From Azolla caroliniana (lineage: Eukaryota; Plantae; Polypodiophyta), in NCBI GenBank assembly GCA_043228905.1, contig JBHGNT010000012.1, forward strand, positions 10,974,001-11,038,000: 64,000 nt of DNA, written 5' to 3'. The translations under genes were made by a program, and so were the position numbers. This document shows, one piece after another, positions 1 through 64,000 of this stretch. Positions within the stretch are counted from its first letter, which is position 1; each line of letters begins with the position of its first letter. The notes under the pieces are model-generated. The model saw only the letters and a program-made list of their open reading frames with translations. It was not told the origin of the DNA and made no database searches.

Positions 1-2684
1 CAGTCCAAGAGATGGCTCGTACAATGCTATCTCAATCTGATCTTCCTCTCTCGTTTTGGGGTGAAGCTGTCAACACAGCAGTTTACATCATCAACTGCTG
101 CCCAACAAAAGCAGTTGCTAGAATGACGCCTGAAGAAGCATTTACAGGTGTAAAGCCCTCAGTATCTCATTTTAAAGTCTTTGGTTGTGATGCTGATGTT
201 CACATTTTAGATCATAAAAGGACGAAATTTGAGTCTAAAACCAAGAAATGCAAATTTCTTGGTTACAGCACAATCTAAAGCATACAGGTTATGGGATTTA
301 GAGTCAAAGTCCCTAGTCATCTCTAGGGATGTTCATTTTGTAGAGTCTCAATCGGATGATTCTAGGATTTCACCTGAGTTCATGGTTGAAATCCCAGCTC
401 CTCCGAAATCTCCTATTTTAGACAAAGATGTCTCATCTTCAAGCCCCCCATCTCCTCCTACTCAATCTCTAACTTCGTCGACAATTCAATCCTCTCCCTC
501 AACTCCACTTGTTTCCCCTCCCTCTACAAACCAGCTTCCACCACTTCCCAAGTGGCTTCAAGCCACCATTCGTGATTCTCATCTCTCCGATGCTGAACTT
601 CATGAGTATACATCTGGTTCTCGAACACGTAAGTCACAACAGCCTCTTCACTCGTGCAACTTTGCCTTATTGTGCATTGTTGTGCAATCAAAAGAACCCA
701 CAACAGCAACAAAGGCCCTTGTTTTTCCAAAGTGGAAAGCAGCAATGGAAGTTGAACTTGATTCCATTGAGCGGAATCATACATGGGAGCTGGTCCCACG
801 GCCTCCACATCGACAAGTCATTGGACTGAAATGGATTTTCAAGACCAAATACCATGCTGATGGTACTTTGGATAAGCACAAGGCACGTTTAGTGGCAAAA
901 GGCTACTCACAAGTCGAAGGAGTGGATTACGAGGAAACTTTTGCTCCAACAGCAAGGTACACCTCTATCCGATGTGCGCTTGCACTTGCTGCTCACAACA
1001 AATGGCCCATTTTTCAAATGGATGTCAAGTCAGCCTTCCTTAATGGTGACTTGAAAGAGGAGGTCTATGTTGAACAGCCTCCAAGTTTCGAGATTTTAGA
1101 GCAAAAAAACATGGTCTACAGGTTACACAAAGCCTTGTATGGCTTAAAGCAAGCTCCCAAAGCTTGGCATGACAAAATTGATAGCTTCTCTCTCTCTTGG
1201 GTTTCAAAACTGTAATGCTGACAGCAATCTCTATGTTTTTTCCCAAGATAATTTGCTTTGCTTGATCATATTATATGTTGACGACCTTCTAATTACAGGG
1301 TCCCTTGCATCTAAAATCGAGGAGGTCCGTGCTAACCTCAAAACAACCTTTGAAATGACTGATCTAGGACTTCTCCATTATTTCATAGATATGGAGGTCT
1401 ATCAATCACATGGTGGTATCTTTCTTAGCCAACATAGGTATCTCAAGCAGCTCCTTGAGACCTATAGCATGACAAATCTCCTGTCCAATGGATTCAAACT
1501 CAAAGCTATCTCGTGAAGACGATTCTCCCATATTTGAGGATATCACAAAATATAGGAGGTTAATTGGGTCCCTTCTTCACTTAACTTATACCAGGCCTGA
1601 TTTGTCCTATAGCGTGAGTATTCTCAGCCAATTCTCAACTGCTCCAAGACAAAGTCATTGGCAAGCAGCTATTCGAGTTCTTCGGTATTTGGCCAACACA
1701 CTCGACTATGGTTTGTCTTTTAGAGGCGGCATTGAGCTTGTTGGCTACTCAGATGCTGATTGGGCAGGTGATATTGATTCTAGACGGTCCACATCTGGCT
1801 ATTGTTTTATGTTAGGTTCAGGCTTGATTTCTTGGAAATCGAAGAAGCAAAACTCAATTTCTACTTCATCGACGGAAGCTGAATATCGCGCCTACTTGGA
1901 TACTTGTTGTGAGTTGCTATGGTTGATGCAATTGTTTTCTCACATTGGTGTTTTGCAAGACTCTCCTATTGCAGTTTTCACCGACAGCCAAAGTGCACGT
2001 GCCTTGGCACATAGCTCAGCATTTCATGGTAGAACAAAACACATCGAAGTGCACTACCATTTTGTTCGTGACTTATGAAATCACAAGTCATCAACTTGGC
2101 ATATTGCCCTACTCAAGAAAATGTGGCTGATTTATTTACTAAGCCACTTCCAAGGCAAGCCATTGATCAACTCCTTGATCGACTCAATGTTGGACCGCCG
2201 TTCTGGAGCTGAGAGGAGGTGTTGGAGGAAGGCAGCTCCAGCCCTGCACTCTCTTTCATCTTTATTATCTTTGTACTATATTCTCTCCCTTCCCAGATTC
2301 TTCCCTCTCTAGAATCTGCAACTCCTTTAATGCTTTCTCTCTCTAGAATTTGTAATGCTTTAAATGCCTTTTTCTCTCTTCTACTTTTTCCAAGATATTC
2401 CCTTTTATTCCTAGTTTTTTGTACCTGTTTGGTAGTACAAGAGCCACTTTACTACCAAACAACCATTTCACCCACTTTCCCCAATTTTGTATAAATAGGC
2501 TATACCAGCCTCTTTTGTAAAGACTTTTTTTTTTGGTTGCTACTTAAAAACAAGCTCTATTATTTGGCTATGTCTCTACTCTTTACAACCATTTTTCTAC
2601 TGCTATCTAACAGCCTTCTCACAGCTTGGCTGTGTCTATTTTGTTCTAACTCTTCCGCTGCTACTATTAACAGCTTTTCTCACA
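1..2684 (+). mobile_element. Ty1/Copia LTR retrotransposon, 3' part (integrase-RT-RNase H, frameshifted) with PPT and 3'-truncated LTR (2220-2684)
   Basis: ORFs 12-2078 contain FWGEAVNTAVY (IN), [23 protein letters not shown] (RT), and SDADWAG and TKHIEVHYHF (RNase H), split by frameshifts; purine tract GAGAGGAGG is followed by TGTTGGAG at 2220. Confidence 0.93.
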
Positions 2685-3546
2685 CCAGCTTCCACCACTT
2701 CCCAAGTGGCTTCAAGCCACCATTCGTGATTCTCATCTCTCCGATGTTGAACTTCATGAATATACATCTGGTTCTCCAACCAACATGAAAAGAACACGTA
2801 AGTCACAACGGCCTCCTTACTCATGCAACTTTGCACTGTGCACTGTTGTGCAATCACAAGAACCCACAACAGCAAAAGAGCCCCTTGTTCTTCCAAAGTG
2901 GAAAGCAGCAATGGAAGTTGAACTTGATTCCATTGAGTGGAATCATACATGGGAGCTGGTCCCACAGCCTACTCACAAGTCATCAAGTTGGCATATTGCC
3001 CTACTCAAGAAAATGTGGCTGATTTATTTTAAGCCACTTCCAAGGCAAGCCATTGATCAGCTCCTTGGCGACTCAATGTTGGACCGCCGTTCTGGAGTTG
3101 AGAGGTGTTGGAGGGTGGCAGCTCCAGACTTGCACTCTCTTTCATCTTTATTATCTCTGTACTACATTCTCTCTCTTCCCAAATTCTTCTCTCTCTAGAA
3201 TTTGCAACGCTTTAAATGCCTTTTCTCTCTTCCACTTTTTCCAAGATATTCCTTTTTTTATTCCTAGTTTATTGTACCTGTTTGGTAGTACAAGAGTCTC
3301 TTAACTACCAAACAACCATTCCCAATTTTGTATAAATAGGCTTATACCAGCCTCTTTTGTAATGAGATTATTTTCTGCTGCTACTTACAAACAAGCACAA
3401 CTCTTTGGTTGTGTCTCTACTCTTTGCAACCATTTTTTCTACTGCTTTCTAACATCCTTCTCACAGCTTGGCTGTGTCTATTTTGTTCTAACTCTTCCGC
3501 TGCTGCTATTAACAGCTTTTCTCACAAACAAGTAAAATCTCTAACA
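2685..3546 (+). mobile_element. Internally deleted tandem copy of the same Copia (matches ~531-821 joined to ~2083-2219) with complete LTR 3106-3546
   Basis: Direct sequence match to 531 onward and to 2083 onward; LTR termini TGTTGGAG...CTCTAACA. Confidence 0.85.
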
Positions 3547-4688
3547 CTTCTTTTGAACACGTGCCAAAATTGCCATGTCCTCTAATGCTACAGGTGGTAC
3601 AAAACCACGTTATATGTGAACCAGAAGAGTCAGGGGTATGTAAAACCATACAATGTGGTCACAAGAACAATGACATAAAAGGCAACAATGTACACAAAAT
3701 TTTGTAAAGCTTTTTGTCTCCCCTCTGTTTCCCATTGATTGCGCAGTGCAAGTAGAAATGGAAACTCCCCACTGATCCTGTGCAGTTTATAACTCAACTC
3801 CAACACTCTGAATTGTGACTCACCATCAAGGACGTAACAGCGTAGCCTCTTTTCGCTAGGCCAACTGTGGCTAAACTAGCAGATACCCAACTTAAAGAAA
3901 GGAAGCAGGAAGCCAACCCACTGAACCAGTGGAATTTAACAGTGTCAACATGAAGTCTGTCCGTTTTTGGTTTCTGAGAATGTTTAAAATGGCTCCCATC
4001 AATTTAGATCACATCTTGATTAGCACATATTATTTTTTATTATAGGAAATGTGCTGTATTTGGTTGCAATTTCACAAGAAGCTCTAGAAATATTATGTTC
4101 GAATGAAAGCTTTCAAGCCTAACAAAATTTCCATCATTATCACTCCCTCTCTTTGGGTTCACACACTCCCCACATTTCCTAAGCCATGTCTCATATGCAC
4201 ATCCTACTCACATTTCCTATTTGTTAACATCTATTGGGACTATTTAGAGTTCAGAATTATTTCAACTCTGCAAAACGCTGCAGTTCACTTTCACTAAGAA
4301 ACAAAAATGAGAAATTATACTGATGCCATGTGCAAGAAATGTTACGACTTGAATCCTACAATCTACCCGAACAAACAAATTGTCTTGAATTCTAAATCAT
4401 TCATATACTGTTCTATCCCAATTTACTCTGGACCACTGTTCTGAGTGACAAACATATGGCAGCCATTTTCCCTAAATTTCAATGCATAATGCAGTATACA
4501 ATGAATATATATGTAATGCTGTTAAAACAATTTGGAATCATCATACAGTAGACAGTGTGATCTTAAACTTCCAGCAATCATACCCTCAACATATGAATAA
4601 TAATATCTATGCTTGCATCCAGTTTCAAACCAGCAAGACAGAATAAGTGATCATAGTTCAACTGAATTTCTAAGAAGATAGAGCACAC

Positions 4689-7600
4689 CTGATGTCGCTC
4701 TTTCCATTTAGGGAAAAAATCATTTCCTAGAAGTTCAAATATATGATCCCGCATCTCATCATTTGTCACAAGAAGAGATTTATAACGAACTGCAGCATAC
4801 AGCCAATACCTGAATATACAGATATTGTCAAACATTATTAGTAGAGAACAGATTCTTAATGTAGACATATTAGTCACCAAGCTCCATGCCTATATACAAG
4901 AAGAGCATGGAAAATACCAATCATCATTAGAACCATATGGGGTAGAGTATAATGAGTTGCTCTCAACCCAATTATCAACAATATGCTGGGATTGTGGCGA
5001 TAATTGTGCTTTATCTGATGTACGTCGACAATGTAGGACAATTAATGGTGACTTGCCAGTCACGCCCTTTGCTTTGACAGCATTTGCCACTGTTGAAACC
5101 TGTGAAATAGATCATATTATCATTGAAATATAAATTCTTATAAGCAACCAAAATAATCACAATTCCCTTCCAATATATTGAGCTCACGCCTAAGGTAAAA
5201 GTGAAATGTTCATCAAACCTAGAAATGCAATGTCAAGGGCAAAAGATAATACTTGTTTTACTGTAATTAGTTGATTAAAACAAGGAAAACAGAATGGAAA
5301 ACAGCCAAAGAGCCCAAAGAAACTTACAAGGCATACTGAGGGACTAATAACCCCTACTCATGGAAAGATTATTAGCATTAGGGGATAGTGGGGGCATGCC
5401 TATAAATTAAGGTGGAATATAATATAACTGAGCTGTGTAGAAGGTCAGGGAAGTCGGAAATTTGTCATTTTTGTAACCTTTTAGATCCCCTCTTTTTCCA
5501 GAGGATTTTGCTATCATTTTCTTTAATGCCACAGCAGCAGCATACAATAACTGTGTCAGCACAGATGAAAGATTCAGGACCAACGGCAAGTGTTTAGAGA
5601 AGGAAAATTCACCTTATTCATCCATGTGATCTCCTATAGATGGCAAAACAAAGCTAATTTCTACCCCCTGGTTACATTCATTTATCGTATTAGCCTAAGC
5701 CCTGGATATGAATGTATCCTAAAACGATGCCTTAGTTTCATGTATAGATCAGAGCATCAAACTTCTAAACTAATGATGCTTCTTATTTTATCTATTCCTG
5801 GATTAAATGTTTGTAGGTTGCCAAGGATCCTTATTTACCTGATTGAAGTTAAATCCACGAAGCATGCAGCCATATAACCCAATATTGGCACCATCTATAA
5901 TTGCTTCAAAAGGTTCATTTGCATCTAGCCATTTCTGTCAACGCAGTATTTATAAATATAAAAAATCATCCTACATAAGTTTTGAGAAAAATGAGGTTCA
6001 TATATAGCTCTAACACAAACATGTTTCCAACCTGAAAATCTTTAAAACCGTTGGTATTCTTCTCTCTTTGGAAGGCAAGGTCAGCAACAGAGTTTGCAAA
6101 TTTTTCAGTCAAAATTGGATCTAAATCTATGGTACATAGTTTTTCTCCACAAGATAAACAAAACCCTGTCTTGCTTATAGTTGTTCTCTTTGTTTTCCAC
6201 TTGCCTTTGCCTAACCAGCCCAGACCATGCCAACCTCCACCGCATGACTTGGTTGCTTCTTGAATTTCCTCTTTAGAAGGTTGATTATCTTTTCCAACAC
6301 AGGCCGAAACCGCACTATTGAACCACTTTTCAATGGACTCTACTGTTTCTGGCAAGAGATCTCTCACTGTTGTTCGGAGTCTATGCAATAGAGAATAAAC
6401 TTTTTCCTCCAACCCAGCTGCCACACTCAGCCCTAGTAAGCTTTGGAGTAAATTTTCATCTGGGAGAACTCCTGATGCAATCATATGATCATCCACTTCA
6501 AAAGCTTTTTCTACCTGGTTATTCTTACAAAAACATAGCAGTGGTGGCCCATAGGACCTAAGCTTTGGAGCTATGTTCAGGGCAGCCATCTTCTTCACAG
6601 TCTCAAAAGCCATGTCACCATCACCATTTGCAACTGCTAACCTGGCAACAGATGTAAAAGTAGCTTCGTTAAAGGGTACATTTTCTCGTAGCATGCATTC
6701 ATAGATCTCTGCACCTCTCTTTGCAGCTAGATCCATGTCATCTGGGCTGAATTTTATGACTTCAACATCTGTTGATTGCTCAATTCCCTCTTTTTTGTTT
6801 CTTTCTTTTTCCTTCTTCTCAATAATAGATGCACCTTTACGCCTTGTCAGGCCACCAGAAGCTGCTGCAGAACACATATACAGCAAGACATTGTATTGCT
6901 GTTGTTTCAGTGTAAAAACCCCTTTCTTGGCTATGTCATAAACTGCTAGTGCACCATGAAGATCTCCATGTTTTGAACACATATTAAGCTTCAAAACATG
7001 CAGGACTTCCTCTGAGCACTTCTTTGCTCTTTTAGATGGTCTTAGACCATTTGATTCTGCAGCCATATTTCCTGTTTGCCTTTTTTCTTTATTACTTTCA
7101 AGCATAATTTGCTGTGAACAGTGTGATTTATAAGTTTTCTGAAGCTGAATAGAGGAAATTTGTGGAATTAATGTGTTAAACTTCTTTGATGATATAATCT
7201 TTGCCAAAGTGGAATTACAACTTCCCCTTTTCCATGAAGGAGGAGTTATGCTATTTCCTTTGATAGAACGAAGACTTTTGTTACTCTTCTCTTTAGGCTC
7301 ATGTCTCCTTTGATTACCACCCTTAGGTTTCTTCCTGTTTACTGTTAATCAAACATGAAATTCAATCACTTACTCTTACATTTGTCTGATCTTTATGTTT
7401 CCTAGACAAAATGTGTGAATCTGCTGCTAAAATGTGAGATTTTTCTGTGATCTTTACATTTACGATTAATATCTTTCTTTTTTCAATGGAAATTTTGTAC
7501 GACAAACTCTTTGCTTTTATTACGATCTTTATGCTTTCTATGAATCTAATTCCTTTTTCTAGCAAAATTCATATAGCAAATAACTTGCTTAGACTTAGAA

Positions 7601-8621
7601 TTTTACTTTTTTATTGCCTTTAAACTTTTGTATGAAGCTCCACCCCTTTTTATCTAGCTTTCTTATGCCAATCCCTTGCAAACTATCACATTTTCTATGA
7701 ATTTTACCCTTTCTATGAATTTTTCCTCTTCTATGAAAGTTTATATCTCTTTTCAGTGCTATTTTCTTAATGTCTCCTCTACTTTCTCTGTGAATTTTTA
7801 GCACTTTTTAAGGTCCTTTTTCTTTGGGAAGTAATCTCCAAAACTCCCCACGAGTCTTTCTTTATTTCTCTAGATGCTGTTTCACTTTTTCAACCCTGGA
7901 AGACCAATTATATGTGCTACCTGAGCAATACATAGTCCGCTCATCCCTTACATTTAAATAAAATATGGTATTTGAGCATTTATATGATGATTTTGTCCCA
8001 TGTCTGACTCTTTCTCTGCTTATCCACGAGGCGAATAACAAAAATTCAGGGGCATTGGGGAAATAAGGAAAAAACTGGATTTTTCCATTCACTTTTCCTT
8101 TGGAGATTTCTTAAGCAAATGCCTTGCTAACTCGTAGGTTTTTCCCGTGAGGTTTTTACACTCACTATGAACCTGTACATCTCATCTTCATTGAAACATC
8201 CCTTACGTAAAACCTTAGTTTTCTCTGTCATCATCTACACTTTGTGCCAAAGCTCCTTTTTTGTCTTTTTCTTGTGGCTAGCTCTCTTGTGAAGTCCGTT
8301 GTTATTTCGTCGATATCTTTCTCCATGACCTTCAAAACTTTCAATGAAGCTTTCTTTCTCTTTCCATATGCAAACTTACAGATTTTCTGTGCGACTTTCT
8401 CTCTTCTTCATATAAGTTTCCTCTGAAAGTTTTCCGGAGAATGATTTTCCACCATGCAAAAGACATGGACAAAAGAGAAAGAAAAATGGAGAAGAATGCG
8501 CCTTACCAGTAGCAATATAGCGTAGGGAATTCCGAGGCGAGGAATGAGATTCAGCAAAAGAAGAAGAAGAAGAAGAAGAGTGAGGTTGAAAGTTGAATAG
8601 CAAGCGTCTAGGAGAAGCTAT
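4689..8621 (-). CDS. PRORP: Proteinaceous RNase P (PPR + Zn + NYN metallonuclease). Predicted exons 8621-8507 (uncertain), 7341-6032, 5934-5839, 5099-4918, 4809-4689; terminal exons not found in window
   Basis: PPR region LNMCSKHGD...NEATFTSVARLA...PKLRSYGP, GGWHGLGWLGKGKW, CLSC Zn ligands, catalytic motifs IIDGAN, GSNDDWYWLYAA and TNDEMRDH; all introns are GT-AG with matching phases. Confidence 0.93.
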
Positions 8622-8694
8622 GGCGACGAAGCAGCAGCAGCAGCAGCCGAAGTAGAAGAAGAATTAGATACATACATAGTATCCGTCCATAGTC

Positions 8695-8737
8695 ATATGC
8701 ATATATGCATATGTAATATATATATATTATTATTATA

Positions 8738-8773
<36 letters not shown>

Positions 8774-8776
8774 TAA
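8695..8776. repeat. (TA)n/(TATG)n microsatellite upstream of PRORP, left flank of TIR
   Basis: Direct reading. Confidence 0.9.
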
Positions 8777-9040
8777 TATGCTCGTGACTAACTGCTACCA
8801 AATATTAAAGAGGGCAAGTGAGGGAATCGCGGAGAGGGACGGTGCAGGTCGCACCGCTGATGGCGCGTTCAATCTCCACCGTCCAAGATGGATAAAAAGC
8901 TGACAACGTCTGTCACAAGGAGCCCGACTCTGTGAAAAGGAGCCCCGTTGTCAGACAGCCTCTACAAGAGGGAGCCCGACTCTGTCAGAAGGAGCCCCGT
9001 TGTCAAACCACATCAATAAGAAGGAGCCTGACTCTGTAGC
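8777..9040 (+). repeat. Left terminal inverted repeat with subterminal GGAGCCCGACTCTGT repeats
   Basis: Reverse complement of 56703-57020; several copies of the subterminal motif. Confidence 0.88.
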
Positions 9041-9219
9041 AACAAACATCAAAAACTCCACAAAATTGTAAGTGTACAACAAATATTTGCCATGAAGCTG
9101 ATCACAAAATTTCTCACAAAAACATAAAGATTCAAATAACAAGTCTTACATAAAATATTAAAATGTCAAATGTTGACAACCCTAAAATGAAATATGAATA
9201 TACACGTTACATATTAAGA

Positions 9220-9550
9220 TTATGGCTCATGTCGGGATGATTGCAAGATGCAACCACAATTTTTACAACATGTAACATTTGAGTCCCTTGAAGTCAAGGT
9301 CAAGCCATCGCAACGCAAACACCGAACCTTCTCATGGTCAACCAATGGCAATCTCCTCCTAGCCCGACTAGCACCTCTTTGTAGTTTTCCGGAGTGGGAT
9401 TCGGAAGTGTTTGGGGAGCTGCCAATAAGTTCTTGCAAGATGTCTAGTGTTGCACTTCTTTTGGCACCAATTTGTTGGTTGCGACTTATTGATCTACCAT
9501 CTTCTTCATTGGTTGATTTTGGTGCACCAACGCGATACACCTTCTCAAGT
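9220..9550 (-). pseudogene. 3' end of MULE/SWIM-family transposase (C-terminal CxxC...CxxC zinc ribbon), truncated by Gypsy LTR
   Basis: KSTNEE...HSGKLQRGASRARRR...RCLRCD...CCKNCGCILQSSRHEP* is homologous to 41890-42220 on the + strand. Confidence 0.75.
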
Positions 9551-9556
9551 CCAAAA

Positions 9557-9692
9557 TACAAACCGGAACCGGAACTAGAAACCGGCCGGTATGCAAACCG
9601 GAAACTGGCTGGTAAGAAAAACCGGAACCGGAACCGACTGGCAAGCAAAACTGGAACCGGAACCGGCAAGCAAATTGGAACCGGAACCGGCC
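9557..9692 (+). repeat. AACCGG-based tandem repeats in Gypsy LTR (longer array at 22020-22365)
   Basis: Direct reading. Confidence 0.85.
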
Positions 9693-10069
9693 GGCGAGGG
9701 ATTCGGCGATCAGGCGGAACTGGCTACTGGACGAGGTTGGACGCGGACGGACGGAAGATTGGATCATGCAACAAACTAAAGTAAAGTGAAGAGAACTAAA
9801 GTAAAGGCCATGTGGACGCAAGCAACTAAAGTTGGAGTGCATGCAAAAAGTAAAGGTCATGTGGACGGTCACATGCAACTAAACGAAAAAGCCATGCCAC
9901 TAAAAATAGATGCAACTAAAAGAAAAAGCTAAGCAACTAAAAGTAGAGGCCATGCAACAAAAAGTGGACATGTAGATGATCAAGGGAGAACTCCATATAA
10001 AATTCCATTTTTTTTCCTACACTCAGGCTCTCTCCATATATTATATTGTTTTTCTTTTCCTTCGGGGTT

Positions 10070-10300
10070 TCCCTATCTTATCGAAGCCATATTTCTAAAG
10101 TAAACCCTAATTATCTTATCAAAGCCATTTCTCTAAAGTAAACCCTAATTATCTTATCAAAGCCATATTTCTAAAGTAAACCCTAATTATCTTATCGAAG
10201 CCATATCTCTAAAGTAAACCCTAATTATCTTATCGAAGCCATATCTCTCAAGTAAACCCTAATTTCCTTATGGAAGCCATATCTTACTCATAACCCTAAA
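10070..10300 (+). repeat. ~38-bp tandem repeat (CTAAAGTAAACCCTAATTATCTTATCGAAGCCATAT..), about 5-6 copies, within Gypsy LTR
   Basis: Direct reading; each unit contains AAACCCTAA. Confidence 0.9.
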
Positions 10301-10613
10301 TTTCCATACGGAAGCTATTCAACTCATAAAACCATAATCTCTTATCAATGCCAAAAGCCCTAATTTTCTATAGAATTCATATCTTAATTTCCTCTAATCT
10401 ATTACTCTACCCATCTCCATTAGCAAACTTTTTGTAATCCCAATCTTGGGATTAATTGTAATCTTTCTTTCTACTTATTAATGAAATTTGTTAATCTTTC
10501 TCATTTCAGTTAATTCTTAGTATATAAATACACGAATTTGATATCCTCTAGTCAAAGGCCCCGGGGTCTCACCTCAACGTTCACGTATCCTCGTCGTATT
10601 TTCGTGACATCTT

Positions 10614-10630
10614 TGGTGAACCCGACGTGA
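10614..10630 (+). promoter_or_regulatory. Primer-binding site complementary to 3' end of tRNA-Trp
   Basis: TGGTGAACCCGACGTGA is the reverse complement of TCACGTCGGGTTCA-CCA (plant cytosolic tRNA-Trp 3' end, from memory), 4 nt after LTR end ...GACA. Confidence 0.85.
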
Positions 10631-12724
10631 AGCGAGGCAGTAGGAGGATATCAAGTACGAAGATGGCTTCGACAAGTGGAACTCAAGGAGAAGAATTGAC
10701 GAAAGGCATGGTGTCCGTCATCGAATTCATGCTGAAAGAGAGATCGGGAGGCTTTAGTCAACAAAGCTGTTGACCGAATTGTGGAGACAATTGGAAGATT
10801 TGGTGGCAAGAACATCACAAATTTCCTTGCTACCTACCGGAACGAGATGCAACAAAGAGATGTCCATGATCTAAAACAAACTTCAATCTTTAAGCGTGTG
10901 GTAGAACCCGGGATCCGTGAGCGCGTGATGGACATCCAAAATGAGCATGCAACTTGGGCGGAGTTCGAAAGGGCTCTTCTCACTGAATACATGCTTGAAG
11001 ATGCATCACGGATGACTCGGCATACGTTAATGAATTGGATCGAGAAGAAAGGGAAGAATCTGTGTGCATCAGGAGTTTATGCCGAATTCGACCAGAAGTA
11101 CAACCGACTTCCGAGTGTCGAGCAACGAGTTCTCGACGGAGATAGAGTCTTACTATTCCTAAAGGCAGTGGATGCGAAAGATCGGCGAGAATTGAGCAGT
11201 TTCTTGGAGGAAAAAATGCAACCAAATGGCTTGGTAGCGGACTAGGCAGCGGTGAAGAAGGCTTGCAGCCGTTTTGATAAGCGGCGACAATGGCAAGAGG
11301 AAGCTGAGGTCCAGAATCCACAATTGTGGAAGAAGGCACCTACGACGATTGAGCCTAGTAAGCCGATCAACAATTTCGACAAGAAAGCAATGGAGGAGTC
11401 TATAATCGAAGAGCTCTCCAAGAAGTTTGAAGTGGTATCGCTAGCCAACTTAGGTTGACGCAGGCCCAAGGGAAAAGAAGCGTATAGATGTGTGTGGTGC
11501 GATAGCTTCGAACACTCATGGAGAGAATGTGCTGACTTGCAAGATGCGATCAGCAAGAATGTCGTCTATTTGGACGACAACATGATAAACTCGAGCGAGA
11601 CCCGGAAGCCACTAGGAGTGAACTTCAAAAGAGGTGGGCTGAAAAAGATTGTAGAAGAAGAAGATGCAAGGCATGTGGAGGCTATGCACTATGCCGCTTC
11701 GGCTGGGATACGAGTTGGAAAAGAGAATCTTAAAATGATCAAGCCAGGAGCTGGGTTTTGGCCAACGGTCTTCGAGTGTGAAGAAAAAGGCAAAATCAAT
11801 TCGGAGGATCTAAAACTTGCTGACTGAAACATGCGACGAGCTACCGGATGGTTAGATCCAATCGACGAAAACACAAGCTTTGCAGAGGTTAGATCCAACC
11901 TATCCCAAGAAAAGAGATTGGGGAAACAAACATGAAGCCCGGTGGATCGAGCCAACCTGCTCGGATGGAAGTCGAAGAATCAACAAAGAAAGGAAAAGAA
12001 CGAGCGGCACCAACTTACAAGCTAAGGTCGGACATAGAATAAACAACTAACTTGCGGAAGGTCCTTGAGGAGAAGGTTTTAGATAGTCATGTCTACCTTA
12101 GCTGGAGAGAGCTACTTGGGATCGCGAAGAAGGAGTTCCATGATACTATCATGGACCTTATTAAAAGGAAGCGGCAACAATCTGATGAAGAGGAGGTGAA
12201 AACAAGTGCCATAACCATGGCAAGATCGGAAGAGGAGGAAGAAGAAGAAGTGGTGGTGTATAGCCATTACTCGCGGCCTCATTGGGCAAGAGCGACAACG
12301 GAGACGCCGGTGAAGATCGGGGAGAAGAAAGAGACCGTGGTCTCTTTAATTGACCATGGCTCAGAGATCAACCTCATGTCGATCGAGTTCTACAAGAAAG
12401 GAAGATGGCCGATTAATACAAACCACGGATGGAAGATTCGAGTGGCGACGAAGGCTACGGAGGACTTGTACGGAGCTTGCCCCAACGTTAAAGTCACGAT
12501 CGGGGATGTGGAGATTGATCAACACTTCTTCGTGCAAGACTCAGCTTCACATCCCGTCATCCTAGGACAACCATATATAAGATCGTCCCGGATGGAGACC
12601 AAGGTGTTCGATAATGGAGCAGGCTTCGCTCCGTCAAGAGTCTTGATAGTAAAAGATCTGTTCAATTACTGACGGTGCGAGGTAATCATGAAAGGAACCG
12701 AGATAGCCTTGGAGGCGAATCCTC

Positions 12725-12787
12725 GGATTTTTAAAGCAGACTATTGAAGCATGGGGCACAAATAGTCTGAGCAATCATAAGTCCCCA
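12725..12787 (+). other. Candidate -1 ribosomal frameshift signal (G GAT TTT + stop + pseudoknot)
   Basis: Gag-Pro ends TCG GAT TTT TAA; the -1 frame is the pol frame; stem CAGACTATT/AATAGTCTG; loop TGGGG pairs with CCCCA. Confidence 0.75.
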
Positions 12788-13448
12788 CAAGGAAGCAAAG
12801 TGTGTGGATTGCAAGGAAAAGCAACATGCGTCACACCTAGCGGCGCATGCAAACTAAGACTACTCAACAAGAAGGAAAAGTGTCAGATACAAGACTTCGA
12901 GGAGGTGCTAAAAGAAGAAAGCATAATCGAAGAAGAATAATTCGTGTCATATATTCTGGAGGAAGCCTCATTTAATGACACCATCGGCGAAATCGAGGAA
13001 GTCGTGGACTTGAGCTATCCTCACCATCAACATGTGATTTCGGTTAACTCCGTCAACATGTATACTATCATCGATGAATATCATCGAGGCATCTTGATAG
13101 AGGAAGCCGAAGTCAACACAAAATATAAAACCGTGGATAGGAAGATCAAGCCAGTTGCGGTTCCGCTACCGGAAGATAGCTGGCAAAAGATGAAGGAAGT
13201 TGCAAAAGATCCAAGCTTAAGGAACCCAAATACAATTGGTCACGTCTTCACTGAAGAGACGAAGGGAAAGCTACGAGTTGGAAGGGAGGATTTCCTCCTC
13301 CCTGAAGAGGAGCGGATGTTTCGTGGAATGCTTGAAAGACATGGGAAGGCTTTCGCGTTTTACCCACAAGAAATCGAGTGTGCTAATCCAAGGACGGTAG
13401 AACCGATGGTGATCTTCACGGTGCCGCATGTGCCTTGGAATTTGAAAC

Positions 13449-16400
13449 TGTAAAGAATCAAGAGATGGATTCTTGTGAAGCGGAATAGGTGTGAACTGTG
13501 TGTGTGTGTGAGAGAGAGAGAGAGTGAGAGAGACAAGGAATACGCAAGGTAAAAGTATATTGACAAAGGAGATAGACTCAACATTATACAAGGTGGGAGG
13601 AGGGTGCTTTATGTAGTCACCCTCTCTCTTCATTAACTACAAGGCTCAGGAGCATGGGGAATGTGAAACCTCATAAGTTATGTGTCATAGAATATGATTC
13701 TATGACTCATACTAAATGCTAGAATACAAAGTGGTGACATAATGGTGACTCTTGACCGTTGAGGTGTCTCTTCACTCTCAAGGTGAGTTCACACACTAGA
13801 CCAAGTTGAGCTTGATTCTCAACACGCCCCCTCAAGCTCAAGTCGGGTCGGTTTTAGACGGTATCCGAAATCCGCTTCAATTCATGTTCGGGAGTCTGCG
13901 TCGACTCGCGTCGACTCGCTTTATGTGGAGTTGCGGAATCCGTGCTCCAGCTTGCGTTGTGCATAGTTACGAATTCTGTGCTTCGGTTTGCGTCTTTCTT
14001 CGCGGCTTTGCGCGGTAGATCGACTCTTTGCTGCTACGGTGTGTGGTTGCGGAATCTACGCATTATTGCGTAGTGTCTTCAGTACTCCCTCTCAAGCTTG
14101 GCAGATCAGGGATCGTCAATCCGAGATCGGTCATGAATTGCCATAGCTTGTCGACTCCTAAGGCTTTAGTGAAGATGTCGGCCGTTTGAAGATTGGTGCT
14201 TATGTGTTGTAGGTCGACATCGCCAGCCAGAACGCGCTCTCGAATGAAGTGATAGTGCACTTCGATGTGCTTTGTCCTCGTGTGGAACACCGGGTTCTGA
14301 GCCAGATAGATACTGCTCATGTTTTCGCAGTAAATGGAAGTCGGATCCTTGATGGGTACGCCCAGATCCTTCAAAATCCTCTTGAGCCATATGGCTTCAC
14401 ACGCAGCTACGGCTGCGCTCCTGTATTTTGCCTCTCTACTCGAAAGAGAGACGGTGGGCTGCTTCTTGCTACTCCAAGATATTGCTCCGCTGCCAAGGGA
14501 GAAAACAAATCCGGAGGTTGATCTTCTATCGGCTTCGTAGCCGGCCCAATCGGCGTCTGTGTACCCCTCGAATCGTATTGGCATCGCGGTCTTGTAGAGG
14601 ATGTCGCAATCCATTGTGCCGCTCACGTACCGTAGAACTCGCTTAGCGCAATCCAAGTGAGTATCATGCGGTGTTTGCATGAATTGGCTAAGGAGACCGA
14701 CCGGATAACTCAGATCGGGTCGAGTGATCGTGAGGTAGATGAGACTCCCGATGAGTTGCCGATACTGAGTCGGCTCACACGCTTTGGTGCCGGAGTTCGC
14801 ATCCAGTTTGAGATTACGATCGAGCGGGGTTGCCATGGATTTGCACTCAGCCATCCCGAACTTGTATAACAAGTTGAGGATGTAGTGCCGTTGAGAGATC
14901 ATGATTCCGGCCGGAGTCCGAATTACCTCGATGCCAAGGAAGTAGTGGAGCTCCTTCATGTTCGTCATCTCGAACTTGTCGGAAAGGAGGGATTTGAACT
15001 TATTGATTTCGACGAGATGCTCACCTCCAATGACTAGGTCATCCACATATAAAATGATGACGATCGGACTTGCGGAATCGCTTCGTATGTAGAGGGAGTT
15101 GTCCGATTTTGACATACGGAACCCGATTTGATGAAGATATTGCGTTATCTTCGAATGCCAAGCACGTGGTGTTTGCTTGAGGCCATAGAGTGGCTTCTTG
15201 AGTCGGCATACAACTTTCGGATGGGTGCTCGAGTTGAAGCCGGGTGGTTGTAGCATGTACACCTCCTCTTCTAATTCGCCTTGTAGAAAGGCGTTCTTGA
15301 CGTCCATTTGATGGAGGTGCCACCCTTTCGCCGCGGCAATCGCAATTACGGTCCGCACCGGGGCAAAGGTTTCTTCGTAGTCGACGCCATGTGTCTGAGT
15401 GTATCCTTTCGCTACGAGTCGAGCTTTGTAGCGGTTGACGGAACCATCGGAGTTATACTTCACCTTGTAGATCCATCTGCATCCGATCGCCTTTTTGTGT
15501 GGTGAGGTGGGAACGAGATCCCACGTCTCGTTCTTCCGTAGTGCCTGCATCTCCTCGTTCATTGCTTTGATCCATCGCAGGTCCTTCACGGCTTCCGAAA
15601 AGGTTTCCGGCTCTCGTACTGTCGCCACCTTCATCATAAAGGCGTAATGGTACGCCATGTAATCGTTGTACCCGAATTGACTTACGGGGTTCTTTTCACG
15701 AGTGGATCGGCGGAGCTTTTCATTTGCAGAGATGAGGGCTTTCTTTGCTCCGATTGGTACCTCGAAACTGCCGAACTCACTGTCGAGTGAGTGAGTTGAC
15801 TCATCATCGGTGAAGCGATCGTCTTCGTATTCCGCCATTTTCGCCTTGCCTTTGTCCATCTTCAGGCTAGGCCGTGATGTGCTTTGATCGCTCAAAGGCT
15901 CTTGTGGTCCGCTCAGTCGGGTCGTGATCGGACTTTCTTCGAACATGCGCGTAAGGTGATCTTCATCCTCTATCTCTTGTTTGGTGGATTTCGGGTCGAG
16001 CGGGGTCGGAGTCGAAGTTGTCTCTGGTGCATACCAGGATGTAGACTCGTCAAAGACGACGTCTCGACTTACTTGAGATTGTCGAGTTGAGGGGTTGTAG
16101 CACTTGTACCCCTTTTTCTCCAGTGAGTATCCTACGAGGATACATTTCTCCGACTTCGGGTCGAGCTTTTGACACTTCTCGTCGGGGATGTGCACGTACG
16201 CAATGGAGCCGAATATCCGAACATGTGATAGGTTCGGCTTCTTTCCGAAGAATCTTTCGTGCGGAGTGACCTCGTGCACGCCGGATGTTGTGCACCGGTT
16301 CATTAGGTAGACGGCCGTATTTGCCGCTTCGGCCCTATATAACTTGGGCATATGCTTCTCGTTCATCATGGCCCGCGCTACTTCGAGGATGTGCCGATTT

Positions 16401-18905
16401 TTGTGCTCGGCTACTCCGTTTTGTTGCGGAGTGTGTCGGCAAGTGAATTCTCGTCGAATTCCTTCCTTTCGGAGATACGCCGTGAAATCATCCGAGAAGT
16501 ACTCCTTGCCGCCATCCGATCGAAGGCATCATACATGTCGGCTCGTGGCTTTCTCGACTTCATTCTGGAACTTTTGGAAGTGTCCGAACACTTCGCTCTT
16601 TTGCCGCATCGGATAGATCCAAGTGTGCCTAGAAAAGTCGTCGATGAAGAGCACGTAATATCGGCATCCGCCGAATGTCGCCGTTTGGGCCGGACCCCAT
16701 ACATCGGAATGAATTACGTCGAGTACGCCTTTGCTCACATTCCGCTCCTTCGGGAATGGGTGTCGGTGTTGCTTGCCGAATTGGCACGCTTCGCATACAC
16801 CTTCAATTTCCTTCTCTTTGAATGTCGGGAGTCCGATAACGACTCCTTTCGATCTCATTGCTTTGAGTTTGTTGAGATTGATGTGACCGATTCGCTTATG
16901 CAATAGCTGTATGTCGGAGTCGGCTTTCGTGCTTTTCGCGAACATGGCAGATTTCATCTCGTGCGAATCGAGAATGAACATCCAGCCCTCTCTTCTTCTG
17001 CATGCGATGATTCAGCCTTCTTTTTCGATGAGTGACCCTTCTTGATCGAATCGTACTTGCATCCCTTGCTCAACCATTTGGCCGACCAAGACCAAATTCT
17101 TCGTGATAGTGGGAACATGCAAGACATTTTTAATGTATGTTTGCTTACCTCTTTCGCCGAACGGGACATTGCCGATGTGCCGAATCGGGTGCGTAGTGTC
17201 ATCTCCGGTTTCGACATAACCGGGTCGCTCCGGCTCTCGAAGTTCAAGAAACCATTCTTTATGTGATGTCATATGGTTTGAGGCTCCAGAGTCTACAAAC
17301 CATACGTCCTCCGGATTGAGGGCACTAGTTAAGGTAGAGGCCGACATAGAGTTTGCTCTATGTTTCATCATGAACATTCCGCCACGGTCGGAGTTGTATG
17401 CGTACATTCCGCCACGATCCTCGTAGTCGGAGTTGTGCCCGTACATTCCGCTATACTCTTCGTAGTCGGAATTGTGCTCGTAATTTGTGAGTTGTCGACT
17501 TGTGGAAGCCGATTCACGCATCTTCTTTCGGCACTCTTCTTCGTGGTGGTCGAGCTTTCCGCAATATCCGCATTCGGTTGCGTTTTGACGGCTCGGGCCG
17601 GAGTGAAAGCTCCCCCTTCTTGCGAAGGTTCCTCGTTGGCCTCCGTTTTGCGGCCGAAATTGAGAGTTGTTGTCGTAGGTCGGACCTCGTCCGCCTTGTC
17701 CTTGGCCGAATCGGCCTCCCGCTCGTTTGCGTCCTCTTCCTCCATTAGAGTGCGTGTAGAGCATGTGGCCTTCCGACTCATTGCTCCTTGTACGCACGTG
17801 GTTTTCTTCGACCAATAGCATTGATTGGAGCTCGAAGAAGGAGGGAGATTTCTCCCGTGCTAGAACGGCGGTTCGCATCGCACCGAACCGTGGTGCGAGG
17901 CCGCCAAGGCATATTTGCACCATCTCATCATCATCTATACTTACGCTTATTGAACCGAGCGAGTCGCAAAGCTCCTTGATCTTCAAGGTGTATGTCGTGA
18001 TGGACATGTCCCTTTGTTGAATGTTGTTCAACTCTTGGCGGAGTTGAAGCTTCCTCGCGGTCGTGTTGGCGGCTAAAATCTTTCGTAGGTTTTCCCACGC
18101 TTCCTTCGGCGTCTTGGCTTCTCGAATGTAACCGAGCATGTGGTCGTGAACACATGTCGCCAAACAATACATCACGCGGCTTGTGGCTTGCTCCCATGTT
18201 GCGTATCCGGGAGCCGCTTCGGTGGGTCGGTCTTCATGCGATCCTTTGATGTAGCTCCAATAGCCTTGTCCGACAAGGTATTGGTGCATCTTGTACTCCC
18301 AAGATGCGAAGTTGTTTCGATCCAACTTCTCGGTAGGGAGAGCACTCCCCATTTGAGTATTCATTATGTCGATTCTTCTTCTTCTTCTTCTTCTCTCTTC
18401 GAGTGCGAGCTATGTAGCGAAGCTACAATAGTGATGAGCCGGTTCTTGGTCGTCGGCGTGGAGCACAACACACGATCACGATGAGGCGAATGGGCTAGAT
18501 TGAGCTACCAAATCGCTCTGATACCATGTAAAGAATCAAGAGATGGATTCTTGTGAAGCGGAATAGGTGTGAACTGTGTGTGAGAGAGAGAGAGAGTGAG
18601 AGAGTGAGAGAGACAAGGAATACGCAAGGTAAAAGTATATTGACAAAGGAGATAGACTCAACATTATACAAGGTGGGAGGAGGGTGCTTTATGTAGTCAC
18701 CCTCTCTCTTCATTAACTACAAGGCTCATGGAGCATGGGGAATGTGAAACCTCATAAGTTATGTGTCATAGAATATGATTCTATGACTCATACTAAATCC
18801 TAGAATACAAAGTGGTGACATAATGGTGACTCTTGACCGTTGAGGTGTCTCTTCACTCTCAAGGTGAGTTCACACACTAGACCAAGTTGAGCTTGATTCT
18901 CAACA
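13449..18905 (-). mobile_element. Full-length young Ty1/Copia element nested in Gypsy pol; LTRs 13449-13824 and 18527-18905; TSD GAAAC
   Basis: Near-identical TG..CA LTRs; PBS-Met 18515-18526; PPT 13825-13836; gag-pro 17012-18364 (CGYCGKLDH knuckle, WFVDSGAS); IN-RT-RH 14063-16981 with frameshifts. Confidence 0.97.
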
Positions 18906-21900
18906 GAAACCGATACCGATTCCGAGAGCACACCTACTGAAGCTGATCAAGCTCTTAAAGGAGAAGGTGAGGATGGGAATTCTAGAACCGTCGAACGCTC
19001 CTTATTCTAATAGGTGGTTCACGGTGCCAAAGAAGAATGGATCTTCGTGATTCATTCAAGATCTTCAACCCGTCACCAAGGTGACAATTCGGAATGTTGG
19101 AATCGGTCCGACTGTGGATGAATTTGTTGAGGCGTTTGCGGGGCGGTCCATATACTCCATCGACGATATCTACTCTGGCTACGATCAATTCCAGTTGGCG
19201 ATTGACAATCGTGACATTACAACCATGAGAACTCCAATCGCGTTGGTGCGGATGTGTAACTTACCTCAAGGCGCAACGAACTCGGTGGCTCAAATGGTGA
19301 ATGCCATGAACAAGGTCTTGAAGGATTGCATCCCGGATATCACGATGCCATTCTTAGATGATATTCCGATAAAAGGATGTTCAGATGAAGAGAAGGATGA
19401 ATCAAAAGATAAGGATGAATGTAGAAAGTTCGTTGTGGATCATATGAAAGATTGCAAGAAGGTGCTCCAAAGGCTCGAAGATGCGAATTTGACATTTTCG
19501 GGAGAAAAATCTGCATTCGGGCAACCGGAGATCCTGGTGGTAGGTCACTTGTGTGGAGCATATGGTCGGAAGCCTTCGCCATCCAAGGTGAATGCAATCC
19601 AAGACATGAAAGAAGAATGTGTAACCCAAACGGAGGTTCGAAGGTTCCTTGGAGCATGCACGTTTTATCATATTTGGATTCCACACTACGCCCACATTGC
19701 TGAGCCATTATATGGTCTACTAAAGAAGAAGCGGATGTTCGAATGGACAAGCGAGCATACAATCGCCATCCGAAGGCTGAAGAAATTATTGATGGAGGCA
19801 CCTGCATTACGGAAAGCGGACTATTCATACGGCAAGCCGATTTTCATGACTGTGGATACTAGTCCAATCGGAATTGGATGTGTTATCAACCAAGAAGATG
19901 AAGATTGCAACCGATATGCAATTCGGTTTGGCGCAAAAGTGTTAAGTGACAGGCAAAGAAGGTATGCCCAAGTGAAGAGGGAGCTATGGGGAATCATCTC
20001 GGCAATCAAATATCGTGATTACCTTATTGGAGTAGAAGTCATACTTGAGACAGATTGCCTACCAATTTTGGGTATGATATCTAGTTGTAATACACCGGAT
20101 ATTGCCATGTTGCGTTGGATTGCATATATCAAATCACTCAACTCGGAGATCCATCATGTAGCTGGGAAGCGTAATGTCGTTGCAGACATGCTATCACGAG
20201 CGAGATACGACAGAGAAGAAGATCGACATTCTGATGAAGATGATGTTGGCTTGGATTTCTTTGCAAGTTCCTACGCTCGGGTGTTGACTACTTTCATAGA
20301 AGAGGACTACGAAGGCGAATTCGTGGAGATCGGGAAATACTTGAGTTCTCTCCAAAAAGATGAATCATGGTCGACGGAAGACTTCCATCGAATTCGGAAG
20401 AAGGCATACAAGTATTTCCTTAAGGATGGAGCTCTTTGGAGGCATGCAAAAAAGAAGAATGGGACTCCGATGAGAGTTGTCTGCAAGCTAGAAGACCAAC
20501 AAAAACTAATGTCTGAATTTCATGATAGTGTTTTTGCATGCCATCGAGGAATATGGGCTACGTTTGCCTAGCTTAAGGAGAAATATTGGTGGCCGAACAT
20601 CTACAAAGATGTAGCAGCTTATGTGGAAACATGTAAGGAATGTCAGATGTTTTCGAATATTCGCCATCGAGATGGACTTCATCCGACTTACCCATTGGCT
20701 ATGCATTACAAGTGGATGGTGGACATCGTGATGATGCCAATGGGGCGATGGCAGATGAAGTATCTTGTGCTCGCGAGAGAGGATCTTACCAATCAAGTTG
20801 AAGGGCGAGCATTAAGAACTAAGGAGACATCATCGGTATGCCGATTCCTTCTTGAAGATGTTATTTGCAAATATGGATGCGTCGGCAAGATAGTGGTTGA
20901 TTGAGGCGAGTTGGACGCCAATGAAGCTAGAGAATTCTTCTCGAGGATGGGAATAAAATTATCTCTTACCATGGCGTATAATCTGGAAGCAAATGGGAAG
21001 GTGGAACGTGGACATGGACCGATTGTGAAGGCTCTAGTAAAAGCTTGCCACGGGAAAATAGGAGAATGGTCGCGTCTATTGCCATTTGCACTATGGGCTG
21101 ACAGGACTACTCATAGCACAGTGACGGGATACATGCCGACAGAGCTCATATTCAGACAAAAGCCAACAATGCCTGTAGAACAAAGTATTATGTCATGGTT
21201 TCCATTGCCATGGCAAGATGAGATAAGTAGAGAAGATCTTCTAGCATTGAGGATTCAACAATTAGAGCGAATTTTGGAATATATAGAGGAGGCTAAAGCG
21301 CGGCTAAAGAATGCAAGGCTAAAGAACAAGAACAACTTCGATAAACGACATCGACATCGGCCGAGGAAAATCGTTGAAGGAGATTGGGTGCTAGTCTATG
21401 ACAGTAGCCTAGATAACCAACATAGTACGACTCAAAAATTCTCACAATGATGGTTTGGGCCATATGTGGTGAAGAAAGTGGAAGATAATGCAACATATCA
21501 TTTAGTAGAACTAGATGGTACACCACTTGCATTGCCAATTGCCGGTAAAAGAATCAAGATCATCAAGAGAAGAGATAGAATAGAAATTGGATTCGAAGCT
21601 TTTGACAATTCAGTCTTAAGCATCGATGAAAAAGTATAGTAAACAAAATTGAATCCTCACCAAAATTGGCACATACCGGTGGATGTGCAGGTTTGGTGGG
21701 GGTGAATGTCGTGTGAATCTTCACACACTATGTAAAAAATAATGAAATAATTATTATAGATTAGATTAGTAGCTTACTATAGAAAGACGGATATACTCAA
21801 GAGCTTCAAAATGTATTTTACTATATACAAAATGGAGAAATACATATCAAGTTATATGAAAATAAAGTTTAAGAAGATAGGGAAATTAGAACTATCCCAC

Positions 21901-22992
21901 ATAGATAGGAAAGTTATGGCCCTGGCTATATAAGCACCTTGAGCTCCCTCATTTTTCATTTGTGCTAAGAGCACTTTGGCCACTTTGTCTTGATGGATGA
22001 TGGTGGCCAAATTCCCTAAAACCGGAAACCAGCCGGTAAGCAAATTCGGAAACCGGTTCGGTAAGCAAATTTAGAAACCGGCCGGTATGCAAATCGGAAA
22101 CAGGCCGGTAAGCAAAACCAGAACCGGAATCGGCAAGCAAACCGGAACTAGAAACCGGCCAGTATGCAAACCGGAAACCGACCGGTAAGCAAAACCAGAA
22201 CCAGAATCGACAAGCAAACTAGAACCGGAACTGGCCGGCAAGCAAAACTGGAACCAGCCGGTAAGCAAAACCGGAACCGGAACCGGTATGCAAATCGGAA
22301 ACCGGCCGGTAAGCAAAACCAAAAACGGAACCGGCCGGCAAGCAAAATCGGAACCGGAACCGGCTAGCGAGGGATTCGGCGATCGGGCGGAACCGGCTAC
22401 CGGACGAGGTTGGACGTGGACGGATGGAAGATTGGATCATGCAACAAACTAAAGTAAAGTAAATAGACCTAAAGTAAAGGCCATGTGGACGCAAGCAACT
22501 AAAGTTGGAGTGCATGCAAAAAGTAAAGGTCATGTGGACGGTCACATGCAACTAAACGAAAAAGCCATGCCACTAAAAATAGATGCAACTAAAAGAAAAA
22601 GCTAAGCAACTAAAAGTAGAGGCCATGCAACAAAAAGTGGACATGCAAATGAATGTCGACAAAAAGGGAATGTCGACATCCATATTACTACAAGTATTTT
22701 AGGATTTGAAATGTTCAAATGTCTTATATGCATTTTAGGATGTAGAACTATATTGTACATCAAAAAATTGTGTAAACATAGATGTTTTTTACAATATTAT
22801 AGATATTTTTTAAAAAGGTAAATAATTTTCAAATTCTAGAAGTATTTAACGTACTATACGTTACGTATTTTACATATTTTATAAGTATTTAACATATTAA
22901 GAAAATGTATTTAACGTATTTTTAAATTGGGAGGTACTATACGGGTATTAATACGTTAACTACGTATGGTATCCGTACCGTACCTAACAACC

Positions 22993-25930
22993 TTGGTCCA
23001 CAGTCTTGTACTTGGTGTCTACTCAGGCAACCCGATGCGCCCTGGTTTTTCTTTCGAAGTCCGCAATGACTTCATACATGTCGATCGAGTTGACCAGCAT
23101 GACTCGGTCTTCGCTTAGGCCCTCTTCGACTACCTTCCCGATTTCTCCAAGGGTGTCATCGAATAAGACCACCTCCACGGCTTCCCTAATCCCTTCATCA
23201 TGACTCAAGGCTCCGCACGCCTTTAAGCATATCTCGACCCATTTTCTTTCTCGGCCACTAATGCTGGCTATGGTACATCCTCCATTGTCGGAGAATAAAA
23301 CTTTCTTTCGTATTTTACAGGTGTGGAGAATTTTCCGGCTATCCAGACTATCGCGGCCCCACGTCTTGATAGCCCTTTCTAAAAATCCGCCTTGTCGTTA
23401 TTTCCGAGGGTGTCTCTGTTCCGCTTGTGATTCTTCCGAACGGTCAAAAATTGCACGGAATGACAACCATCCTGACTTTTTACCCTTGCATAGGCTGAAC
23501 CATTGTCCAACACTTTCGTCTCCATTCTAACCGCCGTGATGTATGGTTCGCCGAGGATGACCGGGTAGGAGGATGTCTCTTGCACGAAAAAGTGTTGGTT
23601 TATATCGACGTCTCTGACGCTCACCTTGACGTTCGGGCAAGCCCCGTGTAGTTCTTCCGTGGCTCTTGTAGCCGTGCGTATCTTCCACCTGTGTTTGGTG
23701 TTGATCGGCCAATTCCCCTTCCTGTAGAAGTCCATGGACATCAGGTTAATTTCTGACCCGTGGTCGATCAATGCTACCATCGGTTCCTTCACGTCCCCAA
23801 TACAAATGGGGGTTTCTGTAGTCACTCTTGCCTAGTGCGGCCTGGCGTAGTGTCTCTTCACAAGCTCGTCTTCCGCAGCCATCTCGTCAAGGAGTGCCGC
23901 CCTTACCTCAACCGGTTTCTCGGGCTCCGGTTCCGTCGCGAGACGCTTTCTCTTCATGAGGTCCACGATGCTATCATGGAATTCCCTTCTCGTTATGCCA
24001 AGCACTTCCCTAAGCGTGAGTTCTATGCTATTGTCGACAACTCGCTCCTCTAGAACCCTTTGTAGGTTCATTGTTTTCTCTATTTCCGAGCTTAAACGGA
24101 AGCTCGGAATCCTGCCCTTCTCCTTCTCCTGGGACTTGGTCGGAGTGGCATCGTGCCTTTTCGGCGCGCTTCAGGTGTCATACCTCCCTGAAGGGCCTGC
24201 TCCCCCAGTTTTCCCTGCTTGCCTTTCGTCGATTAGGGCCTCGTAGTTCCTGCACGCGGCCTCCACAAAGCCAGTGCTCTCCTCAACTGGGTCACTCCAG
24301 CCCGTAACCTCGCGCACACGCTCCCCCGCGCGCTCCACATGTCCCTTATGCAGCCTTCCTCCGGAGAAGGTCTCGAGAATAACCGGCTAGAACCCAGGGT
24401 TTGAATAAGGTTTGGTCGTCCTTTCGCCTACGCGGATGCCGGCCGAAGCTGAGTAGTGGACAACTTTGACGTGTCGTGCCGCAACCTCTTCCATTAGCCT
24501 CTTCATGCCTCCTCATCCGAAATTCGCATCCAACAATCTTCGTGTGTCGCTCGAATGTATCCTGCCATTAGAAAGATAAACTACATTACTTCTGAGCGCT
24601 TCGCCGAGGTCAGCGCAATCTCTCCGGACATGTCCGGTGGCGTCGCACCATATGCACCTCTGATTGGCCGGCGGTCGCCGGTTGCGCGGTTGACCCTCGT
24701 CCCTTCGTCGGGCCTGGGCGATCTGGAAATCGCGCACCATCCTTGTTAGTTCTTCGAGTCCTGTGCCGCCTGCAAGTCCCGTGACTACGTTTGCCGGGGG
24801 TGGGCCTAGCTCGAGCCACATCCTCGTTTCTTCCATTCGGCTCGGCATCGGCTCGGCTCTAGTTTTGACAGCCGGTCCGGTCTGCGAGAACCCCCTTCCT
24901 TTCCAATCTTGGCGTTCTGACCCTTGTCGGGGTTGTTGACCCAATCCATAAAGTTCATTCTCGATAGTCGGAGCAAGTCGTCGTAGTTGTACCTTTCGAG
25001 AACTTCCTCCGTGAATTCCGCCCAATCGCGGCAGCCCGCTTATATTTCGGCCATCTTTGTATGGATGTGTGGTGTCACGACCCGGGGAAACCCTGTCAGC
25101 CGCCTATCCTCGGGTATATTCCTCATCTGCATCTCAGATTTGTAGGCCTCTAAGTAACTCGTGGTGTCTTTTCCACTGAACTGGCCTATCTTGTCGACTA
25201 TTGCTTATATGGCCTTGTTGAGGGCACTCGCGCCCTCACGAGCGCTAACCAGGCGGTCTATCGCCACCGCCATTGCTTCTGCAAGTTCACTCCCTGTCAT
25301 TTTCAGATTCCTTTGCTGCCCTTTTCACGTCGGGTTCACCAAATATGTCGAGGAAATCCTCGCGGATGCGTAGAAGTTTGGCAGGACCACGGGGGTCTTC
25401 TACCAAGGAATCAAGAAGCGAGGAGGAAGGGTCTGTGGTTTATGCAAGCCCTGAGACCGCAGTTTAAATAGAGAAGGTTAGTGAAACGAGAGAGAGTGTA
25501 AGAGGATCGTGTGTAGACACATGTGCAGACAGAGATGCTAAGAACAACTTGCATCAGGTAGATAAGTTTCTATTAATCAATATATGCGCATAGCGCTATG
25601 GGTGATTACAACCAAATCAGTGTCAGTGATCGAGCGTAGGCTCTGCAATAGTCAGATACAAAGTTGAGTAGGCACACAGAAGGTCGATCCCCTAGCCAGG
25701 AGCACTTGGGTGTCTGACGCGAGCAGGGGAAGCGCCTTCCGATAGTCTGTCACCCGACTCTCTGTTTTCTTTTCTCTCCCTCTAAAAATATGACATCCCT
25801 CAAATAGTCAAAGTTTGTCCCTTTTATAGCACAAGGAGCGACCGTTACAAAGCATTCATGACTTGTTGCTTTCCCTTCCTACATTCTCCCCTTGATTCGC
25901 TCTCCTCGTAACTCTCCCTACTTACGTGAT
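22993..25930 (-). mobile_element. Second, diverged tRNA-Trp-primed Gypsy copy (gag-pro and start of pol; 3'-truncated), LTR from 25346 (far end uncertain)
   Basis: PBS 25325-25341; CIWCDATGHVRRDC knuckle; LIDHGSEIN protease; ...VDTKYKTVD homologous to 13110 region. Confidence 0.88.
23323..23388 (-). other. Candidate -1 frameshift signal in second Gypsy copy
   Basis: GCG GAT TTT TAG; stem GGGCTATC/GATAGTCT; loop GTGGGG pairs with CTCCAC. Confidence 0.75.
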
Positions 25931-26370
25931 GTCTGAATCCGGATCGAGTGAATTCGGATGGATACGGTGCAAACCGGATCCAAGGACATATGTGTAAATA
26001 TGTTTTATGGTGAGCCCATCGAGGCTATATTTGTAAATAGCCGTAAAGTCATATAAGTATAAATATGACTTAGGGCAATCACTTTAGTGTGATGATGTTG
26101 TACTGGTTGTATCATCGTTGTACGCAGAGAGTGTGAGAGAGAGATACAGAACTAGTTTCTATTGTAACCGTCGGCTAGCGAAGACATAGAGCTCGAGGTC
26201 GTTACCTCTAAGTCTCACATTGTATTCCTCCCCTCATAGTGATAGTTGGAGTATGTGGGCTCCCGTGGTTTTTCCCATTTAGGGTTTTCCACGTTAACAT
26301 TCTGTGTCATCTCTGTTTTAGTTTGTTCTCTTCTATTCCTCGTTGAAGACTCGGTTGTGGACGAGCGTTA
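25930..26370 (+). mobile_element. Truncated Copia LTR related to the 28192/52148 LTR families
   Basis: Shares GAGGCTATA.TTGTAAATAGCC...TATAAATATGACTTAGGGCAA and CCGTGGTTTTTCCC..AGGGTTTTCCACGT blocks. Confidence 0.7.
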
Positions 26371-26379
26371 TTTCCGCAC

Positions 26380-27272
26380 AGCGTCTGACGCGGCGAAAGA
26401 GGCCTTATGGCTCCGTCGGTTAGCTTGCATGTTTCAACAAATCAACTTCGACTCGGCTCCAGTTGTCTATAGCGACACTCAAGGTGTTGTCGCTCTGTCG
26501 AAAAATCCAGTTCAACACAATGCCTCGAAGCATGTACACGTGAGATAGCACTTTATTCGGGACTGCGTCATTTCAATGGAAATCGGCCTCGAGAAAATAT
26601 CCACAACCGATAATGTCGTAGATAGGATAACCAAGTGTCTTCCGGCGGATCGATTCCGATCCCTTCGGTACCAGATGGGCCTAACGAAGAATCATTTCAA
26701 TTGAGTTGGACATTCAGGATGGTTTCGGACTATCAGCATCGATAGTTTGAGGCTCAACGTTAGCTCTTCCAACCCCAACCGACTCGAGTTTTTGTTCTCA
26801 GATTTTGCCAACTCAAACAAAGTCGACTTGTTCGACAACCTTGTATAAATCTGTATTTCTTGCTCATTTCTTTTATCACAGATTTTTTGTTGTATACGCC
26901 CATTATGGGGGAGTGTCAAATACGAGTCTCTAATGGACGTATTCGCATTGTCCCATTGGACACACTAGGTTTAGGTTATTTCTGTAAATAGTGGAAAGGG
27001 TAGTTGCCCTAAGTCAGTTAGTATTGAAACTGACTCTTGTAACCTAGTGTTGTGGTTGTTCATTTTGTACATTGTGCAGTTGTAACTCTCTGCGAATAAT
27101 ACAATTACATCTTGCTTGTGCCTACTCTGTTATCTCTCTTCCCTTGTTTCCATTGTTGATCTTGTCTTCTGTTCCAGTTGTTTATTATTATCAATCTATT
27201 TCTTTGTACTTGCTAAAGATCTTCCACTCAAAGAGTTTTGAGATTGTTCTACACCTGATGACCACTTACAAC
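26380..27272 (+). mobile_element. Copia RNase H remnant, PPT (ATGGGGGAG) and probable LTR from ~26914
   Basis: KEALWLRRL...SKNPVQHNASKHVHVR*HFIRD. Confidence 0.7.
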
Positions 27273-28191
27273 ACCTTCATCCCAAAATGGGGTTGACTCA
27301 TTAATCATTTGCCCTACTAATTTCAGACACCCTACTCATTAATCAAACACCATACTCATTAATTAGACGCCCTACTCGCATGAAGACACATGTGGAGTAG
27401 TCAGTCACCCCACTCACTAATTTCATACGCCCTACTCATTAATCAAACCCTCTTTTCACAAGAAACCATATGGTCAAGTTGCACACTAGCCGCTCCTCAT
27501 TTGGGGCGCTATCACAAAATGTGTACTCTAAGAGCACATATGGGGATAGATTTACAATTTGGGGTTGATCTTTGATTATATCTAACACGCCCCCTCAATA
27601 GTCAACCCATTGAGTTCACTTGGAATTGGGCCAACTCCTAGTCGTCGAAGGTGTTGTTGTAGTTGTTCTGCTCCAAGCGCCTTTGTGAAGATATCCGCAA
27701 CATTTTCTGATGTCGGACAATACTCAAGTTCCATCGTCTAATCGTTTATTAGCTCCCGCACATAGTGATACTGAATCTCTAAGTGTTTAGTACGTGAATG
27801 AAATACGGGGTTCTTGGCAATGGCCATGCACCTCTGATTGTCACACCTCAATATCGTTGCCATGCTTATTGGAACCGTTGTCGTGAAGATTTTCGGCAAT
27901 GGTGTGAAAATCACATAAGACGTACGAAATCAAGTGTCAATCATATAAAACAATAATAGTGAATATACTAATTCTAAGTAAGTTTAATATCTTAGTGCTA
28001 AAAATGAAGATCTTGAAGAAATGCACTTTATTACAGGAGAAACAGACAACTAGATGTCAAGATATGAGGGTATAAAGTGTGTGAAAGGAAAAGAGAAAAA
28101 TTGTGAGATATCCCACATAGGCACGACAAATACGGCTCTCATCATATATAAGGTAGAGCAAAAGTTATTATCTTTGTGTCTATGTGTGGAG

Positions 28192-31100
28192 TGTTGGGAT
28201 TACGGTCCCTTCGGATGGGATGGTCGGATGTCGGAGATGAATGCCGACGAGCCCGGTTTTCGGTTTCGGAACCGGATGATGAAGACCCCGGCTTCGGAGC
28301 CGGATGACGAATGTACCCGGAGAGAGATCCGGATGCAGGGACATATCCGTGAATATGTTTGCTAAGGGCCCCTGAGGCTATAGTTGTAAATAGCCCCAAA
28401 GTCATATATGTATAAATATGACTTAGGGCAAACAGTTTTGTTGTTGCTCATTATTTTTCTGTTTTTCCACTTAAGAGGAGTGAAGAGAGAGAGCAGCCAT
28501 GGAGAGATAGAGCGTGAGAGAGGAAGAGGTCGACGCCTCTGTGTATTTCCGCCGCCTGTGGCGAGGACAGCGAGCTCAAGGTCGTCGCCTTGCAGCTCGT
28601 CATTGTATACTTCTCTGTGTATAGTGTTGGTTTGGAGTCTTGTACTCCCGTGGTTTTTCCCGTACAGGGTTTTCCACGTTAATCCCTATGTATTCGTGTT
28701 TCTCTCTCTGTGGTTCCTATTTTCTGCTGCATCGATTCGCGCTTACTTGGTTGTGGCCGAGTGAAGAAGGTTAATCGAAGAGTTGATTCCTTACAAACTG
28801 GTATCAGAGCGAGCTGCTGCAGAAAATGGAAGGCGGCGGCAGCGGGCAGCCGGGGATGATGGTGCTGAATGCGCAGAATTACGCCGACTGGAAGATCAAG
28901 ATGGAGGATCTTCTGATTGTTCGGGACCTGTACGAACCGATTGACAGGTCGGAAATACCGAAGGGAGTACTTGAGTCGGAGTGGAAGCTCCTGAACCGGA
29001 AAGCCGTAGCGACGATCCGACAATATGTCGATGTAAGCGTCCTACAACATGTGGCGAACGACACCAACGCATATGAGATGTGGAAGAAGCTGTCGGGCCT
29101 CTACGAGAGGAAGAATGCGTTGAACTGGACCTCCCTGATGAGGAAGATAGTGAATCTCAAGTACCGGGACGGCGAGAGTATGGTGGAACACGTAAGCACG
29201 TTCATGGGATTCGTGAATCAGCTTGCGGCGATCAAGTTCCCGCTGGAGGATGCAATGCAAGCCATCATTCTGATGTGTACATTGCCGGAAAGCTGGGAGA
29301 ACTTGGTGGTGACTCTCAGCACCTCCTGCACCGAAGATAACTTGTCCCTACAAACGGTAAAGACAAGTATTTTGAACGAAGAAGCGCGTCGGAGAGATAA
29401 AGAACCGGCCTCCGACTCGAAGGCGCTGCTTACCGAATCGGAACGGGGAAGACAATGGAACCGGAGTCCGCAAAGAGGAAGGCCCACATGCTTCCACTGT
29501 GGGAAGCCGGGGCACTTCCGAAAGAATTGTCGGCATTACCGAAAAGACAACGGAGCCGACGACACCGATTCGAAGAAGTCACCGGAGAGAAACGGCGCAT
29601 ACCGGGGAGCCACGGACCGGAGAGGTTCGGATCGGCGAGGGCAGGACCGGAAAGGAACGACGGCACTCGCGGCAAGTGAGGAAGAAATCATGCTCATCAC
29701 CGAAGAAGGTGAACTGAACATTGCCGGCGATGAGACTACCTGGGTGGTCGATTCCGGAGCGTCGTTCCACCTGACCCCGGAGAGAAGATACTTCTCATCC
29801 TACACAGTCGGTGAGCATGGCTGTGTTCGGATGGGAAATGAAGGTACGTGCCGGATTGCCGGCGTAGGAGACGTGTGGTTGACAACCCCGACCGGATGCA
29901 AAATGCTGTTGAAGGATGTCTGACACGTTCCGGAGGTTTGGTTGAACCTGATTTCGGCCGGGAGGCTAGACGATGAAGGCTACACAGGTAGCATCCGGAA
30001 CGGCGTAATGAAGTTCAGCAAGGGGAGCCTGATAGTGGCTCGGGCCCGGAAAGTCAACACACTGTACCTGATGAATGCCCGGTTATGTCCGGAAGAGCTG
30101 AATGTGGCAGTCGACACTGCCGGTGAGCTGTGGCACAAAAGACTGTGCCACATGAGTGAGAAGGGGATGAAGAGGCTTGCAGAAGACAACCTCATTCCAG
30201 TGAAGCATGTGCACCTGGAGAAGTGCACCGATTGCCTGGCCGGTAAGCAGAACCGAACCTCCTTCCATTCAAGGCCACCGACGAGACGTAGCGCACCATT
30301 GGAGTTGGTGCACACTGATGTGTGTCAGGTAGAAACGAAGTCACATGGCGGAGCCCAGTACTTCGTAACATTCATTGATGATCACAACCGGAAGCTGTGG
30401 TCGGCACCATTGAAGACAAAGGACCAAGTGTTGTGCGTCTTCAAAGAACTCCACGCGAGAGTGGAAAGGGAATCCGGCAAGAAGCTGAAAGCGATACGAG
30501 CGGATAACGGAGGGGAATACCGGGGGCAGTTCGCGGAGTACTGTCGCTCGAAGGGAATCCGGCTCGAGTTTACTGTGCCGAAGACGCCGGAACTGAACGG
30601 GCTGGCCGAGAGGATGAACCGGACCATAATGGAGAGGGTCCGGAGTATGCTGGCGCATGCGAAATTACCCAAGGGGTTTTGGGCTGAGGCAATGTCGACG
30701 GCGACATACGTGATAAACAGATCACCCTCAGTACCTTTGGACGGAGACATGCCGCAGAAAGTGTGGACCGGTAAGGAAGTGTCCTACCGGCATCTGAAGG
30801 TGTTCGGGTGTCTCGCATACGTGCATGTGGCAAAGGACCGGAGAGGAAAGCTAGATCCAAAGACCCGGCCATGCATATTCCTCGGTTACGGCGACGATGA
30901 GTTCGGCTACCGAGTATGGGACCCGGTCGACAAGAAGATATTCAGGAGTCGAGACATCATCTTCATGGAGGACAAGACACTCGCCGACTGGGAGTCGGAG
31001 AAGAAGGTGAAGAGCTCCAAGTCGACCGGTGAGGATCAACTCTACGAGGAGCAGTCCCGACCGGCAAGGGACCGGTTAGCACTCGAGGATCCGGCCGAAG

Positions 31101-33480
31101 GCGGTGAAGAAACAGAACCGGCCGAAGAAGATGAAAATGATACCGGAACCGGCCCCGATCCCGAAATGGATTCGGATGAAGAAAAATCGGAAGAACCGGT
31201 TACCGAAGCTCCGGAACGGAGATATCCTCTAAGAGAGAGAAGGGCCCCCCGGATATTTCCGGAACCAGAGCACGTGCTGCTAACCGACGAGGGGGAGCCG
31301 GAGAGCTTTGAAGAAGCAAAGCATGACACCCAGAGCCGCAGGTGGTTGAGTGCCATGCAGGACGAGATGGATTCCCTGCATGAGAACCACACATATGAAC
31401 TTGTGGAGTTGCCGAAAGGAAAGCGGGCACTTCGAAACAAGTGGGTGTTCAAGCTGAAACCGGGAGATGCCGGAAACCCCCCGAGATACAAAGCCAGGAT
31501 CGTGGTGAAGGGGTTTCAGCAGAAGAAGGGCGTCGACTTCGACGAGATATTTGCCCCGGTAGTGAAGATGACCTCCATCCGAACGGTGCTGAGCATAGCG
31601 GCAAGCATGGACCTCGAGGTAGAACAGATGGACGTGAAGACGACATTCCTTCACGGTGACCTCGAAGAAGAGATCTACATGCAGCAACCGGAAGGATTCG
31701 AGAAGAAAGGGAAGGAGCACCTGGTATGCCGGTTGAAGAAGAGCCTTTACGGACTGAAGCAGGCTCCCCGGCAATGGTACCGGAAGTTCGACTCCTTCAT
31801 GACCGACGAAGGGTACCTCAAAACGCAGTCCGACCACTGCGTGTTTGTGAAGAAGTTCGAAGGAGGAGACTTTCTAATACTCCTCCTGTACGTGGACGAC
31901 ATGTTGATCGTCGGACGGGACCAGGTCAAGATACGGATGCTGAAGAAGGCTCTTCACCGAACCTTCTCAATGAAGGACTTGGGTCCGGCGAGGCAAATAC
32001 TAGGGATGCACATCATCCGGGACCGAAAGAAGAAGCAGTTGTGGCTGTCACAGGAGAAGTACGTGACAAAGGTGCTTCAACGGTTCAACATGTCGGAAGC
32101 AAGACCAGTCGGGTCGACTCTCCCGGCAAATTGCAAGCTGTCCAACAAGCAAAGTCCCAAGACAAAGGCTGAAAAGGAGGATATGATGAAAGTGCCGTAT
32201 GCCTCAGCCGTCGGGAGCTTGATGTACGCGATGGTGTGTACCTGACCGGACATCGGATATGCAGTCGGAGTGGTGAGCCGGTACATGAGCAATCCCGGCA
32301 AAGAGCATTGGAACGCGGCCAAGTGGATACTCCGATACCTGAAGGGCACGGCAAACGTGTGCCTCCGATTCGGCTCCGGTAAGCCCGAACTCGACGGCTT
32401 CACCGATTCGGATATGTCGGCTGATGCAGATACCAGCCGGTCCACATCAGGGTATGTGATGACGTATGCAGGGGGAGCCGTTTCGTGGCAGTCGAGGCTG
32501 CAGAAGACGGTTGCGTTGTCAACCACGGAGGCGGAGTACATGGCAGCTGTTGAAGCCGGCAAGGAAATAATATGGATGAAGGACTTCATTAGAGAGCTCG
32601 GGATCCGGCAGGAGGAGTACCGACTCTACTGCGATAGTCAGAGCGCCATCCACCTTGCAAAGAACGCGGCCTACCATTCCCGGACGAAACACATCCAGCG
32701 TAGATACCACTGGATCCGGGAAAGGATAGAAGACAAGGAGTTCGTGCTGACGAAGATCCACACGGACGAGAACGGGTCGGATATGCTGACCAAGGTGCTC
32801 ACACCCGACAAGCTGGAAGCATGCCGGAAGAGGATCGGATTGGAAAGACATCCCATGCCGAAGTGAAGGGGGAGTTTGTTGGGATTACGGTCCCTTCGGA
32901 TGGGATGGTCGGATGTCGGAGATGAATGCCGACGAGCCCGGTTTTCGGTTTCGGAACCGGATGATGAAGACCCCGGCTTCGGAGCCGGATGACGAATGTA
33001 CCCGGAGAGAGATCCGGATGCAGGGACATATCCGTGAATATGTTTGCTAAGGGCCCCTGAGGCTATAGTTGTAAATAGCCCCAAAGTCATATATGTATAA
33101 ATATGACTTAGGGCAAACAGTTTTGTTGTTGCTCATTATTTTTCTGTTTTTCCACTTAAGAGGAGTGAAGAGAGAGAGCAGCCATGGAGAGATAGAGCGT
33201 GAGAGAGGAAGAGGTCGACGCCTCTGTGTATTTCCGCCGCCTGTGGCGAGGACAGCGAGCTCAAGGTCGTCGCCTTGCAGCTCGTCATTGTATACTTCTC
33301 TGTGTATAGTGTTGGTTTGGAGTCTTGTACTCCCGTGGTTTTTCCCGTACAGGGTTTTCCACGTTAATCCCTATGTATTCGTGTTTCTCTCTCTGTGGTT
33401 CCTATTTTCTGCTGCATCGATTCGCGCTTACTTGGTTGTGGCCGAGTGAAGAAGGTTAATCGAAGAGTTGATTCCTTACA
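28192..33480 (+). mobile_element. Full-length Tnt1/Tork-like Copia; apparently identical 604-bp LTRs (28192-28795, 32877-33480); single-frame gag-pol 28826-32866 with two TGA stops
   Basis: PBS-Met 28799-28810; PPT GAAGGGGGAG; CFHCGKPGH, WVVDSGAS, YVDD and TKHIQRRYH motifs. Confidence 0.97.
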
Positions 33481-33726
33481 AACTGCATAGAGAGTTCAAG
33501 GTAACTTGAACTAAGAGTGGAGGTGGCCTAACTACTCATAAAGGTTTTGGCCAACCAAAACCAGACCGAAGATGGAGCCGGTGATCCGGCAGCCAGCAAA
33601 GCGACGGTGGCACACCGGCAACCGGTGATCCACTGGAACCGACATCCGACGGAGCCGGCGAGCCGGTGGCATCCAGCGCCGGCGACTAGATAAATAAATA
33701 TATAAATATATATACATATACAAGGA

Positions 33727-33797
33727 GGGCAAGTAAGGATTTGAACCTTGTACCTCCAAGTTAGGAGTCAATTGGCTTACCACTAAGCCAAGATACT
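33727..33797 (-). ncRNA. tRNA-like sequence (A and B boxes) inside solo LTR; not a canonical tRNA gene
   Basis: TGGCTTAGTGG (A box), GGTTCAAATCC (B box), D stem GCTT/AAGC, loop CTCCTAA; acceptor stem does not pair. Confidence 0.55.
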
Positions 33798-34245
33798 TAT
33801 TTAAAATTATGTTTCTATCATCGCAATTTTACATGTAAATTCTTATGCATGAGAGCTAAAATGAGTGACATGGTTATCATGCACCACATGTAATACACGA
33901 GCACCAAATGGCAAACATGCATCATATGCATGGGGGCCTCTATAAAAGGATGGATGAAAATGTATTATGGATCCATGTATGAACTAAGAAATTAATGAGA
34001 AGAAAATTCATTGATGATATATCTTGTTTCTTAAATCAAGAGTAAAAATCTTAATCTCAATATCTCTCTTGGCCATATCAATCTTTCTCAATCTAAGTCA
34101 AGCGTTTAATCTTAATCTCTTTCTCTCTTTCTCAATCTATCCTAAATACTTTCTCACTAAGCTTGGTGCGAACTTCGATACTTCCGGTCCAGAACCCCGG
34201 CGGTTCCACCTCGCGATCCGCGCCTAGTGACGGATCTTCACGACA

Positions 34246-34530
34246 CCGTCACATCCATAAGGATTCTTCTTAGCCAAACTACCTCGCATGCCACTATGCA
34301 TGTTGCTTTGTATTCTGCCTCCGTTGAAGATAGTGCCACTATTGGATGTTTTTTACTACTCCATGTAACAACTCCAGATCGTTGCCGTCCTTATTGGAAC
34401 CGTCACATCCATAAGGATTCTTCTTAGCCAAACTACCTCACATGCTGCTATGCATGTTGCTTGGTATTCTGCCTCCATTGAATATAGTGCCACTATTGGT
34501 TGTTTTTCACTACTCCATGAAACAACTCCA
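34246..34530 (-). repeat. ~154-bp tandem duplication in Copia RNase H
   Basis: 34246 onward repeats at 34400 onward. Confidence 0.85.
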
Positions 34531-36959
34531 GAGCCTATTGAAAAACGATATCCAAAAACTGATTTTTTGGAATCACTATCTCCAGCCCAGTCGGAGTCGC
34601 AATATCCACTAAGTTCATTAATTGTTGTCTTGTAGAAGATTCTGTAATTTAAAGTACCCACAGTGTACTTTAATACACGTACTGCAACTTTCCAATGAGA
34701 CTTCTTCGGCTTGTTGCTGAATCGACTCACCAAACCAACTACAAAATAAATAGTCGGCCTAGTGTTGCATAAGAAAATTAGACTTCCTACTAGTTGTCTA
34801 TACTTCCGTATGTCAACCATTGGTGACGGGTCTTCTTGGGATAGCTTGCAGTTTGACTCCATTGGAGTCGACTTCGACTTGTTGTCCATCATCCCAAAGG
34901 TCTTCAAGGTCTCTGTTGCGTATTTCCTTTGTGACATGAAGATGCCAACCGAGGTTTGCCAAACCTCAATTCCAAGGACGTAGTGTAAAATCCCCAAGTC
35001 TGCATTTCAAACTCAATTTTCAAACACTCTTGTGTTTGGCCAATACACTCTTCATGGTCACCAGTAAGTACTAGATCATCCACGTAAATGATGATGATGA
35101 CTTGTTTCCCATCCTTCATTTGGACATACATACTTGCATCCGAAGAATATTGCTTAACGTCGATTGATTGTAAGAAGCTGTCTATCCTCTTGTTCCAAGC
35201 GCTCGGTGCTTGCTTTAGACCATACAACGCCTTCTTCAGCTTGTAGGCTTTGTTTTCTAAATTCAACATCTCAAACCCTGGTGGTTGTGTCACATACACC
35301 TCCTCCTTGAGATGCCCATTCAGAAATGTCGATTTGACATCCATTTGATAAATCGGCCATCCTCTTGAAGCAACCAACGCTATGACCATTCGAATTTTTG
35401 TCATGCGAGCTATCGGGGCAAATGTTTCTTGTACATCGAACCCTTCAATTTGGGAGTATCCTTGCACTACTAGCCTAGCGTTAAATTTCTCCAAAGAACC
35501 ATCAACTTTATACTTTACTTTCCACACACACTTGGTGCCTATCACCTTCCTTTTGTTGGCCTCTCTACCAACTCCCACGTGTCATTTTTCATTATGTTAT
35601 CGTATTCTGATATCATCGCTTCTTTCCACTTCGGGTCAGCCATGGCTTCCTCCACCGAGGTCAGCTCACTCATTGAGCCTATGATGTCCACCATTAGAGC
35701 CATGGTGACAATGTGGTAAGAGGTTCTCCCTTGCTCCTGTATTCTTCTTGATCTTCATAATCCATCAGTTGATGTTTCAGGAAACTCAACTTTAGGAGTA
35801 CGGTCATTGAAGAGTTGTTGAGCCCACTTAGGTATTTTCTTTACATGTGGCATTGGCATAGGCTGAACTAGCGAGCCATTACCATAAGATGGTTCAACTT
35901 CCTTTTCTGGACAGTGGGTCATGATTCAGGGAATACTTCATCGGTTGATGAGATAACTTGAGAATCGTTGTTCTCAGCTAGTTGTGGTTGTTCCTCATAG
36001 AACACCACATCACGGCTTGTCAATATCTTTCTTGCCTCTAGATCATAGAGTCGATAGGCCTTTGACTCTTCACTATATCCGAGAAAGATACACTTCTTGC
36101 TTTTAGCATCCAACTTCTTTCTGCTCACATTTGGAACATATGCGTAGCACGTACACCCAAAGGTTTCTGAAGTGCAGCACTGAAGGTTTCTTGCCTGAAT
36201 AAGCTTATTGGGGTGTTTTCCCTTGAAGTGCCTTCGTGTAGCTCCGATTGAGGATGTAAACTGTTGTATTCACTACTTCAGCCCAGAATGGGTCGGGTAG
36301 CGCTTGTGCCTTCAACATACACCTAGCCATCTCGACAACTATTTGGTTTCGACGTTCGACACCGCCATTTTTTTGTGGGGTGTAGGCAGTTGTAAGTTGG
36401 CACTTAATTCCATGCTCTTTGCAATACTCAAACAATTCTATTGATAAAAAATTTCCACCTCGATAAGAGCATAACTCCTTCACTAACTTTCCGGACTCCC
36501 GCTCGACAAACTTATGTCATCTTTTGAAGATTTTAAAAGCTTTAGCCTTCTCCCGAAGGAAGTAAACCCACATCTTTCTACTAAAGTCATTGACTACTAG
36601 CATATAGTAGAGAGATCCACCCATTGCAGGAGTCACCATTTTTCTAGAGAGGTCGATGTGTATTAGCTATAGAGGAGTCTTTGTCCGATTTTCACTCTCT
36701 TTTGGAATGGTTGATCTTTGATGCTGGCCCATCATACAAGCATCACAAACATGACTTAAGTCAGATAGGGTTGGTAGCCCAACTACCATATTTGACTTCT
36801 TCATCTCCTTCAACACAACAACATTGAGATGCCCAAATCTCTCATGCCATTGCTTTGTGTTAGTACTTCTGTTGTGGTCAGTAGAAATTGTAAACGCGCT
36901 CATCTCATAGAGATTGTTGTGCCTTACCCCTATTCCTACAACCTTTTGGGAAATTAGTT

Positions 36960-37590
36960 TCTTCGGATGGGACCTGGTGAGAACTGGAAGAGATCCGGAA
37001 ACCGGAGGAGACCCGGCGAGAACCGAAAGAAATCTTACGGCGGCATGGTCAAGCTTACCGACTCCAACTACTTAGTGTGGAAGTCGATGATGAGGGATAT
37101 GCTAGTGGTCAAAGATCTTTGGTTGTCAGTTCAGTTCGGGGACAAGAGATCGAACAATATCGATGCCACAACGTGGGAGGTGATGCACATGAAGACAACG
37201 GCATACATCCGGTGCTTCATCGACATGAGCCTGTACAACAACTTCAATGAAGAGAGCAAGGCTCATGAACTTTGGGAGAAGATCGGCATCATGTTCCAGA
37301 ACAAGAATGCTGTTAATCGGGTTTTGGTATTTCGGAAGTTGGTGAGGTTTCGGTACCAAGACGGCTCCAATATGGCGGAGCACATGAATGCCTTCCAGGG
37401 GCTGATACACCAAGCAACCTCATTGGAAGTACCTCTCGCCGATGAGGTACTTGCTCTACTTCTGCTCGGTTCCCTCCCGGATAGCTTGGAGATGTTAGTT
37501 GTCACGTGAGCAACGCCAGGCCGAAAGGAAAACAACTATCCCTAGCAAGAGTCAAGTCGAGCTTGCTAGATGAGGAAGCGTGTCGGTATA
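36960..37590 (+). mobile_element. Copia gag fragment (family of 46740-52632) fused to an LTR piece
   Basis: ORF 36967-37509 is highly similar to 51744-52118; the 5' part resembles that family's LTR. Confidence 0.8.
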
Positions 37591-38455
37591 CAATGCATCA
37601 ACATTCCTTCTCTTCTAGGCTCGAAGTAGATCAACATTTGGAGGGATTGATATGGTAGGGTGTGAAGGGTCAAAGGTCACCATGGGCTTAGGGTCTCCTC
37701 CTGTGGTTCCCATGATTGTCTCCAACAACTCGTAGGAGTCCAAAATGGAAGACATTTTGAACTTCCATAGAGTCTAGTTGGTTCCATCTAGGTTTCCATG
37801 AGACAATGGAGGTGGACGAATGCATAGTGGAGCAGCTACAACATTCGTGGACAAGGCCATTGATACTCTCTCTATTTCTCTGTGCTGTTAGACAAATACT
37901 ACCCATATATACCTAATTTAGATCAACCTCTCAACTCTGATACCATGTTAGAAATATTGAGAATCAATTAGATAGGTATATGGAGTTACAACCACATAGA
38001 TGGATATATGAAAACAAAACTTCTATTACATATGAGAGTAGCTCACAATGGTAGTTCACCCATGCGCTCACACCTTAGAGCTTAGATGGGATCTGGTCTA
38101 GCTCACTACAAAATTAGTAGGGACTAATGATCAATACACCACTGTGTAAGAGAGTGGATTATATTCTTTGTTTGGTCTGAGTGTAACATTAAATGTGCAT
38201 GTCAGTTGATAGTAGTGGAGATATTCCTTTTCTGTCAACTGACCTGTCATTTAATATGACCCAACTCCCTAGATACAGGCTAGTGCTAGATAGTACTTAC
38301 TTATCTTGAAGTCAATGGCACATACTTCAAGACTAAGTACATTATAACTTTCCCACAAAAATATTCTAGTTGACTTGATTAGCCAATCCTATTACCTATT
38401 TCGCTCTTTCCTAAATCCATTATGTCATACGCATCTACAGTTTCCTATATTAACA
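37590..38455 (-). mobile_element. 5' LTR (37946-38455) with PBS-Met and short internal remnant
   Basis: ACTCTGATACCA at 37934-37945 adjacent to TGTTAG...TTAACA. Confidence 0.7.
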
Positions 38456-38580
38456 CCTTATCGACCCATATGGTCGAGTTGCACACTAGCCGCTCCTCAT
38501 TTGGGGCACTATCACAAAATGTGCACTCTAAGAGCACATATGGGGATAGATTTACAACTTGGGGCTGATCATTGATTATA

Positions 38581-39410
38581 AGTAGACAAAAACAATTTCT
38601 ATTCAATACAATAATGCTTAATACAAACAATGTGCTCACAGAGCGCTTTATATACAAGCCTCTAATAGTAAGCTGACTGAAGTACTGACACAAGTACTAA
38701 ATGTTAGGAATCGACCGGCCACAACTAATTATACGTTCGTATTCATGTGCAGAAACCAAGAACTAGTACACAGACGAAAACGTGAAGACATAGAGACACT
38801 GATATTTTACGTGGAAAACCCGAAATGGGAAAAACCACGGGGTTCCACAAACCCGGAGAAAAACATATCACTATAGTAGAGAGGAAGTACAAATACGGAA
38901 GTCGGAGGCAAGAACCTCGAGTTCTCCTTCATCTGACATACAACTACAGAGTACACTCTCACTCATGGTTACAGAGGCAACTACCTCATTCTAACTTTAC
39001 AATAATGATCAACTACACTTACTAAAGTTTGCCCTAGTGGCTTATAAACAAAAGCAACTTTCTGGTTATTTACAAGTATAACCCACAAGGGCCTTTTAGA
39101 CTATTTACAATTATAGTCCTTCAAAACGTTTTCAGTTTTCAATTTCAATTTCGGCCTCGGCCGAGATACTCACCAACACGGTACTTCTCTTCCCATCTGG
39201 GGGGACATGTTTCCCAACACTAAATGCTCACTTATGGGCTTTGACAATTATCCAACCTATAATATTCCTATTACTAACTTAGGAATATAGGTCCAAACGA
39301 CCATACATCCATTTCAGACTATGGCCTAACGGCCCACAACCGAATCGTCTTCGGGCTTCTAGCTCTTGCCGAGTCGGCTTCGGGCTCCTGTTGAGCTTGT
39401 TCTTTCAACA
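38581..39410 (-). mobile_element. Copia LTR remnant (family of 42530-42870) containing a nested solo LTR
   Basis: Ends TTGAGCTTGTTCTTTCAACA, like 13824 and 42870. Confidence 0.6.
38702..39219 (-). mobile_element. Solo LTR, 518 bp, TSD CTAAA
   Basis: CTAAA|TGTTAG...CCCAACA|CTAAA. Confidence 0.9.
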
Positions 39411-42220
39411 ATCTTTGCAATGTCAAAGGATGATTCTTATCATTCTTCATCATAATCCACAACATCTAAGGAAAACAATGAGTCATCTACATTTGAAAGG
39501 GAGGACGAGGCGGTGGGTCCCTTCATGTTTTGTTCCCCAGGGTATTTTGTGTTTACAAGAGGTACATATGATTTGATGTTTAATGATTTATCAGGAAAAG
39601 TTAAGGTAATGTTGGAATCATTACGTGATGTTGCAAGGGTGCACCTATCAATCTCCATGCATGGAGGTGCATGAAGAGTTGACACATGCTAGGAAATGAG
39701 AGTGGGATCTACCTTAAGGCATCAACTAACCTTCAAGTCATATATATAGAGGAATGGAGGGAGGTAGTATTCGCATCAGATGGTGGTACATCGCATCTCC
39801 CATTGTCAAAGACTCTTAAAGAGTGAAAGAGACATTGGGCTTGTGATCTTTGTGATCATGGCATCACTAGTGCATACGTAAAAGCACTAGTTGACCATTG
39901 TGGTTGCCAATCAGTGTCAAAGGCAACACCAAAAGACATGGGGGATTGAGGTAGAATATAACAAATGTAACAAGACTAGTTCCATCAGGTTGATTGAGGT
40001 AGAATCCCTTAAGTTAGATGATGCGCTCAACAATGTTCAAACCAAGTATCACACATGCTTTCAAAAAGGGGACCAAAAGGGTATGCATGTGACTAGGTAT
40101 ACTTGTCATTGTGCTGGGAAATCTCGACGTGTGAATCCTTGCACCAAGTGCAAGGGTTCATCATTATGTGAGTGTTGCTTCCATGTCGACGTGCGAAGGA
40201 ATGATGGGGTTGACCAAGGGACCATGAACATTTCAATATATGGACCTCATAGTGGTCATGTACCAGGAAGTAGACCAAATGTATACCATTTGCCAGCACA
40301 CCCAAATGTCATAAGTTGTTGCAAAGATGACCTATTTCATGTTGGGTGTGCACAACATGTTGCACAGATGAGCATGTGCAAAGAAGCATATCACAAGTCC
40401 AAGGCTAGTTCATTAGAACTTGTTAGTTACCAATTCTTTATGATACCAACGAAGGCCCATAGCATGGCAAATGCCTTAAAAATCGGCAGTGCCATGTCGA
40501 TTGATTGGTCTTTGATGATGCAAGATGCCCATGCAATTCAAGATCTTGGGAAAGTGGCTCATGTCCAACCCTACTTCCTTGGTGAACTAGGATCTCCCGC
40601 CACGCAACCATCTATCTTGATACTTCAAGATCAATGGACGTTGGAAATGTGTGAGAGGTTGTCGCAAAATAATTCTTGGGAAATGGACTCCCCATTTAAA
40701 GCAAACCAATTTGAGCTACCATTATATGTTGTGGTTGCCCCAAACACCATGGGATTTGGGATCCCATTATGGTACATGATATGTAGTTCTAATAAGGGGT
40801 CAAATCGTGAGCAAATTGTTTTAGAAACTTGCTTAACAATAATATTCGCAAGGATGCCCAAGGTGAGGCCAAATGCAATACCGATCGGTAAATGTTGGAT
40901 AAGACCGATCGATAAATGGGCAACGGTCGCAAACACATTGTCGCCTTTTATTGTCCAAGCAAAAAAATCATGAGTGTACAACTTGTTGCCCAAAGTAAGT
41001 GTTGCCAAGAGAAACCGTCTCTATCAACGGATGTGCCAACTTATACATTGCATTACGGAATGAGCGTTCAATGCAATCTGTGGGGTTAAAGGTAGAATAT
41101 GTGGACAAACCCGGTGTTTGGCAATATATTGAAGAAGGATGGTGTGGCTTGACATGTGTGTGGAAGAAACTATGGCCAAAGTTTGGTAGATTATTCAACT
41201 ATGGATATGTTGACAAGTTCTACCGATATTGCAGAGAGAGATTGGCAATTTATCAAGTATACTACTTTGAGAGAAAGAATAGGCCGATATAGAGCATGTC
41301 TTAATCGAGGACAATGAAATCGACACTTGCATCAGAGGGACAATCATAGAATGGTACATGCAACTACAAGAAATACGTGAGAGTGGTAGATTTGCACCCC
41401 ATGCAAATTGTAAGGATGGAAGGTCAAGACTTGTAGAGGCTGAGAGGATACTTGAAAGGTATGTGTCATATACCAACACAATGCATATTGTGTACAAGGC
41501 CCAATATTGGTTTCGAATATTGAGCATGAAGACTCCCATTATATGGTATAATGTTTCATGCCAATGCTCATATTGTGATTGCCAAGACCTAGCAAGTAAA
41601 TGTAAGCATTTACTTGGAATTTGGATGATCGTTGAGAGGCATATGTCATCCCTATGTGGGTCATCACCATATATAGATCATATGAATGTGAGATATCACG
41701 GAAACAGAAGTGGAGATAGAGACAAAACCAGTCGTGGAAACAAAGGTCGAACCAGTAGACATGGAATCATGGAAGTCTCAAATACAAAGTTAACAACCAC
41801 GGAAGTTATTCAATGGCTTGAGCAAGGGTTAGGATCCCTTGAACATGTTGATTTTGAGGATTGTTTGCAACAAATGGCAAATCTACGGCAAAAGATATAT
41901 GGTTTTGGGGCATCAAAATCAACCAACGAAGAAGGCGTAGATCCATTTAAAGTTAGAAACAACAAATTGGTGCAAAAAGAGGAGCAACGATCAACATCTT
42001 GCAAAAACTTATTAGCAGCTCCCCAAAACCCTTCGAAATCCCACACCGGAAAACTACAGAGAGGTGCAAGTGGGGCGAGGAGGTAATTGCCAATATATGA
42101 GATTGAGAAGGTTCTTCGATGTTTGCATTGCAATAGCTTGACCTTCACCTCAAATGACTCGAATGCTAATTGTTGCAGAAATTGTGGTGTCATTTTGCCA
42201 TCATCCCCACATGAGCCATA
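39411..42220 (+). pseudogene. Decayed Mutator-like (MULE) transposase with SWIM zinc finger
   Basis: Cys/His DNA-binding-like region YTCHCAG...HSGHVPG; MULE-like MDSPFKANQFELPLYVVVAPNTMGFGIPL; SWIM CDCQD..KCKH; C-terminal zinc ribbon; multiple frameshifts. Confidence 0.78.
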
Positions 42221-42529
42221 ATCTTTGCATATGTTGGATTCAGTTTTCATCCTTAGGGTTTTGGACTTGGATTGTGGACGACTTGTGATATTAGATTTTG
42301 GACATTTTGTAATGATAGATTTTGTAATTTGAAGTTTTAAGTTGTGCGTAATTGGAAGATTGATGTTTTTTCAGTGGAATTTTGGAATTTAACTTTTTAG
42401 TGAAGTTTTTCATGTCTGAATTTGAGTCGGGTATGAAAAGAATGGCGTGCAGAAGAAATATAGGAAAACCAAACAACAGAAAACGCAGGTTTAATGGAAA
42501 GCTTAGGTCTGCACGGTACACACGGGAGA

Positions 42530-45347
42530 GACAGAGAGAGAGTAAAACACAAGAACTTAATTCAAAAATAATACTCAAACTATCTTTACATCGTGCTCAG
42601 TGAGCACCTTTTATACAAGCCCTAACAATGGGCTGATGCAAGTACTGATAGTACTTGACTGCTCATAAATGAGCCTCAACACTAACTCCCAAATATATTC
42701 CTTGCGGAATATCTTTCCGATGGCCTCCCGATTTCTGCACCGATCCGGCCTTCCTACGCACCGGTCTACGTACCGGTTTCCAACCGATCCGGCCTAACCG
42801 ATCGATCCCAACCGATCCGGTCCTCGGCTTGCTCAGCCGATCCGGCCGATGTTGAGCTTGTCTCTCAACACTCCCCCTTAATCTCAACTTGAGGCTCTTC
42901 GGGATCTTCCGGATCACCGCTCCGGTTCCTCCTGGCTCCATGCCTCGCTCGCGCTCCTCGGCCTGTTCAACTCTGCGTGCTTCGACCCTTCCGGTCGGTA
43001 CGGCCCTTCACAGCTCCCTTGCTGTCGCGGTGTTGGCGCTTCTCCTGCTGCCTTCTTTTCCGTTTGGCCCTCGGTTGATTCAGTGTATCTGAATCAAACA
43101 TTCGAACCGACTCGGCTACCTCCGATCGGTTTTCACTCTCGTCCGAGTTGGTTGTCTCCAACTCGTCTTCAGTCTTCTCGTCCTTCACGGCATCATCTCC
43201 CCCATGCTTGGTTGGCTTTGGCTCTTTCTTCCAGTTGCTCCCCTTATGTACGCTTTCGGACTCTTCTGTGGATCTGCCCTCGGCTTCTTCATCCGATCCA
43301 AAGTCGAATTCGTCATCTGACTCGATGTCGCAACTTGACCAGTCCAAGAGGCTTGGTGAAGATGTCGGCGGTCTGCCGATCCGTCGGAACATACTGAAGC
43401 TCGACGTCACCGGAGAGAACACGCTCACGAACGAAATGGTAGTGCACCTCAATGTGCTTAGTCCGGGCGTGGAAAACGGGGTTCTTCGCGAGCTGGATGT
43501 TGCTGACGTTGTCGCAATAGATCGTCGTTGGATCGGACACCTCCTCTTGTAGATCCTTAAGTAGCCGCTTCAACCATATGGCTTCGCATTTCGTGACAGC
43601 CGCTCCTCGGTACTCAGCTTCGGTGCTCGACAGTGCAACTGTCGACTACTTCTTACTGCTCCATGCTATTGCGGCACTCCCAAGAGAGAACGCGTATCCG
43701 GACGTGGATCGGCGATCGGCGACGTTGTCAGCCCAGTCGGCATTAGTGTAGCCGACCAATTGCGAGGCGATACTAGTCCGATATAGCAGTCCCCGGTCCT
43801 TAGTGCCGCTTACGTACCGTAGTACGCGTTGCGCACACTAAAGGTGCTCCTCGGTAGGTCGCGCCATGAACTGACTGATCACCCCGACCGAATAACCGAG
43901 ATCGGGTCGAGTGATTGTCAAGTAGATAAGGCTTCTAACAATTTGTCAGAACCTCATCAGGTCGCATACCTTTCCGGAATTGGGGCGAAGCTTGACGGTT
44001 CTATCAAGAGGAGTCGAGACGGACTTACAGTCTACCATCCCGAATTTGAAGAGCATATTCAGCGCGTAATGACGTTGGCTGATTAGTATGCCTTCGGGGG
44101 TGCGGATCACTTCGATCCCGAGGAAGTAATGAAGGTCCTCCAAATCCTTCATGTCAAATGATGCCGCAAATTGGAGCTTTACGCGGTCGATTTCACCTAA
44201 GTCGGCGCTGGTGATGACCAAGTCATCAACATATAGTAAAATACTAACCGGCCCGAGTCGACCTTTCCGGATGAACAGGGAAGAGTCCGATTTCGACCTT
44301 GTATCGTTTGACCGAGCCGTCGGTGTTGTACTTGACTTTGTACACCCACCTACATCCGATCGGCTTCACACCCTTCGATGCGTCAACCAAGTCCCAGGTC
44401 TCGTTTTCCGCCAATGCGTGCATCTCTTCCTCCATCCCGGCGCGCCAATTCGCGTCCTTAGCCGCTTCTGCGTAACTCTCTGGCTCACTCACTTCCGCGA
44501 CACGGGTCATGTACGCATAATGATGCGCCATGTACTCGTTGTATCCGAACTGCACAACTGGGTTCCTTTGGCGGGTAGATCGGCGTAATCGGTCATTAGC
44601 CGATATCGAGGTCTTCTCGGCCGGCGCGGACTTCGCTCTTGAAGACCCGTCGCCGCTTCCTTCGGAGTCGGACTCGCGTTGGCCTAACTCGTTCCTATCT
44701 GTGCCGGAATCCGACACCTTCTTCTTCCCTTTCTCTTTGCGCGTAAGCCGTCTCCTCGGCTTCCTGCGCGGGGAATGCACGACCAAGTCTCCACTACTCG
44801 TCGGCTCTTCATCGGACTGGTCATACCGACTCAGTCGTTCATTCGTTCCATTTACCTGAAACGAAGTCGGACTCTCTTCATGGGTCCCGATTTCCGGCTC
44901 ATCCGGAGACATCTCGGCCTTGCTGACCTCATCGTCAGAACTCGGATTGGAGGTGAGGTCCGGAGTCGGGGGCAAGTACCAGGACACGGACTCGTCAAAC
45001 ACAATGTCGCGGCTCACGCGCGCTTGTTTGATGCGTGGGTTATAGCACTTATAGCCCTTCTGTTCGTCTGAATAGCCGACCAAGATACACTTCTCGGCTT
45101 TCGCGTCCAACTTCCTCCTTTTCTCCTTCGGCACATGCACATACGCAATGCTACTGAAAACTCTCAAGTGTCGCAAGTTCGGCTTCGTTCCGAAGTATAG
45201 CTCGTGCGCCGACACTTTGTCTCCGATCCGGTTCTGGATGTATACCGCGGTCCTTACTACCTCGGCCCAGTAGAACTTGGGCCCCGTACCGCTTCCACAA
45301 CCAACCGATTTTTCCTCTCAGCCACGCCGTTTTGCTCCGGCGTGTAT
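42530..45347 (-). mobile_element. Truncated, internally deleted Copia (family related to 13449-18905) with 3' LTR remnant ending 42870
   Basis: KCILVGYS, IGCRWVYK joined directly to the late RT (deletion), TKHIEVHYHF; PPT 42871-42881. Confidence 0.88.
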
Positions 45348-46855
45348 CTACAACAGATTCAGTTGTAAACGGTTATCTACTCGTCGGCTTAAAAGATTAG
45401 TAAACGGCGTCGTCAATTGGGAGTAATTACGAAGAGACTTTCGCAAAAACCCGACAAAACCAAGGAATGATCGAACTTCTCGAATATTCCGAAGAGTGGG
45501 CCAAAGCTTGATTTTCTCAATGCGAGAAGGATCAATTTCAACTCCTCTTTCAATTATGAGATGTCCAAGATAAGTAATTGATTTCTTGAAGAACTCACAT
45601 TTTGAGATCTTCACATAAAGTTGTTTGTCACACAATGTTTGTAAAACAAAGCGGACATGTTTAGCATGTTCTTGTAATGTACGGCTATAAACTAAAATAT
45701 CATCCAAGAAAATAATGACAAATTTTCCAAGTTGTTCTCGGAAAATGTCATTCATTTCTTGTTGAAATGTAGTCGGAGCATTGGTCAAACCAAAAGGCAT
45801 AACCAAAAACTCATAATGGCCTTAGCGCGTACGAAATGCCGTTTTTGGAATATCGTCCTCACTTATACGAATTTGATGGTAGCCAGTACGGAGATCAAGT
45901 TTCATAAAATACCGAGCTCCCTGGAGACGATCAATTAGATCATCAGCCCGGGGCAATGGATATGAATTCTTGATCGTCACTTTATTCAAGTGTCGGTAAT
46001 TAATACACATACGCCATGTGCCCTCTTTCTTTTTAACCAAGAGAACTAGTGCACCCCATGGAGATTTACTATAACGTATATAACCCATTCATAAATAGTC
46101 CTTGAGTTGCTTAGATACCTCATCCTCTTCGGATCGACTTAAGCGATAAGGGGGTATACTTATTGGTGCAACGCTAGGTACAATATCTATACGATGGTCT
46201 ATATTACGTTTAGGAGGTAACCCATCTGGTAGTTCACTCGGAAAAACATCACGAAAATCATTTAAGATTTCATCAAGTTGTTGTTGTATGAATCGCCCCA
46301 TTGATGTATTGTACTCTTCCATCAGCCAAGTTCACCGTATAGGTGTGATCACTTACGGTGGGTTGGATTCCCCATATCTGAACCAAACGATCATTCACAA
46401 AGTTGTGTGAGCTTCTCGAATCAACCAAAAATTGTACGGGACATCCATTGATATACTCGTTTGCACGTAGTAAATCATTGGGACCCAAAACATAATGAGG
46501 CAAGAGAACATTGACAATTACTTAAATGATGTGTATAGACCTGAAGGACATTAGGAATCTAACCTTTATTGTCTGCAGCTTTAGCTTTGTTGTCATGCTC
46601 TTTCCGTTGGAGCTTTCGACATTGCTCTTTTGTATGACCCTTCCTTTTGCAGAATATGCAAAAAGGATGTTGTCGCTTACAATCGTGATCCATGAATTCG
46701 TTGTACAGAGGGAGGTTGCAAAAAACGGCCTCTTCGAAGTGTTGAGAAATGCGCGGAATATCGCTCGGCCACAACCGAGTAGTAAAACACTTCTATAAGA
46801 ATCAAAACACAGAAATGGAAAGTGGAGAGTCCACAAGGAAAAATGACACAGGATG

Positions 46856-47421
46856 TGTTGGGAATATGTCCCTCCAGTGGGAGGATGATCCGAATGTTCG
46901 GAAAGCCAACAGTCGAAGAGTCGGGAAAACTGGAGTCGTGTTGATGAGGAACTCAGCCGAGGCCGAAACCTGAATTGGGTATATAGCCAACTTGGGTGAC
47001 TATACTTGTAAATAGTCTAAATGTGCGCCCCATGAGGGCTACGTATGTAAATAGCTGGAAAGTTGTGTAAGTATATATACAACTAGGGCAAACTTTATGT
47101 GTGTGTAGAATGTGTTAGTGTAGAACAGAGTTAGAATGAGAGAGCATGTGTGTGTGTGAGAGAAGGTAGAGCCGTGTCATAGCTGTGTGCGTAACAACAG
47201 ATGCGAAGAGCCCTGTGCGGCTGATACATTCAACAGAGTGTTGTAATCATCTCCGTGTTGTATATCCACTAGATATAGTGAAGAATCTGTTCTCGTGGTT
47301 TTCCCCGTTTTAGGGTTTCCACGTAAATCTCTGTTTATCTTGTCTTTCTGTATTTCTGCAATTCGTATTTCAGCGCGTAGTTCGTTCTTTGTGATTTATA
47401 TTCCGCAACGATTTCTCATCA
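46856..47421 (+). mobile_element. Solo LTR, 566 bp, TSD GGATG
   Basis: GGATG|TGTTGG...CATCA|GGATG; absent from the sister LTR. Confidence 0.9.
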
Positions 47422-47806
47422 GGATGTTTATGTGGAAAACCCTAATAAGGAAAAACCACGGGAGCCCACAGACTCCGAACTATCACCATGAAGAGAAAGG
47501 GGTACAATCAGAGATTCGGAGGCAATGACCTCGAGCTCTGTTTCTTCGCACAGTGGCGGTTACGACAGAGTATCGCTCTGTATCTCTCTCTCTCCCTCTG
47601 TACAACAGTTACAACAATATGACAATAACACAATCACACTCTCTCTACATAAAGTGATTGCCCTAAGTCATATTTATAGTTATATGAACTTAAGGCTATT
47701 TACAAATATAGCCTCAATGGGCTTATTCAAGACATATTTACAAATCTATCTTCTCTTCCGGTTCTCACCGGGTCCTCTTTATTCATCACCAGATCCCATC
47801 CGGAGA

Positions 47807-48159
47807 TGTCACGGATCATAAACTCAAGAGACAACCAAGAAGATAACTAAATGGACAAGAAAGAAGATAGTACTAAAGGAAAGACTCCATAACTGGTGTT
47901 GTTCACCTTGAATTCCTTCAAGGTGAACTCCTCTATTTATACTACATGGCATGCACACTTGTTGCACGCATGTGAATCTACAATAGAGCATGTAGGTATG
48001 CATGCATGTGCCAAGTGTAAATACTACAAGGGAGCAACTATGCACATGATGCTAGCAAAATAATAAGGACCAATTACATACATAACTAGTACTAGATATC
48101 TTGGTTAACTCATTATAGTAGATTATAACATGGTCGTGTCAAGAGTTCGAATCTTGACA
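47807..48159. mobile_element. Solo LTR, 353 bp, TSD GGAGA
   Basis: GGAGA|TGTCAC...TTGACA|GGAGA; absent from the sister LTR. Confidence 0.9.
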
Positions 48160-49653
48160 GGAGAGACCAATTTTCCCAACAATCTCCCCCTTCACTCCGG
48201 TATGGGATGTCTTGTAAGTCTGATCCACTTCCGGCATGTGTCCAACTTGTCGGGTGTCAGTACCGTGGCCAGCATATCTGACCCGTTCTCCTCCATGTGG
48301 ATCTTTGTCAACACGAACTCTTGATCTTCAACTCGCTCCCGGATCCAGTGGTACCTACGTTGGATGTGCTTCGTTCTACAATGGTATGCCGCGTTCTTTG
48401 CAAGGTGGATGGCACTTTGACTGTCGCAGTAGAGCCGGTATTCCTCTTGCCGGATCCCTAGCTCTCCAATGAAGTCCTTCATCCATAATATTTCCTTGTC
48501 GGCTTCCACAACTACCATGTACTCCGCCTCTGTGGTTGACAACGCAACCGTCTTCTGCAACCTCGACTACCACGAAACGGCTCCCCTTGCATAGTTCATG
48601 ACATATCCGAAAGTTGACCGGCTGGTGTCCACATCAGCCGACATATCCAAATTGGTAAATCCTTCCATGAGGGGTTTACCAAACCCGAATCGGAGGTACA
48701 TACTCGAAATGCCCTTCAAATACTGGAGTATCCATTTTACCGCATTCCAATGCTCTTTTCCGGGGTTGGTCATGAACCGACTCAACACACCAACTGCGTA
48801 TCCAATATCCAGTCGAGTACACACCATTGCGTACATCAAGCTCCCGACCGCAGAGGCATATGGAATCTTCATCATATCCGCCTTCTCTGCCTTTGTCTTC
48901 GGGTTTTGCTTACCTGATAATCTGTAGTTTGCCAGGAGTGTCGATCGGACCGGTTTTGCTTCTGACATGTTAAACCGTTGAAGCACCTTTGTCACGTACT
49001 TTCCTATGACAGCCACAATTGCTTCTTCGACCGGTCCCGGATGATGTGTATCCCCAGTATCTGTCTTGCCAGACCCAAGTCTTTCATTGAGAAGGTCCAG
49101 TTCAGGGCCTTCTTCCGCATCCGAATATTGCCTTGGTCTCGTCCGACGATCAACATATCATCCACATATAGGACGAGTATCAAGAAGTCTCCTCTGTCAA
49201 ATTTCTTCACAAACACGTAGTGATCAGCTTGCGTCTTGTGGTACCCTTGGTCGGTCATGAAGGAGTCAAACTTTCGGTACCATTGCCGGGGAGCTTGCTT
49301 CAGTCCGCATAAGCTCTTCTTCAGCCAGCACACTAGGTGCTCCTTCCCTTTCTTCTCAAATCCTTCCGGTTGATGCATGTAGATCTCCTCTTCGAGGTCA
49401 CCATGAAGGAATGTCGTCTTCATGTCCAGTTACTCTACCTCGTGGTTCATGCTTGCCGCTATGCCCAATACTGTCCGGATGGATGTCATCTTTACTACCG
49501 GGGCAAAGATCTCATCGAAATCCACTCCTTTCTTCTGCAAGAAGCCCTTCACCACGATTTGAGCCTTATACCTTGGTGGATTTCCGGTGTCTCCCGATTT
49601 CAGCTTGTACACCCACTTGTTCCGGAGTGCCCTCTTTCCTTTCGGCAACTCCA

Positions 49654-50128
49654 CCAATTCGTATGTGTGGTTCTCATGCAGGGAATCCATCTCATCCTGC
49701 ATGGCACTCAACCACTTGCGACTGTGGGTGTCTCCCCTTGCTTCTTCAAAGCTTTCCGGCTCCCCCTCATCGGTTAGCAACACATGCTCTGCATCCGGAA
49801 ATCTTCGGGGGGCTCTTCTCTCCCGGAGAGGATATCTCCATCCTTGGTTTCTGACTACCGGTCCCTCCGTTTGTTCCAAATCCGAATCCAATTCGTATGT
49901 GTGGTTCTCATGCAGGGAATCCATCTCATCCTGCATGGCACTCAACCACTTGCGACTGTGGGTGTCTCCCCTTGCTTCTTCAAAGCTTTCCGGCTCCCCC
50001 TCATCGGTTAGCAACACATGCTCTGCATCCGGAAATCTTCGGGGGCTCTTCTCTCCCGGAGAGGATATCTCCATCCTTGGTTTCTGACTACCGGTCCCTC
50101 CGTTTGTTCCAAATCCGAATCCGATTCG
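49654..50128 (-). repeat. 234-bp near-perfect tandem duplication in Copia pol
   Basis: Repeat unit starts at 49654 and 49888; junction microhomology CC(A/G)ATTCG. Confidence 0.9.
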
Positions 50129-53100
50129 GGATCTTGTGCAATTCTGGTGACTTCATCATCATCATCATCTTCTTCTTCTTCTTCTTCTTCTTCTTCGGTC
50201 GGTTCGGTTTCTCATCCGTATCCGGCCGGTTCGTCGAGTATCATCCGGTTACCGGCTAACATCCGGTTTTCAACTAGGTATATCCTTTTTTCCTCAGGCC
50301 AGTTTTCAATGGATGATTCGGAGTTCTTTACCTTCTTCTCCGACTCCCAGTCGGCAATGGTCATGTCTTCCATGAAGACTATGTCCCGACTCTGGAACAC
50401 CTTTCTGTCGACCAGATTCCACACCCGGTAACCGAACTCATCGTCGTCGTATCCAAGGAATATGCATGGCCGGGACTTCGGGTCTAGCTTTTCTCTCTTG
50501 TCCTTTGCCACATGCACATATTCAGACACTCGAACACCTTCAGATGCCGGTAAGATACATCTTTTTCGGTCCATACCTTCTGAGGTGAGTCTCCTCCCAA
50601 GGATACTGAGGGTGATCTGTTTATCACATAGGTCGTCGTCGTCAGCGCCTCAGCCCAAAATGTCTTGGGTAACTTGGCATGTGCGAGCATGCTCCGGACT
50701 CTCTCCATTATGGTCTGGTTCATCCTTTCAACCATCCCGTTTAGTTCCAGCGTCTTCGGCACAGTAAACTCGAGCCGGATTCCCTCCGATCGGCAGTACT
50801 CCTCAAACTACCCCTGGTATTCTCCTCCGTTATCTGCTTGAACCGCCTTCAGCTTTCGGCCGGTTTCTCTTTCCACTCTCGCATGGAGCTCCTTGAAGAC
50901 GGATAGCACCTGATCATTCATCTTCAATGGTGAGACCCACAGCTTTCGGCTGTGGTCATCTATGAACGTCATGAAGTACTGTGATCCGGCATGTGACTTC
51001 GTGTCCACTTGACACACATCGGTATGCACCAGCTCTAGTAGTGCATTCCGTCTCATCGGTGGTCTTGACTGGAAGGAGGTTCGGTTTTGCTTGTCGGCCA
51101 AGCAATCGGTGCACTTCTCAAGTTGCATGTCCTTCACCGGAATGAGGTTGTCTTCGACAAGCCTCTTCATCCCCTTCTCACTCATGTGACACAGTCTTTT
51201 GTGCCACAACTCATCAGCAATGTCGGAAGCAATGTTCACTTCTTCTTCCCGGCATAGCCGGGCGTTCATCAGGTACAATGTGTTGACTTTCCGGGCCTGA
51301 ACCACTATTAGGCTCTCCTTGCTAAACTTCATGACTCCGTTCCGGATGCTACCCATGTAGCCTTCATCATCTAGCCGACCAACTGATATTAGGTTCAGTT
51401 GAACCTCCGGAACGTGTCGGACATCCTTCAGCCTCCCCCTTGACTTTGACCATGTCCCCGACTTTTTCCGGTTCTGGGGACTCCGATTCCTTTGTCTTCC
51501 ACGTTCCGATTCGGTAAGGAGGGCTTTGGCGTCAGAGATCACCTCCTTGTCTTTCTAACACGCCTCCTCATCTAGCAAGCTCGACTTGATTCCTGCTAGG
51601 GATAGTTGTTTTCCTTCCGGCCCGGCGTTGCCCAACGCGACAACTAACGTCTCCCAGCTATCCGAGAGGGAATCGAGCAGGAGCAATGCGAGTACCTCAT
51701 TGGCGAGAGGTACTTCCAACGAGGTTGCTTGATGTATCAACCCCTAGAAGGCATTCATGTGCTCCGCCATACTGGAGCCGTCCTGGTACCGGAGCCTCAC
51801 TAGCTTCCGGAATACCGAAACCCGATTAACGGCATTCTTGTTCTGGAACATGATGTCGATCTTCTCCCAAAGTTCATGAACATTGCTCTCTTCATTGAAG
51901 TTGTTGTACATGCTCATGTCGGTGAAACACCGGATGTATGTCGTCGTCTTCATATGCATCACCTCCCACACTGTGGCGTCGATCTTATCCGATCTCTTGT
52001 CCCCAAACTGAACGGGCAACCAAAGATCTTTAACCACCAGCATGTTCCTCATCTTCGACTTCCACACTGAGTAGTTGGAGCCGGTGAACTTGAACATGCC
52101 GCCGAACGATTCTTCCATTTTCTATGTTGTCCGCTCTGATACCAGATCGTTGGGAAATGCGCGGAATATCCCTCGGCCACAACCGAGTAATAAAACACTT
52201 CTATAAGAATCAAAACACAGAAATGACACAGGATGTTTACGTGGAAAATCTTAATAGGGAAAAACCACGGGAGCCCACAGACTCCGAACTATCACTATGA
52301 AGAGAAAGGGGTACAATCAGAGACTCGGAAGCAACGACCTCGAGCTCTGTTTCTTCGCACAGTGGCGGTTACGATAGAGTATCGCTTTGTATCTCTCTTT
52401 CTCCCTTTGTACAACAATTACAACAATATGACAATAACACAATCACACTCTCTCTACATAAAATGATTGCCCTAAGTCATATTTATAGTTATATGATCTT
52501 AGGTCTATTTACAAATATAGCCTCAATGGGCTTATTCAAGACATATTTACAAATCTGTCTTCTCTTCCGGTTCTCACTGGGTCCTCTTTATTCATCATCA
52601 GATCCCATCCGGAGAGACCGATTTTCCCAACATGAAGGATTTTGGATCCTTATCGTGCACTATCCAATGATAGTCCGAATTGGGGATGCCATTGACAAAA
52701 CAAGCTATTAGCCAATTGTCCCCTTCTAGACCCGATTTTTGGATTTGGGTTCTAGCATGGTGAACATAGTCTTCTAGCGAAGTAACTTTCCTACTAGAGA
52801 GGTTCATTAAAGCTTGAGTTGCCTCGGTTCGAGAGGGAGGTTGCAAAAATTGGCCCTTAAAAACTGTGACAAAATTTGTCCAGGTATCGGGCAATTTCCC
52901 CAAAGTTCGGAGCCCATGCCACCAGGCGGCAGCCTTACCCCCTAGTTCTCGGCCGACATATGCAATCTTCGTACTATCTGGCATGGGATAGAGCTCAAAA
53001 TGAGACTCCCATCGGCCCAACCACGTGTAGATTGCTTCTTCGGTTCTTTCCTTTTTTTCTCCCATAAATGGCTTAACGACAAATGATGGTTCACCTTGTC

Positions 53101-54987
53101 GCTCATCAAGTCTATTAGTCTCACATTGTAAACTAATGACACATGCCTCGAGAGCACTTTGAGATTGCTGAAGTTCAGTCATCTTTTGAGCGGTGAAACT
53201 AAGGTATTGGGTTATTTGTGAAAAATACATCTCAATGGACATTTGTCCAGGAGGATTTCCTTGAGTTCCTTCTGCTTGAGCGGATGACATCGGGTCGTTA
53301 TTTTGAGCCATTGATTGATTATTTCTGGCAAAGAAATAGGATAAGGTCAGACCAATAGTCATAACATCATGTCGTGATGTAAACATATCATGGTCAAACA
53401 TTAATCGATATCATGATGTCACGTCAATACCCCTCTAGACTTATGAGATGAGGTTCAAGATCAGGATGGTAACACAAAGGTGTTTTAAAAACCATGGGGG
53501 TGACAATTTAATGTATTTCCCTGATCTCTATATCGATTTTTGCATGGCGGCTCCCCGAGACTCAACCATGTATGTTCGCGTCACGAATAGTTTATACACG
53601 AAAAAAATGTTAACAATAAACTATGTTTCAGTGCCCACATATGTGGTTTCGGCTCTTTAAGTCCTATTACGAGGACCCCGAAATGCACTTAGACCTCAAG
53701 TCTAAACATGTGTTATAGTCATATGTATCAACAATGTTGTACGGTCTTGGTTATATTTGAACTCGAGACCTTGAGAACAAATGCATTAAACACTTGAGCT
53801 AACCAATTAGGTTGCTCTTTTTGAATGTTTCATGTTTAATGTGTATAAGAGATATGCAAGGCATTTGCCCATATATATTTCTTTAAAGGAAACATATATG
53901 TCAAGAGTCCTTATTTCCCCCTCGATTACCACAAACTTTGTTGGTACGTTACCTAACCTCCAGTCTCATCATTACGATGGCATATGCCAAAATGTAACCT
54001 AATGGTCAACCCAAATGAGCCCTCTTTTCGTAGTAGGCCCACTTGGCCCATCAAATGGTTACATCATTACGAATGCCTTTCGTAAGAATGAGCACATGGT
54101 GGCATCATATCCATGTAATGAGGGAGGGATGTTGGATATGTCTGTCATAGGGGCGACCTCACATCAAGTGGGTCAAGCCCTATGTTCTCAACACCATTGT
54201 GGCTAATATTGTTTCATTACATAACGAAATCAAAGTCACCAACGGGGATGTCAACAATAAAAATTTGTTGAAAAAGGAATGATGACCACGCCATTTTCAC
54301 AAAAATGTGAGGACGACCACCAAGATCATTTTCCCGATAAGGACAACATTCGATAGAAATAACGTAATATCAAATATACATGTATGTTTACTTATCACAT
54401 ATATACGATCAAATACGTATACACGTGACCACATATGTGTACATTAAACAAATCGTTACATCAAATAGCCAAAAATGATTTAATCGAGATACGTAATCGA
54501 GGCATATACCCTCTATGCACACGAAACATCCTAAAATAAGGGTTCATCATGATACGCATTTGAGGTATTCACCTCTTACGCATACGAGACCAAATGCATA
54601 TCATTTACAACAAAATCGAGGTATTGACCTCGCACGCATACGTAACATATGTATGTGAGCGTAATACGCAATTGAGGTATTAACCTCATGCGCACACGAC
54701 ATTAATCACATATTCAATATATGTTAAATGAGGTATTGACCTTGTGCACATATGTAAACGTTCTATATAACCAATAAATTACCACTACAACATCATTGAA
54801 TTAATGGAAAAAAAATTACATATGACCATATACATGACTAGAAGAGAGAAGAAAAAATAGAAAAAAAAAACAAGAAAGATTACCGAAGTTCCTTTGTTGA
54901 TTGTTGTTTGGAACAAGGTCGACCGCACGTTGATCGATCGCCATCCATCAAGAAGACAAAATCAACAAAAGAAACATTAGAACATGA

Positions 54988-55059
54988 GCTCTAATACCAA
55001 CTATTAGAGATATGTACTAATGTAAGCAAAGGATAAGGATAAACGATAGATCTAGATAG

Positions 55060-55101
<42 letters not shown>

Positions 55102-55480
55102 AGGGTGTCGATCCACCTGACCACCCCCAAGCGAAGGGATCAAGACGGACTCAAGCCTCAATCGGCGTCCCATACCACCGTCGTGGCATCGAGTCGTGCC
55201 TGGTGCTAGCACGCTCGCTACAAGAGTTGACCCACCACAAGAACAGAGTCTCGACGTAGTCAATAGATGATGAAATGAGGGTAGCTAGGCCTCTTATTTA
55301 TAGTGATACCCAAGGCCCCCAGGCAAGTTCACACTTGGCCTAATGGGTTGTCTCAATCCCGAGGATTAAAAGTAATCCGCCCCTTCTTTACACTCTCGTT
55401 TAACCCTCATACTTATCCACGTGTATAGAATACTACGGTAAATTCTCACCACGGGATATTATATGGTCATGCCCGTAACA
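54988..55480 (-). mobile_element. Degenerate PBS-Met and LTR (~55002-55463) with (GA)n; adjacent GAGGTATT.ACCTC repeats at 54490-54750
   Basis: GCTCTAATACCA at 54988-54999; minus-strand CTATAAATAAG. Confidence 0.55.
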
Positions 55481-55799
55481 GATTATATGTTCATCCTTCT
55501 TGGTGGGATTTGAGTATCATGCTTCTCTAGTATGGCATCATACTTATTGCATCCACAAGGTTTTCTATGCATACCTTGTATATATTTAGACTAGGATAGT
55601 ATTGTATTGAATCTTGATACTGGTACTTTAGAGGGATGTATGTATGGGAATTTATTTTTACACGCTAATATGGAATCTTTCATGTGGAATCGAAATGTTA
55701 TAGGTGCCACTATTTCTGGTACTCTTTAGTAGTTATTTGCTATGTCTATTAACCTTGGAAATTCCAAATGGTGTCCAATGCTTCCTACAAAATTGAAAA

Positions 55800-56120
55800 T
55801 GTGTATGTGTTATTGTGTCATTTCTTCTTGTGTTGGTTGATGATCCATAGATAGTAGTATTCCATGGTAGAAAGTCAAAGAACCAAGAAAATGCCCAAAT
55901 TATGAAAGCTAAATTTACATGGAACATGAGTGAATTACATACTATTGTGAATAGAGTGAATGAGTGAGTTTGAAAATGTGAATGTGTCATTGTGTCATTT
56001 CTTCTTGTGTTGGCTCATGATCCATAGGTAGAGTATTCCATGGTATAAATAAAGTCAAAGAATCAAGAAAAAGCCCAAATTACGAGAGTTAACTTTACTT
56101 GGAACATGAGTGAATTGCAT
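55800..56120. repeat. ~180-bp diverged tandem duplication
   Basis: TGTGTCATTTCTTCTTGTGTTGG...GGAACATGAGTGAATT occurs twice. Confidence 0.8.
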
Positions 56121-56702
56121 ATTAAAGTGACAATCAACATAGCCCAAATGGTAAGAACTAACTATACTTGAACAAAAATGTTAAGGGCAGGATGCGGATT
56201 AGAAGGATCATAGGGTAAAAGATCTACAATTGCAAAAGACGAGAATTCATCACGTTGTAACCTATAAAGACGAGAATTCAATACCACTATTATGACCTCC
56301 TTAAATGTAAATGAAGTGTAAAGTGAATAACCAAATGTCGAAAGCCTAACAAAGAAAGAAATCAAAGAAGAAAAAAACGAAAGAGAAAGAATTCAAAGAA
56401 GAAAAGGTTTTGAACTATAAACCTAACAAATCTTAGAAATAACTCTTACCACTATGCTTTTTAGTTTAGTATACTGGTCCCAAGAAAGTAACCGTTGGTG
56501 ACATTTTGCTATCGCCTTCCGTCAAGATTATTGATGATTCACAATACATAGTTACTATCGTCCAACCAATATCTCTAAACATTGAATCGAAGATCGAGAA
56601 TGTTTGTGGATATCGTACAGAAGATTTTAAAGGATACCAAGAAGGAGAAATCCCTGTTGGTGCTATAATTATTGTTTTTTCTTTATTACTTTTATTTTTT
56701 TG

Positions 56703-57020
56703 AGAGTCGGGTTCCTACCCAGTGTTGGTCGGGCTCCTGGTGACAAAGACTGTCAGACAGCGGAGGAGGGCTCCTTTTGACAGAGTTGGGCTCTTGGTGT
56801 TAAAGGCTGTCAAACAACGGGGCTCCTTATGACAGAGTCGAGCTCCTAGTGGTAGAGGTTGTCAGAGAGTCGGGCTCTTGGTGACGGACGTTGTTAGCTT
56901 TTTATCCAGATTGGACGGTGGAGATCGCACGCGCCATCAGTTGAGCGACCTGCACCGTCCGTGCCCACGATTCCCTCACTTGCCCTCTTTAATTTTTGGT
57001 AGTAGTTAGACACGAGCGTA
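56703..57020 (-). repeat. Right terminal inverted repeat with subterminal repeats
   Basis: Inverted match to 8777-9040. Confidence 0.88.
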
Positions 57021-57629
57021 TGTATGTATGTACATATGTCATTCATGTTGTGTTTCCATTGTCCAACAGAAAGAAGACAGAAAGGCGAATCAAAAAATCA
57101 GATCAAAAGTGAAGTCAATGAATGAATGAATGAAGGAATATATGAGATCGTTGGTGGATGCCATTAGGGGTTTCACAGCCCTCCCTCCTCTCCCTCCCTC
57201 AGACAGACACAGACACAGGTAGATCAGATAGATAGATAGATAGATAGATAGATCAGAGAAAGGGTTTGCTTCCTTCTACTACTACACGCTCGCTCCTCTT
57301 TCTTCTTCCTCCTCCTCCTCCTCCTCCTCAATCCCAATTCCATCTCTCCGTTTCTTTTACCGCTGCATTCAATTTTAGATTCCAAAAAGGTCATTAAAGA
57401 AGCTGAGCTGAAGAAAAAGGGGATCAAGCTGGCTTTAGATTATTACCTTGCTTCTCTGTGCTCCATTCTCTGTGGAAACCTAATAGAAGAACGGAGGGTA
57501 GATGAAGATAGACCACAGAAGAAGAAGAAGAAGAAGAAGACGAAGACGGCACTAGGTGATAGAAGAAGGGATGAAGAAGAAGACAGTGAAGAAGAAGAAG
57601 AAGAAGAAGAAGAAGAAGAAAATGATTCG

Positions 57630-60600
57630 ATGGATGGTGTCATTCGGAAGGGGGTTCCCACTCATGCCGGTCTTTTCTCACTGTATGACGTCTATGGGGA
57701 CCCGTTTGAAATCACTACAAAATATCGCCCACCCATCGAGGCCCTTGGTAGAGGCGCTTATGGCATTGTTTGGTACAGTATTCTGATCACATTCCTATTC
57801 TATCATTTTTCCTATTTCTTTTTTGCCTTGTTGTTAACTGAAAACCTCTGATTCCATGTTTCTCCAAATGCCCTTAGGGTTTCCGTTATTTCACAGAATG
57901 CGAATGCTTAATCCTAGATCTACCTTATCATGATCGGATCTAAGAAACGTATTAATTTAATAAATCCTAATTAGCAATGTTGGTAGTACCAAAACATACT
58001 GCATTATGAATTCTTCTTGCACATGATAAGGTTTATGATCTACCTTACATCAGGATCCGGGATCCCAACATCCAGCAAAAAACAATCAATGTTATTAATC
58101 CAAAATAGCGATATGATTATAAAAATATATCATTTGAATCTGCCTTGCCAATGATAAAGCTTATCTAAGGATCTAGGATCCCAACATACATCTGAGGAAA
58201 GCAGACAATAATTTCTTTACAAAAGAAAAAAGAATGGAGAAGCATGTGCACGGGCTCAATGGCTCAGGTGACTCTAGGCAATTTATTGAGATTGTCCCTC
58301 ATCCCTTACCTTCTGGGAGTTGTACTAGTTGTATCTTTTCTCAAATGAACCTGATCATGGAAAGTTGTAAATGTCGATTTTGTCTTCTGAGTTATCTTTT
58401 AGTTGCAACTCTTCATCTGAACTTATACACTGCGTGATGGCTGCCCCAAGGATGATAAGATTGTGTGTCCCATATCTTCCAGTTTCACCCTTTTCGTGAA
58501 TTCTGCTATGCTAGCCTCATGGGCTCTCCACTGTCTCGTGGTCATCAAACTAGAATTGAGGTTCAAGCCTCGGTTTATAAGTAACTGGATACACTGCCAT
58601 GTCCACACTTGTTCATTCAAAAGCTCTCCTCCACTATGATCTTAAGGCAGGTCCCCCCTGCTACAACATGGTAAACAGTTTCCGTCTCAAGGTTTTTAGA
58701 TATTTTATCAGATTGACTACAATCTCAATGCCAGATAGTGGAAACAAGAGTATGAGAGAACATGTGTATAAACTGAGGTTAATCATACCATCCACTGTCC
58801 ATGCTGATAAATTGTAGTCTACAACCCAGTGTTTCAAATTAAAAAATATCCATCAAAACGTTGGGGATGATAAAGATAACATTTGCACCTTTAAGGTTCT
58901 TTAAATATTAAAGTCATTTGGAGCACTTAAGTAGAAGATGGTGGTATTGGCTGAAAGTTTAGAGAAAGACAAGTGCATACTCAAGCATCTGGGTCTTTAG
59001 AATTCTTACTAATGGTATTAGTCTTAAGAATTCTTACTAATAACAAATACTTAATTGCTTGAAAAAGTTGGTGATTTTTATGGTAGTTGGTTACCTAGCA
59101 AGTAGAATGATTGGGCATTCAAGTAACATTTTCCCTAACCACAAAGCCTATGGTACAATCATAGAACGTAATATTCGTGTTCGTGGAGGCATTCAAACGT
59201 TTGAAAACGTACACGTTTGAAAGGGGAAAAATACGTGCTCCTTTTTTTTTTTCTTTTTTTCATTTGTTTACATTGCAAATTTAGCCCATAATATAGACCA
59301 TAGTTAATCCAATCAAACGTGTCAAACCAATCCAACTTTTAGTTGATTTACCATTCACGTTTTATTGAATCAAACGCGAATGCGAATGCGCGTATGATAC
59401 GTATGGTTCATTCTATGGGTACAATACAGCTAAGACAAGGCAATCCTTAAGCTTGTGTTGCCAATAAGACATGACTAGTCAACCTCGTTATGCAAATTTG
59501 AAGGAATGCCCAATTGCCTGTTAAAACCCTGATTTTCGTGGAAGTTGTAACCTAGCTGAAGACTGGTTAGCCATTCAACTAGCTTTTTCCCTGAACACAA
59601 AGTTTATAGTACAACACAGTTAAGACAAGTTAAAATTGCCGTTAAAACCCTAGCAGGAAACATGAAATTCAAAAAAAAGATGTAATTCCAGCCATAACAA
59701 TTCGACATTGGAAAGGTTATCCCCTTTATTGCGGTAAAAAAGCCATTTGAATGTGTGCGTTTGACCAGGTTAAAGCTTCTCACCGGCGTAATCCTTTGTT
59801 TGAGGTACTTTTGCTTTTCCTTGCTTTATTTGTTAGATCCTATGCTTTCACTAACATACATTTAGTAGTACCTTTACTTGAATGCTTTTCGGTTGTGCAT
59901 CCTAAGTGCTTTCGTATGTGTGTGTAGAGTATGAGTGTGAGAGCATATGTGCTTTTATATGTTTTCTAATGTGTGCATGTGACTATGTAAAGGTTCTTAC
60001 TGCAATATGGAGTATTTTGGAAAAACTATTTGAGTAAAGGTATTACTAAAATGTATGTTAGTGGAACCATAGGGTTCAAAAATTAAAGTAAGGAAAAGCA
60101 AAAGAGCCTAAATCAAGATACTATTAAAATGTATGTTAGTGAAAGCATAGGTTCCGAACAGGATAAATCCAAAGCAAAAGAAAGGAAAACAAAAATGATG
60201 TAAAACCTAAATCTAAGGTTTTCAGAGCCTAGTAAGAGGGCACTTGTGGCCTTAAATGGGGCGAGCTCACAATGAAACAAGAAGAGAGGAAGCACTGAGA
60301 AAACGACAACATGTCAAAAGTGCTAGCTGAAGGGGGAGATAGAAAGAAGCAAATGAAAGCGTTGTTCAGTGGTTATTCTTTATGATTTGTATTGCTACAT
60401 TGTAGCTTCAAAATCTTGTCCTGCAAGTGAAAGGCTGTTTTTAATGATCCCATTTTAAATATTGAGAAATGAGGAATACATATCTTTGGAAGTAGATCCC
60501 TTTTCTCATTTTGGATTTTGTGCATACTAGTTGAACATCAATTGCTGTGATTTTAAATTAATGTTAATTGCTCATATGCTCTTATATACAAAACATGGAA

Positions 60601-62933
60601 TGGATATCCAAGTACTCTGGTATTTTTATCTCTGTGCATGAGCGATAATATAATACAACTAATTGTTCGAACATAATCTTGTTTGTTGGTTACAGCTCAG
60701 CATTTAACTCTGAAACTAATGAGTATGTTGCAATAAAGAAGATCGGCAATGTTCTCAGCAATAGAGTTGATGCCAAAAGAACTTATAGAGAAATAAAGCT
60801 TCTTCGCCATATGAAGCATGACAATGTTAGCCTTGTCCATTTCTGATTTAATGTGTCAATATCAACGTGTTATTATTATTGAGCTGTGGTCTCTGTGACA
60901 GATTATTGCAATCAAGGATATTTTGCCACCTCCTAATCGGCAAAAATTTGATGATGTTTATGTGGTGTATGAGCTTATGGATTCAGATCTTTTGCGGGTC
61001 GTAGAGTCCAAGCAAAGTTTGACGGAGGGACATTGTCGAGTAAGTTGTACACTCAGCTCTTATCGGTAGTTGTGAAGTGAAAATCAATGTTTGTAGTGCA
61101 TATTTTACTGTTTGTTCACCTTGAGGGAAGAATTAACTATTCGTCTTTTGTTTTGGATTGGTGTATGATATACCACATTATAAAAATGTCGTCTTGGAGA
61201 GTACTGTTTGCTTTCACTTTGGACTTACAAAAGTATTTGTATGTATTTTGTTAACAGTATTTCCTGTACCAAATTCTTAGAGGATTGAAATATATCCACT
61301 CTGCCAATGTTTTGCATAGAGACCTAAAGCCTGGTAATCTCTTCATAAATGCAAATTGTGAGCTGAAAATCGGTGACTTTGGATTGGCCCGAACATCATC
61401 AAGCTCGGAAGTAGACTTCAATATGACAGAGTACGTGGTGACTAGATGGTATAGAGCACCTGAATTGCTCTTAAATTCAGCTGACTATACTGCTGCCATT
61501 GATGTGTGGTCGGTTGGGTGTATCTTTATGGAGCTTTTCATTCATGAGCCATTGTTCCCAGGAAAGGATTATATGCATCAATTACGAACCATTGCAAAGG
61601 TTAGTATCACAATTCTTTGTAGCAGTTTTGACCCCTTCATTTTCTTCAGTTCGTTCTCTTTATATGATGACATTTCAAAGCAACAGTTGATTGGTGTACC
61701 GGATGAATCAAGCCTGAGCTTTGTCAAGAGTGAAAATGCGAGAAGATATCTTCGTGAATTACCACGCTATGAGAAACAATCTTTGCTGGAAAAATTCCCC
61801 ACGGTGCCTCCTTTGGCTCTAGATCTTGTTGAGAATATGCTGAAATTTGATCCGGCTAAGAGAATCACAGGTATATTCACATTTATTGATCCAGTGGTCT
61901 TCTAATGCTAATTCATGTTGTGGTATTAATGCGGAATACTGGTTGTAGTTAGGATTGCTTTTGGGATCTTTTCCATGGGGATAATGAGGATTGGGTTTGT
62001 GCACATTTTCACTAGTGCTAGTTATACAAAAGTAATACTGTAACTTGAATAATAATTTTCCAGGGAACAACTCCCAAAAGTAATACCCTGATTTTTAATT
62101 TATTTCCAAAATGCCCCTGAAGCGTTGTTGAATTCGTCAAATACCCAGTCAACACCCAAAAGAGAGAAAAAGGGGACAGATTAACCATATAATTACAACT
62201 AGCACATGTAAGCGAGAAAGATGCAATGAAATGACCATATAATTGCTCAAGAAAAGTTCAACTGGGCATTTGGGGAAGTAACTGAAACGTAGAGGTATTT
62301 TGGGAAATATTATTTCGTATTTTTTCCCTAATTCAATTACTCACAGTTCCAACAATACCAATGGTAATTCATCTTGAGTATTAACACATTGGAATTCTTG
62401 TCACTGTGATTAGTTTGTGGAGATTCTATGTGCAAGTAACTAGTATTGGGGTTTATGCAAATATCCAAAAATATTCATTAATAACTGCAATGATACGAAT
62501 AATAATCTCAATATCCCCAACAAATACCAACTGTAACTCATCTGTGTATCAACATGGATTGCCTATTGACTTTATTGGAATTATGATTTATTTGTGTGGG
62601 ATCGAGCTGGGATGCGATGGTCATTACTGCAGTCACTTTTCATGTTTAAGTATCCAAAAAGCAGATCATAATTACAAATAATAGGAATTCCAACTGTAGC
62701 AATGGTGGCTCATATTATTCTTGATGTACTTTTTACTATGTTATATTTTTTTGTCTTCAGTGGAAGATGCCCTTGCTCATCCTTACCTAGCATCTATCCA
62801 TGACGTGTCTAATGAGCCCATCTGTCCCAAACCCTTCAATTTCGATATTGAAGAAGATCGACTAACAGAGAATCAAATTCGAGATCTGATCTACCAGGAA
62901 GCCTTGTATTTTAATCCAAAGTTCCGGCAATAA
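57630..62933 (+). CDS. MPK: TEY-type mitogen-activated protein kinase (group A/B-like). Exons 57630-57772, 60696-60825, 60902-61039, 61258-61599, 61687-61870, 62761-62933; the start may lie further upstream (57158)
   Basis: [41 protein letters not shown]; GT-AG introns in matching phases; 130/138/184-bp internal exons typical of plant MPK3/4/6-type genes. Confidence 0.96.
59160..59417. mobile_element. hAT-type MITE (258 bp) in MAPK intron
   Basis: 8-bp TSD GGTACAAT; termini CATAGAA...TTCTATG. Confidence 0.82.
62060..62330. mobile_element. Possible degenerate MITE in the last MAPK intron
   Basis: Imperfect inverted repeats (TTCCAAAATGCCCCT / AGAGGTATTTTGGGAA; AGGGAA / TTCCCT); no clear TSD. 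Confidence 0.35.
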
Positions 62934-63320
62934 TGCAAGCTCATTGTAAAAGAATGACCATTATTTTTACATACTACGATATATTACTAGATTTTGCGTT
63001 GGTTTTTCAGTTTTTTTTTCAATAGAATTGATGAAAATATTTGTATCATTATTTTTATGTGATTTACACTCATTCTTATCTAGGTTTGAAATTGTCTAGT
63101 TTGTTTGTTATATTCTATGATGGGGGTTCTAAGTGTTGAGTCAATATTCTGTTGAGCTTTAATAATCTACATTTTTGCATTTAAAAAGTATTTAGGTAGA
63201 TATCAAGCTTCTGATTATAAGTGGGGTGTGATTTTCAATCTTGTTATTGGTTATGTTGGGTTCTACAATCTGTGTCATAGTTTTTAGCAAAAGGAGGTTC
63301 AGTCAGGACAAGCTTTGTAC

Positions 63321-63790
63321 TACACACCAGATTATGCTGCTATAGAAGAAAGCATGGTTACCAATCCTGAAATTTCCCCTCTAGCCAGAAGTGATGGAGA
63401 ACAAAAGAATGTTATCAATGTGTTGGAAAAGACATGGGGACAGCGCCCAAGATTAAGAATCCCAACCAGAGGAGATTTTGATGCATAATTCCTTACCGTC
63501 TGCGTTTTGATGATTGGTTGTTCTGTTAGTGACTATGGCCAACAAAATGTATATGCTACTGTACACCACAATATGTTGATATAGAAGAAGGCATAGTTAC
63601 CACTTCTGAAATTTCCCCTTAAGCCAGAAGTGACATGGAGAACCAAAGAATATTATCAATTTGTTTTTGAAAGGACTTGGTGCCCAAGATTAAGAGTTCC
63701 AACCAGAGGAGATTTTCATGAATAATTCCTTCAGCTGTCTTCATTTTGATGATTGTTTCTTTTGTTAGTGAGTGTGGCCAACAAAAACTA
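63321..63790 (+). repeat. ~240-bp diverged tandem duplication downstream of MAPK
   Basis: 63321-63560 aligns with 63563-63790. Confidence 0.85.
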
Positions 63791-64000
63791 TATGTAGCAG
63801 TTTCTTTGATGGTAATTGAAACTCAACTGAGATTGCATAGGTGTGCCTGAAGGGAAATCATGCTCCTATTTATTCCCAAACTGTAATTTGGTGAGATATA
63901 TGCTGCACAAATTTTGCCATGCCAAAAAGGTACTAGTGTCGTGTACATCAAGAATCATTGAACCATAAGAAGAATTGTACCTCGGTTAATGTAGAAAGCG

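Follow-up and report, generated by a model that had tools for sequence, protein, structure and literature searches.

A putative -1 frameshift signal between protease and reverse transcriptase in Phygy-type Gypsy elements of Azolla caroliniana and their relatives

We analysed a window of 64,000 nt from Azolla caroliniana (contig JBHGNT010000012.1, positions 10,974,001 to 11,038,000, forward strand) and found that Pol of a Gypsy lineage present there is probably made by a programmed -1 frameshift. The shift would take place on the heptamer G GAU UUU that ends Gag-protease, and a predicted H-type pseudoknot 6 nt downstream would stimulate it. A conserved -1 frameshift between protease and reverse transcriptase (RT) had been proposed in the initial annotation of this DNA, and at the level of sequence it is strongly supported by layout, phase, heptamer, stop, spacing and a covarying stem 1. 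The lineage possesses an overlapping ORF in the -1 phase, a conserved in-phase heptamer and a stem 6 nt downstream that is kept as structure. In our best reading this is a genuine recoding signal, shared across the lineage and mechanistically of a known kind. A heptamer combined with a pseudoknot is textbook knowledge; it is the position that we have not found described in plant retrotransposons.

Two copies of the cassette are present in the window (Table 1), and both belong to dead elements. Copy 1 spans about 9560-22655 (+) and contains stops, frameshifts and a Copia element nested inside RT, while copy 2 (-), also with stops and frameshifts, is truncated about 130 codons past the junction. 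The heptamer, stop, 6-nt spacer, stem arms, 15-nt loop and the complementary loop and downstream runs all lie where the initial annotation had placed them, and translation of the window agrees with it that the -1 frame after the heptamer is the Pol frame in both copies. Its compensatory base pair needs correction: the A-U at the outer end of the copy 1 stem does not represent covariation within the family, since relatives have G-C there. With G at 12738 and C at 12768 in four other runs, this A-U pair is derived, and both of its changes are of the CpG-decay type.

Table 1. Features of the Phygy-type elements in the window (positions are those of the 64,000-nt stretch).
Feature	Position	Strand	Remark
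Copy 1, 5' LTR remnant	about 9560-10609	+	
Copy 1, PBS	10614..10630	+	motif common to L001, L002, L003, L005, L008 and L013
Copy 1, Gag-protease ORF, decayed, ends GAT TTT TAA	10663..12734	+	intact counterpart is 727 aa in L003
Copy 1, Pol (linker-RT-RH-IN), -1 frame	12707..21640	+	nested Copia inside at about 13449-18905
Copy 1, slippery heptamer G GAU UUU (GGATTTT)	12725..12731	+	
Copy 1, Gag-protease stop TAA (12732-12734) and spacer (6 nt)	12732..12737	+	relatives: TAA, TAG and TGA
Copy 1, stem 1 and loop (31 nt), loop G-run 12752-12756	12738..12768	+	8-9 bp; other subfamilies have 11-12 bp
Copy 1, stem 1 arms AGACTATT / AATAGTCT	12738-12745 / 12761-12768	+	loop 15 nt
Copy 1, C-run, predicted partner of loop G-run (stem 2, H-type pseudoknot)	12783..12787	+	TGGGG 12752-12756 / CCCCA
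Copy 1, polypurine tract and 3' LTR	21695..22655	+	LTR from 21707, 3' end approximate
Copy 2, element	22993..25346	-	decayed Gag-protease, PBS at 25341, Pol stub ending near 22993
Copy 2, cassette	23323..23388	-	heptamer GGATTTT 23388-23382, then TAG
Copy 2, stem arms GGGCTATC / GATAGTCT	23375-23368 / 23352-23345	-	
Copy 2, loop G-run GTGGGG / predicted partner CTCCAC	23362-23357 / 23328-23323	-	
Solo LTR, same lineage (27879-34245)	27875..34249	+	CCGT/CCGT, 4-bp target duplication either side
Copia nested in solo LTR	28192-33485		young; its LTRs identical over 609 bp

Chance occurrence of the cassette was rejected on two counts, both with a descriptor (a stem starting 4-8 nt past the heptamer, and a G/C-run in the loop pairing downstream) whose thresholds were chosen after seeing the cassette. 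First, its score for the stem plus second stem was matched by 0 of 300 dinucleotide shuffles in each of six cassettes. Second, only four of 516 slippery-like heptamers in the window passed it, two of them being the cassettes of copies 1 and 2, and the remaining eight of the ten GGATTTT sites scored 0.

The comparison set consisted of 20 metagenome loci and two further contigs, and 14 of these contain the junction (L006, L012, L015, L017, L018, L019, L020 and L022 were left out as lacking it). These relatives are assemblies of multi-copy families and not single insertions, and L002 and L004, duplicates of L001 and L003, were dropped from the cassette alignment and from the pairing and frame counts. 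L021 and L022 are plant-type retrotransposon contigs within two prokaryote assemblies, most likely contamination. The exact heptamer is present in 13 of the 14 junction-bearing loci, and the sole locus with a mutated one, L010, carries in-frame stops. L001, L003 and L005 each have just two ORFs of at least 200 aa, which overlap by 28 nt: ORF 1 is Gag-protease ending Asp-Phe-stop (G GAU UUU-stop), and ORF 2 is Pol (RT-RH-IN), with 1158-1179 codons in the -1 frame. The layout of L021 is identical. Over 120 codons past the site, the -1 frame contains no stop in 11 of 14 rows and a single one each in copy 1, copy 2 and L010, compared with 5-9 stops in the other frames. Upstream of the site the -1 frame is open for only 2-18 codons (14 rows); in the L008 group and copy 2 it opens merely 2-3 codons before, and GGATTTT is their only in-phase slippery-like heptamer.

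A frameshift produced by decay was rejected, since intact relatives have the same phase at the same site. Stop readthrough was likewise rejected, since Pol and Gag-protease do not share a frame and any of TAA, TAG and TGA can serve as the stop. All ten pairwise comparisons of the five subfamilies gave identical heptamers (7/7) and loop G-runs (4/4), with protease identities of 54-92%, identities at 4-fold sites in protease of 18-51%, and a variable spacer and inner loop. The heptamer thus persists between subfamilies with largely saturated synonymous sites. Contigs of four further runs aligned to L003 had TAA, TAG or TGA as the stop, and variable spacers and loops; no variant was listed in the heptamer, the G-run, the C-run or stem 1 beyond its first base, where two of the runs showed 2-3% change, positions near stretch ends being under-called and none being listed upstream either. 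Neither these contigs nor those of four other runs, all of them DNA or probable DNA, contained a joint.

The relatives also include mosaics. L001 and L002 are alike in Gag-protease and at the junction and differ in RT-RH-IN (74% versus 94% to the window), while L003 and L005 differ in Gag and the LTR end and are near-identical in Pol past the linker. This suggests recombination between subfamilies near the start of RT, or chimeric assembly.

The alignment of 12 cassettes is gap-free over the first 44 nt, and in it 81.8% of the cells of the 11-bp stem 1 are paired (shuffles, 74.4 +/- 1.6, with 0 of 500 reaching this value). Slid registers are only 20-39% paired. Two-sided changes occur in seven of the 11 pairs, which was equalled in one of 500 shuffles; the rows are related, five of the seven pairs involve one locus, L021, two involve copy 2, and in one the change reflects decay of copy 1. 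Only some subfamilies form the three innermost pairs, which are broken in 8, 8 and 6 of the 12 rows. A third stem sequence lends independent support: three Adiantum gene models in three reading frames, combined in a test that merges different copies and is deduced from proteins, forced the same heptamer, a spacer of 6 nt and complementarity at 11 of 11 stem positions (slid registers, 2-5 forced and 6-8 excluded). Among the first combinations tried, two were inconsistent and one had one excluded pair (P0122, Ile for Val); the final test used a peptide one residue shorter and P0181 as substitute. For the P. patens type, the same test gave eight forced, three compatible and no excluded pairs.

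The covariation that the initial annotation had attributed to the pseudoknot is seen in stem 1; stem 2 is conserved yet invariant and shows none, because its G-run and C-run do not change. In all five subfamilies, an invariant GGGG in the loop is accompanied by a complementary C-run about 13-23 nt past stem 1, and an H-type pseudoknot formed from the loop GGGG and the downstream CCCC is plausible as a model. Stem 2 has only 4-6 bp, and Ser-Pro or Phe-Pro is coded there; protein constraint could account for its conservation. The local C-run would be incidental if a real -1 frameshift were stimulated by the stem 1 hairpin alone, or by the G-rich loop with a distant partner. We consider this unlikely, since the complementary C-run is kept at differing distances in all five subfamilies and 10 of the 15 Pol N-termini examined have Phe-Pro 13 codons past the loop codon, in a linker that is otherwise poorly conserved. 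On the other side, stem 2 lacks any two-sided change, stem 1 folds well by itself (z -2.05 to -5.14 in six cassettes) and extends to 12 bp in L007 and L016, leaving a short loop, and the plant viruses with G_GAU_UUU use a stem-loop plus long-range pairing according to the relevant passages of two articles (PMC4737148, PMC5009743). The cassette has no match in Rfam, and no match was obtained in viral contigs.

For breadth at the protein level, we took the best 120 of 125 Gag-protease relatives, sorted by source into 61 contig gene calls and 59 eukaryotic gene models. Among the matches listed, 54 of the 61 contig-called proteins end in a slippery-compatible way, at the terminus (35 with DF, GF or NF) or five codons earlier (19 with DF or GF plus five residues). 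Three others end VFD, VFY or DYG, and four look truncated or shifted. In these listed matches the tail before the dipeptide varies in sequence and in length (22-42), and the residue before the dipeptide is codable with a final G in 52 of 52 scored cases, including ten with Met, which forces G. By comparison, no codon ending in G exists for 31% of tail residues, and the bias amounts to about p = 0.003 with 16 clusters at 70% identity. Distant representatives (~40% identity) often possess the same ending. Odd tails (Val-Phe plus five or plus one residues, Gly-Phe, Asn-Phe) were observed in P0189, P0216 and P0228 (Riccia), P0143 and P0149, and P0190, P0155 and P0209; they point to putative alternative slippery heptamers in some subfamilies.

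The initial annotation had named intact copies in which one frame covers both protease and RT, or splicing joins them, as evidence against a frameshift. Its expectation held among contig-called Pol proteins, none of 84 of which carries protease, a full fusion falling within the searched lengths. It did not hold for P0386, a distant singleton contig call with protease, RT, RH and integrase zinc finger in one 1374-aa ORF, which stands on a long branch and could represent either its own lineage or a single copy that mutated, or for the eukaryotic gene models of the Pol search, 28 of 36 of which join protease to Pol, with introns predicted ab initio.

These models would fit a Pol translated from spliced RNA that lacks the stop, as has been shown for Ogre (PMC6317226). 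We regard such splicing as highly improbable: the junctions of the gene models are widely different, 10 of 14 rows lack any GT from -30 to +13 around the heptamer, and an acceptor is shared by no rows and absent from L021, even though the protease frame is abandoned just past DF in many P. patens models, at the Glu-Val codons where stem 1 begins, and a U-rich TAG is present at the stop in copy 2, L007, L016 and L010. It would also leave unexplained the heptamer itself, why the Pol frame is open through the junction, why the spacer is fixed at 6 nt and why Asp-Phe is terminal after a G. An Ogre-type junction, with a non-coding spacer, stops and conserved splice sites, was not found in the DNA of the 14 rows, where the frames overlap and neither GT nor AG is conserved. 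It is likewise highly improbable that Pol arises by reinitiation, from an internal start or a separate subgenomic RNA, or through slippage of transcription on the U-run, the stem serving packaging or reverse transcription, because the first Met of Pol varies from codon 8 to 111 with no conserved start (14 rows), the U-run is just 5 nt, and phase and spacing are exactly as in tandem-slippage signals, against which stand a Met often found inside the loop in one subfamily (biased by start calling) and the precedent of Tca2, by which a pseudoknot predicted at a junction need not recode (PMC7175516).

The elements were confirmed as Gypsy elements, as annotated. The lineage is not a nameless one, however; by their features, the window elements and their relatives are assigned to Phygy of REXdb, a clade of non-chromovirus Ty3/gypsy elements. 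Both copies and six loci have a conserved 17-nt PBS after the LTR end, which we take to be of the tRNA-Trp type. The solo LTR at 27879-34245, whose ends match the LTR ends of L001, L003, L008 and L013, is flanked by a target duplication of NCGN type (CCGT/CCGT; a single insertion). The element length is about 7.9 kb, an estimate across different copies from an internal part of 5743-5802 bp and two LTRs of ~1070 bp. Pfam finds RT, RH and integrase domains only in the Pol of L003 and L001, with no chromodomain and no additional RNase H. Phygy in REXdb agrees in 4-bp NCGN duplication, length (7656-9968 bp, or 7.7-10.0 kb) and lack of an extra domain, and has a tRNA-Trp PBS in 81% (PMC6317226, Additional file 5). 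Its ORF organisation is entered there as "ND" and the clade is called species-specific (PMC6317226), whereas here the layout is resolved, which fills the entry, and relatives are found in Riccia and Adiantum. TatI (tRNA-Trp, 4-bp TSD, additional RNase H in 100% in REXdb) is disfavoured by the lack of an additional RNase H in Pol of L003 and L001, and Tcn1 by the same Pfam result of RT, RH and integrase domains only.

Among relatives with a species or genus name, predicted proteins from Physcomitrium patens, Riccia and Adiantum come closest, consistent with a non-seed land plant as host, and the P. patens protease is 60-65% identical to that of the window lineage. In a quick protease tree (88 rows, 145 columns), the window family is nested with P. 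patens, Adiantum and Riccia rows (SH-aLRT 93). No protease relatives were found in the PDB; among Atlas aspartyl-protease clusters the next nearest are from Basidiomycota, which is a lead only. We presume a possible link of the lineage to fungal Ylt1-like elements, and no post-protease shift is described in the literature passages on those elements. The protease active site is Asp-His-Gly throughout the lineage and not the usual Asp-Thr/Ser-Gly (window 23382-23831 (-), L003 2315-2791), and the L003 protease escapes the Pfam protease models.

In the frameshift reading that we prefer, most ribosomes would stop after Asp-Phe and release Gag-protease, and protease would therefore be made in a 1:1 ratio to Gag. 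The structure would cause a minority of ribosomes to pause; there tRNA-Asp and tRNA-Phe would re-pair on GGA UUU (tandem -1 slippage), and these ribosomes would read on into a linker of ~130 residues and then RT-RH-IN; the predicted transframe junction in L003 is ...SDF-LKRT.... The consulted passages report that G_GAU_UUU works as a shift site in plant ribosomes and that a nearby stop helps (PMC4737148; PMC5009743), and list G_GA as an accepted variant in slippery heptamers (PMC5009743). The stop next to the heptamer possibly helps here too, as measured for PEMV in the excerpt concerned (PMC4737148).

The known systems nearest to this arrangement differ from it in several respects. Alpharetroviruses have a gag-pro/pol layout with the shift after protease. 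The PMC5009743 passage on this is worded differently; its lines on beta- and deltaretroviral pro-pol (MMTV, HTLV) likewise describe a -1 shift after protease into RT. Compared with these retroviral shifts, Phygy-type elements have a single shift, a different heptamer, a place in a plant Gypsy element and unrelated sequence. The IBV pseudoknot has an 11-bp stem 1, as here. In animal and fungal Gypsy elements and in PEG10 the known shifts fall before protease, whereas the Phygy-type protease stays with Gag. Their gag/pol shifts likewise use a heptamer plus pseudoknot that sets the Pol level, as stated in part of one article (PMC5009743). Umbraviruses and dianthoviruses (PEMV RNA2, RCNMV), in the sections available on them, share G_GAU_UUU (PEMV), a stop at or near the site, a 5-6 nt spacer and plant ribosomes, but have a large bulged stem-loop with long-range pairing, in contrast to the predicted compact local pseudoknot of a retrotransposon.

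Among plant LTR elements, the contrast drawn in the initial annotation was overstated. REXdb contains post-protease splits, which prevail in Ogre, with a spacer or intron, and in Retand, with a single stop, while the frames of Tcn1 and Selgy overlap before protease (PMC6317226). What stands is that an overlapping-frame junction after protease is listed for no lineage in Additional file 5 of REXdb (PMC6317226). Ogre and Retand, of the Tat clade, likewise have the polyprotein split between protease and RT; the Ogre spacer is an intron and Retand has an in-frame stop, both with aRH, whereas the Phygy type has a -1 overlap and no aRH. No description of the signal in Phygy or bryophyte elements was found in the literature within reach, which includes little from subscription journals, Repbase or preprint supplements.

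The junction can serve as a lineage marker, and it also explains the differing introns predicted there. As a -1 signal it is compact and covaries naturally, and it comes from plant nuclear genomes, for which the consulted part of a frameshifting review has only poorly understood cases. Moreover, how non-chromovirus elements set the ratio of Gag-protease to RT becomes testable with a construct of <100 nt. More tentatively, and with somewhat less than even confidence, we propose that Phygy-type elements have kept the same pseudoknot-driven post-protease -1 shift across mosses, ferns and probably liverworts. If true, the geometry (heptamer, 6 nt, 31-nt stem-loop, G-run) would be fixed and the stem sequence would covary freely. 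Non-chromovirus Gypsy elements would then have three solutions for an old control point between protease and RT, the Ogre intron, the Retand stop and this signal, which would also be the cellular equivalent of G_GAU_UUU in umbraviruses and dianthoviruses.

The window also contains other features. The LTRs of copy 1 have AACCGG-rich repeats and a 38-bp tandem array (9586-10339 and 22082-22368). Unrelated Gypsy pieces lie at 45381-46181 and 52601-53410 (-), with a Ty3 capsid domain and an RT 28% identical to Phygy-type Pol. Part of a host gene, coding for PPR repeats and the beginning of a domain of PRORP (protein-only RNase P), is located at 5966-7348 (-), and a protein kinase exon at 61255-61905 (+). 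Inverted repeat arms of 68 nt, with 185 nt between them, occupy 59796-60116 and possibly represent a MITE.
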